From assembly GCA_031365225.1 (NCBI GenBank), contig JANLXT010000131.1, forward strand, positions 1 through 48,155: DNA of 48,155 nt, in the 5' to 3' direction. Below the pieces are notes generated by a model. It made no database searches. It was not told the DNA's origin and worked only from the letters and a program-made list of their open reading frames with translations. This DNA comes from a candidate division FCPU426 bacterium. GTDB lineage: Bacteria; Oederibacteriota; JAJYGY01; DAIDJD01. The position numbers and the translations under genes were made by a program. Below, piece after piece: positions 1 through 48,155 of the stretch (positions are counted from its first letter, which is position 1; every line of letters starts with the position of its first letter).

Positions 1-1652
1 CACCGACCAGCACTCAATCGGCGACGCCTAGCGCAACGACTACCCAGTCATTCACATTCACGAGAACGACTAGCAGTACGATCACACCTACAACAACACC
101 CACCCAGACTCAAACGGTGACGTACACCTACACCCCCACAAGCACATACACCGCGACGCCCAGCGCGACCGCGACCGCGACGCCCAGCGCCACGCAGAGC
201 ATCACCTGGACCTTCTCGCCCACCAGAACAGCGACCCCGACGATTACCCCCAGCCCGACGCAATCCATCACTTGGACCGCTTCACCGACCGTGACTCCCA
301 CCGGTACGCCTAGCGCGACACCTACGGCCACGCCGACTGCCTCGCCCACACCCACGGCGACCCCCAGCGCGACGCAGTCGATCACCTGGACTTTCTCGCC
401 GACCGTGTCCCCTTCGGGGACCGCTACTCCAACTCCGACGGCCACGCCGACGCAGACTCCCACTGGGACACCCACGGCAAGCCCCAGCGTGACGCCCACG
501 GCGACCCCAACCGCGACCGAAACGCCCAATAGCACGGACACCAACACGCCCAGTGTCACGCCGACGGTCACCCCCTCAGCAACAGACAGCGCCACGCCCA
601 CGGGCACGCCCAGCTGGACAGCGACACCGACAGCCACGCCAAGCGCGACCGTGACGCGCAGCGCCACAAGCACATTCACGCCCCCGGCCACGCCGACCGA
701 CACGCCTCAGACCACACCCACAGACTCACCATCGATCACGCCGACCTTCACGCCACTACCCGCGCTGTCGGCGACGATCAAGATTTTTAATAGCGCCGGC
801 GAGCTGGTCTATAGCATGCCCGGCTACGCGGCCTTGCGTGACCTGCCCACAGGACTGGACGCCAGCAGCAACGTGGCCTTGCCCGATGACGGCGGCCTGG
901 CTGTGGTCAAGTTGCAGGGCACCAACTACATCTTCACCTGGGATGGCAGCTCTAACAGCGGAGCTAAAGTCTCTAGCGGCGCGTATCAGATGCAAGTGAG
1001 CGTAGGCGATAGCTTTGGCGGCCAAACAACATTGATGGCCAGCTTGGTGGTCATGCGCACGCCCAATGTCATCACGGTGTCTGTCTTTAATAGCGCGGGC
1101 GAATTGGTCAGGCGCTTTGATCGGCCCGCGGGCTCGGGGGGTGGCACGCTCAGCCTGGACCGGGCGGGATTTAGCCCTGACCCCGCCGACAGCAACAACA
1201 AGGTGACGCTGACCTATGGCCAAGGCGCGACGGACTTTGTGACTTGGGACGGCACCGACGCCCGCGGCAGGATCGTTGCCAGTGGCACCTATCAGATTGT
1301 GGTCGAGCGGCAGCTGGCTGGCGCCAAACCCAGCACTCAGACGACCTCGATCTCTATCATCAAAGCCTTCAGCTCGCCGCTTGCCGAGGCGATCGCCGCG
1401 CCCAATCCAGTTCTTAAGAGTGACTTTGTCGATCTACTGGCGCCTAATCTTGGGCTGGGTGGCTGGATGTGGGCCAAGGTCTACAACATGGCGGGCGAAT
1501 TGGTGGTCCAGGCCCAAGGCACCAGCCCACGCTTGCGCGTCACTTGGGCTGGCAAAAAATTGGCGGGCGGAACCTATCTGATCCGTTTAGAGGCGCAGGA
1601 TGCCGTCGGTGGTTTTGAGACGAAGCTATTGAAAGTGGCGTTGGTTCCGTAA
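1..1652 (+). CDS. Secreted/surface protein, 5'-truncated by the window edge: Thr/Pro-rich low-complexity region followed by three FlgD-Ig-like (T9SS-CTD-like) beta-sandwich modules
   Basis: Frame 3 is open from nt 3, with no stop before the GTG at 117 used by the ORF track, so the gene begins upstream of the window. It has (T/S/A)-P-T repeats, including three copies of 'ATQSITWT(F/A)SPT'. Three modules follow, of the form 'x(I/V)(F/Y)N(S/M)AGELV ... (T)WDG/WAG ... G(A/T)Y(Q/L)(M/I)'. Stop at 1650-1652. Confidence 0.8.
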
Positions 1653-1822
1653 TTATCCGAATCATGAAACAAAACCCGTGTTTTTTGTATATTTTCAATT
1701 TTTATATGTCTAATAAATTACATCTTTGTCAAATTCAGCATCGGTGATAAGTGTTTATGCTAAAGCCTTTTTTCAGTATTTTTGGGAAAAGTAAGTCATA
1801 GCACGACTCTTAAAAATTCTGG

Positions 1823-1850
1823 GCGACAGCGCCATAAAAACCATTATACT
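1823..1850 (+). promoter_or_regulatory. Candidate sigma70-type promoter GCGACA-16 nt-TATACT, with the -10 ending 8 nt before ATG 1859
   Basis: Hexamers read directly: GCGACA at 1823-1828 and TATACT at 1845-1850. There is no Shine-Dalgarno between the -10 and the ATG. The site lies in a 206-nt AT-rich spacer. The -35 match is weak (4/6). Confidence 0.3.
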
Positions 1851-1858
1851 TAGCCTCT

Positions 1859-3049
1859 ATGCGACAACGTTTAATCACCATCCTTTTATCCATCTTCTTT
1901 GTCCACTTGGCGCAGCCCGCTCTCTTTGCGGGCCCCAGCGCTGCCGAGTTGATGAGGCTCGCTTATGAAGCCCAATCCAAAGGCCAGTATCGTTTGCAAA
2001 GTTGGTACCTTAAGCGCCTGGTCGAATTAGACCCCAGCAATAGCGCTTCGCAATCATCTTTTCAAGCGGCCCTCGATCGCGCCAAGGCAGAATCAACCGT
2101 CAAACCTTGGGACGAGAACGCTGTCGCAAAGAACGATCTGCCTTCGGACGCGCCCATGCCACCCGCACGTGAGCCGATTGTCATGGCGCCAGGCTTGGGC
2201 GCGTGGGTCTATGGCGATGGCAGGACACACGCCAAAGTAGTGAACGCCTTCAATTTGACCGCGCCTTTGCGCCAACGCGTGCGCTACTTGTTTCCTTATT
2301 CAGGCAGCGTTAGCTTTCGGGCCGGCAAGATCACACTGACTTGGGATACCGACCGCGCCAAGCTGATGGCCGACACGCTGTCTGGCGACGCGCAAGTGCA
2401 CCTGATGCTCGATGGCGCCAGCATTGGCGCGTCGTCAGTCAAAGACGCCGAGTGGGACCGCGCCGCGCGTGAGATAGCCAAAGTTATCGGGGACGAGATC
2501 AAGTTCGCGGGCGTTCAATTTGATATCGAGCCGCATCTGCCGATCATGGACGCCTTTTTCGCGCGCGTGCAGGGTTATCTGAACAAGCCCGTGGGCGCGG
2601 CCGTGGGAGTCTGGTCGCCAAACACTTTTAAAAGCGTCGATTATTTAGCGCTGATGGCCTATGACTTGGCCGAGACTCCTGGCGCTTATCGCAACGCGGC
2701 TCGTGACATGGTCAAATCCTTCATGCGCGACGCGCATCGGACCAACCGTGGCGCCTTGGTCGGCGCGCCAGCCATCGCCACGCACCACGAATACGAATCA
2801 AAATCAGACACATCCCAGGGCCCGGGCATCTCGACAAAATTAAAGATGGAAACTTTTGTCTCTGGCCTGCGCTCGGCACTCACCGAAGCTTTAGAACAAA
2901 ACGATCCCAATTTTATGGGCCTAAGCATCTGGGCCCTGCATCCCGAAGGTGGCCTGCATGGTCCCGGGGACAAAGAGTGGTACTTTCCCTCAACGATCTC
3001 GCCCGCTATCTGGGACCTTTTGCGCTTGCCCGTAGAAAAGAAGCTGTGA
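1859..3049 (+). CDS. Secreted protein: signal peptide, short TPR-like helical region, then a GH18-like/TIM-barrel-like glycoside-hydrolase-type domain (function unknown)
   Basis: N-terminus 'MRQRLITILLSIFFVHLAQPALFA' is a signal peptide. 'FAGVQFDIEPH' resembles the D-x-D-x-E strand of GH18-type barrels ('DGVDIDWE'), followed by 'DYLALMAYD'. There is no SD. It is the first gene of the operon. Confidence 0.55.
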   Translation: MRQRLITILLSIFFVHLAQPALFAGPSAAELMRLAYEAQSKGQYRLQSWYLKRLVELDPSNSASQSSFQAALDRAKAESTVKPWDENAVAKNDLPSDAPMPPAREPIVMAPGLGAWVYGDGRTHAKVVNAFNLTAPLRQRVRYLFPYSGSVSFRAGKITLTWDTDRAKLMADTLSGDAQVHLMLDGASIGASSVKDAEWDRAAREIAKVIGDEIKFAGVQFDIEPHLPIMDAFFARVQGYLNKPVGAAVGVWSPNTFKSVDYLALMAYDLAETPGAYRNAARDMVKSFMRDAHRTNRGALVGAPAIATHHEYESKSDTSQGPGISTKLKMETFVSGLRSALTEALEQNDPNFMGLSIWALHPEGGLHGPGDKEWYFPSTISPAIWDLLRLPVEKKL

Positions 3050-5319
3050 CCCGACGCTCTTTACTCTTAAATCGCTGGCTACTTCTAGTTTGCCTGGCCC
3101 TTGGGTCAAGCATGGCGCGCGCGTCCACGTGGGACACGGTGCGGCTGTTTGATTGGGTCTATCCTACTGAAGCGTCTTATCAACTGTTGGCCGACAGCGC
3201 CCGTAGCGCGGGTAAGACTGGCTGGCTGGTCGATCGTATGGCGCGCCAAGAAAAGCTGCCTCAGGCTGCTGCCAAGGATCTAGCCTACGAGCTGGTGGCG
3301 AGCCCCAACTTAGATGAAGCGGCCAAGGAACGTTTAAAAGAAGCTTTTCAGGACGAATCCAAGGACTTAAAAGCCAGCAACACCAAGTCGGATGACTTGG
3401 CCGAACGCTTGGCGGCGGTGTCACGCAAGATGGATGACCTAGAGGCAGCGGTGGCGCTTAATAATTATGCCAAAACTTCAAATCCAAGCCTAGTCACTAC
3501 TATCTATTCCGGCAACCGTCTTGAAAATACCGGGGGAGTGACAGTGCCCGCTGCGCATCGCAACTACCTATTTGCAGGGGCCAGCTTTGGATTCACGGGT
3601 CAAGTGGGTGGCGGAACTTTTGGCACCTCTTTCGGCTATGATTATTTCGACAATGACAACGGCACTTATATTTCGACCAAGGGCGCGGGACTGACTATCG
3701 GTGGAGTAACGGTCTTGTTGCCCTTTGGGGACGGTGTCCTCTCAACGCGCTTGGGGGGAGGCTATTCTGCCAAGATGTCCGAACTTCTGTTCTCGGACCT
3801 GGGCACGGCCCCCAAAGATAGTTTTTTTACCAATCCGGCAGATAATTATAAGCCAAAGGTTCAGGTCAAAGTATTGGACATCGATTACCCGTCTCAAAAT
3901 AAATACACCCAAAACATCATTTATATCGAACGTCAAGGCACCGGAGAATGGTGGCCTTTTTCACATGCTCAATTTTTTTATGGTCCCAACAATACCCAGT
4001 GGTTTTACACCTACAACCCCGATACCACCAACGAAACCGCGGGGCGCTTAGATTTGGCCTTGGGTAGCGTCGGATTCTTTGATGATCTGCGCATGTACAG
4101 CGTCATGACTCATGCCGAGAATGATCGTGATCAATTAACCGCTTCGCCGCCTGGTGCCATCGTCTTTCAGACCAGCAATGGCACTGAATTGGGGACCGAG
4201 ATGACTTTTCAAGGTGGCGGTACCGCGCGCTTTTCTTACGCGCTCAGCCATTTTGAGGCGCATCCTACGATCAAAGAAAACTATCCCTACGATGACTCGG
4301 CCTACTTGGGCGCGCTTGCTTACCCGATTATGGGCCTCAATACCGCGTTAGAGTTTGGCATGGCAGGGCCCTATTTTTTTACGATCTCAAGAAAAGGACA
4401 GTTTGATGCTCACGCCCAATTAGGCGCCACCATGGATTCGTCTTATGACATCAATGCGGCGCTTCCACCCGCGGCATCTAACATCGCGTTTCAGACTTTG
4501 GTCATCGAGCCTGCGGGTCTCGCCAACAACTCGCAAAGATTGGCGGTAAAAACAGAATGGCAAGGCAGCTTTTTGTCGTGGGGGCTTATGGTGGGTTCTA
4601 ATACTAATATTCTGCCCACCACAGCCATCGTAGAATTTGCACCGGTTCTCGAAAATCGTAGTGACAACGGCTATGCTTGGATGCGAACCCTGGGCGGAAC
4701 TTATTCTGGTCCGGCGGCAAATAACTATAACAATGCGTCTGCGAAATCAGCCATACGTCCCAACGGGACCACCGACGCGGCAGCCAAATGGAGCCAGTAC
4801 TATCAAAAAGCGTATCGCAGGATCTACTTCACTACCTTGATCAGCGATGGACCGTATAGCAACCGCCTTTTAGCAGATAGCATCAAGAGCGTCAATCAAG
4901 CTGAATTGACCACCCGGCTGGATTTTAGATCATTGATCGATAGAAGCCTGCCCTTTGATCTGATCTTTACCGGGCAACTGCGCGATGTCGCTCCTCAAAT
5001 GGGCTTTCCTGCGACGGACGACAGCTCGTTCTTACAACAAAGTGTGGGCTCTGCATTCTTGACCTTTGGTCTCACTGAGACCCTCAATTTCTTGGCCATG
5101 GCTGGTTACGAAGATTGGTCCAGCAATAAAACACCCAAGCCATTTCACGGCATCGCCAAGCAAGCTGGCGTTGGTTTTGATCTGAGCTTGGATTCTTTGA
5201 TCAACGGGTTGTTAATGCAATTGCGCGTTGATTCGTACGAGCACGTCGATTTGATCTACCCTGACAAGCGTGCCTGGTCCATGTGGGGCGGTACGCTCAG
5301 CACAATCTACTCGTATTGA
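3046..5319 (+). CDS. Large outer-membrane protein: signal peptide, N-terminal head, coiled coil, beta-barrel-like C-terminal ~550 aa
   Basis: The ORF track starts at 2977, inside the upstream gene. An in-frame GTG at 3046 overlaps the upstream TGA (GTGA) and gives 'TRRSLLLNRWLLLVCLALGSSMARA|STW', a clean signal peptide with an AxA cleavage site. There is a heptad-like charged stretch ('DDLAERLAAVSRKMDDLEAAV'). The rest is Gly/aromatic-rich with an alternating pattern and ends '...TLSTIYSY', an aromatic C-terminus typical of OM beta-barrels. Confidence 0.7.
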   Translation: MTRRSLLLNRWLLLVCLALGSSMARASTWDTVRLFDWVYPTEASYQLLADSARSAGKTGWLVDRMARQEKLPQAAAKDLAYELVASPNLDEAAKERLKEAFQDESKDLKASNTKSDDLAERLAAVSRKMDDLEAAVALNNYAKTSNPSLVTTIYSGNRLENTGGVTVPAAHRNYLFAGASFGFTGQVGGGTFGTSFGYDYFDNDNGTYISTKGAGLTIGGVTVLLPFGDGVLSTRLGGGYSAKMSELLFSDLGTAPKDSFFTNPADNYKPKVQVKVLDIDYPSQNKYTQNIIYIERQGTGEWWPFSHAQFFYGPNNTQWFYTYNPDTTNETAGRLDLALGSVGFFDDLRMYSVMTHAENDRDQLTASPPGAIVFQTSNGTELGTEMTFQGGGTARFSYALSHFEAHPTIKENYPYDDSAYLGALAYPIMGLNTALEFGMAGPYFFTISRKGQFDAHAQLGATMDSSYDINAALPPAASNIAFQTLVIEPAGLANNSQRLAVKTEWQGSFLSWGLMVGSNTNILPTTAIVEFAPVLENRSDNGYAWMRTLGGTYSGPAANNYNNASAKSAIRPNGTTDAAAKWSQYYQKAYRRIYFTTLISDGPYSNRLLADSIKSVNQAELTTRLDFRSLIDRSLPFDLIFTGQLRDVAPQMGFPATDDSSFLQQSVGSAFLTFGLTETLNFLAMAGYEDWSSNKTPKPFHGIAKQAGVGFDLSLDSLINGLLMQLRVDSYEHVDLIYPDKRAWSMWGGTLSTIYSY

Positions 5320-7457
5320 TGCCTATGCGACGCACAACTCTGTTAATCCTGTTGGCTTTCTTGGTGTTGCCCCTTTTGGGGCAAGCCGAAGACATGCCCT
5401 TGCCACCGCCTTTGCCTGACGCGGACTATCGAGCGGTGCGCGAACTGCAAGCCAAGGATCAGGGAGTGCCCATGCTACCCGCGGCGGGCGCGCCTAGACA
5501 AGAAGCGCTACTTGGCATCGCCGAGCTGGGTGCTAACGCCAGCAGCGGACAAAGCTCTCGTTTTGAGGCGCGCGACTACGACGCGCTGTTCTCACTCTTG
5601 CAACGCTATCGGGATGACCTGCTAAAGCTGGGCATGGATCGTGACGCGCTCGAGGCACAATTGATCACGCTTCGTCAAAAAACCAAAGACTTAGAAGAGC
5701 GGCTCTCGCTTTTACAGCCCAAAGATGGGCTTAAGGTTCATGGTAGCGTCTCGGCAGCGTTTGATGACATGCATCTCATTGGCGACTTAGCTTTGCCGGC
5801 CTCGGTCATGCCCGGATCCACCATTGCGGGTTTAACGGTGGCGCCCAAGCCTGCGGGCGTAGGTGTGCGTTGGCAAGAAATGGCTCAGCGGGCCAATTTA
5901 GATTTTACTTTTAATCGCGGCCCCGCAACGGCCTTGGTGCGCTTTGATATCGTCGCCATTGCTGGAGCCAATGGCAAATTTGACGGCCGGCGTATTTATA
6001 TGGAAATGCGCCTGCCCGTCGCGATTCAGATTGGCGACATCGACACTGCTTTGACACCCTTAACGCTGTGGCGCAACGATGACCTGGCTCCTTTTGAACC
6101 AGAGTTATTTGTCCAAAGGCGCAACCGTTTGGTCAAGGACATGATGTTGGTCCCCAATCGTTGGCCAGTGTCGGGCGCGCGCCTTAGCACTCAACTTGAG
6201 CTCTTTGACGCCCTGACGCTGGAATTGGTGTCGCTCAGCAGTGTGATCAACGGCGCCGGCTCGACTCAATACATTACCTTCGATAAAAAGAATTTTATCA
6301 CCCGTTACAACACTTACATGCAAGGTTGGTCCGTGACCTTGCCCCTGGCGGACGACAAAGTGCGATTCTCCACCAATGGCCTACTTTTTTGGGATGTGAA
6401 CTCAACCGCTCCTGCCGCAACCGTCAATGGATTTAGCAGCATGGTTCAAAGCGGTCGTGTCGATGTCAAATGGGGTATCGTTCGTGCCGAAGCCGAGATG
6501 GCGATGTCTTCGTATGCCTATCCGGTCGCGACATCATGGACCGCGTCGGTCGCTCCATTAACTGGTACGGCCATGACGGGTTCATTGGGCGTTCAAGGCA
6601 AGTACGGCCATATCAAAGGGTTTGGCCGCGCCGTTGCCAATAGCTTTCATTCGGCTGGCGCTCAAGGCCGTACACAAGATATGAACTACGCTCCCTTGGG
6701 ACCGTTTTTGACAGACAACTCTTTTGTCAACGCGGATGGCACGCAGGGCTGGCCAAACGCGGGGGCTGTGGTTGTACCCAACGCTCCCGAGACACGCTTG
6801 AACGCGGTCTTGTTGCCCCCGGGAATGATGGTTGGTACGGCAGCGGGATCGCTCTTTCAACACCTCTTGCCTTATAGCTTTACCGAGATGCTATCTCCCT
6901 ATGGCCAAGCGACCCCCAACCGGGTCGGTGGCGGCTTGGACGGCGAAGGCAATTTCTTGAATGGCGCGGTCAAGCCCGCCGGCACTTACGAGACTTATAG
7001 CCAGATCGACAGCCCGGGTGGCACCCTTAGCCCTTTCGCTTTACAGCGCATGCGGGGTGGCGTGACCTTTGATCTAGAACCAGCGTTTGGCTGGCCTCTC
7101 TCGTTTGGAGGCGGCATGACCATGGATCAGAGCTCCAACGGACAAAAGACTCCAACGGGTAGGGACTACACCTTAACGGTCAATACCACCGATGTCGGTG
7201 GTCGGTGGAAGATCCTTAAAGATCTGGCTTTTCTTAGTGGCTGGCGGCACACCGAGGCCAAAGGCCTCAGTGACGCCTTCGCGTTTCCCGTGGACGGCCG
7301 GGTTTGGGACATGATCGGCAATGGCATCTCGTGGGATCTGCAACAAGGCGTTATGTTTGAAGCGCTCTTCAGCCAGATATTGCGTATCGATACCAATGTG
7401 CCGCGTACAGGTCTTGAAGTGGATCAGATTTACATGCGCGCGAGTTTCGAATTTTAG
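5319..7457 (+). CDS. Large outer-membrane protein: signal peptide, N-terminal head, coiled coil, beta-barrel-like region (second member of the pair)
   Basis: ATG at 5319 overlaps the upstream TGA (TGATG) and gives 'MPMRRTTLLILLAFLVLPLLGQA|EDM'. The coiled-coil segment is 'LLQRYRDDLLKLGMDRDALEAQLITLRQKTKDLEERLSLLQ', followed by 'LKVHGSVSAAFDD'. The protein ends '...MRASFEF' (terminal Phe). Confidence 0.7.
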   Translation: MPMRRTTLLILLAFLVLPLLGQAEDMPLPPPLPDADYRAVRELQAKDQGVPMLPAAGAPRQEALLGIAELGANASSGQSSRFEARDYDALFSLLQRYRDDLLKLGMDRDALEAQLITLRQKTKDLEERLSLLQPKDGLKVHGSVSAAFDDMHLIGDLALPASVMPGSTIAGLTVAPKPAGVGVRWQEMAQRANLDFTFNRGPATALVRFDIVAIAGANGKFDGRRIYMEMRLPVAIQIGDIDTALTPLTLWRNDDLAPFEPELFVQRRNRLVKDMMLVPNRWPVSGARLSTQLELFDALTLELVSLSSVINGAGSTQYITFDKKNFITRYNTYMQGWSVTLPLADDKVRFSTNGLLFWDVNSTAPAATVNGFSSMVQSGRVDVKWGIVRAEAEMAMSSYAYPVATSWTASVAPLTGTAMTGSLGVQGKYGHIKGFGRAVANSFHSAGAQGRTQDMNYAPLGPFLTDNSFVNADGTQGWPNAGAVVVPNAPETRLNAVLLPPGMMVGTAAGSLFQHLLPYSFTEMLSPYGQATPNRVGGGLDGEGNFLNGAVKPAGTYETYSQIDSPGGTLSPFALQRMRGGVTFDLEPAFGWPLSFGGGMTMDQSSNGQKTPTGRDYTLTVNTTDVGGRWKILKDLAFLSGWRHTEAKGLSDAFAFPVDGRVWDMIGNGISWDLQQGVMFEALFSQILRIDTNVPRTGLEVDQIYMRASFEF

Positions 7458-7480
7458 TTTAAATACGCAAAGGACAAGTC

Positions 7481-9445
7481 ATGCTTAGCAAATCAAAAAG
7501 AATTAGGACCCTGGCGTTAGCTCTTGCCTTGAGCCTTAGCGCAACCCGAGGCCACACCTTTGTGACCTCGGCCATCCTTGAGTTCAGCTCGGATGACCAG
7601 CTTGGTTTTTATTTGAATGGCAACACCTTGCTGCAAGTGAGTGTTTTTGAGCCCTTTAGCTTTCAAGCCCTATCTACCGCCGATGGCACCTTGCCTTTAG
7701 AGATGTTCGACACCGACGGCGACAATCTTTTGGCTTGCCGTAACACCAACGGGGGTGGCGAGAGCATGGGCGCCGCCTATCGCCTGACCGTGCACCATAG
7801 CGATGGTGATCCCGTGGTGATCTGGTCCGTGCCCGAACAAGCCAAGATGCTGCATGTCATCCGCCCAGCCCGAGAGCCTGAGGGCTGGAACCAGATCAAT
7901 TTTAATGACAGCGCTTGGCGCCCGGCGACCCTTGGCTTTTCGGCTGGCATCTGGGCCATCTGGCCCCAATTATCCGACGCGTCCTTTGGTAATTTTTTAG
8001 GCTTGAATGGTTACGTGCCTTTTATGTCCCACAACAAAGACGGCATGGCCAATTCAAGCGACGTGAATATCTTCCGCAGTCATTTTCGTTTTCCGGTCAA
8101 ACCCGCCAAAGTCGTCGCGATTGTTCAGCCTAGCAGTGGCCGCGTGGGACAAAACATCGCTATCCGCTTAGTACCCGGCCCTGATTCTGCCAACTTTAGC
8201 CAGTTTAATCTTTTGGCGTGGCTACCTAAAGGTTTGGACTTTGTCTCGGCATCCCCCGGTGGCACCTACGACCCTGCCACGCGCCGTGTTTCGTGGTCCA
8301 GCGGTGCGAAGGCTTTGGGTGTGCATTACCTTAAACTGCCTGCCGTACGCGTTGATTCGGCTAGCGGCTGGACCGCGCCACAGCTTGCGCTGGGTCCGCT
8401 CAAGCCAGAGCTTGGTAATCGGATCCAGATCAATGTCACCGACGCTGTATTTAACAGGGGAACCAGTTTTGGCGCCAAACGCCCAGGTTGGTTCAGTCTT
8501 CAGACTCCCGCTCCGGAGCCTGGGACCCCAAAAATTTTAGGGGTGATTTTTCGAACCCAATTACGCTCGTCCGCCAGCAAGGTCAATGTGACTGATAGCG
8601 ACAGCCGCAAAGAGATTGATCCCGTCTTTTTTAACTATTCAGTCGATGGCAGACTAAAGGGCGCGCTTAAAAAAGATGTCGAGGTCTCGCGCAACACCAA
8701 CAGCGGTGAATGGTATGACGGATATTACGACGCCAGCGAAGATCGCGCCTGGACCTGGGCTGACGTGCAAAATGTGAAAGTAAAGATCGAATCAAGCGTG
8801 CGTGGCAACCAAGAGCGCATTTTGATGGCTGGGACCCAGATGATCGTGCGGGTGTACCAACCCGCGGCGGTCAGCAACTATTGCTACGTGAAGGTGACCG
8901 AGCCCCGTTGCGCCACGCTTGAGATCAAGGCGGGCTTGTTCCGCGCTGGCGCCAAGCTGGTCACGTCCGACGCGGTCGAGTTCCCTATCAATCAGCAGGC
9001 CTGCGCACCCACACCGGTGCCCACACCAACCATGGCGCCCCCTCCACCGCGCTTGCCCACGCCCGAGCCGACGTTGGCGCCGCAGGTCACGCCCAAGCCT
9101 AAGATCGATCCTGGCACGGGTCGCCCAGGCGAGATACAGCTGGGCCTTGGCTGTCTGTCGGCCAACCCAGAGCCGTTCAACTTTGCCGGCACCTTCATCA
9201 ACTTCTGCTTGAAGCAGGATGCCGACGTCACCATCAACATCTACAACGCCAAAACCGGCGCCTTGGTACGTGGTTTCAAGGCGGGTAATTTCCGTGGTGG
9301 CGACAGTCAGGTCTTCTACAACGCCATGGACGACAAACAACGTCCCTTGCTGCCGGGCGAATATGTTTACGAACTAGTGGCCGAGAAGAAGGGCGTGCGC
9401 GAGTCACGCAACTCCCTGTTCCACTTTAAAAAAGACCGGCGCTAA
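7481..9445 (+). CDS. Secreted surface protein: beta-sandwich N-domain, DUF11-like repeat domain, Pro-rich linker, FlgD-Ig-like/T9SS-CTD-like C-terminal domain
   Basis: SD AAAGGA lies 7 nt upstream of the ATG. The signal peptide is 'MLSKSKRIRTLALALALSLSA'. 'LLAWLPKGLDFVSASPGGTYDPATRRVSWS' matches the DUF11/conserved-repeat pattern. The C-terminus has 'ANPEPFNFAGT..VTINIYNAKTGALV..GEYVYELVA'. Confidence 0.7.
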   Translation: MLSKSKRIRTLALALALSLSATRGHTFVTSAILEFSSDDQLGFYLNGNTLLQVSVFEPFSFQALSTADGTLPLEMFDTDGDNLLACRNTNGGGESMGAAYRLTVHHSDGDPVVIWSVPEQAKMLHVIRPAREPEGWNQINFNDSAWRPATLGFSAGIWAIWPQLSDASFGNFLGLNGYVPFMSHNKDGMANSSDVNIFRSHFRFPVKPAKVVAIVQPSSGRVGQNIAIRLVPGPDSANFSQFNLLAWLPKGLDFVSASPGGTYDPATRRVSWSSGAKALGVHYLKLPAVRVDSASGWTAPQLALGPLKPELGNRIQINVTDAVFNRGTSFGAKRPGWFSLQTPAPEPGTPKILGVIFRTQLRSSASKVNVTDSDSRKEIDPVFFNYSVDGRLKGALKKDVEVSRNTNSGEWYDGYYDASEDRAWTWADVQNVKVKIESSVRGNQERILMAGTQMIVRVYQPAAVSNYCYVKVTEPRCATLEIKAGLFRAGAKLVTSDAVEFPINQQACAPTPVPTPTMAPPPPRLPTPEPTLAPQVTPKPKIDPGTGRPGEIQLGLGCLSANPEPFNFAGTFINFCLKQDADVTINIYNAKTGALVRGFKAGNFRGGDSQVFYNAMDDKQRPLLPGEYVYELVAEKKGVRESRNSLFHFKKDRR

Positions 9446-9470
9446 CCAGCGCTCACGCTAGAGGCAATGA

Positions 9471-9632
9471 ATGCGAATGCTTAAAGTAACCCTGATTTTT
9501 GTCGCGCTCGCGCTTGGTCTAAACGCCTGCGCGGGTATTATGGAGTTTCGCTTGCCAAAAGAATTTGACGGCAAAAAGACGGTTCAAGACCCACCCGTTG
9601 TTCAAGCTTTCTCTGACCGCAAGACCGTCTGA
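9471..9632 (+). CDS. Small (53 aa) predicted lipoprotein, absent from the ORF track (presumably below its length cutoff)
   Basis: My own translation: MRMLKVTLIFVALALGLNACAGIMEFRLPKEFDGKKTVQDPPVVQAFSDRKTV*. SD GAGG (9461-9464) lies 6 nt upstream of the ATG. The lipobox-like sequence is 'LGLNAC'. Its TGA overlaps the next gene's ATG (TGATG at 9630-9634). Confidence 0.55.
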   Translation: MRMLKVTLIFVALALGLNACAGIMEFRLPKEFDGKKTVQDPPVVQAFSDRKTV

Positions 9633-10660
9633 TGCGGCTCTGGACTTGGATCCTACTGCTCTCACTCTTGCCGGCTTTGGCGCCAGCCAAGGTGCATTTT
9701 ATCAACAAGGGCGTACGCTATCACATCGGCGACAACCGCTTTGGCTTGTCTGAGGATAGCAATTTTATGGACGCTTACCCCGTGGTGGGTGAGCAGTGGG
9801 TGCAAGCTTTCACCGTCAGTGAAGCCGACACGGTCAAGATCCGCATCGCCAATATCTGGGGCGTGGATGATTGCCCGTATTGCAAAGTTTTGGTGCAGAT
9901 CGACGAATACTTGATGGGTCGCTTGTCCGAAGAGAATAACCACAAGGCTTTTGACACGCCCACCCCGCTGGCCTATCGCGTTGAACCCGGCCGCACGTAT
10001 TATCTAAAGGTCACCAGCATCGGCAAAGACGGGTCGGTGGATGACTTTGCCCTTGAAGGTGTCAGCGTCGAGACGGTCTTGGCCGATGTGACCTTTGTTG
10101 GTCCGGTCACTATCCATGAGCCCGATCGCCCCATTCCGACACCCATGCCCACGCCTATGTACGGTCCTTGTCCCGGAGCCGAACCCCGGGGGGCGTGGCT
10201 GCCTGTTGAATCAAAGACCAAGGGGTATGCGGTCTTGAATGGCGCGGGTCAGGGTTCTTTGATCACAGGATCGACACCTTTGGATGTGGGTGGCTATGTC
10301 GATATTCATGTCAAAGTTCAAAACGTGGCTCAAGGCGATCTGGTCGGGCAGGCGCTCGAAATTGGTTTGGGGACTGGCCGAGCGGGTTGGGTCTTTAGTT
10401 TTGGTAGCGAATCCAAGCTACCCTATCACGGCAATCTACGTGGGCCCGGAAGATATCAAGCTTCTGTTTTTGATGCCAAGGGTTGGCGCGACGGCTGGAA
10501 TCTTTTGCGCTTGGCGCGCTGCCCCAGCGGACGGACGATGTTGCTTTTAAATAATCAAAGCCTTCTCGACTTGCCCAACACACCTAACGGTCCGGCGGAT
10601 ATCAGTGTCCGAACTTTAGGCGTGGCAGCTTGGATCGCGGACAGTCCCCAACAAAAATAG
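9632..10660 (+). CDS. Secreted two-domain beta-sandwich protein (lectin/ConA-like C-domain possible), function unknown
   Basis: Signal peptide 'MRLWTWILLLSLLPALAPA'. A Pro-rich linker 'PDRPIPTPMPTPMYGPCPG' separates two beta-rich halves. It is the last gene before the terminator. Confidence 0.65.
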   Translation: MRLWTWILLLSLLPALAPAKVHFINKGVRYHIGDNRFGLSEDSNFMDAYPVVGEQWVQAFTVSEADTVKIRIANIWGVDDCPYCKVLVQIDEYLMGRLSEENNHKAFDTPTPLAYRVEPGRTYYLKVTSIGKDGSVDDFALEGVSVETVLADVTFVGPVTIHEPDRPIPTPMPTPMYGPCPGAEPRGAWLPVESKTKGYAVLNGAGQGSLITGSTPLDVGGYVDIHVKVQNVAQGDLVGQALEIGLGTGRAGWVFSFGSESKLPYHGNLRGPGRYQASVFDAKGWRDGWNLLRLARCPSGRTMLLLNNQSLLDLPNTPNGPADISVRTLGVAAWIADSPQQK

Positions 10661-10672
10661 CGCCCGTTTCTT

Positions 10673-10706
10673 AAAAAAGCCCAGGCCTTAAGGCCTGGGC
10701 TTTTTT
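10673..10706. terminator. Bidirectional Rho-independent terminator between convergent genes
   Basis: AAAAAA-GCCCAGGCC-TTAA-GGCCTGGGC-TTTTTT. This is a perfect 9-bp GC-rich stem with a 4-nt loop, an A-run upstream and a T-run downstream. Confidence 0.85.
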
Positions 10707-10725
10707 AATTGGAGGATTCCGTAGC

Positions 10726-11109
10726 TTACTTGCGCGTTCGAGCCTCTATTTTTTCAAGAAGCCTTCCGCCCTGCCCCGAGCTGAGTGCCAGCCCCACAAG
10801 TACTCCGGCTCCATTGGCGACCGCGTCCATCAGCTCCATCTGTCGAACGCCACCCATTCCTTGCAAAACTTCAAGTGCCGCACCCATCGCGATAAATCCC
10901 AACGCTCGCACTAGGCGCCCGCGTTCGTCGCTCAAGACCTGACCAAACCACGCCATCAACAGAAAGTAAGCGCCCACATGTTCTAGTTTGTCGATATGCG
11001 CGATGGCGGGGGCCTCTGGCAAACGAGCGGTCAGGCTCACCCAAATGATCAAGCCCACGTAGGTCCAGCCCGCGAGCAAGTACCAGCTCAAATAGCGCAA
11101 CGGCCTCAT
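10726..11109 (-). CDS. VanZ-like family membrane protein
   Basis: 127 aa with about 4 hydrophobic segments. The motif 'HIDKLEHVGAYFLLMAWF' is typical of VanZ-like proteins. It has a 4-nt overlap with the upstream gene. Confidence 0.75.
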   Translation of the reverse strand: MRPLRYLSWYLLAGWTYVGLIIWVSLTARLPEAPAIAHIDKLEHVGAYFLLMAWFGQVLSDERGRLVRALGFIAMGAALEVLQGMGGVRQMELMDAVANGAGVLVGLALSSGQGGRLLEKIEARTRK

Positions 11110-12299
11110 AACGCCATTCCCACCGCGTGCCCGCTAGCCCAGGCCCACTGAAAGTTATAGCCACCCAACTCACCCGTCACATCCACGACTTCGCCACAAA
11201 AATAGAGCCCAGGCACATCGCGCGCGCCCAACGTCTTGCTGTCTAGATCACGTGTATCGACGCCCCCGCGCGTCACCTCGGCTTTATGATAGCCGGCGGT
11301 GCCGTGCGGTTTAAGGCTCCACGACTGGACAGCTGCCCCAAAGGCGCGCAGATCCTTGTCCGACAATCTCGAGAAGGGCTCATCCCCCGGCAAAAATAAG
11401 GCCTGCCAACGCTGAGACAAACGCTGGGGCCAACGTTTTTGTAGCCAGTCACCAACATGGTGCAATGGTTTTTCGCGCTTGGTCTGTAGCAGGGACTCGG
11501 TCGCATCTTGGCCAGGCCATAAATTTATAAGCAATGGCTCCCCAGGTCGCCAGTAGAGTGAGGCTTGCAACGCGACGGGGCCGCTGAGCCCCGTGTGGGT
11601 GAACAGCAAAGCTTCTTGAAAGCGTTTCTTGCCTACATGCAAGATCGCGTCCACCGCCAAGCCCTGCAGGCCTTCAAAGCGTTTTTGATCCTGTGTATCA
11701 AAAACAAAGCCATCCAGGGCGGGCGCTGTCTCGACCAAGCGCAAACCAAACTGTTGAGCTATCTGTAGACCCAGATCAGTCGCGCCTAAACTTGGGTACG
11801 AAAGGCCACCCAACGCCACGACCAAGGCGGGCGCTCGATAACGTTCTTTTCCCGCCACGACTTCAAAAATTGCTCCCAGGCGCTCCACTTGTTCAACGGC
11901 AACGCTCAACTTGATGTTGACGGCGCTGACGTCCAGTTCTCGCTCGAGCAGCTCGACCACCTGCATGGCGCTGCCATCACAAAAGAGCTGGCCCAGCGTT
12001 TTTTCGTGATAGGCGATGCCGGCGTCCCGGATCCAGGCTTCGGTGTCTTTGGCGTTGAAGCGCGCCAGGGCCGAACGACAAAATCGGGGATTGGCGGATA
12101 AGTAGTGCCCATCCGCCGCCCCCCGATTAGTAAAATTACAGCGCCCACCACCACTGATGGGGATCTTGCCCCCCACCCGTTTGCCGCTATCCAACAACAA
12201 GACTCGCTTGCCCCGTTTGGCCGCCTGAAAAGCGGCCATGCAACCCGCAGCACCAGCGCCTAGTACGATCGCGTCAAACTCTTCCATGCTGCCTTCCAA
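11106..12299 (-). CDS. HI0933/YhiN (BaiN-like) family NAD(P)/FAD-dependent flavoprotein
   Basis: N-terminus 'FDAIVLGAGAAGCMAAFQAAKRGKRVLLLDSGKRVGGKIPISGGGRCNFTN' is the family hallmark. The C-terminus has 'GEVVDVTGELGGYNFQWAWASG'. Confidence 0.9.
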   Translation of the reverse strand: MEGSMEEFDAIVLGAGAAGCMAAFQAAKRGKRVLLLDSGKRVGGKIPISGGGRCNFTNRGAADGHYLSANPRFCRSALARFNAKDTEAWIRDAGIAYHEKTLGQLFCDGSAMQVVELLERELDVSAVNIKLSVAVEQVERLGAIFEVVAGKERYRAPALVVALGGLSYPSLGATDLGLQIAQQFGLRLVETAPALDGFVFDTQDQKRFEGLQGLAVDAILHVGKKRFQEALLFTHTGLSGPVALQASLYWRPGEPLLINLWPGQDATESLLQTKREKPLHHVGDWLQKRWPQRLSQRWQALFLPGDEPFSRLSDKDLRAFGAAVQSWSLKPHGTAGYHKAEVTRGGVDTRDLDSKTLGARDVPGLYFCGEVVDVTGELGGYNFQWAWASGHAVGMAL

Positions 12300-12313
12300 A
12301 ACCCAAGGCGCCT

Positions 12314-13648
12314 TTATGGCGCTTTAGGCGCTTCTTTGGGGAAAAATTTTGCGTTCACTTTGGCCACGGCCGCAGGCATGACATCTTTAGCTTGGGCGGT
12401 GCCACGGTAGACCTCGTTCATGGCCTGCGCTGGACCCGAGGCTAAAACTTCGCGCCATTTTACCATGTGCGTGCGCGTGTAAATATCAGCGACAGCTCCC
12501 AAGAGGATCTTTTTATTGAGGGGTTTTTGCCCGTCTAAGAACGCGGGCCCTTCCGCCACCTTTTTATTGGCCGGTTGGATCAGACCCGTCGCTGCCAGCT
12601 TGGCCTGCGCTTGAGGGGATGTCATAAATTCAACCAAGGCCCAGGCGTTGTCGGCTTTCACGCCTGTCAAACGTCCTGACATGGCATAACCAGTGCCACC
12701 ACCCTGGACGCGCCGCAAGCCTGTCCCTTGGTGCTTGGGAGGCAACGCAATGTCCCAATCAAAGTTCTTGATCTGACGGAAACTAGGCGATTGCCAGACG
12801 CCTGAATAAAACATGGCCAAGCGCCCTGTTTTAAATAGCTCGGAGCCTGTTTGCACCGTTCCCGCCTGCGATCCAGCGGCAGGATCCTGCATGACTTTGT
12901 AGCGATGGATCAGATCTGCTCTAAACTGTAAACCTTCCATCGATGCGGGGCTATCCAAGGCTACCCGGGTTGGGTTCAGTGGATTGTCTACCTCACCGCC
13001 GCCCGCTGAGTAAATAAAGACATCGGGCATTTCCCAGTCATCTGAATAGCCATAAACCTCGACATTGCCTTTGGCGTCACGCTTAGTAAGTTTTTTGGCC
13101 AAGCTGACAAAGTCATCTGGCCAGGACAGATTTGCGGTTGGAAATGGAACACCCATTTTCTTAAAATAGTCTTTGTTGTAGTAGAGGCACGCCACTGGCG
13201 CCACATCGCGCGGGACTGCCACCAATTTTTTGTCATAGGTGAATTCTTCGATCATCTCGGGATAAAAGTCTTTTAATCCAAGTTGGGGGCTGGCGGCCGC
13301 ACGTTGACTTAAGTCCGCCAAGGCGCCAAAAGCCAGGTACTTGTCGGCGTAGTAACTCGACACCATAAAGACATCGGGTGAGGCTTGCGCCGCCATCATG
13401 ATAGTTAGCTTGTCATCGTAAGGTGTGCCCCCTGCCGAGGCGCGTTGATTTTCGATCGTGATCTCGGGATGCAAAGCCTGAAATTCTTTAGCCACCTGCT
13501 CGAGGATCTTTACTTCTTCGACGTCGCCCCAATACATAAAGGTGAGTTTGTTGGGGTTTTCTTTACGTTGGCATGCGTTCATGCCAAACATGCACAGCAC
13601 CAGACCGATCATGATCCAGGCGCTTTTTTTACTTTGGTTCTGTTTCAC
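12314..13648 (-). CDS. ABC transporter sugar/oligosaccharide substrate-binding lipoprotein (family 1 SBP), with no adjacent permease or ATPase genes
   Basis: The ORF-track start at 13855 runs into the upstream gene. A GTG at 13648 is preceded by SD AAGGAG with a 6-nt spacer. That start gives 'VKQNQSKKSAWIMIGLVLCMFGMNAC', a lipoprotein signal. The body has 'LTFMYWGD..EE', typical of family 1 solute-binding proteins. Confidence 0.8.
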   Translation of the reverse strand: MKQNQSKKSAWIMIGLVLCMFGMNACQRKENPNKLTFMYWGDVEEVKILEQVAKEFQALHPEITIENQRASAGGTPYDDKLTIMMAAQASPDVFMVSSYYADKYLAFGALADLSQRAAASPQLGLKDFYPEMIEEFTYDKKLVAVPRDVAPVACLYYNKDYFKKMGVPFPTANLSWPDDFVSLAKKLTKRDAKGNVEVYGYSDDWEMPDVFIYSAGGGEVDNPLNPTRVALDSPASMEGLQFRADLIHRYKVMQDPAAGSQAGTVQTGSELFKTGRLAMFYSGVWQSPSFRQIKNFDWDIALPPKHQGTGLRRVQGGGTGYAMSGRLTGVKADNAWALVEFMTSPQAQAKLAATGLIQPANKKVAEGPAFLDGQKPLNKKILLGAVADIYTRTHMVKWREVLASGPAQAMNEVYRGTAQAKDVMPAAVAKVNAKFFPKEAPKAP

Positions 13649-13691
13649 TCGGGACTCCTTGGCTTGGGTTAAAAATGCTGTTGAACTAGAC

Positions 13692-15446
13692 CTAAAGTTT
13701 GGACCAACCGACCCCACGGTGCCAGGGCGTCCCAAAACGATCAGGACATTTAAGGTCCCATTCATCGATGCCCTCTCGGACGCTACCAGGTATTTGCCCA
13801 AGGCTCGCCAAGGCTTCTTCGCGCTTGATCGATCCGCGCTCCATGCCTTGTTCAAGCTTTAGGAATTGAGCAAAAGCCTCAAGGCGAGGTGGCAACCCTT
13901 TCATTGGAGGCACGTCGGGCGCTACCGCGCTCGTCTCAACGCTCAACGAGCGCGCGACCTGAGCGCGTTGCTCAAGTGCTTCGTAAAATCGTAACGCGGC
14001 ATTGGCCTCAGATCCGTATTCCACCAATAGATGCGCTTGAGCGAGCTGCCAAGGGTCCTGCGATGGATCCCACAAAAGTGCCGCTTGCACCGCGGGATGC
14101 GCGCCGTCTGGCCAGGCTTGAACAGGCGCCTGACAAAAAACAGCTCCCTCGGCTCCTGTGGCTAGTAGATAGAGCAGATCCAGGCCCAGAGTACGTAAGA
14201 TTGAGTGGGGCGCGTATTGCCGATAGTGCGCGGGCCAAAGGTGATAATCAAACATCAACCCCGGGATCGTAGGCAGGCTCTTGCGCCAATTTTCCCATAG
14301 CCAGCGATACTCGGCTAGGTCTGGCCAGCGTTTAAGCTCGTTGTCGGCGTTCCAAAGATCCGGACGTTTTGCGCCAACCTCGGTCCAACTTTGTCCATAG
14401 GTCCGGCCCCAAGGGGCAAATTGAAACCCAAGGTTTCCTTTGAGTGTCGGAGGGGCCTTGGGAGCCTGCAAGAGATTGGTGTATGCGATAAAATCAAGCC
14501 GAGTCGTCAAACCTGCTTGTTTTAACAGATCAACCGTCTCTTGAATTGTTTTGTGATACCAGTGATTGGCCCCGCGTTGACGACAATCAGCGCATTGACA
14601 GGTGTTGTTGACGCCATCGCCTAGCCACAAGGCCAATCGTTCGGCCTCGGTATGCTTGGCGGCATACTTTGCCACCGTTTGGGCGACTGCTTCACGGCAG
14701 GCAGCCTGCGATAGACAGAGTTGGGTGTTAGCGGGTTGATCTTTAAAAAGGCTTCTTGCTCCGTCCCGAAGAGCCGCAAAACGAGTGGTCGCGGCTGGCA
14801 CGGGCCCTTCGTGTTTTTCCCAACCCTGGGCTTGGGGTAGGTCAAGCACCACAGGCAAAAATCCGTGGCCGCCGCGTTGTAAAATCATGCCGCGCTTGCA
14901 AACCTCGATAGCGGCTAAGCGATCCCACTCTAACGATTTTTCAAGGCTCAGTTCTGGCTCGGCTCGTCTAAAAAATGTCCGCATATCCATAAACTGAAAA
15001 TGGATCACATTGATGCGCAACTTGGCCGCCCAATCCAATGCTTCGACCAATTGTTCAAGTGTGTAACCGCCTTCGACCGACCACCCTCTGGTTTTAAACA
15101 CCGCTTTTTGACGATCCGCGCGCAGTTCTTGCCAGCGTGGCTCCCCCGAGGGTAGCACCATCGCCTTGTCGCCTGGTCGTGGCCACGCAAATCCAAGTTG
15201 CTTTAGCGCGTGATAGACACCGTAGAGACCCGAGCGAGGATTGGAGGCACGCACGATAACTTTGCGCCGATCAGGTTCTAGCTCAAACTCATCGCGTTCA
15301 AGCTCAGCGCATTCCAATGCCAGTTCAGGTTGTTGTGCGGACCGGATGCCAGCCAACGAAAGGTGCCGGCGCCATTCTTGTTGGCAAAATTCAAGCACGT
15401 GCTCTTTTTGGGTGCTAGCGTCTGATGTAGATTTAAGAGATGGCAT
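13692..15446 (-). CDS. Cytoplasmic DUF4838-like / GH20-related TIM-barrel protein (putative glycoside hydrolase)
   Basis: No signal peptide. 'RASNPRSGLYGVYHALKQLGFAWPRPGD' followed by a TIM-barrel-like region and the Cys cluster 'CQCADCRQ'. This recalls DUF4838 proteins as I remember them. The assignment is from memory, not a search. Confidence 0.5.
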   Translation of the reverse strand: MPSLKSTSDASTQKEHVLEFCQQEWRRHLSLAGIRSAQQPELALECAELERDEFELEPDRRKVIVRASNPRSGLYGVYHALKQLGFAWPRPGDKAMVLPSGEPRWQELRADRQKAVFKTRGWSVEGGYTLEQLVEALDWAAKLRINVIHFQFMDMRTFFRRAEPELSLEKSLEWDRLAAIEVCKRGMILQRGGHGFLPVVLDLPQAQGWEKHEGPVPAATTRFAALRDGARSLFKDQPANTQLCLSQAACREAVAQTVAKYAAKHTEAERLALWLGDGVNNTCQCADCRQRGANHWYHKTIQETVDLLKQAGLTTRLDFIAYTNLLQAPKAPPTLKGNLGFQFAPWGRTYGQSWTEVGAKRPDLWNADNELKRWPDLAEYRWLWENWRKSLPTIPGLMFDYHLWPAHYRQYAPHSILRTLGLDLLYLLATGAEGAVFCQAPVQAWPDGAHPAVQAALLWDPSQDPWQLAQAHLLVEYGSEANAALRFYEALEQRAQVARSLSVETSAVAPDVPPMKGLPPRLEAFAQFLKLEQGMERGSIKREEALASLGQIPGSVREGIDEWDLKCPDRFGTPWHRGVGWSKL

Positions 15447-15568
15447 GTCTATATCTTATCGATGCTAAGACAGGTCAAAAAAAATTAAATACTTAAAAAA
15501 GTGATATTGGTCCTTAAATAAGTGACTAAATAATTCTAAAAATCAACCCCTCACAATAAAGTGCCACC

Positions 15569-17644
15569 CTAACGCAAGATAACAAGCCTTCCGACCTGGC
15601 CTGTGACCTGCTTATCGTGCCGACGAACGCTCAAGCGATAAAGATAAACCCCGTTGGCAGCTGTCTGTGCCCAGCCCAAGGGCAGCTCTAGGCTGTTCCA
15701 GCCAGCCAACAGGTTCCGCACTTGGGCTGTGGCCACGCAAGCCATGGCGCTGTCATAAACTCGCAGTTCTACGTCATCCGCTTGGCCTTGCAGCTCAAAG
15801 CGGATGCTATGGGGGTTGGGATTGGGCAGGGGCGCCTGCCCCAGCAGGGCCAGCTCGGGCTCGGCGCTGCGGGCTGGGCCCTCGCCCGGCTGTCCCATCG
15901 CTTGCATCGAGCCGCCCTGGGCCTGGACAACCAGCCTCAGGTCGTCCAGCTCCAGTCCCGTGCCCACGATGCCCGAGACCAGCACCGAGCCCAACTTGCT
16001 CAGGTCAGCCCCAAAGGCGCTCAATGGGATGCTGACGGTCTGTAGGGTCCCGGTCACCGTGAAGTACGCCGTGCTGAGCACGTAGTACTCGGTCGCCGTG
16101 GCCGAGCAGGCGGCGTTGCGGGTCTTAACGCTGACCGCAAAGGTCTCGTTGCCCGCCAACCCCCGCACCCTGAACTGCAGGTGTGTGAAGGCTGTGGCAT
16201 TGAAACAAGCCACCGCGAGGTTTGTATACCAATAACCACCTGCCTTATTTGTCAGAGTCAAGGTGCCGCCTGCGCTCACCGTGTCGCTGGCATACGAGGC
16301 ATCGTCATCCGTGTAAAGGCCCAGGTCATTGTTGTGATTGGTGTTGTACTGGGCCTGGCTGCTGAAGTCATCGATCAAGAGCCCAGTCACTGGTGTCTGC
16401 GCAGGACTGGGGGTCACCGTGCGTGTCATGCTTCGCGTCGGGGTCGGGGTCGCCGTGCGCGTCACGGTTCCACTTGCAGGGCTCGTCATGCTGCGTGTCG
16501 GGGTCGGAGTCACCGTGCGCGTCACAGTCCGAGTGGATGTCACGGTAGCCCCTGGTGTAGCACCACAAGCCAAACCTGTCAGCATGGCGTCAAGCAAGGG
16601 TTGGGTGCCATTGCTCAACTTGTCCCCGTCCAGGCTCCACATAAAGGCGCCGCCCAGGCCGCGCACGTTCACGCCATGGTTCACCTTGGCCTGGATGGAT
16701 TGAGGGTCATCGTAGCTGATAAAACCAGTCGTGGAATCTCTCCGCAAATACGGCGAACTTGCGGAATTGTCCCAGCTGCGGGTCCAACCAATGCCGACCA
16801 GCGGGGCGATGCTCCTATAGTCATCCCCCGCGTTGGTCTCGGGCTTGCAATCCGCTCCAGGGCAAGTGGCGTGAAGGCTCTCGATGCTGTCACTGCGATA
16901 GCCATAAAAGGGCACGCCTAGGTTCAACTGCGAAGCTGGCACGCCACGAGTGCTGATGTAGTAGGTCACCACATAGTTCATGTTCAGCGTCGCCCCGTCC
17001 GGATCGCCCGCAGGCGCGTCCAAGGCCGCGTTATGCCCGGTGTGAGTGCTCCAAGCACCATGAAAGTCATAGGTCATGATATTGAAAAAATCCATCTTAG
17101 CCTTGACCGTGGCAAAGTCGATGTACTGAGCAGCCCAGTTACCGTTGGGAACGGCGGCCGTGATCAACCAGCTAGGAGCAGGGGCAGGCGAACCGACGAA
17201 TTTGGCGCGCAAGTCCGAGATCATCAGGCTGTAGTTGGCCTTGTCCGTGGCAGTGGCCGGGTACTCCCAGTCCACATCCACTCCGTCATAGCCGTTGGTC
17301 TTAAGAAAGCTATAGACCGCGTTGACAAAGGTGCTTCGCCGCGTGCTGTTAGCCATCACCGCCGAAAAATTAGCACTGCCGCCCCCGCCACCTACGCTCA
17401 AGAGCACTTTGACCCCAGCGGCATGGGCGGCGCTGACCATGCCTGCCTCAACAAAGCCGCTGGGGATGACAAGGCTGCCTGTGCTAGCGGGGGTCACAAA
17501 AGCGTGGCAGAGGTGGGTGAGCTTAGCCCAGGGGATGCTGCTAGAGGGATACACAGCTTTATGATCGGTGGTGTAATACGCCAGCACACGCTTACAGGGC
17601 AAGGCCATCGCTTGGCTAACGCCCATAAGGCCCAGGATCGTCAA
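15569..17644 (-). CDS. GH18 chitinase (paralog a): catalytic domain, Thr/Pro linker, ~150-aa CBM-like module, C-terminal sorting-type domain. The true start is probably ATG 17700, across a frameshift
   Basis: Catalytic motif 'DGVDVDWEYP' (DxxDxDxE). The linker contains 'TPTPTRSMT' repeats. The CBM-like module starts 'LLIDDFSSQAQYN'. The CTD is 'APLPNPNP...GVYLYRL...RLVILR*'. The uninterrupted ORF starts at TTG 17644, inside what is clearly signal-peptide coding sequence (see findings). Confidence 0.9.
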   Translation of the reverse strand: MTILGLMGVSQAMALPCKRVLAYYTTDHKAVYPSSSIPWAKLTHLCHAFVTPASTGSLVIPSGFVEAGMVSAAHAAGVKVLLSVGGGGGSANFSAVMANSTRRSTFVNAVYSFLKTNGYDGVDVDWEYPATATDKANYSLMISDLRAKFVGSPAPAPSWLITAAVPNGNWAAQYIDFATVKAKMDFFNIMTYDFHGAWSTHTGHNAALDAPAGDPDGATLNMNYVVTYYISTRGVPASQLNLGVPFYGYRSDSIESLHATCPGADCKPETNAGDDYRSIAPLVGIGWTRSWDNSASSPYLRRDSTTGFISYDDPQSIQAKVNHGVNVRGLGGAFMWSLDGDKLSNGTQPLLDAMLTGLACGATPGATVTSTRTVTRTVTPTPTRSMTSPASGTVTRTATPTPTRSMTRTVTPSPAQTPVTGLLIDDFSSQAQYNTNHNNDLGLYTDDDASYASDTVSAGGTLTLTNKAGGYWYTNLAVACFNATAFTHLQFRVRGLAGNETFAVSVKTRNAACSATATEYYVLSTAYFTVTGTLQTVSIPLSAFGADLSKLGSVLVSGIVGTGLELDDLRLVVQAQGGSMQAMGQPGEGPARSAEPELALLGQAPLPNPNPHSIRFELQGQADDVELRVYDSAMACVATAQVRNLLAGWNSLELPLGWAQTAANGVYLYRLSVRRHDKQVTGQVGRLVILR

Positions 17645-17780
17645 GGCTATCTGAAGGCGCTTGATTTTTTTGACGTGAGGATCAGATCGCAGGTGAGCAT
17701 GGGGCTATTGTATCTGGCGTCCTGATCGGCCACACACGAAAGATTAGGACAAAAATGATATCTTGCCTGTCTGAGTTGAC

Positions 17781-19961
17781 CTAACGTAGCACAAATAATT
17801 TATTGATCGAACCCGACGCGGATTCTAGGTCCCGCTTTAAGCGCAGGCGGTAGTAATAGATGCCATTCGCAGCCTGATTCAACCATTCACTGGGAAGGCT
17901 CAGGCTGACCCAGCCCATTGGCAAGGGTCCTTGGCGCAGTTCGGCCACGCAGCGCATGCCCACGTCATAGATCCGTAGCTCAACTTCATCCACGTCACCA
18001 TCCAAGGCGACGCTCAACGTCCGAGGATTAGGGTTTGGCACAGGTGCTTGCGCCAGTATCTGCAGGCGTCCACGGCCACGGCCAGGGGCGCTGGGTATAA
18101 CTGTAAGCGTGGCGCTTGCCGCAGGGGTCTCGGTGCAAGAAGGCGAGGCAAAAATGGTCCCCGTCTCGGTGGGGGTGGTACTGCTTGTCGAGCTCAGCAA
18201 CGCCGTTGGCGTAGCGCTAAACGTTATGGTCGTGGTCGCCGTTGAGGTTCGCGTAGGTGTCGCCGTCCTTGTCGGCGAGTGCGAGGGAGTCACCGTGCGC
18301 GTGATCGAAGAAGAATCACTGGGGCTGCCTGTCGGGGACGCGGTCAGCGATGGGCTCGATGTTCGAGTAGCGCTAAGACTGGGTGTTTCAGTGACAGAAT
18401 AGAATGGGCTGGGTGATTGAGTGCCTGACACCGTGGGGCTAACCGTGACACTGAACACCGGTGTCGGCGAAAAACTGGCGGTGATCGAGGGTGTGCCCGT
18501 GCGTGTGGGTGACGGAGACACGCTGGGGCTACCTGATGGGGACGCGCTGGGCGACGGGCTAGCGGTCTTGGTGGCGCTTGGCGTCGGCGTTTCGCTTAGG
18601 GTAAAAAAAGGGGTCACACTCGGAGAGCGCGTGACACTGGGCGACTGTGTTCTGGTAGAGGTCTTTGTGAGCGTGGGGGTCCACGTGGGCGTCGCCGATG
18701 GCGCGGCGCAGGGGTCTGGCATCTGCTCAGGCGCCCACCAATTGCCCGAGGCCACCACCATGCAAATGAGCTTGATACTATCGTCAAAGTATTGGCCGCC
18801 TGTCGAAGCGGCCACTCGGGTCCAAAGGCTGTTTAACCACGCCTGATTGGTCGAATCAGACATGGCGGCGATCATGTAGGGGGCGGTGAAAGCCATGTCT
18901 TCGTAATTGCCTTGCACGACCCCTGCCAGCGTACGGCCTGACTTTACATTGGCCGCGTTGCCAGCGGCGGCCCCACGGATGAATGTGTTGATCTTGAGCA
19001 AGGCCGCAAAGGCGCGCGGATCGCCCGAGATCACCATGTCGCTACCGATGCGCCATGGGTCACGACAACCATTGTAGCCGTGGTCATCGTCTGTGGGGTT
19101 CTCTAAGAAACAAGGGTTAGTCTGGCACCACGCGTGGTTCGCCAGCACCGGGACAATTGGCGCAGTCGCTGGATTAGAGATAAAGTCAGGCATCAACCCT
19201 GTGGTCGCATGCGCCACCGATGTGACAATAAAATAGGTGTGATTGCGCACACCGTCCCAAGCGCTGTCGCCTGAGGCCCACTGAAAGGATTTATAATGCC
19301 CGACCATGAAATCCGAGGACCGGGTCGCGGGATAATAGGTTGTATCGCCAGAGTTGACCCAATTACCAAGTAAAACATATTTTTTTGTCAGATCCAGCTC
19401 TTGGGCCTTGATCGCAGTGACAACTTTAAGCCCTTCAACTTTATAATTGATCGCGCCGCAGCTGCCCCATTGGCGGTCGGCCATCAAGAGCGCCAGCGCG
19501 ATATCAAGGTCACCGTCCGACGCGCTATCGGCGCCATTGATATTCGCGCAAGCAGCGTTCTGCTGCCAGGCCATCAGGTCAGCGTGGGTAAGGGTGGGAT
19601 GAGCCCTAAAATATCGATACTGATCATCAAAAAAATTCTGGGCATCAGCGTCATAACCGGCCATCAAGACCGCGGCCAGCATGCCATAACCATGCGCTTC
19701 GCTGACAGTCTGGTTGGCACCGTCATAATTGATGCGTCGTCGCCCCGCCACGCAACCACCAATGGCGTAATTCGCCTTCCACGTGGTATAGAAATTTTGA
19801 ACCGCGAGATCCATTTGGGCGCGGGTCTGGTTGGTGGGCGTGATGACATTGGCCGCGTAAGCATACGTATGCGACCCAAAAGGGATCGCAGGCGTCACGG
19901 CAAACGCAGGGATAGGGACCAAAAAGAAGAGTAAAAGGGACAGACGCATTGATAAAAGCAT
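17781..19961 (-). CDS. GH8 glycoside hydrolase (endoglucanase/chitosanase type) with a long Ser/Thr/Pro linker and C-terminal sorting-type domain
   Basis: 'ASDGDLDIALALLMADRQW' fits the PROSITE GH8 signature A-[ST]-D-[AG]-D-x2-[IM]-A-x-[SA]-[LIVM]-[LIVMG]-x-A-x3-[FW] exactly. 'SEAHGYGML' is the catalytic-Glu region. The signal peptide is 'MRLSLLLFFLVPIPAFA'. The alternative start ATG 19949 may be the real one. Confidence 0.9.
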   Translation of the reverse strand: MLLSMRLSLLLFFLVPIPAFAVTPAIPFGSHTYAYAANVITPTNQTRAQMDLAVQNFYTTWKANYAIGGCVAGRRRINYDGANQTVSEAHGYGMLAAVLMAGYDADAQNFFDDQYRYFRAHPTLTHADLMAWQQNAACANINGADSASDGDLDIALALLMADRQWGSCGAINYKVEGLKVVTAIKAQELDLTKKYVLLGNWVNSGDTTYYPATRSSDFMVGHYKSFQWASGDSAWDGVRNHTYFIVTSVAHATTGLMPDFISNPATAPIVPVLANHAWCQTNPCFLENPTDDDHGYNGCRDPWRIGSDMVISGDPRAFAALLKINTFIRGAAAGNAANVKSGRTLAGVVQGNYEDMAFTAPYMIAAMSDSTNQAWLNSLWTRVAASTGGQYFDDSIKLICMVVASGNWWAPEQMPDPCAAPSATPTWTPTLTKTSTRTQSPSVTRSPSVTPFFTLSETPTPSATKTASPSPSASPSGSPSVSPSPTRTGTPSITASFSPTPVFSVTVSPTVSGTQSPSPFYSVTETPSLSATRTSSPSLTASPTGSPSDSSSITRTVTPSHSPTRTATPTRTSTATTTITFSATPTALLSSTSSTTPTETGTIFASPSCTETPAASATLTVIPSAPGRGRGRLQILAQAPVPNPNPRTLSVALDGDVDEVELRIYDVGMRCVAELRQGPLPMGWVSLSLPSEWLNQAANGIYYYRLRLKRDLESASGSINKLFVLR

Positions 19962-20023
19962 ACCCAGAATGGGCTCTTAAGTATGCTTTGTTTTGATTGA
20001 AACCATGTCGTTTTTAGATAGAA

Positions 20024-21175
20024 CTATGCTGAATAAAGCTGAAAAAGTGCGCCACGCATGTTGGTTTTATACTCTCGAGCAAATTCACGCCCATGGGCTT
20101 TTAGGAGCTGGGCGGCATGTTTTATAGACCAAGCTTGGCTCCGGTTGGGGGCCTGCAGCACCGAAACACGCGTAGCGCCCACCCGTTGCCAGCGGCCCTG
20201 TGACCCTTGCACGCTACCAGCGACCAACCAACAGGGCTTGCGCGCACGCTGGGCGTAAAGACTGATCGCAATAGGTAGCTTGCCTGCCAAAGACTGAGCG
20301 TCCAAGCGACCTTCTCCACTGATGACCCAGTCGCAGGTTTGTAGGCGTTCTTTAAAACCAGTCAAACGCAACAGCGTTGCTGCACCCGCCACCAGGCGCG
20401 CGCCCGCAAAAGCTTGCAACCCTGCGCCCAGACCACCCGCCGCACCTGAACCAGCGCGCTTAGACAAGGACTTGGGCAGATGACGAGCTAGGACGCGTAA
20501 GCCTTTATCCAAACGCAGGACCTGCGCGCGACTAGCGCCTTTTTGTGGGCTATAGACAAAAGCTGCGCCGTGCCGACCAAAGAGGGGGCTGTCCACATCA
20601 CACAGGACTTGCAACCGCATGCCTTGTAATGCTGGCTTGACTGGCCGCTTTAACTGCACAAGCTCGACAAGCGAAGCTCCTCCGGCGGCTAGCGCCCGGC
20701 CATGCCGATCTAAAAATTCCCATCCGAGGGCTCGGGCCATGCCCATGCCACCGTCCGTCGTCGCGCTACCACCCAAACCTAGCCAGACCTCACGGATACC
20801 TTTGCGCCGTAGCGCTAAGAGCAGCTGACCTAGGCCCTGACTATCGCTACGCAATGCGTCGCGGCGTTTGGCTGGCACGAGCATCAGACCGATCGCTTGG
20901 GCCGATTCCACCACCGCGCGCTTGCCAGGCAGCTCTAACCATCGGGCCAAAACTGGCTGACCCAAAGGACCCGCGACCCGCGATCGGCGTAGCCTGCCTC
21001 CCAAAGACGCGCGTACGGCCAGCAACAGGCCAGGCCCACCATCTGAAAGCGGCAAGCACTCACAACGGGCTTTGGGAAGCACCTTTTGAATGCCCTTTGC
21101 CAGAGCGCGCCCCGCCGCAACAGCGTCCAGGCTGCCTTTAAAATCATTAGGCGCGATCAAAAAACGGGGTGTCAT
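20024..21175 (-). CDS. glxK: Glycerate kinase (GlxK/GarK family)
   Basis: N-terminus 'FLIAPNDFKGSLDAVAAGRALAKGI' and overall length (383 aa) are typical of the glycerate kinase family. It has a 4-nt overlap with the upstream gene. Confidence 0.8.
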   Translation of the reverse strand: MTPRFLIAPNDFKGSLDAVAAGRALAKGIQKVLPKARCECLPLSDGGPGLLLAVRASLGGRLRRSRVAGPLGQPVLARWLELPGKRAVVESAQAIGLMLVPAKRRDALRSDSQGLGQLLLALRRKGIREVWLGLGGSATTDGGMGMARALGWEFLDRHGRALAAGGASLVELVQLKRPVKPALQGMRLQVLCDVDSPLFGRHGAAFVYSPQKGASRAQVLRLDKGLRVLARHLPKSLSKRAGSGAAGGLGAGLQAFAGARLVAGAATLLRLTGFKERLQTCDWVISGEGRLDAQSLAGKLPIAISLYAQRARKPCWLVAGSVQGSQGRWQRVGATRVSVLQAPNRSQAWSIKHAAQLLKAHGREFAREYKTNMRGALFQLYSA

Positions 21176-21963
21176 GCTCTCGCCGTCTGGCTGTTTATCC
21201 AGTCCCGCGCGACACGCAGGCTGCCCAATAGCTCGGCCACAGGATCCCCATCAAAATGACTTTGCTCGGCGATCCACCACTGACAACCCACCTGAGCCGA
21301 TGCCTCAAAAATACCTGGCCAAGCCAACAAGCCTTGACCAAGCGCCGCGCTACGCGCTGCCCCAGCCTCTGAAAGCTGGATGTCTTTCAGGTGCAGCAAG
21401 GGTGCTTGGCCAGCTAGGCGGGCGTACTCTTGGGCCGGATCAAGGCCTCCCTGCTGAGTCCAAAAAGTATCGAGCTCTAGCTTGAGCGCTGGTCCGGCGG
21501 CGGCACAGAGCCTGTCCAACACCATGCTTCCATCCACGCGCCGGTGCTCAGTTAGATGTGGATGATAAGCTAAGGTGAGGCCTTGCCCAGCCAAGAGCTC
21601 CGCGGCCCGTCCCAGCGCCTTTCCGGTGGCGCGTATCTCTACGGCATTGGCAAGGCCTGCCCCTGAAGGCAACGAACAAACACAATAATCACAGGCGAAG
21701 CGTTTAACGGTGTCGATGCAAGCTTGCGGACGAGATAAAAGATCCTCTGTGCGCTGATGAAAAGCGCAGCAAGCCAAGCCAGCTCGGGTGATGGCGGCAG
21801 CCAAATCGATGGCGCTCATAAAGTCCAAGGGCACGGCTTCGATGTTAGCGCAAGCACCCGCCTTTAAAGCGTCAAGGGCCCCTTCAAGCCCCGCACGGTC
21901 GCTCAAGAGCGGACGCAAGCTAAAGAGCTGTATCGCCAAGCTTGGAAAGCCAGCGGGGCTCAC
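21172..21963 (-). CDS. Sugar phosphate isomerase/epimerase (xylose-isomerase-like TIM barrel)
   Basis: 'LAYHPHLTEH', 'LDTFW' and 'LLHLKD' are the metal-ligand strands of AP_endonuc_2/xylose-isomerase-like barrels. I prefer the GTG at 21963, which overlaps the upstream TGA (GTGA), over the track's TTG at 22005, which lies 46 nt inside the upstream gene. Confidence 0.75.
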   Translation of the reverse strand: MSPAGFPSLAIQLFSLRPLLSDRAGLEGALDALKAGACANIEAVPLDFMSAIDLAAAITRAGLACCAFHQRTEDLLSRPQACIDTVKRFACDYCVCSLPSGAGLANAVEIRATGKALGRAAELLAGQGLTLAYHPHLTEHRRVDGSMVLDRLCAAAGPALKLELDTFWTQQGGLDPAQEYARLAGQAPLLHLKDIQLSEAGAARSAALGQGLLAWPGIFEASAQVGCQWWIAEQSHFDGDPVAELLGSLRVARDWINSQTARA

Positions 21964-22973
21964 AGCATGCCCAGTTTTTTTAGCGCCGCTTCCATGCTCT
22001 GGCAATTGGCCAGCGCTTTGGCGGGATCCTGGGGATCTTGCCAGAGCGCGCCCAGACGCTGACGGGTCTCAGGGCCAAGCCGCGCCAGCGGATCCAAGCT
22101 GCGCGCGGCTCTAAAATCTAAAAGGCTGCGCGCCGCTGCGCGCGTGAGGTAGGCGCTAGAGCAGGCATGCGCCTTAAGCGCGGATGAGGGCAGCTCATTC
22201 AATATCTCTTCGGTGCCATAGGTGGCCAAAGCCGCGTACTCTTTGCTGGCTTGGGGCACATTATCGATGATCTCATCAGCTTTTAGGAACATCGGCACAT
22301 TGAAGGTGTAGGCCAATTCAGGGACGTCTGCGGGGTTTTTGAACAACAACGGCCAATCCAACATCTGTTGATGCCGATTGGCCTGGTTCATGGGCACCGT
22401 GATCATGCCCGCTTCGCCTTGCAAGGGCGTCTCCGCCCCGTGAAAGCCCCAGTGACCGTCCATGCCATTGCCTTTGATCTGCAAGATGAACGCGCCCTTG
22501 GTTTTAAGGTCCAGGAGCGATCGAGCATAACTTAGGGCGACGCTCTCATCGGCCGGGTCGCCACAAAGCTCTAAAGCATGCACGGGACCAAGCGCACGAC
22601 AAGCATCTTTGAGCAAGCTATAAAAACGCGCCTCTAAAAGGTGGCGAAAGCTTGCTTTAAAGCGAGGGCTGCTGCGCGCGAGGGGATAGTCATCAAATTG
22701 AAAAAAATGGGTGCGGGCAAGGATCTTGGCGAGGTTAGCGTCACGCTGCGCCAGGCTGATAAATGCGCTATAAAAAGAGAACGCGCTAGGCGCGGCCATG
22801 GTCCACAGCACGCAATCCCGCCCTGCCGAAGTGGCGTTTTGCAAAGCGGCAGCGGCTTGCTCGGCAGTACGCAAGCCCAGCTCAGCTTCTGTGTCCACGA
22901 TCCGGACACAGGTCTTGCCCGCTTGAAACTCGACCTCAGGCGCCGACACGGCAGGTTTTTTCGGCGCCTTCAA
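21960..22973 (-). CDS. NagB/6-phosphogluconolactonase-superfamily protein (glucosamine-6-phosphate deaminase-like), atypically long
   Basis: Its layout is colinear with NagB: 'CVLWTMAAPSAFSFYSAF' (cf. 'VLGLPTGGTP'), 'FFQFDDYPL' (cf. 'FNMDEYVGL') and 'IKGNGMDGHWGFHG' (cf. 'GGVGNDGHIAFNEP'). Confidence 0.6.
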   Translation of the reverse strand: MKAPKKPAVSAPEVEFQAGKTCVRIVDTEAELGLRTAEQAAAALQNATSAGRDCVLWTMAAPSAFSFYSAFISLAQRDANLAKILARTHFFQFDDYPLARSSPRFKASFRHLLEARFYSLLKDACRALGPVHALELCGDPADESVALSYARSLLDLKTKGAFILQIKGNGMDGHWGFHGAETPLQGEAGMITVPMNQANRHQQMLDWPLLFKNPADVPELAYTFNVPMFLKADEIIDNVPQASKEYAALATYGTEEILNELPSSALKAHACSSAYLTRAAARSLLDFRAARSLDPLARLGPETRQRLGALWQDPQDPAKALANCQSMEAALKKLGML

Positions 22974-22994
22974 AGCAGAGCCATCGCAGGCCGC

Positions 22995-23981
22995 TCAAAC
23001 CCGTCCCTTGCGCACATCGGGATTGATCAGGTTAGGTGGCAGCTCGCCCTTCAAGCAAGCGATCACATTCAGCGCCGCCATGCGCGCCATTTTGATGCGC
23101 GTCTCGATCGTCGCGCTACCAAGATGCGGCGGTAGCACGGCGTTCTCTTGGTGCGCTAAGCCTGCTGCTAATAAGGGTTCTTCCTCATAAACATCCAGTC
23201 CCGCGCCAGCGATACGCCCTTCAGCCAAAGCTCGCACAAGCGCCTTCTCGTCCACCACGGGCCCACGCGCCGTATTGATAAGATAAGCGGACGGTTTCAT
23301 CGCGGTCAGCTCTTTAAGCCCTATCAGATGCGTGGTCTCAGGCGTCAGGGGGCAATGCAAGGACACAAAATCAGACTCGGCCAACAGGGTGACCATGTCC
23401 ACATGCCGCGCGTTCAGCTCGCGCTCGCGCTGCGGGTCCAAGCGCTGGCGCTTGGTGTAGAGCACGGGCATGCGAAAGCCCTTGGCGCGCTCAGCAACCG
23501 CTTCGCCGATGCGGCCCATGCCCACGATCCCTAAGGTCTTACCACTGACATCCCGACCCAACATGTAAAGCGGTCCCCAGCCTTTGAAAGCGCCGGCGCG
23601 CGTGACCCGGTCGCCCTCACTGACGCGTCGGGCCGTGTCCAAGATCAGCGCCCAGGTCAGGTCCGCTGTGCAGTCGGTCAGCACACCAGGCGTGTTGGTC
23701 ACGGCGATACCCCGGGCTGTAGCGGCGGCCACATCGATGTTGTTGATGCCCACTGCGTAATTGGCCACCACCTTTAGCTGCGGGTTCATGTCCAACAGGT
23801 CCGCATCGATGCGATCGGTTAAGATGCACAACAGCGCATCGTGCTCGCGGACCCCGCGCTCTAGGTCAGCGCGCGAGATGATCGCGTCCTGAACAGCCAC
23901 GGTGACCTGGGCATGCTCGCGCAACAAAGCGATGCCCTCGGACGGTATGGCGCGGCTTACAAAAACTTTAGGAAGGCTCAC
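22995..23981 (-). CDS. D-isomer-specific 2-hydroxyacid dehydrogenase (glyoxylate/hydroxypyruvate reductase, GhrB-like)
   Basis: NAD-binding motif 'GKTLGIVGMGRIGEAVAERA', plus 'LINTARGPVVDE' and 'AGLDVYEEEP'. I prefer the GTG at 23981, which has SD GAGGAG and a 6-nt spacer. The track's TTG at 24017 overlaps the upstream gene. Confidence 0.9.
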   Translation of the reverse strand: MSLPKVFVSRAIPSEGIALLREHAQVTVAVQDAIISRADLERGVREHDALLCILTDRIDADLLDMNPQLKVVANYAVGINNIDVAAATARGIAVTNTPGVLTDCTADLTWALILDTARRVSEGDRVTRAGAFKGWGPLYMLGRDVSGKTLGIVGMGRIGEAVAERAKGFRMPVLYTKRQRLDPQRERELNARHVDMVTLLAESDFVSLHCPLTPETTHLIGLKELTAMKPSAYLINTARGPVVDEKALVRALAEGRIAGAGLDVYEEEPLLAAGLAHQENAVLPPHLGSATIETRIKMARMAALNVIACLKGELPPNLINPDVRKGRV

Positions 23982-24001
23982 CCAAGGCTCCTCAGTGTGG
24001 C

Positions 24002-24913
24002 TTAGACTAACGCCCAAGCTTGTTTAAACGTGCGCTTACAATTGGCGATGACCATCTCAGAGCTGACGCCCGCCGAGGGTTTCATCTCAAAGCCTACAAA
24101 GGGCCTTTTGCCTTCGCCCAGATAACCGATGTCAAAGAGCGCTCTCAGGTACGCGGCCAATTCTTTGGCGCCACTTTCGCCGCCTTCTACGCCAAAAAGC
24201 GGGTGCTGATCGCCATAGAGAGGGTGCCCTAGTTGTTTGACGCAGTTGCCCATATGAGCCTGCACTAAAAAATCTCGCAGGTCGCCCAAACTCTGGGCGG
24301 GAGTCTCATCCAACAACGGGATATGGGACAGGTCGTGCCCCAGGCCAAAATCTGCTAGCTCGTGCCGCATGGCTTGGGCTAAGCGCTTAGCGATCTGGCG
24401 TGGCCCGATCAAGCATTTTTTCTCTACCGTTTGATCAAAGACCTTAACCGCGATGGGCAGGCCTTTGGTCTTGGCGTAGGCACCGACTTCTTTCAGGCTC
24501 TCGATCAGCCAGCCCAACGCCGCCTCGCGTTGCGCGTCCCCGGGATCTGGGCCAGAGAGCATCGAAAAGCTTTGCGCGCCCATCTCTTCAGCCATGTCCA
24601 CGCACTCTTTCATGAGCTTCACGCCAACCGCACGTTTGGCTCCATCTGCGTCGTTTAAATTAACGCCAGCCTTCAATTGGGCGCATTGCCCTGCAAAATT
24701 AACGCGCAAACCGCTCTGCCGCAATGTAGCCGCGGCTGCCTTGCGGTCCTGCGCGTCTTTGATCCACGTCACATCAATGGCCGTAAAAAAGCCGTCCTCG
24801 GCCACCCGCCGTATGCTGTCGGGGATGGATCGATCCACCCCCTCTAACGCCACAGGAAAAGCCATAGGATGTACCAAGCCGAGCGTCATATAACTATCCC
24901 AGATCGTGTTCAT
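24002..24913 (-). CDS. Sugar phosphate isomerase/epimerase (xylose-isomerase-like TIM barrel), second copy
   Basis: 303 aa. The alternating beta/alpha pattern includes 'FTAIDVTW', 'AQSFSMLSG', 'IAVKVFD' and 'QAHMGN'. Family-level call only. Confidence 0.6.
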   Translation of the reverse strand: MNTIWDSYMTLGLVHPMAFPVALEGVDRSIPDSIRRVAEDGFFTAIDVTWIKDAQDRKAAAATLRQSGLRVNFAGQCAQLKAGVNLNDADGAKRAVGVKLMKECVDMAEEMGAQSFSMLSGPDPGDAQREAALGWLIESLKEVGAYAKTKGLPIAVKVFDQTVEKKCLIGPRQIAKRLAQAMRHELADFGLGHDLSHIPLLDETPAQSLGDLRDFLVQAHMGNCVKQLGHPLYGDQHPLFGVEGGESGAKELAAYLRALFDIGYLGEGKRPFVGFEMKPSAGVSSEMVIANCKRTFKQAWALV

Positions 24914-24930
24914 CGCTCTCTCCGTGTGAT

Positions 24931-26115
24931 CTAGCGGACCAAGGCTTCCATGTCCAAGGCCGCTTGATTAAATACCAGCGTTGTCTCAACGACTGGCCCA
25001 AAATCGGGCCAAGCTTCTGGTGCCAAACCGTCCTCATCATAGATCTTGTGAAAAAAATCATAGCGCAATAATTTCTCTAAGATTAACGCGGGAGGCTCTT
25101 GGTCGATGCCTCGAAGCAGCGTCTCACCATCATAAGCCCGTAAAAACGCCTCTAAAATATCTGGAAAGATGGTCAGCACGATGTCCGCTCCCAGCAATTT
25201 TTCGATGTGCCAGACGTGAGCCTTGCCCCTTTGATCAGGGCCTTTGCGCATCGAAGCGGCAAGCAGCTTGCTCTCGTAGCCCCGCTCTTTGAAAAGGCGG
25301 TAAGCTTTTTTGAAAACAGCCAACCCAGCCCAGCGGCGCTCTTCTTCGCCCAAGGTCTCACCCCGCTGCTCCGCTTCGGCCTTAAGATCTTGACAATCTT
25401 CGGTGCGACCCAGCATAAAGGTGACGACCGAGCGAAAACGGCTCAAGTCCACCCCGTTGCGCCGGGCGCTCTCCAAGCCGCGTTTGACGGCCTCGGCCAC
25501 GGCTAGCAACTGGCTCAGGCTAAAGGTCAACGTCGCGTTGGTGGGGATGCCCATGGCGCTCAAGATCTCGATGCCATGGATCCCCTCGCGGGTGGCTGGC
25601 ATCTTGACCATCACGTTAGGCGCCAGACGGCGCAAGCGCAACGCCATCGCCAGCATCTTTTCTAGATCGTGGTAATCGCGATTATCCACTTGGCCAGACA
25701 GATAACCCCGCTGGCCAGCGCTGGCGTCATAGACGGGCCGGAACATAGCAGCGCCCTCTTGGATGATGCCGCTATAAAGGCTGTAAAAGCCCTCGGCCTG
25801 CCCTAAGCCTTGCGCCTTGATCGCGGTCAGGGCCACCTGATAACGTGACGCCTGTTCTTTAATCACCTGCATGGACAAAGGGGGGTTGGTGGTCACCCCG
25901 CTCAAGAGGCTCTTGGCTACCTGGCTAGGGTCGTAGAGCTTAGTCAACTGCTCAGCCCAATACTCGCGCTTGGCTCCGTCCTGTTCCCTCGCCAAAAAAT
26001 CCAGCTTCCAAGCCTCTAAAACCATGGGCGAAGAATCTAGCCAGACCTCTGTATCTGGATTTAGCTCTATCAGTCGGCTCACTGCATTCACGCACGCACC
26101 CCTTGGGTTCAGCAA
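24931..26115 (-). CDS. tal: Transaldolase-family protein (long form)
   Basis: 'GVTTNPPL' matches the TTNP motif. 'VMVKMPATREGI' is the Schiff-base Lys strand (cf. 'KIPAT.EG'). The start is uncertain: TTG at 26115, or GTG at 26091 with SD AAGGGG. Confidence 0.8.
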   Translation of the reverse strand: MLNPRGACVNAVSRLIELNPDTEVWLDSSPMVLEAWKLDFLAREQDGAKREYWAEQLTKLYDPSQVAKSLLSGVTTNPPLSMQVIKEQASRYQVALTAIKAQGLGQAEGFYSLYSGIIQEGAAMFRPVYDASAGQRGYLSGQVDNRDYHDLEKMLAMALRLRRLAPNVMVKMPATREGIHGIEILSAMGIPTNATLTFSLSQLLAVAEAVKRGLESARRNGVDLSRFRSVVTFMLGRTEDCQDLKAEAEQRGETLGEEERRWAGLAVFKKAYRLFKERGYESKLLAASMRKGPDQRGKAHVWHIEKLLGADIVLTIFPDILEAFLRAYDGETLLRGIDQEPPALILEKLLRYDFFHKIYDEDGLAPEAWPDFGPVVETTLVFNQAALDMEALVR

Positions 26116-26187
26116 CAGAAACGCCTGCGCTGCCTACGCTCTCTGATGTCCTTTATTGTATCAAACATAGCCGTGTTGCTACGATCC

Positions 26188-26490
26188 CTAACGCAAGACC
26201 ACGAGCTTGCCCACGGGCCCGCTGACTTGCTCACCGTCACCGCGCACGCGCACGCGGTAGTAATAGAGCCCGTTGGGCGCTTGCTCCAACCAGTCTGTGG
26301 GCAGGCCCAGCCTGGTCCAGCCTGCGCTGAGCGGTCCCTGCCTGATGCTGCTCACCAAGCGCATGCCCACGTCATAGATCCGCAGCTCAGACTCGTCCAC
26401 ATCATTCTCTAACGAGACCGCGAGCGCCTGTGGGTTGGGATTGGGCACCGCGGCTTGGGCCAACAAGTTTGGTTTGCCTTTTTTCTTGGA
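26188..26490 (-). repeat. ~300-nt CTD-encoding cassette, copy 1 (3' end of the GH16 gene)
   Basis: Aligns without gaps to 28426-28727. I counted roughly 15-20 mismatches by eye. Similarity stops abruptly at the KKKGK codons. Confidence 0.9.
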
Positions 26491-28416
26491 CGGGATCGGC
26501 GTCAGGCTATACGTCGCGCTTAGCGTTGGCGTGCGCGTCAAGCTCCCCGTTGGCGATGCGCTCGGGGTCACCGATAGGCTCGGCGTCGGGCTAGGGCTGA
26601 AACTGGATGTGCTTGTACGGGTCGTGGAGAATGTTGGCGAAGGGCTGAAAGTGACTGTCACGCTCAGGCTCACAGACATGCTTGGAGAGACGCTCGGGGT
26701 CACCGATCGGCTCGGCGTCGGGCTAGGGCTAAAGCTGGGTGTGCTTGTACGGGTCGTGGAAAATGTTGGCGAAAGGCTGAAAGTGACTGTCACGCTCGGG
26801 CTCACGGACATGCTTGGAGCGACGCTCGGCGTTGGGCTGCCTGTTGGCGTCGGACTATACGTCGCGCTTGGCGTTGGCGTGCGCGTCAAGCTCACCGTGG
26901 GCGACGCGCTCAGGGTCACCGATAGGCTCAGCGTCGGGCTAGGGCTGAAGCTGGGTGTGCTTGTACGGGTCGTGGAGAATGTTGGCGAAGGGCTGAAAGT
27001 CGCCACCGTCGTAACGCTGAGCGTCGTCGAAGGGCTACGCGTGGGGCTGGGGCTCGCCGAAGCTAGCGTGAGGGTACGGGTGGGTGTCGGCGTGGGGATG
27101 ACTGCCGGGATAAAGCGGATGTCATCGAATTGCAGGCTGCTACCCGTGAAGTTGGCAAAGACAAGGTTGCCGACACGGGCCAAGTCCGCACCAAAAGCCG
27201 AGAGCGGGATGCTCACGTCCTGCCAGGTGGTCGTGACGGTAAAATAGCTGGCCGAGTTCAGATAATGGTCCTGGGGCGTGGCGCAACCCACACCCATGTC
27301 TTGCAGGCTGATGTCAAACTTCTCGCTGCCCACCCCGCCCCTGACCTTGAGAGCCAGGGTGCCGTAACCAGCTGCGTTTAGGCAAGCACCCGAGAGCACC
27401 GTGTACCAATAGCCGCTGGCATTGAGGGTCAGAGCCAACTGGCCTCCGGCATTGGCCGTGTCCCCACCCAAACTGGCGTCATCATCGGTATAAAGACCCA
27501 GGTCATTGGCGTGGCTGCTGTTGTACTGGGTCTGATTGCTAAAGTCATCGATGATGAGGGCGGCTGAAGCCGTGGGCGCCGGGGTAGGGCTGGGACAATA
27601 GGCGGTGGGCGTGGGCGCTGGGGTGGGGATGCTACCAGGATAGCCAGCCCAGGGGGCCTGGGTCACGCTCAGCACCAGCTGTCCGCCCACCACATTGACA
27701 TTGTTGGCGCTAAAATCCCCAGCATTGCCGCCGAACGTCGTGTTGTTTGATACGTTCCAACGCGCGGTGTCGAGCGTGTTAAAGTCGTCCCTCCATTGCA
27801 GGGTAAAGTCGTTGTTGCTGCCACTGTTGCCAGTGCCTGGTGTATAGGACGAATATGCCATCCAATCATAGAAGGCCATGGCCGGTAAACGACTGTTGTC
27901 GATGGCCCCAGCCCAACCAACAGAGTTTGAGGGCCAAAAATTGAGCATGAAGCGCTGGGGCTGGATCATCTCGACAGCGACATAGGAGCCCGTATCCTGA
28001 TAGACCAGGGCCCCATCGACATACCAGCGTATGGCCCCTGGCACCCACTCAATGGCGTAATGCTGATATCCAGCGTGTGGATCAAAACAAAACGACACAT
28101 CATGCTGATGGGCAACATTGTTATAGCTGAAGACGTTCAGGCTGGTCCGATCGCCATAGAGCCCCAGGTTCTCGATGTCGATCTCGTTAGCCTGAGTCAC
28201 TGGACCACTGTGAAAGGTGAAGAGGGCCGTCACCAGGCCTGAGCCCGAGGCGCTCTTGAACACACCCTCGTAGCGGCCATACGTGGTCGCGGCAGCCGTG
28301 GCGACCTCGCCAGCATAGTATGCCTTGCCACTGCCTGTGGGACCAATATTGGTCAAGGCAGCCTGACCGCGGCTCGCTGCCAGAATGGCGATGACGACCC
28401 ATGCCCAAGTGCGCAT
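26188..28416 (-). CDS. GH16 beta-glucanase (laminarinase/lichenase type): catalytic domain, CBM-like module, long repetitive Ser/Thr/Pro linker, C-terminal sorting-type domain
   Basis: Catalytic motif 'NEIDIENLG' (ExDxE). The signal peptide is 'MRTWAWVVIAILAASRGQA'. ATG 28416 is preceded by AGGTG with a 6-nt spacer. The track's GTG at 28425 abuts the upstream stop. The CTD is 'AVPNPNP...GLYYYRV...KLVVLR*'. Confidence 0.9.
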   Translation of the reverse strand: MRTWAWVVIAILAASRGQAALTNIGPTGSGKAYYAGEVATAAATTYGRYEGVFKSASGSGLVTALFTFHSGPVTQANEIDIENLGLYGDRTSLNVFSYNNVAHQHDVSFCFDPHAGYQHYAIEWVPGAIRWYVDGALVYQDTGSYVAVEMIQPQRFMLNFWPSNSVGWAGAIDNSRLPAMAFYDWMAYSSYTPGTGNSGSNNDFTLQWRDDFNTLDTARWNVSNNTTFGGNAGDFSANNVNVVGGQLVLSVTQAPWAGYPGSIPTPAPTPTAYCPSPTPAPTASAALIIDDFSNQTQYNSSHANDLGLYTDDDASLGGDTANAGGQLALTLNASGYWYTVLSGACLNAAGYGTLALKVRGGVGSEKFDISLQDMGVGCATPQDHYLNSASYFTVTTTWQDVSIPLSAFGADLARVGNLVFANFTGSSLQFDDIRFIPAVIPTPTPTRTLTLASASPSPTRSPSTTLSVTTVATFSPSPTFSTTRTSTPSFSPSPTLSLSVTLSASPTVSLTRTPTPSATYSPTPTGSPTPSVAPSMSVSPSVTVTFSLSPTFSTTRTSTPSFSPSPTPSRSVTPSVSPSMSVSLSVTVTFSPSPTFSTTRTSTSSFSPSPTPSLSVTPSASPTGSLTRTPTLSATYSLTPIPSKKKGKPNLLAQAAVPNPNPQALAVSLENDVDESELRIYDVGMRLVSSIRQGPLSAGWTRLGLPTDWLEQAPNGLYYYRVRVRGDGEQVSGPVGKLVVLR
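26498..27000 (-). repeat. In-frame nested tandem repeats in the GH16 linker (348-nt period containing a 132-nt sub-repeat)
   Basis: 'ggcgtc(a/g)g(g/a)ctatacgtcgcgct...' occurs at 26498 and 26846, a 348-nt (116-codon) offset. 'ctc(g/a)gggtcaccgat(a/c)ggctc...' occurs at 26561, 26693 and 26909, with a 132-nt (44-codon) offset between the first two. Confidence 0.85.
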
Positions 28417-28425
28417 CCTAGGCAC

Positions 28426-28727
28426 CTAACGCAAGACCACGAGCTTGCCCACGGGCCCGCTGACTTGCTCACCGTCACTGCGTTCGCGCACGCGGTAGTA
28501 ATAGAGCCCATTAGGCGCTTGGTTCAACCAGTCTGTGGGCAGGCCCAGCCTGGTCCAGCCTGCGCTGAGCGGTCCCTGCCTGGCGCTGCTCACCAAGCGC
28601 ATGCCCACGTCATAGATCCGCAGCTCAGCCTCGTCCACATCGCTCTCTAACGAGACCGCGAGCGCCTGGGGGTTGGGATTGGGCACCGCGGCTTGAGCCA
28701 GCAAATTTGGTTTACCTTTTTTCTTTA
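28426..28727 (-). repeat. ~300-nt CTD-encoding cassette, copy 2 (3' end of the GH18b gene)
   Basis: See 26188-26490. Both copies begin 'ctaacgcaagaccacgagcttgcccacgggcccgctgacttgctcaccgtcac'. Confidence 0.9.
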
Positions 28728-30459
28728 TGGATGTGGGAGAGACCGAGCTGGTAGGGCTGGCAGTCAGTGTGCCGCTGGGGACCAGGCTAGCGGTGAGGGT
28801 TGCTACGGGGGTACAGGTTAAGGTCGCGCTCAAGGTCTGGGTGAACGTAGCCGTCCCTGTCGCCACGGGGGTCAGGCTGGGGGTCGCTGTGCGTGTCTGT
28901 GTCACCGTCGGGGATGCGCTGCGCGTGGACGAGGGTGAAGTCGAAACGCTCACTGTTGGGCTAGGGCTCATGCTCGGCGAGGGTGTACGGGTTGGGCTCA
29001 ATGTCACCGAGACAGTGCCGGTGGTCGACAGCGAAGGCGACGGGCTAGAGCTAAAGCTGACGGTCGGTGTGCGGCTCGGTGTGGCCGACGGGCTCACTGT
29101 CCGCGTGCCACTTAACGTAGGTGACACAGTGGCGCTCGGTGACGCGCTCACTGTTGGGCTAGGGCTCCTGCTCGGCGAGGGTGTACGGGTTGGTGTAACG
29201 CTTTGCGTTGGGCTACGGGTAAAGCTGTAGGTCACCGTCACGCTGCGTGTGGGGCTGTTTGTGAAGGTAGTACTTACGCTGCGCGTAGCCGAAATGGTCG
29301 GGCTGGCCGTGGGCGTGGTGGCACATCCCGTACCAGCCAGCATCGCATCCAACAAGGGCTGATTGCCTGGACCCATGTAATCGTTGTCTAGCGCCCACAT
29401 GAACGAGCCGCCCAGACCACGCACATTGACGCCATGGTTCACCTTGATCTGAATGGACTGTGGGTCATCGTAGCTGATGAACCCAGCGCTTGCGTCGTTG
29501 CGTAAAAAAGGCGAGCTTGCGGACGCATCCCAGGTACGGGTCCAGCCCGCGCCGACCAATGGCGCGATGCTGTTATAAGCGTCACCCCCATTGGTCTCTG
29601 GCAGACAATCCGCTCCTGGACAAGTCACGTGGATGTTCTCGATGCTGTTCGTGCGATAGCCGTAAAAGGCGACGCCAATATTCAATTGCGATGCTGGCAC
29701 CCCGCGCGTCGTGATGTAATAGCTCAGCACATAGTTGGCGTTGGCCGTCGCTCCATCCGGATCGCCCGCAGGAGCATCGAGTGGTGCGTTGTGCCCTGTG
29801 TGCGTGGTCCAGGACCCATGAAAGTCATAGGTCATGACATTAAAATAGTCCATCATGGTCTTGACGGTGGCAAAATCAATGTACTGCGCCGCCCAATTGC
29901 CATTGGGCACCGCCGCGGTGATCAGCCAGCTTGGCGCGGGCGCAGGAGAGCCATTAAACTTGGTGCGCAGGTCCGAGACCAGCGTGGTGTAGTTGGTCCG
30001 ATCGGTAGCGCTGGTCGGAAACTCCCAATCAATATCCACGCCATCGTAACCATTGGTATTAAGAAAATTATAGACCGCGTTGACAAATGTCGTGCGCCGG
30101 GTGAGGTTGCCGGCAAGGGTCGAAAAATTGGCGCTAGAAGTGCCACCGCCACCGCCCACGCTCAAGAGCACCTTGACCCCTGCAGCATGCGCCGCCGTGA
30201 CCATGCCCGCCTCGACAAAACCGCCTGGGATGTTAAGCGTACCGTCGCTGTTGGGTGTCACAAAGGCATGATTAAGGTGTGTGAGCTTAGTCCAAGGGAT
30301 GGAACTCGATGGATACGCCCCCTTGCTCCATTCTGTGTAGTAAGCGCCCACGCGCTTGCACAGCGCCGCATGACCCTGCCATGGACGGGTCAGCGCCCAG
30401 ATCAGCATCAGTCGCTGGCCTATGAAGATTAAGGGGAGGTCTTTGTCAATGCGGAGCAT
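28426..30459 (-). CDS. GH18 chitinase (paralog b): catalytic domain, long Ser/Thr/Pro linker, C-terminal sorting-type domain (no CBM-like module)
   Basis: Catalytic motif 'DGVDIDWEFP'. The catalytic domain is colinear with and highly similar to the 15569-17644 product, with long identical runs such as 'SWLITAAVPNGNWAAQYIDFATVK'. The CTD is almost identical to the GH16 CTD. Confidence 0.92.
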   Translation of the reverse strand: MLRIDKDLPLIFIGQRLMLIWALTRPWQGHAALCKRVGAYYTEWSKGAYPSSSIPWTKLTHLNHAFVTPNSDGTLNIPGGFVEAGMVTAAHAAGVKVLLSVGGGGGTSSANFSTLAGNLTRRTTFVNAVYNFLNTNGYDGVDIDWEFPTSATDRTNYTTLVSDLRTKFNGSPAPAPSWLITAAVPNGNWAAQYIDFATVKTMMDYFNVMTYDFHGSWTTHTGHNAPLDAPAGDPDGATANANYVLSYYITTRGVPASQLNIGVAFYGYRTNSIENIHVTCPGADCLPETNGGDAYNSIAPLVGAGWTRTWDASASSPFLRNDASAGFISYDDPQSIQIKVNHGVNVRGLGGSFMWALDNDYMGPGNQPLLDAMLAGTGCATTPTASPTISATRSVSTTFTNSPTRSVTVTYSFTRSPTQSVTPTRTPSPSRSPSPTVSASPSATVSPTLSGTRTVSPSATPSRTPTVSFSSSPSPSLSTTGTVSVTLSPTRTPSPSMSPSPTVSVSTSPSSTRSASPTVTQTRTATPSLTPVATGTATFTQTLSATLTCTPVATLTASLVPSGTLTASPTSSVSPTSIKKKGKPNLLAQAAVPNPNPQALAVSLESDVDEAELRIYDVGMRLVSSARQGPLSAGWTRLGLPTDWLNQAPNGLYYYRVRERSDGEQVSGPVGKLVVLR

Positions 30460-30589
30460 GCCAATAGTCTATCGACCTGCTCTGCCCCGAAAAACGTTTT
30501 GATGGTGAAAAAAGTGATAATAAGACTTACGAATTTGACTTTGAAACCGCATCTTGGACTGCTGGCCCAAAATACGAAATAGTTATCAT

Positions 30590-32437
30590 TTAAGTGCGTT
30601 TTGCTGTTTTCGTCAGCTTGGGTTTTTTGACTTTGGCCTCGCTTCGATCGGCTTGCTCAGTTTGGCGAAAAGACGCCGGCGTCATGCCTACCGTTTTTTT
30701 AAAGACTCTTATCAAATGATGGGGTGACGAGAAACCACAGCGGCTGCCAACGTGCTCTAAGCCCAGCGTCGTGCTGCCCAGCAGGCGCCGAGCCCGATCG
30801 ACGCGAATGCGATTTAAAAAATCTAAAAAGCTGGTGCCTGTGCGGCGCCTAAAATGCCGCGTGAAGGCGGGTATGCTAAATCCAAAACGCCGTGCCACAG
30901 CTGCCAGGCGCAAGGGCGCTTGAAAGTTTTCTTGTAAATAGGCCAAGGCGTCTTCTAATCGTCGCACGGCCTGCACATCCGAAGGCCGGCTGGCAAAAAG
31001 CGCCAGTCCCCGTAGCGCCTCGTTGAAGGCGTCCAGCATGACGGGCAAGCTGGGTGCGTGTTCCAGCTGATGCTCGGCACCAGCTTCAAGGCGCTCAAGC
31101 TCTGGCGCGGCCAGGGGCACGACTCTACGTAAAAGACGACCCAGATCGGCCAAGCCAGACAGCAGCTGGGCGCGCACGACTTCGATGCGCTCGCCCGCGT
31201 ATTCTAAAAGCTGGCGCACATAGAGATCCGCTGCCAAACGCAAATGCTCTCCCTCACCTTCTTCGAGGGCTCGGCTTAGGTTCTCAAGAGCTTTTCTGGC
31301 GGGATGGATGCCGTGCCGATCCGCAGCGGGCTGATCCTCATAAAAGAGCAGATCTCGGTCAGCCTGCAACGCGGTGTGTAGGGTTAAGAGCGCCTGCCGA
31401 TGGCTCTCTAAAAGCCTCTCGCCCAAGGCCACGGGCGCGCCAACACCCGCCACCGCACGCAAACCAAAGCGCTGACGAATCCACTTGCGCACGGCTTCGG
31501 CGCACTCGCGAAGCTCGTCCCGTTGAAGCGACTTATCTTTGCCGGGTGTGGGCGAGCATAAAAGTAAAAGGCCATAGTCTTGCAGAGCGCCACCCACGGC
31601 CTCGGGCAAACTGCGCGCAAAAACACCAAACTCGTGCTGAATGGCCCGGACCGCAAGCAACGAACGCACCGGGTCCGCCGCTTGTTCGCGCGCCAACACG
31701 GGAATAAATCCCATCACACAATTTGGCACACGCGTGATCCCCAGCTCTTGACTCGACTCCGTTGATATTGCTTTATCCCAATACCACGGGGGTGGCCTAA
31801 AGCCATCATGCCCAATGGCCCGTTCGACCCAGCGTCGCTCGAGCAACGCTGGCAAGAGTGCCTGTTGGCGCAGACGAACAAGTTTTTCACGCAACGCCGG
31901 GGGAACTTCCCCTTCTAAGTACGCCGCAAAATGATCCATCCAGGCTTCCATCGCTTGGCAGGGACCCTTGTCAAGGACAGGCATGTTCAAGGCAGATCGC
32001 GCAAAGCGTACATAATCCGCGTCCACACTCGAAGGTCGTCGACCGCTCAATTGGCGCCAGAGTGCGGCAAGCTCATTCTCGTCCAGTGAGCTTTCTCTAA
32101 ATTGCCCCGCATAGAGACAGGTCTTTTGTCCTGTTTTCGATCGAACTGGCCAAAACCAATCATGAAAGCCATGCAATTCCGCCTTCACTGGTTTGCCAGT
32201 TTTTTCGACCCGCTCAAAAGCGCGCTCTAGGTGCTCATCCCTGGCGGGTTCTTTGCCCATCGGTATCTCAAGATGGTATGGACGAACCAGTTCGCCTTCT
32301 TCAAGCAGTTCGCGCCAGGTGACTTTGCCTTGCGCATCCCATCGAACAATCCATAGTGCCATCGGACGTAAGCGACGCCCTGTGTCCAAAGCTAAAAAAA
32401 GATCTTCGCCCAGGTTGTCGTCATTGAGCTTGCTCAT
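30590..32437 (-). CDS. AraC-family transcriptional regulator with a ~500-aa N-terminal sensory region
   Basis: The C-terminal dual HTH is 'FSIPAFTRHFRRRTGTSFLDFLNRIRVDRARRLL...GFSSPHHLIRVFKKTVGMTPASFR'. Its ATG overlaps the upstream TGA (ATGA). Confidence 0.9.
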   Translation of the reverse strand: MSKLNDDNLGEDLFLALDTGRRLRPMALWIVRWDAQGKVTWRELLEEGELVRPYHLEIPMGKEPARDEHLERAFERVEKTGKPVKAELHGFHDWFWPVRSKTGQKTCLYAGQFRESSLDENELAALWRQLSGRRPSSVDADYVRFARSALNMPVLDKGPCQAMEAWMDHFAAYLEGEVPPALREKLVRLRQQALLPALLERRWVERAIGHDGFRPPPWYWDKAISTESSQELGITRVPNCVMGFIPVLAREQAADPVRSLLAVRAIQHEFGVFARSLPEAVGGALQDYGLLLLCSPTPGKDKSLQRDELRECAEAVRKWIRQRFGLRAVAGVGAPVALGERLLESHRQALLTLHTALQADRDLLFYEDQPAADRHGIHPARKALENLSRALEEGEGEHLRLAADLYVRQLLEYAGERIEVVRAQLLSGLADLGRLLRRVVPLAAPELERLEAGAEHQLEHAPSLPVMLDAFNEALRGLALFASRPSDVQAVRRLEDALAYLQENFQAPLRLAAVARRFGFSIPAFTRHFRRRTGTSFLDFLNRIRVDRARRLLGSTTLGLEHVGSRCGFSSPHHLIRVFKKTVGMTPASFRQTEQADRSEAKVKKPKLTKTAKRT

Positions 32438-33075
32438 GGTCGCTCCCTTAAGGCTGCAACGGCCTCTAGCACTTGATCTGGTTTAGCGCAAAGACGCGCC
32501 GCGCCCTTCCATTCATTGGCTTGTCCAAAACCCCACACCGCCGCGATAAATCCGATTTGTTGTGAAAGGGCAGCGTCCCGATCTTGAGCCCGATCGCCTA
32601 ATAAAAAAGTTTGTGGTGCGGGCCAGCCCAGCTCTCGCAGAGCCCTTTCAACGATGGGCGCTTTGTTTGGGTTTAGATCCTTGGGATCGCAACCAAAAAT
32701 ACCTTGAAAGTATTCTGCGATGCCAAGACCACGCGCGACCATCGCGCCCGCATCGCTCGGTTTGGCGGTGGCAATCGCTAACGGGATGCCCGCTTGCCGA
32801 AGCCCAGCAAGCATGCCGAGCACTCCCTCAAAAAGCTCGCCTTCGGCGTGGCCACGCTTCCAAAAAAAATCTTGAAAGGCTTCAGCCCCGGCAGTGGATT
32901 GGTCGCCACAACCCAATCGCTCAAAGCATTCACGCAAAGGCAGACCGATCAAGGGGTCGATTCGCTCGGGCGCTGGCGGGGGCATCCCTAAAACTTTGAA
33001 TGCCTCCTCAAAGCCCCGCCGTATCCCTGGCCGGCTATCGACCAAGGTTCCATCTAGGTCTATAAGCAGTCTCAC
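32434..33075 (-). CDS. HAD-superfamily hydrolase (phosphoglycolate-phosphatase-like)
   Basis: Motif I is 'LIDLDGTLVDS'. 'IATAKP' and 'LGDRAQD' fit motifs II-IV. The GTG start overlaps the ppk2 TGA (GTGA). Confidence 0.85.
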   Translation of the reverse strand: MRLLIDLDGTLVDSRPGIRRGFEEAFKVLGMPPPAPERIDPLIGLPLRECFERLGCGDQSTAGAEAFQDFFWKRGHAEGELFEGVLGMLAGLRQAGIPLAIATAKPSDAGAMVARGLGIAEYFQGIFGCDPKDLNPNKAPIVERALRELGWPAPQTFLLGDRAQDRDAALSQQIGFIAAVWGFGQANEWKGAARLCAKPDQVLEAVAALRERP

Positions 33076-33875
33076 TCGATTTTTATATCTTTCAATCCTG
33101 GCGCTGGCTTAGGCCACTGCATCTCAAGGGCTTCCATCGCGTCCACGATCGCGCCGCTCACCACCCAGTCGCGATACCATTTTTTGTCCGCAGGCACCAC
33201 ATACCAAGGCGCGTGCTCGGTGCTGGATTTTTCAAAAACTTCTTCGTAGGCTTCGGCGTACTGGTCCCACGAGCCACGACTTTGCAGATCGCTGGGATCA
33301 AATTTCCAATTCTTATGGGCCTGATCCAAACGTTCTTGCAAACGCTTTTTTTGCTCATCTTTGCTGATATGCAAAAAGAATTTAAGGATCAGCGTGCCTT
33401 CGTCGGCCAACATACGCTCCCACTCGACGATGTGTCGATAGCGCCGACGCCAGACTTTCTCGGGTGCCAAATTTTGCACCCGCACCACCAAGACTTCTTC
33501 GTAATGACTGCGGTTAAAAATGGCCATCTCGCCACGACTAGGCACTTTTTCGTGCACGCGCCACAGATAGTCGTGTTCCTGTTCGGTCGAGCTTGGGGCC
33601 TTGAACGGGATCACATGCACGCCTTGAGGGCTGGTGGCATTAAAGACATTGCGCACGGTGCTATCCTTGCCACTGGTGTCTAGACCTTGAAAGATCACCA
33701 AGACTTTGCGCTTGTGCTCAGCCCATAACAGCTCTTGCAGTTCGGCCAGACGCTCGGTGCGCTTCTTGGTCTCGGCTTTTATCTGAGCTTTAAAGTCATC
33801 GTCATTTTTAGGTGGCTTGGTGTCGAATTCAGACAGCTTTATTTTGCTTTCCGTTTTAACAAGGTAGATCTTCAA
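33072..33875 (-). CDS. ppk2: Polyphosphate kinase 2 family protein (polyphosphate:nucleotide phosphotransferase)
   Basis: 'VLVIFQGLDTSGKDSTVRNVF' is a Walker-A-like PPK2 motif. 'NRSHYEEVLVVRV' is also typical. The TTG start is preceded by SD GGGAG with a 6-nt spacer. Confidence 0.88.
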   Translation of the reverse strand: MKIYLVKTESKIKLSEFDTKPPKNDDDFKAQIKAETKKRTERLAELQELLWAEHKRKVLVIFQGLDTSGKDSTVRNVFNATSPQGVHVIPFKAPSSTEQEHDYLWRVHEKVPSRGEMAIFNRSHYEEVLVVRVQNLAPEKVWRRRYRHIVEWERMLADEGTLILKFFLHISKDEQKKRLQERLDQAHKNWKFDPSDLQSRGSWDQYAEAYEEVFEKSSTEHAPWYVVPADKKWYRDWVVSGAIVDAMEALEMQWPKPAPGLKDIKIE

Positions 33876-33906
33876 GTTTCGCTCCCGATCATTAGAATGT
33901 TCATTT

Positions 33907-33934
33907 ATTATCGTTCTTTTAGGCCTGCTGGCAA
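33907..33934 (-). promoter_or_regulatory. Candidate sigma70 promoter TTGCCA-16 nt-GATAAT for ppk2-HAD-araC
   Basis: On the minus strand, TTGCCA is at 33934-33929 and GATAAT at 33912-33907. It lies just downstream of the terminator of the preceding operon and about 30 nt upstream of the ppk2 start. Confidence 0.4.
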
Positions 33935-33963
33935 GAAATGTCTATTTTCAGAGCTCTACTATA

Positions 33964-33993
33964 CAAAAAAACCCCTCTCAATCACTGAGAAGG
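33964..33993 (-). terminator. Rho-independent terminator of the MarR-pirin-FMN reductase operon
   Basis: Minus strand reads CCCTTCTCA-GTGAT-TGAGAGGGG-TTTTTTT. This is a 9-bp stem with one G-U pair, a 5-nt loop and a T7 run. It starts 35 nt after the stop at 34029. Confidence 0.8.
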
Positions 33994-34028
33994 GCTGATT
34001 TTTAATAAAAAGAGCTAAATTGCTTCCC

Positions 34029-34553
34029 CTACGTGCGCAAGGCGCCTGCCACCCGAACTAACTCGGCGCTTAGTGCTTTGATCCTTGTTCTGACCCCTTC
34101 GTCGACCAGCTTGCCTTCCTTGAATTGCTCCCGTACCGCGTACACAAAGCGCGGCAGAATCAAGCATCTAAAATCAAGCATCAGGCTGTTGGCATAGCCC
34201 ATCACGCTCATGTAGCTACCAAACCCACCCGCTGCCAAAAGAAAACCAACGACCTTGCCTTCCCAGCCTTCGCCTGTCAGCTCAAGCAGGTTCTTGGCAG
34301 CGGCGTTCACATCATAGGTGTAAACCGCGCTGGCCACCAAAATGCCGTCGGCTGCCTTGATCTTTTCAGTCAAAGGTTTGACGTTGGGGTGTTCGTAAGC
34401 CTTGCTGCCATCGCAAAGGGGCAGCTCGACCTGGCGCAGATCGATCAGCTCTACGTCGTGGCCTAACGCCTGCAGGTCTTGTTGCGCTGACTGGGCTAGG
34501 CCAAAACTTTTACTGCGCGGATTTAGACTTGTTGAGATCACTAAAAGTCGCAT
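34029..34553 (-). CDS. NAD(P)H-dependent FMN reductase family oxidoreductase
   Basis: 174 aa. 'MRLLVISTSLNPRSKS' and 'ADGILVASAVYTYDVNAAAKNLLE' fit the flavodoxin-like FMN_red family. Confidence 0.8.
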   Translation of the reverse strand: MRLLVISTSLNPRSKSFGLAQSAQQDLQALGHDVELIDLRQVELPLCDGSKAYEHPNVKPLTEKIKAADGILVASAVYTYDVNAAAKNLLELTGEGWEGKVVGFLLAAGGFGSYMSVMGYANSLMLDFRCLILPRFVYAVREQFKEGKLVDEGVRTRIKALSAELVRVAGALRT

Positions 34554-34556
34554 GGC

Positions 34557-35333
34557 TTAATCCACAAAGGGGCCATTCCACTGAACTGGCTGACGGTGAG
34601 GCTTTCCGTGAGCAAAGACAAAACGTAATTCTTTGTCCGCATTATTCTTAACTTTAAATGCTCCGGGCCCTTCGAGCACGATCACTTGAGATTCGGCCAC
34701 CGCTCCACCTTCCGTGCTCACACTCGCTGTACCTCGGAGCACATACGCGAAACCCTGGTGTCCCGCGGGGATATCCCATTCAAAACTACTTGCTGTTGGC
34801 GCACTCACGTCTAGGTATTCGATTGGGGTGACGATCTTGACCGGCGAACCTTGGCCCACCAACACTTTGACGGTGGCACCGCCCGCTTGCGTGATGCGAG
34901 AGAAATCAGCGTCCGCGGCTTGTTGAAAGCTTGGTTCGCAGCCCTTGTCCGCCTTGTCTAGATTGACCCAAAACTGCAGACCCTCAATCACGCCTTCGCG
35001 CTCGGCGGATCCACCTTCCTCGCCATGGCGCATGCCCTTGCCTGCTGTCAGACGCATCATCCCGCCCGCTTCGACCTTGCCTTCGTTGCCAAAGTTGTCC
35101 TTGTGCTGGGCCCAACCCCGCATGATATAAGTCAATATCTCGAAGCCCCGATGGGGGTGCTCTGGAAACCCAGGCCCGCCAGCTTTCATGTTGAAATGAT
35201 CCAACATCAAGAAAGGATCCAAGGGCTCTAGGCCCAAACGACCCACCGGCAAGACGCGTCCCACAAGCACACCCGCGCCCTCCATCACATCTTTTTTGTT
35301 GGCGATCCCGATGATCTTCGCTTCTTGTCCCAT
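34557..35333 (-). CDS. Pirin family protein
   Basis: 'FPEHPHRGFEILTYIMRG' is the pirin N-terminal cupin metal site. The bicupin length (258 aa) also fits. Confidence 0.9.
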   Translation of the reverse strand: MGQEAKIIGIANKKDVMEGAGVLVGRVLPVGRLGLEPLDPFLMLDHFNMKAGGPGFPEHPHRGFEILTYIMRGWAQHKDNFGNEGKVEAGGMMRLTAGKGMRHGEEGGSAEREGVIEGLQFWVNLDKADKGCEPSFQQAADADFSRITQAGGATVKVLVGQGSPVKIVTPIEYLDVSAPTASSFEWDIPAGHQGFAYVLRGTASVSTEGGAVAESQVIVLEGPGAFKVKNNADKELRFVFAHGKPHRQPVQWNGPFVD

Positions 35334-35342
35334 GTCAGTCTC

Positions 35343-35807
35343 CTAGTGCAGTGTCGCCGCCTTGGCCGACAGCTCTTGTAAGTGTTTAAGAAATGCCGCG
35401 CGATCTTTGGGTCCCAAACCCTTTACTAGGTCCACATCGACACTTTGAGCCAACGGCACCAAAGTTGGAAAAAGCGCCACACCCTTATCTGTCATCTTGA
35501 TCTCGACGCAACGTCGATCGGTCTCTTTGGTGCTACGCTCGATCAAACCAGCGTCGGCCAATCGATCCAAGAGCCGGGTCGCGGCGGCGGCATCCACACC
35601 CAATTGCTGGGCTAGCTCTCCGGGACTTTTTGCGCCCGCCTCAATTGCCACCAGTGCCGCAAACTGCCGAGCCGTAATACCACTGGTTTGCAAACGACGT
35701 TCAAGCGCTAGATTCATGGCACCAAAAAGACGGGCAGCCCAATAGCCGATACTGCCATTTTGACAGTAGAGGGAATCGTCTTTTTTTAAAGCTGCTTTTT
35801 GCGGCAT
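35343..35807 (-). CDS. MarR family transcriptional regulator
   Basis: 154 aa. 'ITARQFAALVAI...SPGELAQQLGVDAAAATRLLDRLADAGLIER...DRR' is the winged-HTH signature. Confidence 0.88.
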   Translation of the reverse strand: MPQKAALKKDDSLYCQNGSIGYWAARLFGAMNLALERRLQTSGITARQFAALVAIEAGAKSPGELAQQLGVDAAAATRLLDRLADAGLIERSTKETDRRCVEIKMTDKGVALFPTLVPLAQSVDVDLVKGLGPKDRAAFLKHLQELSAKAATLH

Positions 35808-35910
35808 GGTCTGTCCAAGCGAAGTTAAATAGTGGGCTGGCGTGGGTCTCTTGATGATTTTACGCAGGCCACGGGCTTAGAGTTTGCTGGGTCAAATAAT
35901 TAAAAGGCTT

Positions 35911-36675
35911 TTAGGTCAAAGCTAATAGTATTTCCCAAGGGCTCTCACCTTGTTCAGCGGCAGACCGAGATAGATACTTAAAAGTACTGCGCTCGTGGCC
36001 GACAAAGACACTGCTCACGCTGACGGTGCGCGCGTCGTCCCGAGTCATCCACACAGCATAAGGGCCTGGGACGGGGTCCTGGGATCGGTGGAAGGCGTCT
36101 TGCACAGCAACCAAAGTTTCGGTGCTCAACTGGGCGCTATTAGCGCCAGCGGCGTGCAACATCAAGTCAAAGAGGGCTTCACGCTTAGACTGGACTTGGC
36201 TGGATTCAAAGGAGGATGAACTAAGACAAAGAACTTGGTCGTTGTAGATGCTGCGGCGCAGGCGCTGGCCATCCCAACGCAGGCTATGAGGGGCCTGACC
36301 CGGGGCCACGACGACCAACATGTAAGGCGCACGTGAAGCTTGGTCCATGGCGGCCACGCGGTCTAAAGCTTCGGCGACCGACCCAGCGCGCAGGGCTTCG
36401 GGCACCAACAGGCCACGGCTCTGCAACTTTTCTGGCCTCTGCCAGCCTTGGGGATGCTGATTCATCAAGCAGGCGACCAAGCCCTGGTCATTCACGCCGA
36501 TCCAGGTCCCGTCGCTGGGCGGGTCCAGCGGATACAAAACGCGTCGTCTTTTGCCTTCGCTCGCGTCCACCGCCGTCTGCCGCAACGACTCAACCGGCTC
36601 TCGCTTAGGCGATTCGTCTCGATTCATAAAAACCGAGAGGCCACCGGGAACTCTTAAGATGCTGAGCGTGCACAC
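35911..36675 (-). CDS. NRDE family protein (TANGO2/DUF833-like)
   Basis: It starts 'MCTLSI' (N-terminal Cys after Met) and contains 'FMNRDES', the NRDE motif. Confidence 0.75.
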   Translation of the reverse strand: MCTLSILRVPGGLSVFMNRDESPKREPVESLRQTAVDASEGKRRRVLYPLDPPSDGTWIGVNDQGLVACLMNQHPQGWQRPEKLQSRGLLVPEALRAGSVAEALDRVAAMDQASRAPYMLVVVAPGQAPHSLRWDGQRLRRSIYNDQVLCLSSSSFESSQVQSKREALFDLMLHAAGANSAQLSTETLVAVQDAFHRSQDPVPGPYAVWMTRDDARTVSVSSVFVGHERSTFKYLSRSAAEQGESPWEILLALT

Positions 36676-36678
36676 GCC

Positions 36679-37674
36679 CTAAGCCCGTAGCCCCAGTTTC
36701 TTGCGTAATTTTTCTATGCGCGCTGAACCCAGTGCGCGCGCCTTCTCAGCGCCTTCGGTCAATATCCTGTCTAAGCTCTCTGGGTCTTTGAGTAATTCGT
36801 CATACGTAGCCCGCGCCACCCCAAACTTGGTCTCTAACGCCGCTGCCATCTCTTCTTTCATCTCGCCATAGCCCACGCCACCGGCGACATACTGCTTGCG
36901 CCTAAACTCCACCCGTTCAGCCTCGGCAAAATGTTTAAAGATATTAAAGACGTTGCAAGTCTCGGGGTCCTTAGGATCCGCCGGCAACTTGCTATCTGTG
37001 ACGATACGCATCACCGTTTTTTTAACTTCGTTGGCAGGCGCCAAAAATGGGATCACGTTGTCATAGCTCTTGCTCATCTTGCGCCCGTCCAACCCGGGGA
37101 TGGTCTTCACATGTTCTTGTATCATCGGCTCGGGCACATTGAACACGTTGCCCACTTGCCGATTCACCACCTCGGCGATATCGCGCGCGATCTCGACATG
37201 CTGACGCTGATCTTGACCGACCGGAACCACGTCCGAACCAAAGAGCAAGATATCCGCGGCCATCAGCACGGGGTAGGTGTAGAGCGCAGCGTTGACACCC
37301 GCGTCCACGTCTTCACCTGCCTCTTTATTGGTATCGACAATAGTTTTGTAGGCATGCGCGCGGTTCAAAAGGCCTTTAGGCGTGAAGCAGGCCAAATACC
37401 AATTGAGCTCGGCCAATTCCGGCACGCGGCTCTGTTGAAAGAAGATGGTCTTGGCTGGGTCCAGGCCGCAGGCCAGCCAGGTGGCGGCCAACTTATGACT
37501 CAAGCCACGCAGCTCTTTGCCGTCTTTAAGCGTCGTCAGCGCGTGCCAATCCGCGATGAAATAGATCGACAGATAATCTTTGGCCAGCTCCAGCGCGGGC
37601 TGAATGCTGCCCAGGTAATTGCCCAGATGCGGTGTGCCCGTGGGCTTGATGCCTGTGAGTGAGATCTTTGCCAA
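36679..37674 (-). CDS. trpS: Tryptophan--tRNA ligase
   Basis: The class I motifs are 'GIKPTGTPHLGNYLG' (HIGH-type) and 'KMSKS'. Length is 331 aa. SD GAGG precedes the TTG start. Confidence 0.93.
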   Translation of the reverse strand: MAKISLTGIKPTGTPHLGNYLGSIQPALELAKDYLSIYFIADWHALTTLKDGKELRGLSHKLAATWLACGLDPAKTIFFQQSRVPELAELNWYLACFTPKGLLNRAHAYKTIVDTNKEAGEDVDAGVNAALYTYPVLMAADILLFGSDVVPVGQDQRQHVEIARDIAEVVNRQVGNVFNVPEPMIQEHVKTIPGLDGRKMSKSYDNVIPFLAPANEVKKTVMRIVTDSKLPADPKDPETCNVFNIFKHFAEAERVEFRRKQYVAGGVGYGEMKEEMAAALETKFGVARATYDELLKDPESLDRILTEGAEKARALGSARIEKLRKKLGLRA

Positions 37675-37683
37675 AGCTTGCCT

Positions 37684-38625
37684 CTAGTTATTAAGAAAAA
37701 TCGCCGCGCCTAGTTTAATGCCCCAAGGCTCTATCTGGAAAGCGTCCAATTCTAGCGCGTCCAGGACGCCTAGCCAGCTGGCAAAGCCGTAGCAGGTGCG
37801 GTCGACTTTGCCCACGGGTTCGCCTGCTAGCAGGCTCGCGCGGCCAGCATGGTCTAAGCTGGCTAGGTGGCGGCAGAGAGCCTCGAGCTCCCTGCGGGTG
37901 TAGCTGCCACCCTGCCCGTGCGCGGTCAGGGGGCGTTGATTCACTTGTTCTATGGCGTGTTGAATGGGGTGGTTCATGCGGATGGCCAAGGCGGGTGGGC
38001 TGTTTAGGGCGCGCAAGACCAACTGGGTCTTGGCGAAAGCGGTCGTCAGCTCGGCAACGTCGACCGACACCGCCTGTAGGCGGGACCAGTCTATCGGGGC
38101 GTTATCGTCAGGCGAGCCGTATTTTTCCTGAAGGCTGACAGAACCAAAGGGCAGAGACGCTACTGGAGCGCTGACCCAATCCGCTCCGCCGCAGAGCTCG
38201 GACGAATCGCCGCCAGGATCGAGGATTAGATTGGAGGTCTGCAAGGGTTCTTTGGCGCGGGATTTCATCCCCAACAAATTTAGACGTCCCTCGTCTTCTT
38301 CACTCAAGATCTTCACTTCGATCCCAAATTTTTCTTTTAGCAGGTTCAACAACGCTTCAGGATTCTTTGCCTTGCGTACGGCGCTAGTCGCATAGGCTGG
38401 GACCTGGGTCACGCCGAAGGCCTTGGCTTCGACGAGCAAGTCGGCGATCGCATCAAGGGTGTCGGCAATCGGTCCGGGCTGCAAGAGCAACGCAAGACTC
38501 ATGCCCCGCCGTAGCTCGGTGTTGCGCTCGATCAGCGCCAGCGCACGCGTGGTCGCGGCATCTTTTTCGAACACGCTCAATTTAACGGTGCCCGATCCAA
38601 GATCAAGCGCGGCAAAGCGCGTCAC
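37684..38625 (-). CDS. Ppx/GppA phosphatase family protein (exopolyphosphatase-like)
   Basis: 'FAALDLGSGTVKLSVF' is an ASKHA phosphate-1 motif. 'ILDPGGDSSEL' fits phosphate-2. The GTG start overlaps the pilZ TGA (GTGA). Confidence 0.8.
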   Translation of the reverse strand: MTRFAALDLGSGTVKLSVFEKDAATTRALALIERNTELRRGMSLALLLQPGPIADTLDAIADLLVEAKAFGVTQVPAYATSAVRKAKNPEALLNLLKEKFGIEVKILSEEDEGRLNLLGMKSRAKEPLQTSNLILDPGGDSSELCGGADWVSAPVASLPFGSVSLQEKYGSPDDNAPIDWSRLQAVSVDVAELTTAFAKTQLVLRALNSPPALAIRMNHPIQHAIEQVNQRPLTAHGQGGSYTRRELEALCRHLASLDHAGRASLLAGEPVGKVDRTCYGFASWLGVLDALELDAFQIEPWGIKLGAAIFLNN

Positions 38626-39044
38626 TTGGCCTGAGCTTGCTCGGACTTTAGATAATCCTCAACCTTCTTTAGATCGCCCTGACTGATGGCCTCAAACTTT
38701 AGACCGCTACTACAAAGCGAACCCGCGCGGCGCGTCCACATGACCTTGGCGATGGCGTTGATCGACATCGGGATCTTAGGCAGGCTTATCTGCACCCATA
38801 GGTCACTGGCCTGTGGCAAGGGCGTTGACGTGTTGACGCGCAAGCCACCCAGCGACACATCTTCGGTCATGACCTTTTGAAAATCGTGCAGCTCGGGCAG
38901 GGTGGCTTGAAACGCGTCAGGCGTGCCATAGCCTCCTTGCTTGATCAGGGTCAACTTTTCGGTCTGGCCAATACCGCGAAACTTGACCTGCAGACCAGAT
39001 CGAAAACGCTCATACTGTCGCTTCTCTTCTTCGTTTTGACTCAT
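38622..39044 (-). CDS. PilZ domain protein (putative c-di-GMP receptor)
   Basis: 'RQYERF' fits RxxxR and 'DVSLGGLRV' fits (D/N)xSxxG. I prefer ATG 39044 with SD GGGAGG and a 4-nt spacer. The track's start at 39101 overlaps the upstream gene. Confidence 0.8.
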   Translation of the reverse strand: MSQNEEEKRQYERFRSGLQVKFRGIGQTEKLTLIKQGGYGTPDAFQATLPELHDFQKVMTEDVSLGGLRVNTSTPLPQASDLWVQISLPKIPMSINAIAKVMWTRRAGSLCSSGLKFEAISQGDLKKVEDYLKSEQAQAK

Positions 39045-39054
39045 CGTGCCTCCC

Positions 39055-39789
39055 TCACCATTCCCAGCTTGAGCCAAAGGGCAAGCTGAGAGCCCCTTCA
39101 ATCATTTTGAACGCTTTATCGCCACCATTGGCGTTATCGATAGCGCGCTGACCTTGCGCCACCCGTAGATCTAAGCCAAAACGGAAAGATCGCTTATCTT
39201 TGCCCAAGCGCAAGATCCAATCGAGACCGGCGCTGGCGGACCAACCCCAATCATCAGGTGGCGAATCGCGCCACGCGAACTCGTTGGCCCCCAGACCCTC
39301 GGCCCCGATAAATCTTTGCGCCGAGGTGATACGTGTGTACCAAAGCCCGCCGCCCACGCGAGGCACCCAGGTGATCCCACGCGCTTGAAAGGGATAACCC
39401 AACCAAACTTGAACTGGTAGCTCGAGTGCGCTTACCCGCCACTCGGTGCCCCGCTTGATATTAAGCCCCGTCGGAAAAGTGATATCCTCGCGCAACAGAA
39501 CCGACCGCTGAGCGCCAATCAATCCAAGCTCTAGCCCTAAGCGTCGCTTCCACGCCAAACTGGCCTGCAATCCACCACCACCGCTCAATTGAGCCTGCTG
39601 ACTGGCTACATTGGTCGGCGGAAAAATAGCAAAAAGGTTGGTGGGATCTGTCGGGGGTGGCGCGGGGCTTGCGGCGCCCGCAAAGTCGCTAACACCCATG
39701 CGCGCGGAAAGTCCTAGGTCCAAAGACCAACCCTTAGCCAGCGTTAGCGTTGGGACGAAAAGCAAGATTCCTAAATAAAGACGTCGCAC
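39055..39789 (-). CDS. Small outer-membrane beta-barrel protein (OmpA-barrel/OmpW-like size class), function unknown
   Basis: Signal peptide 'MRRLYLGILLFVPTLTLAKG'. It has alternating-pattern strands and ends '...FGSSWEW' (aromatic C-terminus). SD GGAGG precedes the GTG start. Confidence 0.65.
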   Translation of the reverse strand: MRRLYLGILLFVPTLTLAKGWSLDLGLSARMGVSDFAGAASPAPPPTDPTNLFAIFPPTNVASQQAQLSGGGGLQASLAWKRRLGLELGLIGAQRSVLLREDITFPTGLNIKRGTEWRVSALELPVQVWLGYPFQARGITWVPRVGGGLWYTRITSAQRFIGAEGLGANEFAWRDSPPDDWGWSASAGLDWILRLGKDKRSFRFGLDLRVAQGQRAIDNANGGDKAFKMIEGALSLPFGSSWEW

Positions 39790-39865
39790 CGTGCCTCCGT
39801 AAGCATTCTAGCCTTGGAGGGCCATTGTAAGAATGTGATTTTGGTTAGGGGGTGGGGAAACAATT

Positions 39866-39893
39866 AAAAAGAGGGCCCCTGACGGGGCCCTCT
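39866..39893 (-). terminator. Rho-independent terminator of glnN
   Basis: Minus strand reads AGAGGGCCCC-GTCA-GGGGCCCTCT-TTTT. The stem is a perfect 10 bp. It starts about 25 nt after the glnN stop. Confidence 0.85.
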
Positions 39894-39917
39894 TTTACGT
39901 GCTTTTTGGTCTTTGGT

Positions 39918-42095
39918 TTAGTACTGAAAGAGCATTTCGCGGTACTTAGGCAATGGCCAGAGCTCGTCGCTGACGACGTTTTCGAGCGCATCGGCTACTT
40001 TACGCACACCCAACATGGCCGGGATCACCTGGTCTTTGTAGGCTTCGGCTTTTTTGGGCAGGCTCCCTAGATTTTCGGCAGCCTCGTGCACGCGGTTAAG
40101 CACCGCCAAAGCGTCGACCAGATTATCGATGTTCGCAACCACGTCTTCGAGAATTGCTTTGGACCCGCGCTGCGCGGCGCTGATCACATCTTCGGTCACT
40201 TTGATGGTTGAGGCCAATTGCGATTGGTATTTGACCGCCGCCGGCACGATCATGTTGCGAGCGATATCCGCCGTGGCCAAGGCTTCGATGTTGATGGTCT
40301 TCACATAACGTTCCCACATGATCTCTTCGCGCGCAGTGTATTCGCGATTGCTGAGAACCTTGTATTTTTTAAATAGGTTCTTGTATTCCGCCTTGTCCAT
40401 GGCGTGCAGAGATTCGATCGTGGTGCGGTGGTTGGGCAAGCCACGTTTGGCCGCTTCTTTGTGCCAGGCTTCGCTGTATCCATTGCCATTGAAGACCACT
40501 CGCTTATGCGCCTTGATGCGTTTTTGCAGAGCGCTCGCTAAGACCTTGTTCAGGTTTCCAGCTTTGACGCCTTTTTCTAATTCGGTGGCCAGCTCATCCA
40601 ATTCGGCCGCGACGATGGTGTTAAGCACCGTGTTGGGGAAATAGATGGGTGTGGTCGATCCCACCGCGCGGAACTCGAACTTGTTGCCCGTGAAGGCAAA
40701 AGGCGAAGTACGGTTGCGATCGGTCGCGTCCTTGGGCAGCGGCGGCAGCACCGACACACCCAACTCGATCACGCCACCTTTTTTAGAGCGATTGGCCGAT
40801 CCTTTTTCTAGCTGATTGATGATGTCCTCAAGCTGCTCGCCCAAAAAGATGCTGATGATGGCCGGAGGAGCTTCGTTGGCGCCCAAGCGATGGTCATTGC
40901 CCGCGCTGGCGATGGCGATACGCAAGAGCTCGGCGTTTTTATCAACGGCGGCGATGGTCGCCACCAAAAAGGCCAAGAACTGAGCGTTGTCGTGTGGGGT
41001 ATGGCCGGGCTCGAGCAGATTCTCGTTCTCGTCCGTAGCCATGGACCAATTGTTGTGTTTGCCACTGCCATTGATGCCCGCAAAGGGCTTCTCGTGCAAC
41101 AAACAGACCAGGTCATGCCGCAACGCGACGCGACGCAAAAGCTCCATCACCACCATGTTATGATCTGCGGCGACCGAGCTTTTTTCAAAGATGGGCGCCA
41201 TTTCAAATTGGGCAGGAGCCACTTCGTTATGCCGGGTCTTGCAAGGGATACCCAAACGCCACAGCTCGCGATCAAAGTCCATCATAAAAGCGAGAATGCG
41301 CTCACGGATGCTGCCAAAGTAATGGTCTTCTAATTCTTGACCACGGTAAGGCGCGGCGCCAAAGAGCGTGCGGTTGGCGGCGATCAAGTCGGGACGCTGC
41401 TCATAAAAGCGGCGATCGATTAAAAAGTACTCTTGCTCAGGACCCATGGTGGTGAAAACGCGCTTCGAGGACTTGTTGCCAAAGACGCGCAAGAGGCGCA
41501 CGGCGTGCGTGGACAGCGCTTCGACGCTACGCAACAACGGCGTCTTGTGGTCAAGCGCCTCTTCGGTGTAGCTGACAAACGCGGTAGGAATGTAGAGTGT
41601 GGCGCCGTTGGCTTCTTTCATGATGAAGGCGGGGCTGGTAGGATCCCAGGCTGTGTAACCGCGCGCTTCGAAGGTCGCGCGCGTGCCACCACTAGGAAAA
41701 CTGCTGGCGTCGGGCTCGCCCTTGATGAGCGTCTTGCCATCAAACTCGGCCAGTGCGCCACCGGTGCCTGTCGGCTCTAAAAAAGCGTCATGCTTTTCTG
41801 CCGCGCCACCCGTCATAGGAATAAACCAATGCGTGTAGTGACTGGCGTTGTGCGAGATGGCCCACTCTTTCATGCCCTGCGCGACCTGATTGGCGATGCT
41901 CGCGTCCAAAGGCTCACCACGCTGAATGGTGGAGCGCAATGTCTTATAAACGTCCTTGGATAAAAACTTCTGTTGCGCCTCATCATGAAAAACATACTGG
42001 CCATAGATCTCGGTGCCAGAGCTCGTCGCGTAATCCTCGATCGAGGCGTCGTGATCGTGCAGGTTTAGAACCACCGACTTACGGGCGTTAATCAT
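39918..42095 (-). CDS. glnN: Glutamine synthetase type III
   Basis: 725 aa. Blocks such as 'HYTHWF.P.TG..AEKHD', 'EPDASSFPSGGTRATFEARGYTAWD', 'KTRHNEVAPAQFEMAPIFE' and 'HEKPFAGINGSGKHNNWS' are colinear with Bacteroides-type GS III. SD GAGGA is present. Confidence 0.93.
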   Translation of the reverse strand: MINARKSVVLNLHDHDASIEDYATSSGTEIYGQYVFHDEAQQKFLSKDVYKTLRSTIQRGEPLDASIANQVAQGMKEWAISHNASHYTHWFIPMTGGAAEKHDAFLEPTGTGGALAEFDGKTLIKGEPDASSFPSGGTRATFEARGYTAWDPTSPAFIMKEANGATLYIPTAFVSYTEEALDHKTPLLRSVEALSTHAVRLLRVFGNKSSKRVFTTMGPEQEYFLIDRRFYEQRPDLIAANRTLFGAAPYRGQELEDHYFGSIRERILAFMMDFDRELWRLGIPCKTRHNEVAPAQFEMAPIFEKSSVAADHNMVVMELLRRVALRHDLVCLLHEKPFAGINGSGKHNNWSMATDENENLLEPGHTPHDNAQFLAFLVATIAAVDKNAELLRIAIASAGNDHRLGANEAPPAIISIFLGEQLEDIINQLEKGSANRSKKGGVIELGVSVLPPLPKDATDRNRTSPFAFTGNKFEFRAVGSTTPIYFPNTVLNTIVAAELDELATELEKGVKAGNLNKVLASALQKRIKAHKRVVFNGNGYSEAWHKEAAKRGLPNHRTTIESLHAMDKAEYKNLFKKYKVLSNREYTAREEIMWERYVKTINIEALATADIARNMIVPAAVKYQSQLASTIKVTEDVISAAQRGSKAILEDVVANIDNLVDALAVLNRVHEAAENLGSLPKKAEAYKDQVIPAMLGVRKVADALENVVSDELWPLPKYREMLFQY

Positions 42096-42242
42096 GGAAT
42101 CCTCGTTGTCAGAGCTTGGTCGTCATTGACCAAAACAGGGTCTTACGGATTGTGGGCTTTTAGAACAGGTCGTCCTTGACCCAGGCCCACCAAAAGTGGG
42201 TTTGAATGTATCGCAAAGAAAATGCTGGCGCAAGATGGACTT

Positions 42243-42258
42243 TGTGAAAAAAAGCACA
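42243..42258. promoter_or_regulatory. CRP/FNR-type palindrome TGTGA-N6-GCACA in the glnN/cyclase divergent intergenic region
   Basis: Read directly: TGTGA AAAAAA GCACA, a 9/10 match to TGTGA-N6-TCACA. It is centred about 57 nt upstream of cyclase ATG 42308 and about 155 nt upstream of the glnN ATG. Confidence 0.4.
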
Positions 42259-42272
42259 AACTAAGCCTCGCA

Positions 42273-42301
42273 TTGACTTAAAGGGCCCTGCGGGGTAAAA
42301 A
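42273..42301 (+). promoter_or_regulatory. Candidate sigma70 promoter TTGACT-17 nt-TAAAAA(T), ending 6 nt before ATG 42308
   Basis: TTGACT is at 42273-42278 and TAAAAA at 42296-42301. There is no SD before the ATG. The geometry predicts a leaderless transcript. Confidence 0.45.
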
Positions 42302-42307
42302 TGGTCT

Positions 42308-44476
42308 ATGAAAATATCCAATCCTATCAATCTGCGCACGTCACTTGGTAAGGGCTGGCTAGCCAGCATCCTTGCTTTTGTTATTATTTATGGGGCTTAT
42401 CAGTTAGGCGCCTTAGACCGAGCAGAAAAAGGGCTACAAGATACCTATCGGCGCGAAAGTGCGACCGAAATGGTTTCACCCATCGAAATTGTGTATTTAG
42501 ATCAAGTCAGCCTTCAAGACGCTGAACGTAACGAGTCGATGGTTTTTCCTTGGCCCCGCGAGACCTACGGTCTGGCAATTGACTATCTAAAATCCGCCAA
42601 GGCCAAGGCCATTGTTTTTGATTTTTTATTCACCTCGGTCTCTTCCAGTGGTCTAGAAGATGATCAGGTGTTTGCGGCGGCCTCTCGTCGGCACGGCATG
42701 GTTATCAGTGGCATGCAATTCACGGGAGCGGACCAACCCAACGCACGCGCCGCGTTTAAAGCTCTAGCTCCGCTGTACACACTACCCATCCATGTCAAAG
42801 ATCTTGCATCCAGCAAAAGTTTAGGCGTGGACGCACCCAAACATCCCTTGTGGGGAGCTTTTGCGGGCGTTGGCGATACTTATTTTGAGCAAGACAGTGA
42901 CGGTCAGGGACGGCGCGTTCGCCTCTTTACAAGTTTCGAAGGAAAAATCTATCCGACCCTTGCGTTGTCCGCGGCGTGGACTATTTTAGGAAAACCCGCT
43001 CTACAGATCTTGGACGGCAAGCTCTGGTTGGGTGAGCGTAGTGTCCCTATCGACGATCAAGGGCGCATGGCGATCGCTTTCAGCCAAGTGCCTCCTATCG
43101 AAAAAACCACGCGCCTTTATGATGTGGTTAAAAGTGGCGCCAAAATAAAAGAAGGGGAAAGACCAACGATCGACGGCGCGCGTTTCAAAGACAAGATCGT
43201 GTTGATCGGTTCTACCACGGCGGGTTTGCACGACTTGCGTAGTTCGCCGATGAGCAAGTCAATGCCAGGGGTGCTACTACAAGCCATGGCCTTGGACAAC
43301 CTTCTTCAAGGCCGCGCCTGGCGCGAGATAGTCATGACGCCCTGGATGTGGCTCTTGGTCTTGTTCTTGGCGGGTTTCGCGGCGCGCGGTAGTTTTTTGT
43401 TGCGCGGACCCGCGGTGCTTTTTCCACCCGTCATCCTTCTCTTTGCCACGGTGGCGCTGACTTTGTGGTTAGCGCAAGCCAAGGACCTGTTAGTGCCCGT
43501 CACTCCTTTTTTGATGGCGATCGCGCTGGGTTTCGCCCTTAGCGCCGCCGAGCACTACGCCGCCGAAAATCGCCAGCGTCGTCGCACCCAAGCTATCTTT
43601 GGTCAATTTTTATCACCCGCGGTCTTGTTGGGTCTGCGCATGAAAGGCAATGAGCTAGCCACCGGTGGCGAAACGCGCGATGTCAGCGTCTTCTTTAGTG
43701 ACTTGCAAGGCTTTACTAGCTTTAGTGAGAAGCTAACACCCCAGGCTCTGGTTGAGATCTTAAATCTGTACCTCTCCGAGATGGCGGACGAAGTCGTGGG
43801 TCGCTACGATGGCTACGTGGACAAATACATTGGCGACGCCATCATGGCGTTTTGGAACGCGCCCGTGGAACAAGACGACCACGCTCTGCGCGCCTGTCGC
43901 AGCGCTTGGTCTTGCCAGCGGCGCCTGGATCAGATCCAAGAAAGATTGACCGCCATGGGCTTGGACGCCGGCGACGAAGGCTTGGTGATGCGGGTGGGCA
44001 TTCATACGGGTCCCGCGGTGGTGGGCCTGATGGGCAGCCCCCGCAAGCTTAATTACACCGCCATGGGCGACACTGTCAACACCGCCTCGCGCCTTGAAGG
44101 GGCAAACAAACCCTATGGCTCGCGCGTCATGATCAGCGAGGCCACCCGCGCGGCGGCAGGTAGCAGCGTCCTCTCAAGACGCTTGGATCTTTTGCAAGTC
44201 AAAGGCAAAGCTGAGCCGACCGCCGTGCACGAGCTGATCGGCATTGTTAACGAAGGGGAGGCGCTTTACGACGCTCCCTACTTAGAGGCCTGGAGTGTGG
44301 GCTTTGACCTCTATCTAGCAAAAGACTTTAGCGGCGCCAAGCGGGTCTTTGCCGAGTGCCTTAAAAAGTGTCCGCATGACAGTGTGGCTAAGCTCTATAT
44401 CAAGCGTTGCGACGAATACATCGCCAACCCACCCGTCAACGACTGGGATGGGGTCTATGTTATGAAAACCAAATAG
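42308..44476 (+). CDS. CHASE2 sensor domain-containing class III adenylate/guanylate cyclase
   Basis: The periplasmic region 'IVYLDQVSL...FPWPRETYGLAIDYLKSAKAKAIVFDFLF' is the CHASE2 signature. TM segments follow, then the cyclase core 'VSVFFSDLQGFTSFSE ... KYIGDAIMAFWNAP ... GIHTGPAVVGLMG ... YTAMGDTVNTASRLE'. Confidence 0.92.
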   Translation: MKISNPINLRTSLGKGWLASILAFVIIYGAYQLGALDRAEKGLQDTYRRESATEMVSPIEIVYLDQVSLQDAERNESMVFPWPRETYGLAIDYLKSAKAKAIVFDFLFTSVSSSGLEDDQVFAAASRRHGMVISGMQFTGADQPNARAAFKALAPLYTLPIHVKDLASSKSLGVDAPKHPLWGAFAGVGDTYFEQDSDGQGRRVRLFTSFEGKIYPTLALSAAWTILGKPALQILDGKLWLGERSVPIDDQGRMAIAFSQVPPIEKTTRLYDVVKSGAKIKEGERPTIDGARFKDKIVLIGSTTAGLHDLRSSPMSKSMPGVLLQAMALDNLLQGRAWREIVMTPWMWLLVLFLAGFAARGSFLLRGPAVLFPPVILLFATVALTLWLAQAKDLLVPVTPFLMAIALGFALSAAEHYAAENRQRRRTQAIFGQFLSPAVLLGLRMKGNELATGGETRDVSVFFSDLQGFTSFSEKLTPQALVEILNLYLSEMADEVVGRYDGYVDKYIGDAIMAFWNAPVEQDDHALRACRSAWSCQRRLDQIQERLTAMGLDAGDEGLVMRVGIHTGPAVVGLMGSPRKLNYTAMGDTVNTASRLEGANKPYGSRVMISEATRAAAGSSVLSRRLDLLQVKGKAEPTAVHELIGIVNEGEALYDAPYLEAWSVGFDLYLAKDFSGAKRVFAECLKKCPHDSVAKLYIKRCDEYIANPPVNDWDGVYVMKTK

Positions 44477-44484
44477 GAGGAAGC

Positions 44485-44997
44485 ATGCGTACCAGAATAT
44501 CTTTGTTGGGGCTGCTCTTGGCTGTCGCTACAGCGGTTTCGGCCGAAGCGATCAAGCAATACATCACCCTGGATGGGACGCGCCTGCTAGCCAAACCCAC
44601 AGCGTTTGGCAAAACCTACGGCAAGCTAAAGAAGGGCACCAGCGTTTGGACCGAACTTGGCTCGGGTGGCTATCTCAAGGTTCGGGTGGAGCCCGGCAGT
44701 GGCAACGCGCTGGCTCAAGTCACTGGCTACATCCACAAGAACGCGGTCCAAAAAAACCGTCCTCGTATCCTTGCCAAAGGTGAATCAAGCAAGGACGCCA
44801 GCGCCGAAGAAGTGGCCGCCGCGACCAAGGGTTTTAACAAACAAGTTGAGGCCGAATACGCCAAAGGCAACGCAACACTCGACTATCCAAAATTAGACAC
44901 CTTGATCGAGCGCAGTCGGGTCGCGGACCCCGCGTCGAGCAACGAGTCTTTTCGCCAGAGCGGCAAGCTTGGCGAGTTCTCAGAGGCAGCCCAATGA
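44485..44997 (+). CDS. Secreted protein with SH3b-like N-domain, function unknown
   Basis: SD AGGAGG (44475-44480) precedes ATG 44485. The signal peptide is 'MRTRISLLGLLLAVATAVSA'. 'LLAKPTAFGKTYGKLKKGTSVWTELGSGGYLKVRV...GYIHKNAV' resembles bacterial SH3 domains. The track's start at 44407 overlaps the cyclase gene. Confidence 0.6.
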   Translation: MRTRISLLGLLLAVATAVSAEAIKQYITLDGTRLLAKPTAFGKTYGKLKKGTSVWTELGSGGYLKVRVEPGSGNALAQVTGYIHKNAVQKNRPRILAKGESSKDASAEEVAAATKGFNKQVEAEYAKGNATLDYPKLDTLIERSRVADPASSNESFRQSGKLGEFSEAAQ

Positions 44998-45881
44998 GAC
45001 AGTCTTTGATGAACAAACTGATCCGAAACATTCGCTTGAGCCTCGGTCTCGCCAGTTTGACTTTGGTAGGTTGCGCGTCGGTGGGTGACCTGATGGTGGT
45101 GGGCGCCAATCTCAGTGGTCAAAAACAATTGCAAGGCGCGGCCAAGAGCTACAAGCGCGGCCAAGAGGTCAATGAATTCACTCCCGAGCAAAAATATTAC
45201 ACGGGCCGGACCGTGGCCGCGACCTTGTTGACGAGCGCCAAAGCCAGCGATGACAGCGCGCTCGAAGCCTATGTTGGCCAAGTGGGACAAACCCTTGCGG
45301 GAGCGTCAGGTCTGGGTGAACTGCCCGAAGGCTGGCATTTTATGCTACTCGATGGCGTGGATCCAGACGCCTTTGCCTGCCCGGGTGGCCTGATCTTTGT
45401 CAGCAAAGGCTTGATCAAGCTTTGCCAGAACGAAGATGATCTGGCGGGCGTCTTAGCGCACGAAATCGCTCACGTCGCTTTGGATCACCCTATCAAGTCC
45501 ATCAGCTCGGCCAACACCATGGCGGCATTAAGCCAATTGGCGGCATTTGGCCTTGAAAAAGCGGTGGCAGGCAAGCAATTGGGTGACACCACCAAGGCTT
45601 TTGACGGGGTAGTCAAAAGCGTGGCCAAGGGCGTCAGTCACGGCTATGACCGTGATAAAGAATCTGAAGCCGATCTCGCCGCGGTGCATATGTTGATCGA
45701 GACGGGCTACGACCCCCGTGGTTTAAAGCGCGTGCTGGAACGCCTGACCAAGGGAGACCACAGCCACGGCGATCCAAGCAACCGCGCCAAAGCGGTTGAG
45801 GCTGAAGCCTTCAAGTCAGAGCCAGTGCCAAAATCCTTGGCTGCGCGTAGCAGTCGGTTTAATAAAAATCTGGGTCTCTAA
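44994..45881 (+). CDS. M48 family zinc metallopeptidase lipoprotein
   Basis: The lipobox is 'LTLVGCAS'. The zinc motif is 'LAHEIAHVALDH' (HExxH), with a downstream 'ESEADLAAV'. The start has an ATGA overlap with the upstream gene. Confidence 0.88.
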   Translation: MRQSLMNKLIRNIRLSLGLASLTLVGCASVGDLMVVGANLSGQKQLQGAAKSYKRGQEVNEFTPEQKYYTGRTVAATLLTSAKASDDSALEAYVGQVGQTLAGASGLGELPEGWHFMLLDGVDPDAFACPGGLIFVSKGLIKLCQNEDDLAGVLAHEIAHVALDHPIKSISSANTMAALSQLAAFGLEKAVAGKQLGDTTKAFDGVVKSVAKGVSHGYDRDKESEADLAAVHMLIETGYDPRGLKRVLERLTKGDHSHGDPSNRAKAVEAEAFKSEPVPKSLAARSSRFNKNLGL

Positions 45882-45916
45882 CAAAATTTTTAGATCTACA
45901 CTTTATGAGGACAAAT

Positions 45917-47041
45917 ATGCGCGCATGGATCTTGTCACTGGGCTTGGTGGCGTTACTCTCGGGTTGCTCCAAACCCATCGATGACAGCGTCATCCGTGTG
46001 GGTGAATACGGCGCCCTCACCGGCGATATCGCCACCTTTGGTCAAAGCACCCACGAAGGCTTGGTGCTAGCGATCGAAGAGATCAATCTTGCGGGCGGCA
46101 TCGCTGGCAAGCAGCTTAAACTGATCACCGAAGACGATCGCGGCAAGCCCGAAGAAGCCGCCACCGTGGTTCAAAAATTGATCAGCCACGACAAAGTGCA
46201 CGCTTTGATCGGTGAAGTGGCCAGCTCTAACTCGTTGGCGGCGGCCCCCAACGCCCAACGTGCCAAGATTCCCATGATCAGTCCCAGTAGCACCAATCCA
46301 AAAGTAACCCAGCAGGGCGACTATATCTTTAGAGTTTGTTTCATCGATCCATTTCAAGGCAAGGTGATGGCCAAGTTTGCGACCGAGACGCTTAAGGCCA
46401 AAACTGCCGCGGTCCTCCGTGACCAAAAGAGCGATTACAGCATGGGCTTGGCCGATGTATTTAAAGCCGAGTTTAGCGCCATGGGTGGCACCGTGGTCGA
46501 AGACAAAAGTTATGTGGCCGGTGATGTGGACTTTAAGGCTCAGCTGACCGCCATCCGTGATAAAAAACCCGATGTGCTCTTTGTCCCTGGTTACTACAAC
46601 GAAGTGGGTTTGATCGCCAAACAAGCTCGGCAGGCAGGTCTTAAGCAGCCCTTGCTGGGTGGCGATGGCTGGGAATCACACGAACTGCTCAAGATCGGTG
46701 GCGCCGCTTTAGAGGGCTGTTACTTTAGCAACCACAGCGCGCCCGACAGCGTTGAGCCGGCGGTACGCAATTTTGTAAAAAAATATGAGGACCGTTATAA
46801 AAAAGAGCCTGGGGCTTTGGCCATGCTGGGTTATGACGCGGGAATGGTTTTGGCCGACGCGCTTAAACGAGCTAAGAGCTTGCGCGGGCCCGATCTGCGT
46901 GATGCCATCGCCGCCACCAAAGATTTTGTGGGTGTCACTGGCAAACTGACGATCGACGCTGATCGCAATGCGGTCAAGTCTGCGGTCGTGCTTAAGATCA
47001 GCAAAGGCCAGATTCACTACCTTGCGACGGTGAACCCTTAG
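45917..47041 (+). CDS. Branched-chain amino acid ABC transporter substrate-binding lipoprotein (LivJ/K-like)
   Basis: ATG 45917 has SD GAGGA with a 5-nt spacer; the track uses ATG 45905. The lipobox is 'LLSGCSK'. 'IRVGEYGALTGDIATFGQSTHEGLVLAIEEINLAGGIAGKQLKL' is typical of type 1 periplasmic binding proteins. Confidence 0.88.
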   Translation: MRAWILSLGLVALLSGCSKPIDDSVIRVGEYGALTGDIATFGQSTHEGLVLAIEEINLAGGIAGKQLKLITEDDRGKPEEAATVVQKLISHDKVHALIGEVASSNSLAAAPNAQRAKIPMISPSSTNPKVTQQGDYIFRVCFIDPFQGKVMAKFATETLKAKTAAVLRDQKSDYSMGLADVFKAEFSAMGGTVVEDKSYVAGDVDFKAQLTAIRDKKPDVLFVPGYYNEVGLIAKQARQAGLKQPLLGGDGWESHELLKIGGAALEGCYFSNHSAPDSVEPAVRNFVKKYEDRYKKEPGALAMLGYDAGMVLADALKRAKSLRGPDLRDAIAATKDFVGVTGKLTIDADRNAVKSAVVLKISKGQIHYLATVNP

Positions 47042-47046
47042 TTTTT

Positions 47047-47955
47047 ATGTCCACCCTGCTTCAACACCTGATCAACGGCCTGTCCCTAGGCGCGATTTAC
47101 GCTCTGATTGCCCTAGGGTACACACTGGTCTTTGGTATCCTTCGGCTCTTTAATTTTGCGCACGGTGACATCTTTATGGCCGCGGCCTTCGCGGCCATGT
47201 TTGTTGGTGGCGCACTGACCACCACGCAGGCCCCCGGTTTGATCCCCTTGTTGTTAACGCTGGTCTTTGCGATGAGCGTCGCCGCGGTCCTGGGCTTGGC
47301 GGTCGAGCGTTTTGCTTATCGCCCTTTGCGCGGCCAACCGCGCATCAACTTGTTGATCATCTCGGTAGGCGTGAGTTTACTGCTTGAAAATCTTGGTCAG
47401 GCTATTTTTGGTCCCACGCCACGCCTTTTTCCAGAATTATTGACCGAAACCACCTTCAGCGCTTTGGCGGACAGCGGTCTGCTGGTCAGCAACTTGGATC
47501 TGACCGTGCTGGGTTGCAGTCTTGGTCTTATGCTAGCGCTTGAGTGGCTGGTGCACCGCTCGCGCTGGGGACGCGCCATGCGCGCCACCGCGCACAGTCA
47601 CGACGGCGCGCGTTTGCTAGGGATTCCCGTCGACACAGTGATCGCGTTGACGTTCGCGGTGGGCAGCGCCTTGGCGGCGGCGGCGGCCGTGCTCTATGGT
47701 ATGAAGTATCCGCGTGTGGATCCGTTGATGGGCGTGATCCCTGGTCTCAAGGCTTTTATCGCGGCGGTGCTGGGGGGGATCGGCAACTTGCGCGGCGCGG
47801 TGGTCGGCGGCTTGCTCTTAGGTCTAGCCGAGACGCTGGTCTCGGCCTATGGCGCGAGTACCTGGCGCGATGCGTTAGCGTTTGGGCTCTTGATCGGGGT
47901 TCTTTTGATCAAGCCTCAAGGGCTCTTGGGTAACAATCGTGTGGAGAAGGTTTAG
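47047..47955 (+). CDS. livH: Branched-chain amino acid ABC transporter permease (LivH-like)
   Basis: N-terminus 'LLQHLINGLSLGAIYALIALGYTLVFGILRLFNFAHGD' and 'GGIGNLRGAVVGGLLLG' are LivH hallmarks. Confidence 0.92.
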   Translation: MSTLLQHLINGLSLGAIYALIALGYTLVFGILRLFNFAHGDIFMAAAFAAMFVGGALTTTQAPGLIPLLLTLVFAMSVAAVLGLAVERFAYRPLRGQPRINLLIISVGVSLLLENLGQAIFGPTPRLFPELLTETTFSALADSGLLVSNLDLTVLGCSLGLMLALEWLVHRSRWGRAMRATAHSHDGARLLGIPVDTVIALTFAVGSALAAAAAVLYGMKYPRVDPLMGVIPGLKAFIAAVLGGIGNLRGAVVGGLLLGLAETLVSAYGASTWRDALAFGLLIGVLLIKPQGLLGNNRVEKV

Positions 47956-48155
47956 ATGGATCGCAATCTAAAAGCGAGCCTATGGATCATCGCTAGCGCC
48001 GGCGCGGGTCAGTTGCTGGCGGTATTCTTGCCACCCTACTTTTCAACTTTGTTCGTGCAGGTAGGTATCAGCGCGCTCTTGGCGCTTAGTCTTAATCTAA
48101 TCACCGGTATCGCGGGTCAGTTCAGCCTAGGCCACGCGGGGTTCATGGCGGTGGG
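47956..48155 (+). CDS. livM: Branched-chain amino acid ABC transporter permease (LivM-like), 3'-truncated by the window edge
   Basis: My own translation from ATG 47956, which directly follows the livH TAG: MDRNLKASLWIIASAGAGQLLAVFLPPYFSTLFVQVGISALLALSLNLITGIAGQFSLGHAGFMAV... 'GQ.SLGHA.F..' is typical of LivM. Confidence 0.85.
   Translation, partial: MDRNLKASLWIIASAGAGQLLAVFLPPYFSTLFVQVGISALLALSLNLITGIAGQFSLGHAGFMAV

Follow-up and report, generated by a model that had tools for sequence, protein, structure and literature searches.

A six-gene operon for secreted and outer-membrane proteins that may serve glycan capture and uptake in an FCPU426-like bacterium

The six + strand genes g1 to g6 of the window (the whole stretch of 48,155 nucleotides that was analysed) constitute a real operon for secreted and outer-membrane proteins (Table 1). 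On balance, this operon probably encodes a PUL-like outer-membrane module for the capture and uptake of glycans that operates without SusC/SusD or TonB, a reading based on synteny, sugar-related genomic context, structure models and an analogue from the literature. An undescribed machine for the capture and import of complex sugars, not a device for anchoring proteins, is the most likely function because the pair of barrel proteins encoded by g2 and g3 adjoins sugar enzymes, sensors and binding proteins in many uncultured bacteria.

Table 1. Genes and flanking features of the operon and its surroundings
Feature	Coordinates	Strand	Product	Remarks
g1	1859-3049	+	396 aa	
g2	3046-5319	+	757 aa	GTG start
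g3	5319-7457	+	712 aa	alternative ATG at 5325
g4	7481-9445	+	654 aa	
g5	9471-9632	+	53 aa	
g6	9632-10660	+	342 aa	ATG overlaps g5 stop
AT-rich spacer	1653-1858			presumed promoter region; 32% GC vs 55% for the operon
Bidirectional intrinsic terminator	10673-10706			perfect GCCCAGGCC/GGCCTGGGC stem between A6 and T6 runs
Convergent cluster	11106-32437	-		inferred partner only; Pfam: flavoprotein, sugar ABC binding protein, DUF4838, sugar-acid catabolic enzymes, 615-aa AraC regulator

Each of the six ORFs in the region 1859-10660 encodes a signal peptide or a lipobox, and the N-termini of all products consist of a basic stretch followed by a hydrophobic one. A hydrophobicity check over the whole sequences found no second hydrophobic segment of 19 residues in any of the six, and the operon thus contains no inner-membrane component. 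The genes are closely linked. The start of g2 overlaps the stop of g1 in ctGTGA (3044-3049), the sequence TGATG joins g2 to g3 (5317-5321) and g5 to g6 (9630-9634), and in the two short gaps aaaggacaagtcATG precedes the start of g4 at 7481 and agaggcaatgaATG that of g5 at 9471. For g2 the homologues begin at an equivalent "MTR...", which favours the start at 3046 over an upstream GTG at 2977. In the region of the spacer three sigma-70-like hexamer pairs are found on the + strand (1629-1656, 1664-1693 and 1823-1850; consensus matches only), and an Rfam search of the whole window, upstream spacer included, returned no family. The terminator AAAAAAGCCCAGGCCttaaGGCCTGGGCTTTTTT, at about 10673-10706, separates the operon from the convergent - strand cluster. 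Within the operon the number of terminator-like sites is at chance level (14 observed, 13.1 expected), as is that of promoter-like sites. An earlier note on this DNA had described a single, tightly coupled and wholly extracytoplasmic unit of six + strand ORFs, chained by start/stop overlaps or short SD-containing gaps and bounded by an AT-rich spacer and a strong bidirectional terminator. This description is borne out in full: all five junctions read as claimed, the difference in GC content and the perfect hairpin are present, and all products are exported while none belongs to the inner membrane. In Pfam and NCBIfam nothing scored above cutoff for any of the six proteins or their distant homologues, so that no product can be placed in a curated family, and PDB profile searches with g1, g2, g3, g4 and g6 yielded no more than a single TPR motif, a coiled coil and a weak match to FlgD.

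The gene set was found in at least eight independent metagenomic or MAG contigs, some of them labelled candidate division FCPU426. The complete set g1 to g6 is present in loci L001, L003, L004, L005, L012 and L014. For the contig carrying P0015 it was inferred from gene sizes, and in L013 the same genes are found up to the end of the contig after g4. This association is far beyond chance, given that independent contigs contain the same families with their order unchanged. The earlier note had named absence of synteny in relatives as the sign of a fortuitous adjacency; instead, the synteny is strongly conserved. In L001 and L009 g6 precedes the cluster, the set being retained but not its order. 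The pair g2 and g3 extends further, to at least 14 independent loci, and is always adjacent; it also occurs in L007, L008, L009, L016, L017 and L018, with weaker g2 matches in L017 (E 3e-15) and L016 (E 3e-5). The metagenome and genome scans, which rely on peptide patterns, yielded five and four loci, respectively. The genes g4 and g5 are limited to one clade. They occur together in L008, L009 and L018, where g5 is detected beside g4 even though these loci are distant, and are missing from L015-L017. One FCPU426 MAG contains two diverged copies, and L018 has tandem g3 paralogues. Judging from the homologues recovered, the universal core is the g2 and g3 barrel pair.

The AF2 model of g3, calculated from 16 sequences (pLDDT 68, pTM 0.62), is that of an outer-membrane barrel of about 22-23 strands (residues 137-711), preceded by an N-terminal periplasmic helical or coiled-coil region (helices 34-132), in support of the earlier description as a coiled coil plus barrel. 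The protein combines a signal peptide and the modelled antiparallel barrel with a C-terminal aromatic beta-signal, which reads ...EF in 15/16 sequences with an invariant terminal F. The family comprises 354 cluster representatives at E<=1e-3 and corresponds to no Pfam family, some of the homologues giving weak OMP_b-brl matches. Its most strongly conserved motifs lie in a low-confidence insert (441-540) and a loop (241-260). We presume that g2, the first member of the pair, is an outer-membrane beta-barrel as well, because it has a signal peptide, a coiled-coil match at 76-194 (E 7.7e-4) and a conserved C-terminal ...LSY, of which the terminal Y is invariant (mean column identity of the alignment 54%). 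A home-made strand-amphipathicity scan meant for g2 was discarded because, when run on g3 as a positive control, it found only 6 of the roughly 22 strands. The possibility that g2 and g3 are paralogues was rejected (BLASTP E 0.68).

A Foldseek search with the g3 model returned generic outer-membrane barrels only (TMq 0.2-0.36; 345 PDB barrel matches at E<=1e-3), including the porins DcaP, ScrY and chitoporin, in which a passive outer-membrane barrel likewise follows a periplasmic coiled coil. Barrels of this type have 16-18 strands and 350-500 residues, whereas g3 has about 22-23 strands and a conserved insert of about 90 residues, and resembles them with TM-scores of 0.2-0.3 and no sequence similarity. 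In deep-branching diderms, coiled-coil plus barrel proteins of the OmpM/SlpA type tether the outer membrane to the cell wall. The domain order of these proteins (N-terminal domain, coiled coil, large barrel) recurs here, given the architecture of g3 and the coiled-coil match of g2, which also has a conserved N-terminal domain; SlpA (7zgx) is among the g3 Foldseek matches next to DcaP and ScrY, and the N-terminal motif of g2 is superficially SLH-like. It is nevertheless very unlikely that the pair functions as such envelope tethers or as general porins. Neither Pfam (g2 and its L016 homologue, E<=1) nor PDB profiles searched with the N-terminal domain revealed an SLH domain, and the genes occur as multiple paralogous, sugar-regulated copies in a catabolic context, not as one abundant housekeeping gene.

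The protein encoded by g1 has a signal peptide and is not a lipoprotein. Its sole PDB sequence match is one TPR motif (residues 28-75), and its AF2 model (pLDDT 75, pTM 0.73) contains eight strand/helix repeats (residues 113-358), for which GH113, GH18-like, GH5 and GH99 barrels were the top Foldseek matches (E 4e-7 to 1e-4, TM about 0.5). The model and these matches agree with the TPR plus GH-type TIM barrel proposed earlier. The resemblance, which is at fold level only, covers GH113, GH5 and GH99 as much as GH18, and a specific assignment to GH18 was rejected: Pfam gave no GH match, Glyco_hydro_18 included, and strand beta4 lacks the DxxDxDxE motif, reading FDIEP here and NPRCC or APACC in orthologues. 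Only the subclade of the window retains the candidate catalytic Glu residues, which are not conserved family-wide. From its model, g1 is probably a periplasmic subunit that binds or processes oligosaccharides. A kinship with the DUF5010 (GH99-like) proteins encoded upstream in sister loci was rejected (probability 0.4%), and a literature search on "DUF5010" found nothing.

A TPR motif and a GH-type barrel in g1, followed by outer-membrane barrels, might also represent the periplasmic and outer-membrane components of an exopolysaccharide exporter of the Pel, Bcs, Pga or alginate type. We regard this as extremely improbable, since in about 15 loci no synthase, glycosyltransferase, c-di-GMP receptor, OPX or Wzx/Wzy gene was found beside the pair, the neighbours being catabolic enzymes, importers and repressors instead. 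Moreover, the TPR motif is located on g1 and is not fused to a barrel.

Three further products accompany g1 and the barrel pair. The protein encoded by g4 (mean column identity 66%) has a signal peptide, multiple beta-rich domains, a P/T linker and a FlgD_ig-like C-terminal domain. FlgD_ig was matched in 5/5 g4 homologues (best E 2.5e-8), the g4 of the window itself remaining below the Pfam cutoff, and was the only match for the tail when type A/B CTDs (TIGR04183, TIGR04131) were considered. The earlier description as a DUF11-like protein with a FlgD-Ig/T9SS-CTD-like tail therefore holds for the FlgD_ig-like tail, DUF11 giving a weak match only. In function, g4 is probably a surface-exposed accessory or binding subunit. 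That g5 is a lipoprotein, as claimed before, follows from its lipobox LNAC (SGC, TGC or QGC in homologues); the mature form of about 33 aa has the invariant pattern C..F..P......K...DPP. In g6 (mean column identity 61%) a proline-rich linker joins two conserved blocks, and the secreted protein is presumed to consist of two domains with beta-sandwich folds. It is a candidate glycan-binding subunit. It gave no match to Pfam, CBM families included, or to PDB profiles, and hhalign showed no relation to the CBM11-like accessory lipoproteins of other loci.

The tail of g4 raises the question whether the barrels serve as docking sites for the FlgD_ig/CTD-like tails that g4 and the neighbouring hydrolases carry, and thus form a platform for enzyme display instead of a channel. 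Such docking would resemble that by PorQ-PorZ and PorV-PorU of the type IX secretion system. The resemblance to this attachment complex lies in an outer-membrane barrel that is paired with a surface protein keeping a CTD-like domain (g4). PorV and PorQ are 14-strand FadL-like barrels. The FlgD_ig-like domain ends g4 in all homologues, and the tail aligns to the hydrolase CTDs of the window with a borderline hhalign probability of 50% (E 1.7e-4). In addition, the gene directly upstream of the operon encodes a T9SS type A CTD that passes the NCBIfam cutoff, L004 and L018 have additional g4-like genes, and L015 is surrounded by Por_Secre_tail cargo. We nonetheless hold enzyme display to be unlikely. 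None of the six proteins matched a PorV, PorQ, PorU, PorZ or SprA model, and g4 lies outside the universal core: g4 and g5 are absent from L015-L017, yet L016 and L017 keep g2 and g3 and L015 keeps a g3-like barrel. Neither several diverged copies per genome nor translational coupling to LacI repressors and downstream ABC sugar permeases is expected for a general sorting device. The assembly or anchoring module for CTD proteins, or surface layer, that was proposed in the earlier note is for the same reasons less supported: the core consists of g2 and g3, the CTD-bearing g4 is clade-limited and the contexts are those of sugar utilisation.

In the window these contexts comprise two GH18 enzymes, GH16, GH8, SBP_bac_1 and AraC. 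The GH18, GH8, GH16 and GH18 enzymes of the convergent - strand cluster carry a shared CTD. The hydrolases are located on the opposite strand, 5-20 kb from the operon, and no glycoside hydrolase or regulator is encoded within it; we infer that the cluster is a partner of the operon solely from its proximity and from the CAZyme and regulator context of the homologous loci. In L008 a LacI gene overlaps the start of g2, a Malectin protein is encoded between g3 and g5, and GH20 and a periplasmic sugar-binding protein are further neighbours. In L017, a LacI gene again overlaps g2, and an SSF symporter, GH31, a CBM_11 lipoprotein and two ABC permeases are present. GH42 and GH3 are found in L009, a CBM30/CBM11 protein, SIS and SBP_bac_1 in L016, GH9 in L001, CBM30 and GH20 on the contig carrying P0016, and a GH99-like DUF5010 protein with AraC regulators in L003, L004, L005 and the P0015 contig. 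L015 contains GH5, a pectate lyase, GH43 and two lipoproteins. In L016 and L017, which are without g4 and g5, lipoproteins of the CBM11/CBM30 type follow the g2/g3 pair, and CBM11/CBM30/CIA30 signatures are common to the accessory lipoproteins. All homologous loci examined combine co-localised CAZymes with glycan-binding proteins and a sugar-responsive regulator, although part of the CAZyme co-localisation could be background because these organisms are CAZyme-rich. In terms of gene content, this pattern of regulators, hydrolases, importers and diverged copies is that of substrate-specific polysaccharide-utilisation loci, and not that of a device for secretion or anchoring in general.

This CBM and CAZyme context would also suit a complex for adhesion to insoluble polysaccharide (chitin, cellulose or mannan), in which the barrels were anchors only and nothing was imported, and the FCPU426/Goldbacteria lineage has indeed been captured through cellulose binding (PMC7031533). 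Two very large, well-conserved barrels with conserved internal inserts, however, exceed the needs of an anchor, and the adjoining ABC permeases, SSF symporter and periplasmic binding proteins suggest a transport chain. Analogous outer-membrane proteins of C. hutchinsonii moreover affect the assimilation of glucose and cello-oligosaccharides (cited in PMC12016534). Adhesion without import is therefore improbable as well.

For glycan capture and uptake, the preferred reading, the following mechanism can be envisaged. The products of g2 and g3 would form a heteromeric outer-membrane barrel pair, with N-terminal coiled coils reaching into the periplasm. Beta-rich accessory proteins, on the surface or in the periplasm, would bind the polysaccharide or its fragments at the mouth of the barrels. 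Here, these binders would be g4, held by its FlgD_ig/CTD-like tail, and g6, and elsewhere Malectin, CBM11 or CBM30 lipoproteins. Oligosaccharides freed by the neighbouring CTD-tagged hydrolases could then cross one or both barrels without TonB energy, after which g1 would bind or trim them in the periplasm and pass them on to ABC or SSF importers. As a small lipoprotein, g5 may stabilise or gate the assembly of g4 with the barrels, and expression would be controlled by sugar-responsive AraC or LacI regulators. A barrel of 22-23 strands without a plug or TonB box would need another form of gating.

The logic of such a module is shared with the SusC/SusD PULs of the Bacteroidota, which also bring together one or more outer-membrane barrels with surface glycan-binding proteins, CAZymes and a sugar-responsive regulator, and of which a genome likewise holds several diverged copies that differ in their enzyme sets. 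The operon differs from these PULs in that it is without a TonB-dependent receptor, plug or TonB box. In Pfam and NCBIfam, g2 and g3 did not match Plug, TonB_dep_Rec or TIGR04056 even at E<=1, the N-terminus of g3 being modelled as helices and not as a plug, and none of the six proteins matched the SusD family. Furthermore, two unrelated barrels (hhalign probability 10%) are found instead of one, and their N-terminal periplasmic coiled coils have no SusC counterpart. As a tentative and rather doubtful extension, g2 and g3 might be the founders of a novel class of outer-membrane glycan translocons, heteromeric, independent of TonB and equipped with periplasmic coiled-coil stalks. In FCPU426-like candidate phyla this class would correspond to SusC/SusD; via distant homologues it would also occur in other phyla, and it would include the hitherto unexplained outer-membrane proteins on which Cytophaga-type cellulose degraders depend for substrate uptake.

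The operon may bear on how Gram-negative degraders without SusC/SusD, such as Cytophaga, Fibrobacter-like bacteria and many candidate phyla of peat and soil, move fragments of polysaccharides across the outer membrane. It defines a conserved and wholly unannotated parts list of two barrel families and variable binding proteins, linked across the loci examined to CAZymes, sugar repressors and sugar importers of the inner membrane, and so provides candidates for the annotation of glycan-uptake loci in uncultured carbon-cycling bacteria. The g3-type barrel, possibly a plug-less large-barrel transporter, is a target for structural work.

The earlier statement that the operon matches no described system is correct in so far as none of the products belongs to a curated family. 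It has to be qualified for the parts list, since a similar one is found in the atypical PUL chu_1276-1280 of C. hutchinsonii (PMC12016534). That source gives experimental support for a cluster of two outer-membrane proteins and bimodular beta-sandwich binding proteins. In gene layout, this appears to be the closest analogue. Shared with the operon are two tandem genes for outer-membrane proteins without a SusC/SusD signature. In the Cytophaga cluster these precede genes for secreted proteins of about 350-375 aa, each with two beta-sandwich domains, to which g6, with its two blocks of presumed folds, may correspond. The Cytophaga cluster is also described as linked to glycoside hydrolases, and its genes are induced together, whereas in the window the hydrolases are nearby but outside the operon. 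No counterparts of g1, g4 with its CTD-like tail or g5 are described for it, and the hosts differ, an FCPU426-like candidate phylum here and the Bacteroidota for chu_1276-1280. The operon allows one to ask if a much wider family includes the Cytophaga "atypical PUL". A chu-like layout is seen at L015, which encodes a distant g3 homologue: this g3-like barrel (570 aa) is paired with an 836-aa outer-membrane protein that does not match g2, and two lipoproteins of 358 and 211 aa follow, the first with a weak CBM_11 match. The L015 contig has 40% GC and is rich in T9SS cargo, and its GH5 cellulase adjoins these genes.

The six plus-strand open reading frames that an earlier note had assigned to an envelope operon (g1 to g6 in gene order) were recovered at exactly the coordinates it gave, collected in the table below. 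The junctions from g1/g2 to g5/g6 likewise read as described: GTGA, TGATG, AAAGGA in a gap of 23 nt, GAGG in one of 25 nt, and again TGATG. An AT-rich spacer (32% GC, against 55% for the operon) lies upstream, and the unit ends at a hairpin, GCCCAGGCC-TTAA-GGCCTGGGC, flanked by A/T runs and common to the operon and the convergent minus-strand cluster. Within the operon terminator-like sites occur at chance level only, and Rfam gave no match over the entire window. All six products are exported: each starts with a signal peptide, g5 with a lipobox, and beyond these no hydrophobic 19-mer is found in any of them.

Coordinates of the operon genes and of other features in the window and in loci with homologues (L numbers)
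Sequence	Feature	Position	Strand	Remark
Window	g1	1859-3049	+	396 aa
Window	g2	3046-5319	+	757 aa, GTG start
Window	g3	5319-7457	+	712 aa
Window	g3, conserved loop	about 6039-6098		residues 241-260
Window	g3, conserved insert	about 6639-6938		residues 441-540
Window	g4	7481-9445	+	654 aa
Window	g5	9471-9632	+	53 aa
Window	g6	9632-10660	+	342 aa
Window	ORF with sorting domain	1-1652	+	incomplete at 5' end
Window	ABC sugar-binding protein	12314-13855	-	
Window	DUF4838 protein	13692-15446	-	
Window	four secreted hydrolases	15569-30459	-	GH18, GH8, GH16, GH18
Window	CTD-containing segment, GH16	26187-26486		300 nt
Window	CTD-containing segment, second GH18	28425-28724		300 nt
Window	polyphosphate kinase 2, Ppx/GppA phosphatase, PilZ-domain protein, CHASE2-adenylate/guanylate cyclase	33072-33875, 37684-39101, 42308-44476		
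L008	LacI-family gene	6261-7268		g2 homologue starts at 7265
L017	LacI-family gene	4986-6011		g2 homologue starts at 6008
L003	DUF5010 gene	1427-2770		
L004	DUF5010 gene	1414-2754		
L005	DUF5010 gene	3654-5009		
L001	accessory protein	12349-13125		
L009	accessory protein	9274-10053		
L016	accessory proteins	6789-7484, 14242-15777		
L017	accessory proteins	10439-13039		
L018	accessory protein	8408-9097		
L001	large ORF	15433-22346		>2446 aa

The products indeed fall into no annotated family: 0/6 products reach a Pfam or NCBIfam cutoff, and sequence-profile searches of the PDB returned just one TPR motif (g1), a coiled-coil match (g2) and a weak FlgD match (g4). Fifteen homologues of g3 were retrieved at 36-43% identity, each of them from a metagenome or MAG. 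A HMMER scan of 1.84 billion representatives with the g3 profile collected 354 proteins at E<=1e-3, of which 44 reach E<=1e-30. Pfam assigned none of ten sampled g3-family proteins to a family, with sub-threshold OMP_b-brl matches in two and one match at chance level.

That the unit is real is borne out by the homologue contigs, which preserve both the families and their order. In locus L003 the genes encode, in operon order, 386, 806, 751, 640, 58 and 344 aa; the same set is present in L004, L005, L012 and L014 and, judged by gene sizes alone, on the contig with the g3 homologue P0015. In L013 these genes run up to g4, where the contig stops, and L001 keeps the set with g6 in first place and an extra 258-aa lipoprotein. 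The more distant L008, L009 and L018 retain g2, g3, g5 and g4; L018 carries tandem g3 paralogues, and L008 and L009 are two diverged copies in a single MAG labelled candidate division FCPU426. The still more distant L017 (g2 at E 3e-15) and L016 (g2 at E 3e-5) retain the g2/g3 pair alone, which is always adjacent, and in L015 a 570-aa g3-like protein has an 836-aa partner with no detectable likeness to g2. Since the distant loci retain this pair alone, we take it to be the ancient core, and g1, g4, g5 and g6 to be clade-specific accessories.

Both members of the pair had been described as coiled-coil plus barrel proteins, which holds for g3 and in part for g2. The AlphaFold2 model of g3 (16-sequence alignment; pLDDT 68, pTM 0.62) shows helices at the N-terminus (34-132) and then some 22-23 strands up to the C-terminal ...EF, as in an outer-membrane barrel with a periplasmic stalk. 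Foldseek against the PDB matched the model to hundreds of outer-membrane barrels, among them MOMP, usher pores, OccD/K, DcaP, ScrY, chitoporin, MtrB, TonB-dependent receptors and SlpA, all at a TMq of 0.2-0.36. Such generic matches make the predicted fold class clear and the family a new one. Protein g2, a putative beta-barrel, combines a conserved N-terminal domain with the coiled coil and ends in an invariant Tyr; sequence comparison found it unrelated to g3. Conservation in g3 peaks outside the strands, in a helix (91-110), a loop reading 'LTPLTLWRND..PFEP', and a ~90-residue insert with the motifs 'GAQGRT', 'LGPFLTENS' and 'DPYGAATPNR.G.G'. Loop and insert have a pLDDT of 34-59, the insert is not placed by the model, and the 570-aa homologue in L015 still carries two of their motifs. 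The two segments are candidates for a plug, a partner interface or a ligand site. An OmpM-like tether is quite improbable, the SLH feature looked for not having been found.

All loci examined are sugar-utilisation loci. The barrel pair is accompanied by GH20, a periplasmic sugar-binding protein, a LacI gene and, between g3 and g5, a Malectin lipoprotein in L008; by GH42 and GH3 in L009; by an SSF symporter, GH31, a LacI gene overlapping g2 and two ABC sugar permeases in L017; and by SIS and SBP_bac_1 in L016. GH9 is found in L001, CBM30 and GH20 on the contig with the g3 homologue P0016, and GH5, pectate lyase, GH43 and Por_Secre_tail cargo on the L015 contig (40% GC, rich in T9SS cargo). In the window the convergent cluster encodes GH18 (two), GH16, GH8, DUF4838 and ABC sugar-binding proteins, sugar-acid catabolism enzymes and a 615-aa AraC regulator. 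The LacI-family repressor genes of two unrelated loci, L008 and L017, overlap the g2 start by 4 nt, so the regulator appears to be translationally coupled to the barrel pair. Lipoproteins also surround the pair: three follow it in L017, one with CBM_11 above cutoff, two follow it in L015, and in L016 a CBM30/CBM11 lipoprotein precedes it and two CBM-like ones follow. Together, the variable CBM cassettes, coupled sugar repressors, downstream importers and paralogous copies form the signature of a polysaccharide-utilisation locus (PUL).

From this genomic context and the models of g3 and g1 we lean towards reading the operon as a module for glycan uptake that resembles a PUL and is made of new families of outer-membrane proteins. 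Adhesion without transport would rest on the same evidence; we consider it unlikely, as it leaves the conserved barrel inserts and the adjacent importers unexplained. Secretion of EPS is most improbable, no synthase being found in about 15 loci. The operon would work like SusC/SusD PULs, yet neither defining feature, SusC or SusD, is present. The nearest described system, compared by architecture alone, would be the 'atypical PUL' chu_1276-1280 of Cytophaga hutchinsonii, which comprises two outer-membrane proteins required for assimilation of cellulose and sugars, an endoglucanase, and two bimodular beta-sandwich proteins, one of which has a CBM11-like fold and was shown to bind cellulose (PMC12016534). 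Single-cell work has tied the FCPU426-like lineage, probably that of the host going by the MAGs with homologues, to cellulose degradation via Goldbacteria (PMC7031533). If the barrel pair works as a glycan translocon without TonB and shares ancestry with the Cytophaga proteins, this would be relevant to a long-standing question.

The proposed TPR plus TIM-barrel architecture of g1 is reproduced by its AlphaFold2 model (7 sequences; pLDDT 75, pTM 0.73), in which TPR helices precede a GH-type eight-fold beta/alpha barrel; the top structural matches are GH113, GH18-like, GH5 and GH99 enzymes (E down to 4e-7, TM ~0.5). The Glu ending beta4 (in 'FDIEP') and, following beta7, the 'ATHHEYE' segment are retained only in the window's subclade, so g1 may have catalytic activity here and act as a binding protein in the other members. 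The mini-lipoprotein g5 has the invariant pattern C..F..P......K...DPP, and g6 consists of two conserved blocks with a proline-rich linker between them and has no detectable relatives among known families. The most conserved of the six is g4 (45-48% identity), and the FlgD_ig-like tail ascribed to it is found in all members; against the C-terminal sorting-type domains (CTDs) of the window's hydrolases it reaches an hhalign probability of 50%. A module for anchoring CTD proteins, the role proposed with the operon, would explain g4. The operon itself proved real, conserved and unannotated; the anchoring or surface-assembly role is probably wrong and we rate it as unlikely as adhesion, since CTD-free loci, LacI coupling and paralogy are left unexplained.

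Under the glycan-uptake reading, g2 and g3 would form a heteromeric outer-membrane complex with glycan-binding accessories at its surface: in the window g4, held by its CTD-like tail, together with g6, and in other loci CBM lipoproteins. Oligosaccharides released by the CTD-tagged hydrolases would diffuse through the barrels without TonB and might be bound or trimmed in the periplasm by g1, and g5 could stabilise or gate the assembly.

The accessory proteins around the pair, mostly lipoproteins, have a common 'DFE..G' start and 'yIDdVxF' last strand, with family matches to CBM_11 (3/9), CBM30 (1/9) and CIA30 (2/9); they appear to form a variable family of glycan binders on the cell surface. 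Upstream of the operon, L004, L005 and the P0015 contig have a DUF5010 gene followed by an AraC-type regulator; in L003 DUF5010 lies immediately before g1, with the AraC gene downstream of g6. The window has no DUF5010 protein. The DUF5010 profile weakly matches the GH99 structure 5ngw (E 1.3e-3), and an alpha-mannan-type substrate is hinted at for this clade. The large ORF of L001, a peat-bog contig, lies directly downstream of the cluster.

The incomplete ORF at the window's start has a long Pro/Thr-rich low-complexity region (first kb 65% GC, strong skew), followed in this list by several repeats of FlgD_ig type and by a sorting domain of T9SS type A (TIGR04183, 31.7 bits against an NCBIfam cutoff of 23); repeats and domain suggest a T9SS-like sorting pathway in the organism. 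The four hydrolases end in the same CTD of ~95 aa ('PNPNP...NGxYYYR...KLVVLR'). The CTD-containing segments of GH16 and the second GH18 are 94% identical, which indicates that the sorting module alone was duplicated or gene-converted recently. No link to the operon is evident for the polyphosphate kinase 2, Ppx/GppA, PilZ and CHASE2-cyclase genes. The listed ORFs of the ABC sugar-binding and DUF4838 proteins share 164 nt; translation of the binding protein probably begins downstream of the first TTG.
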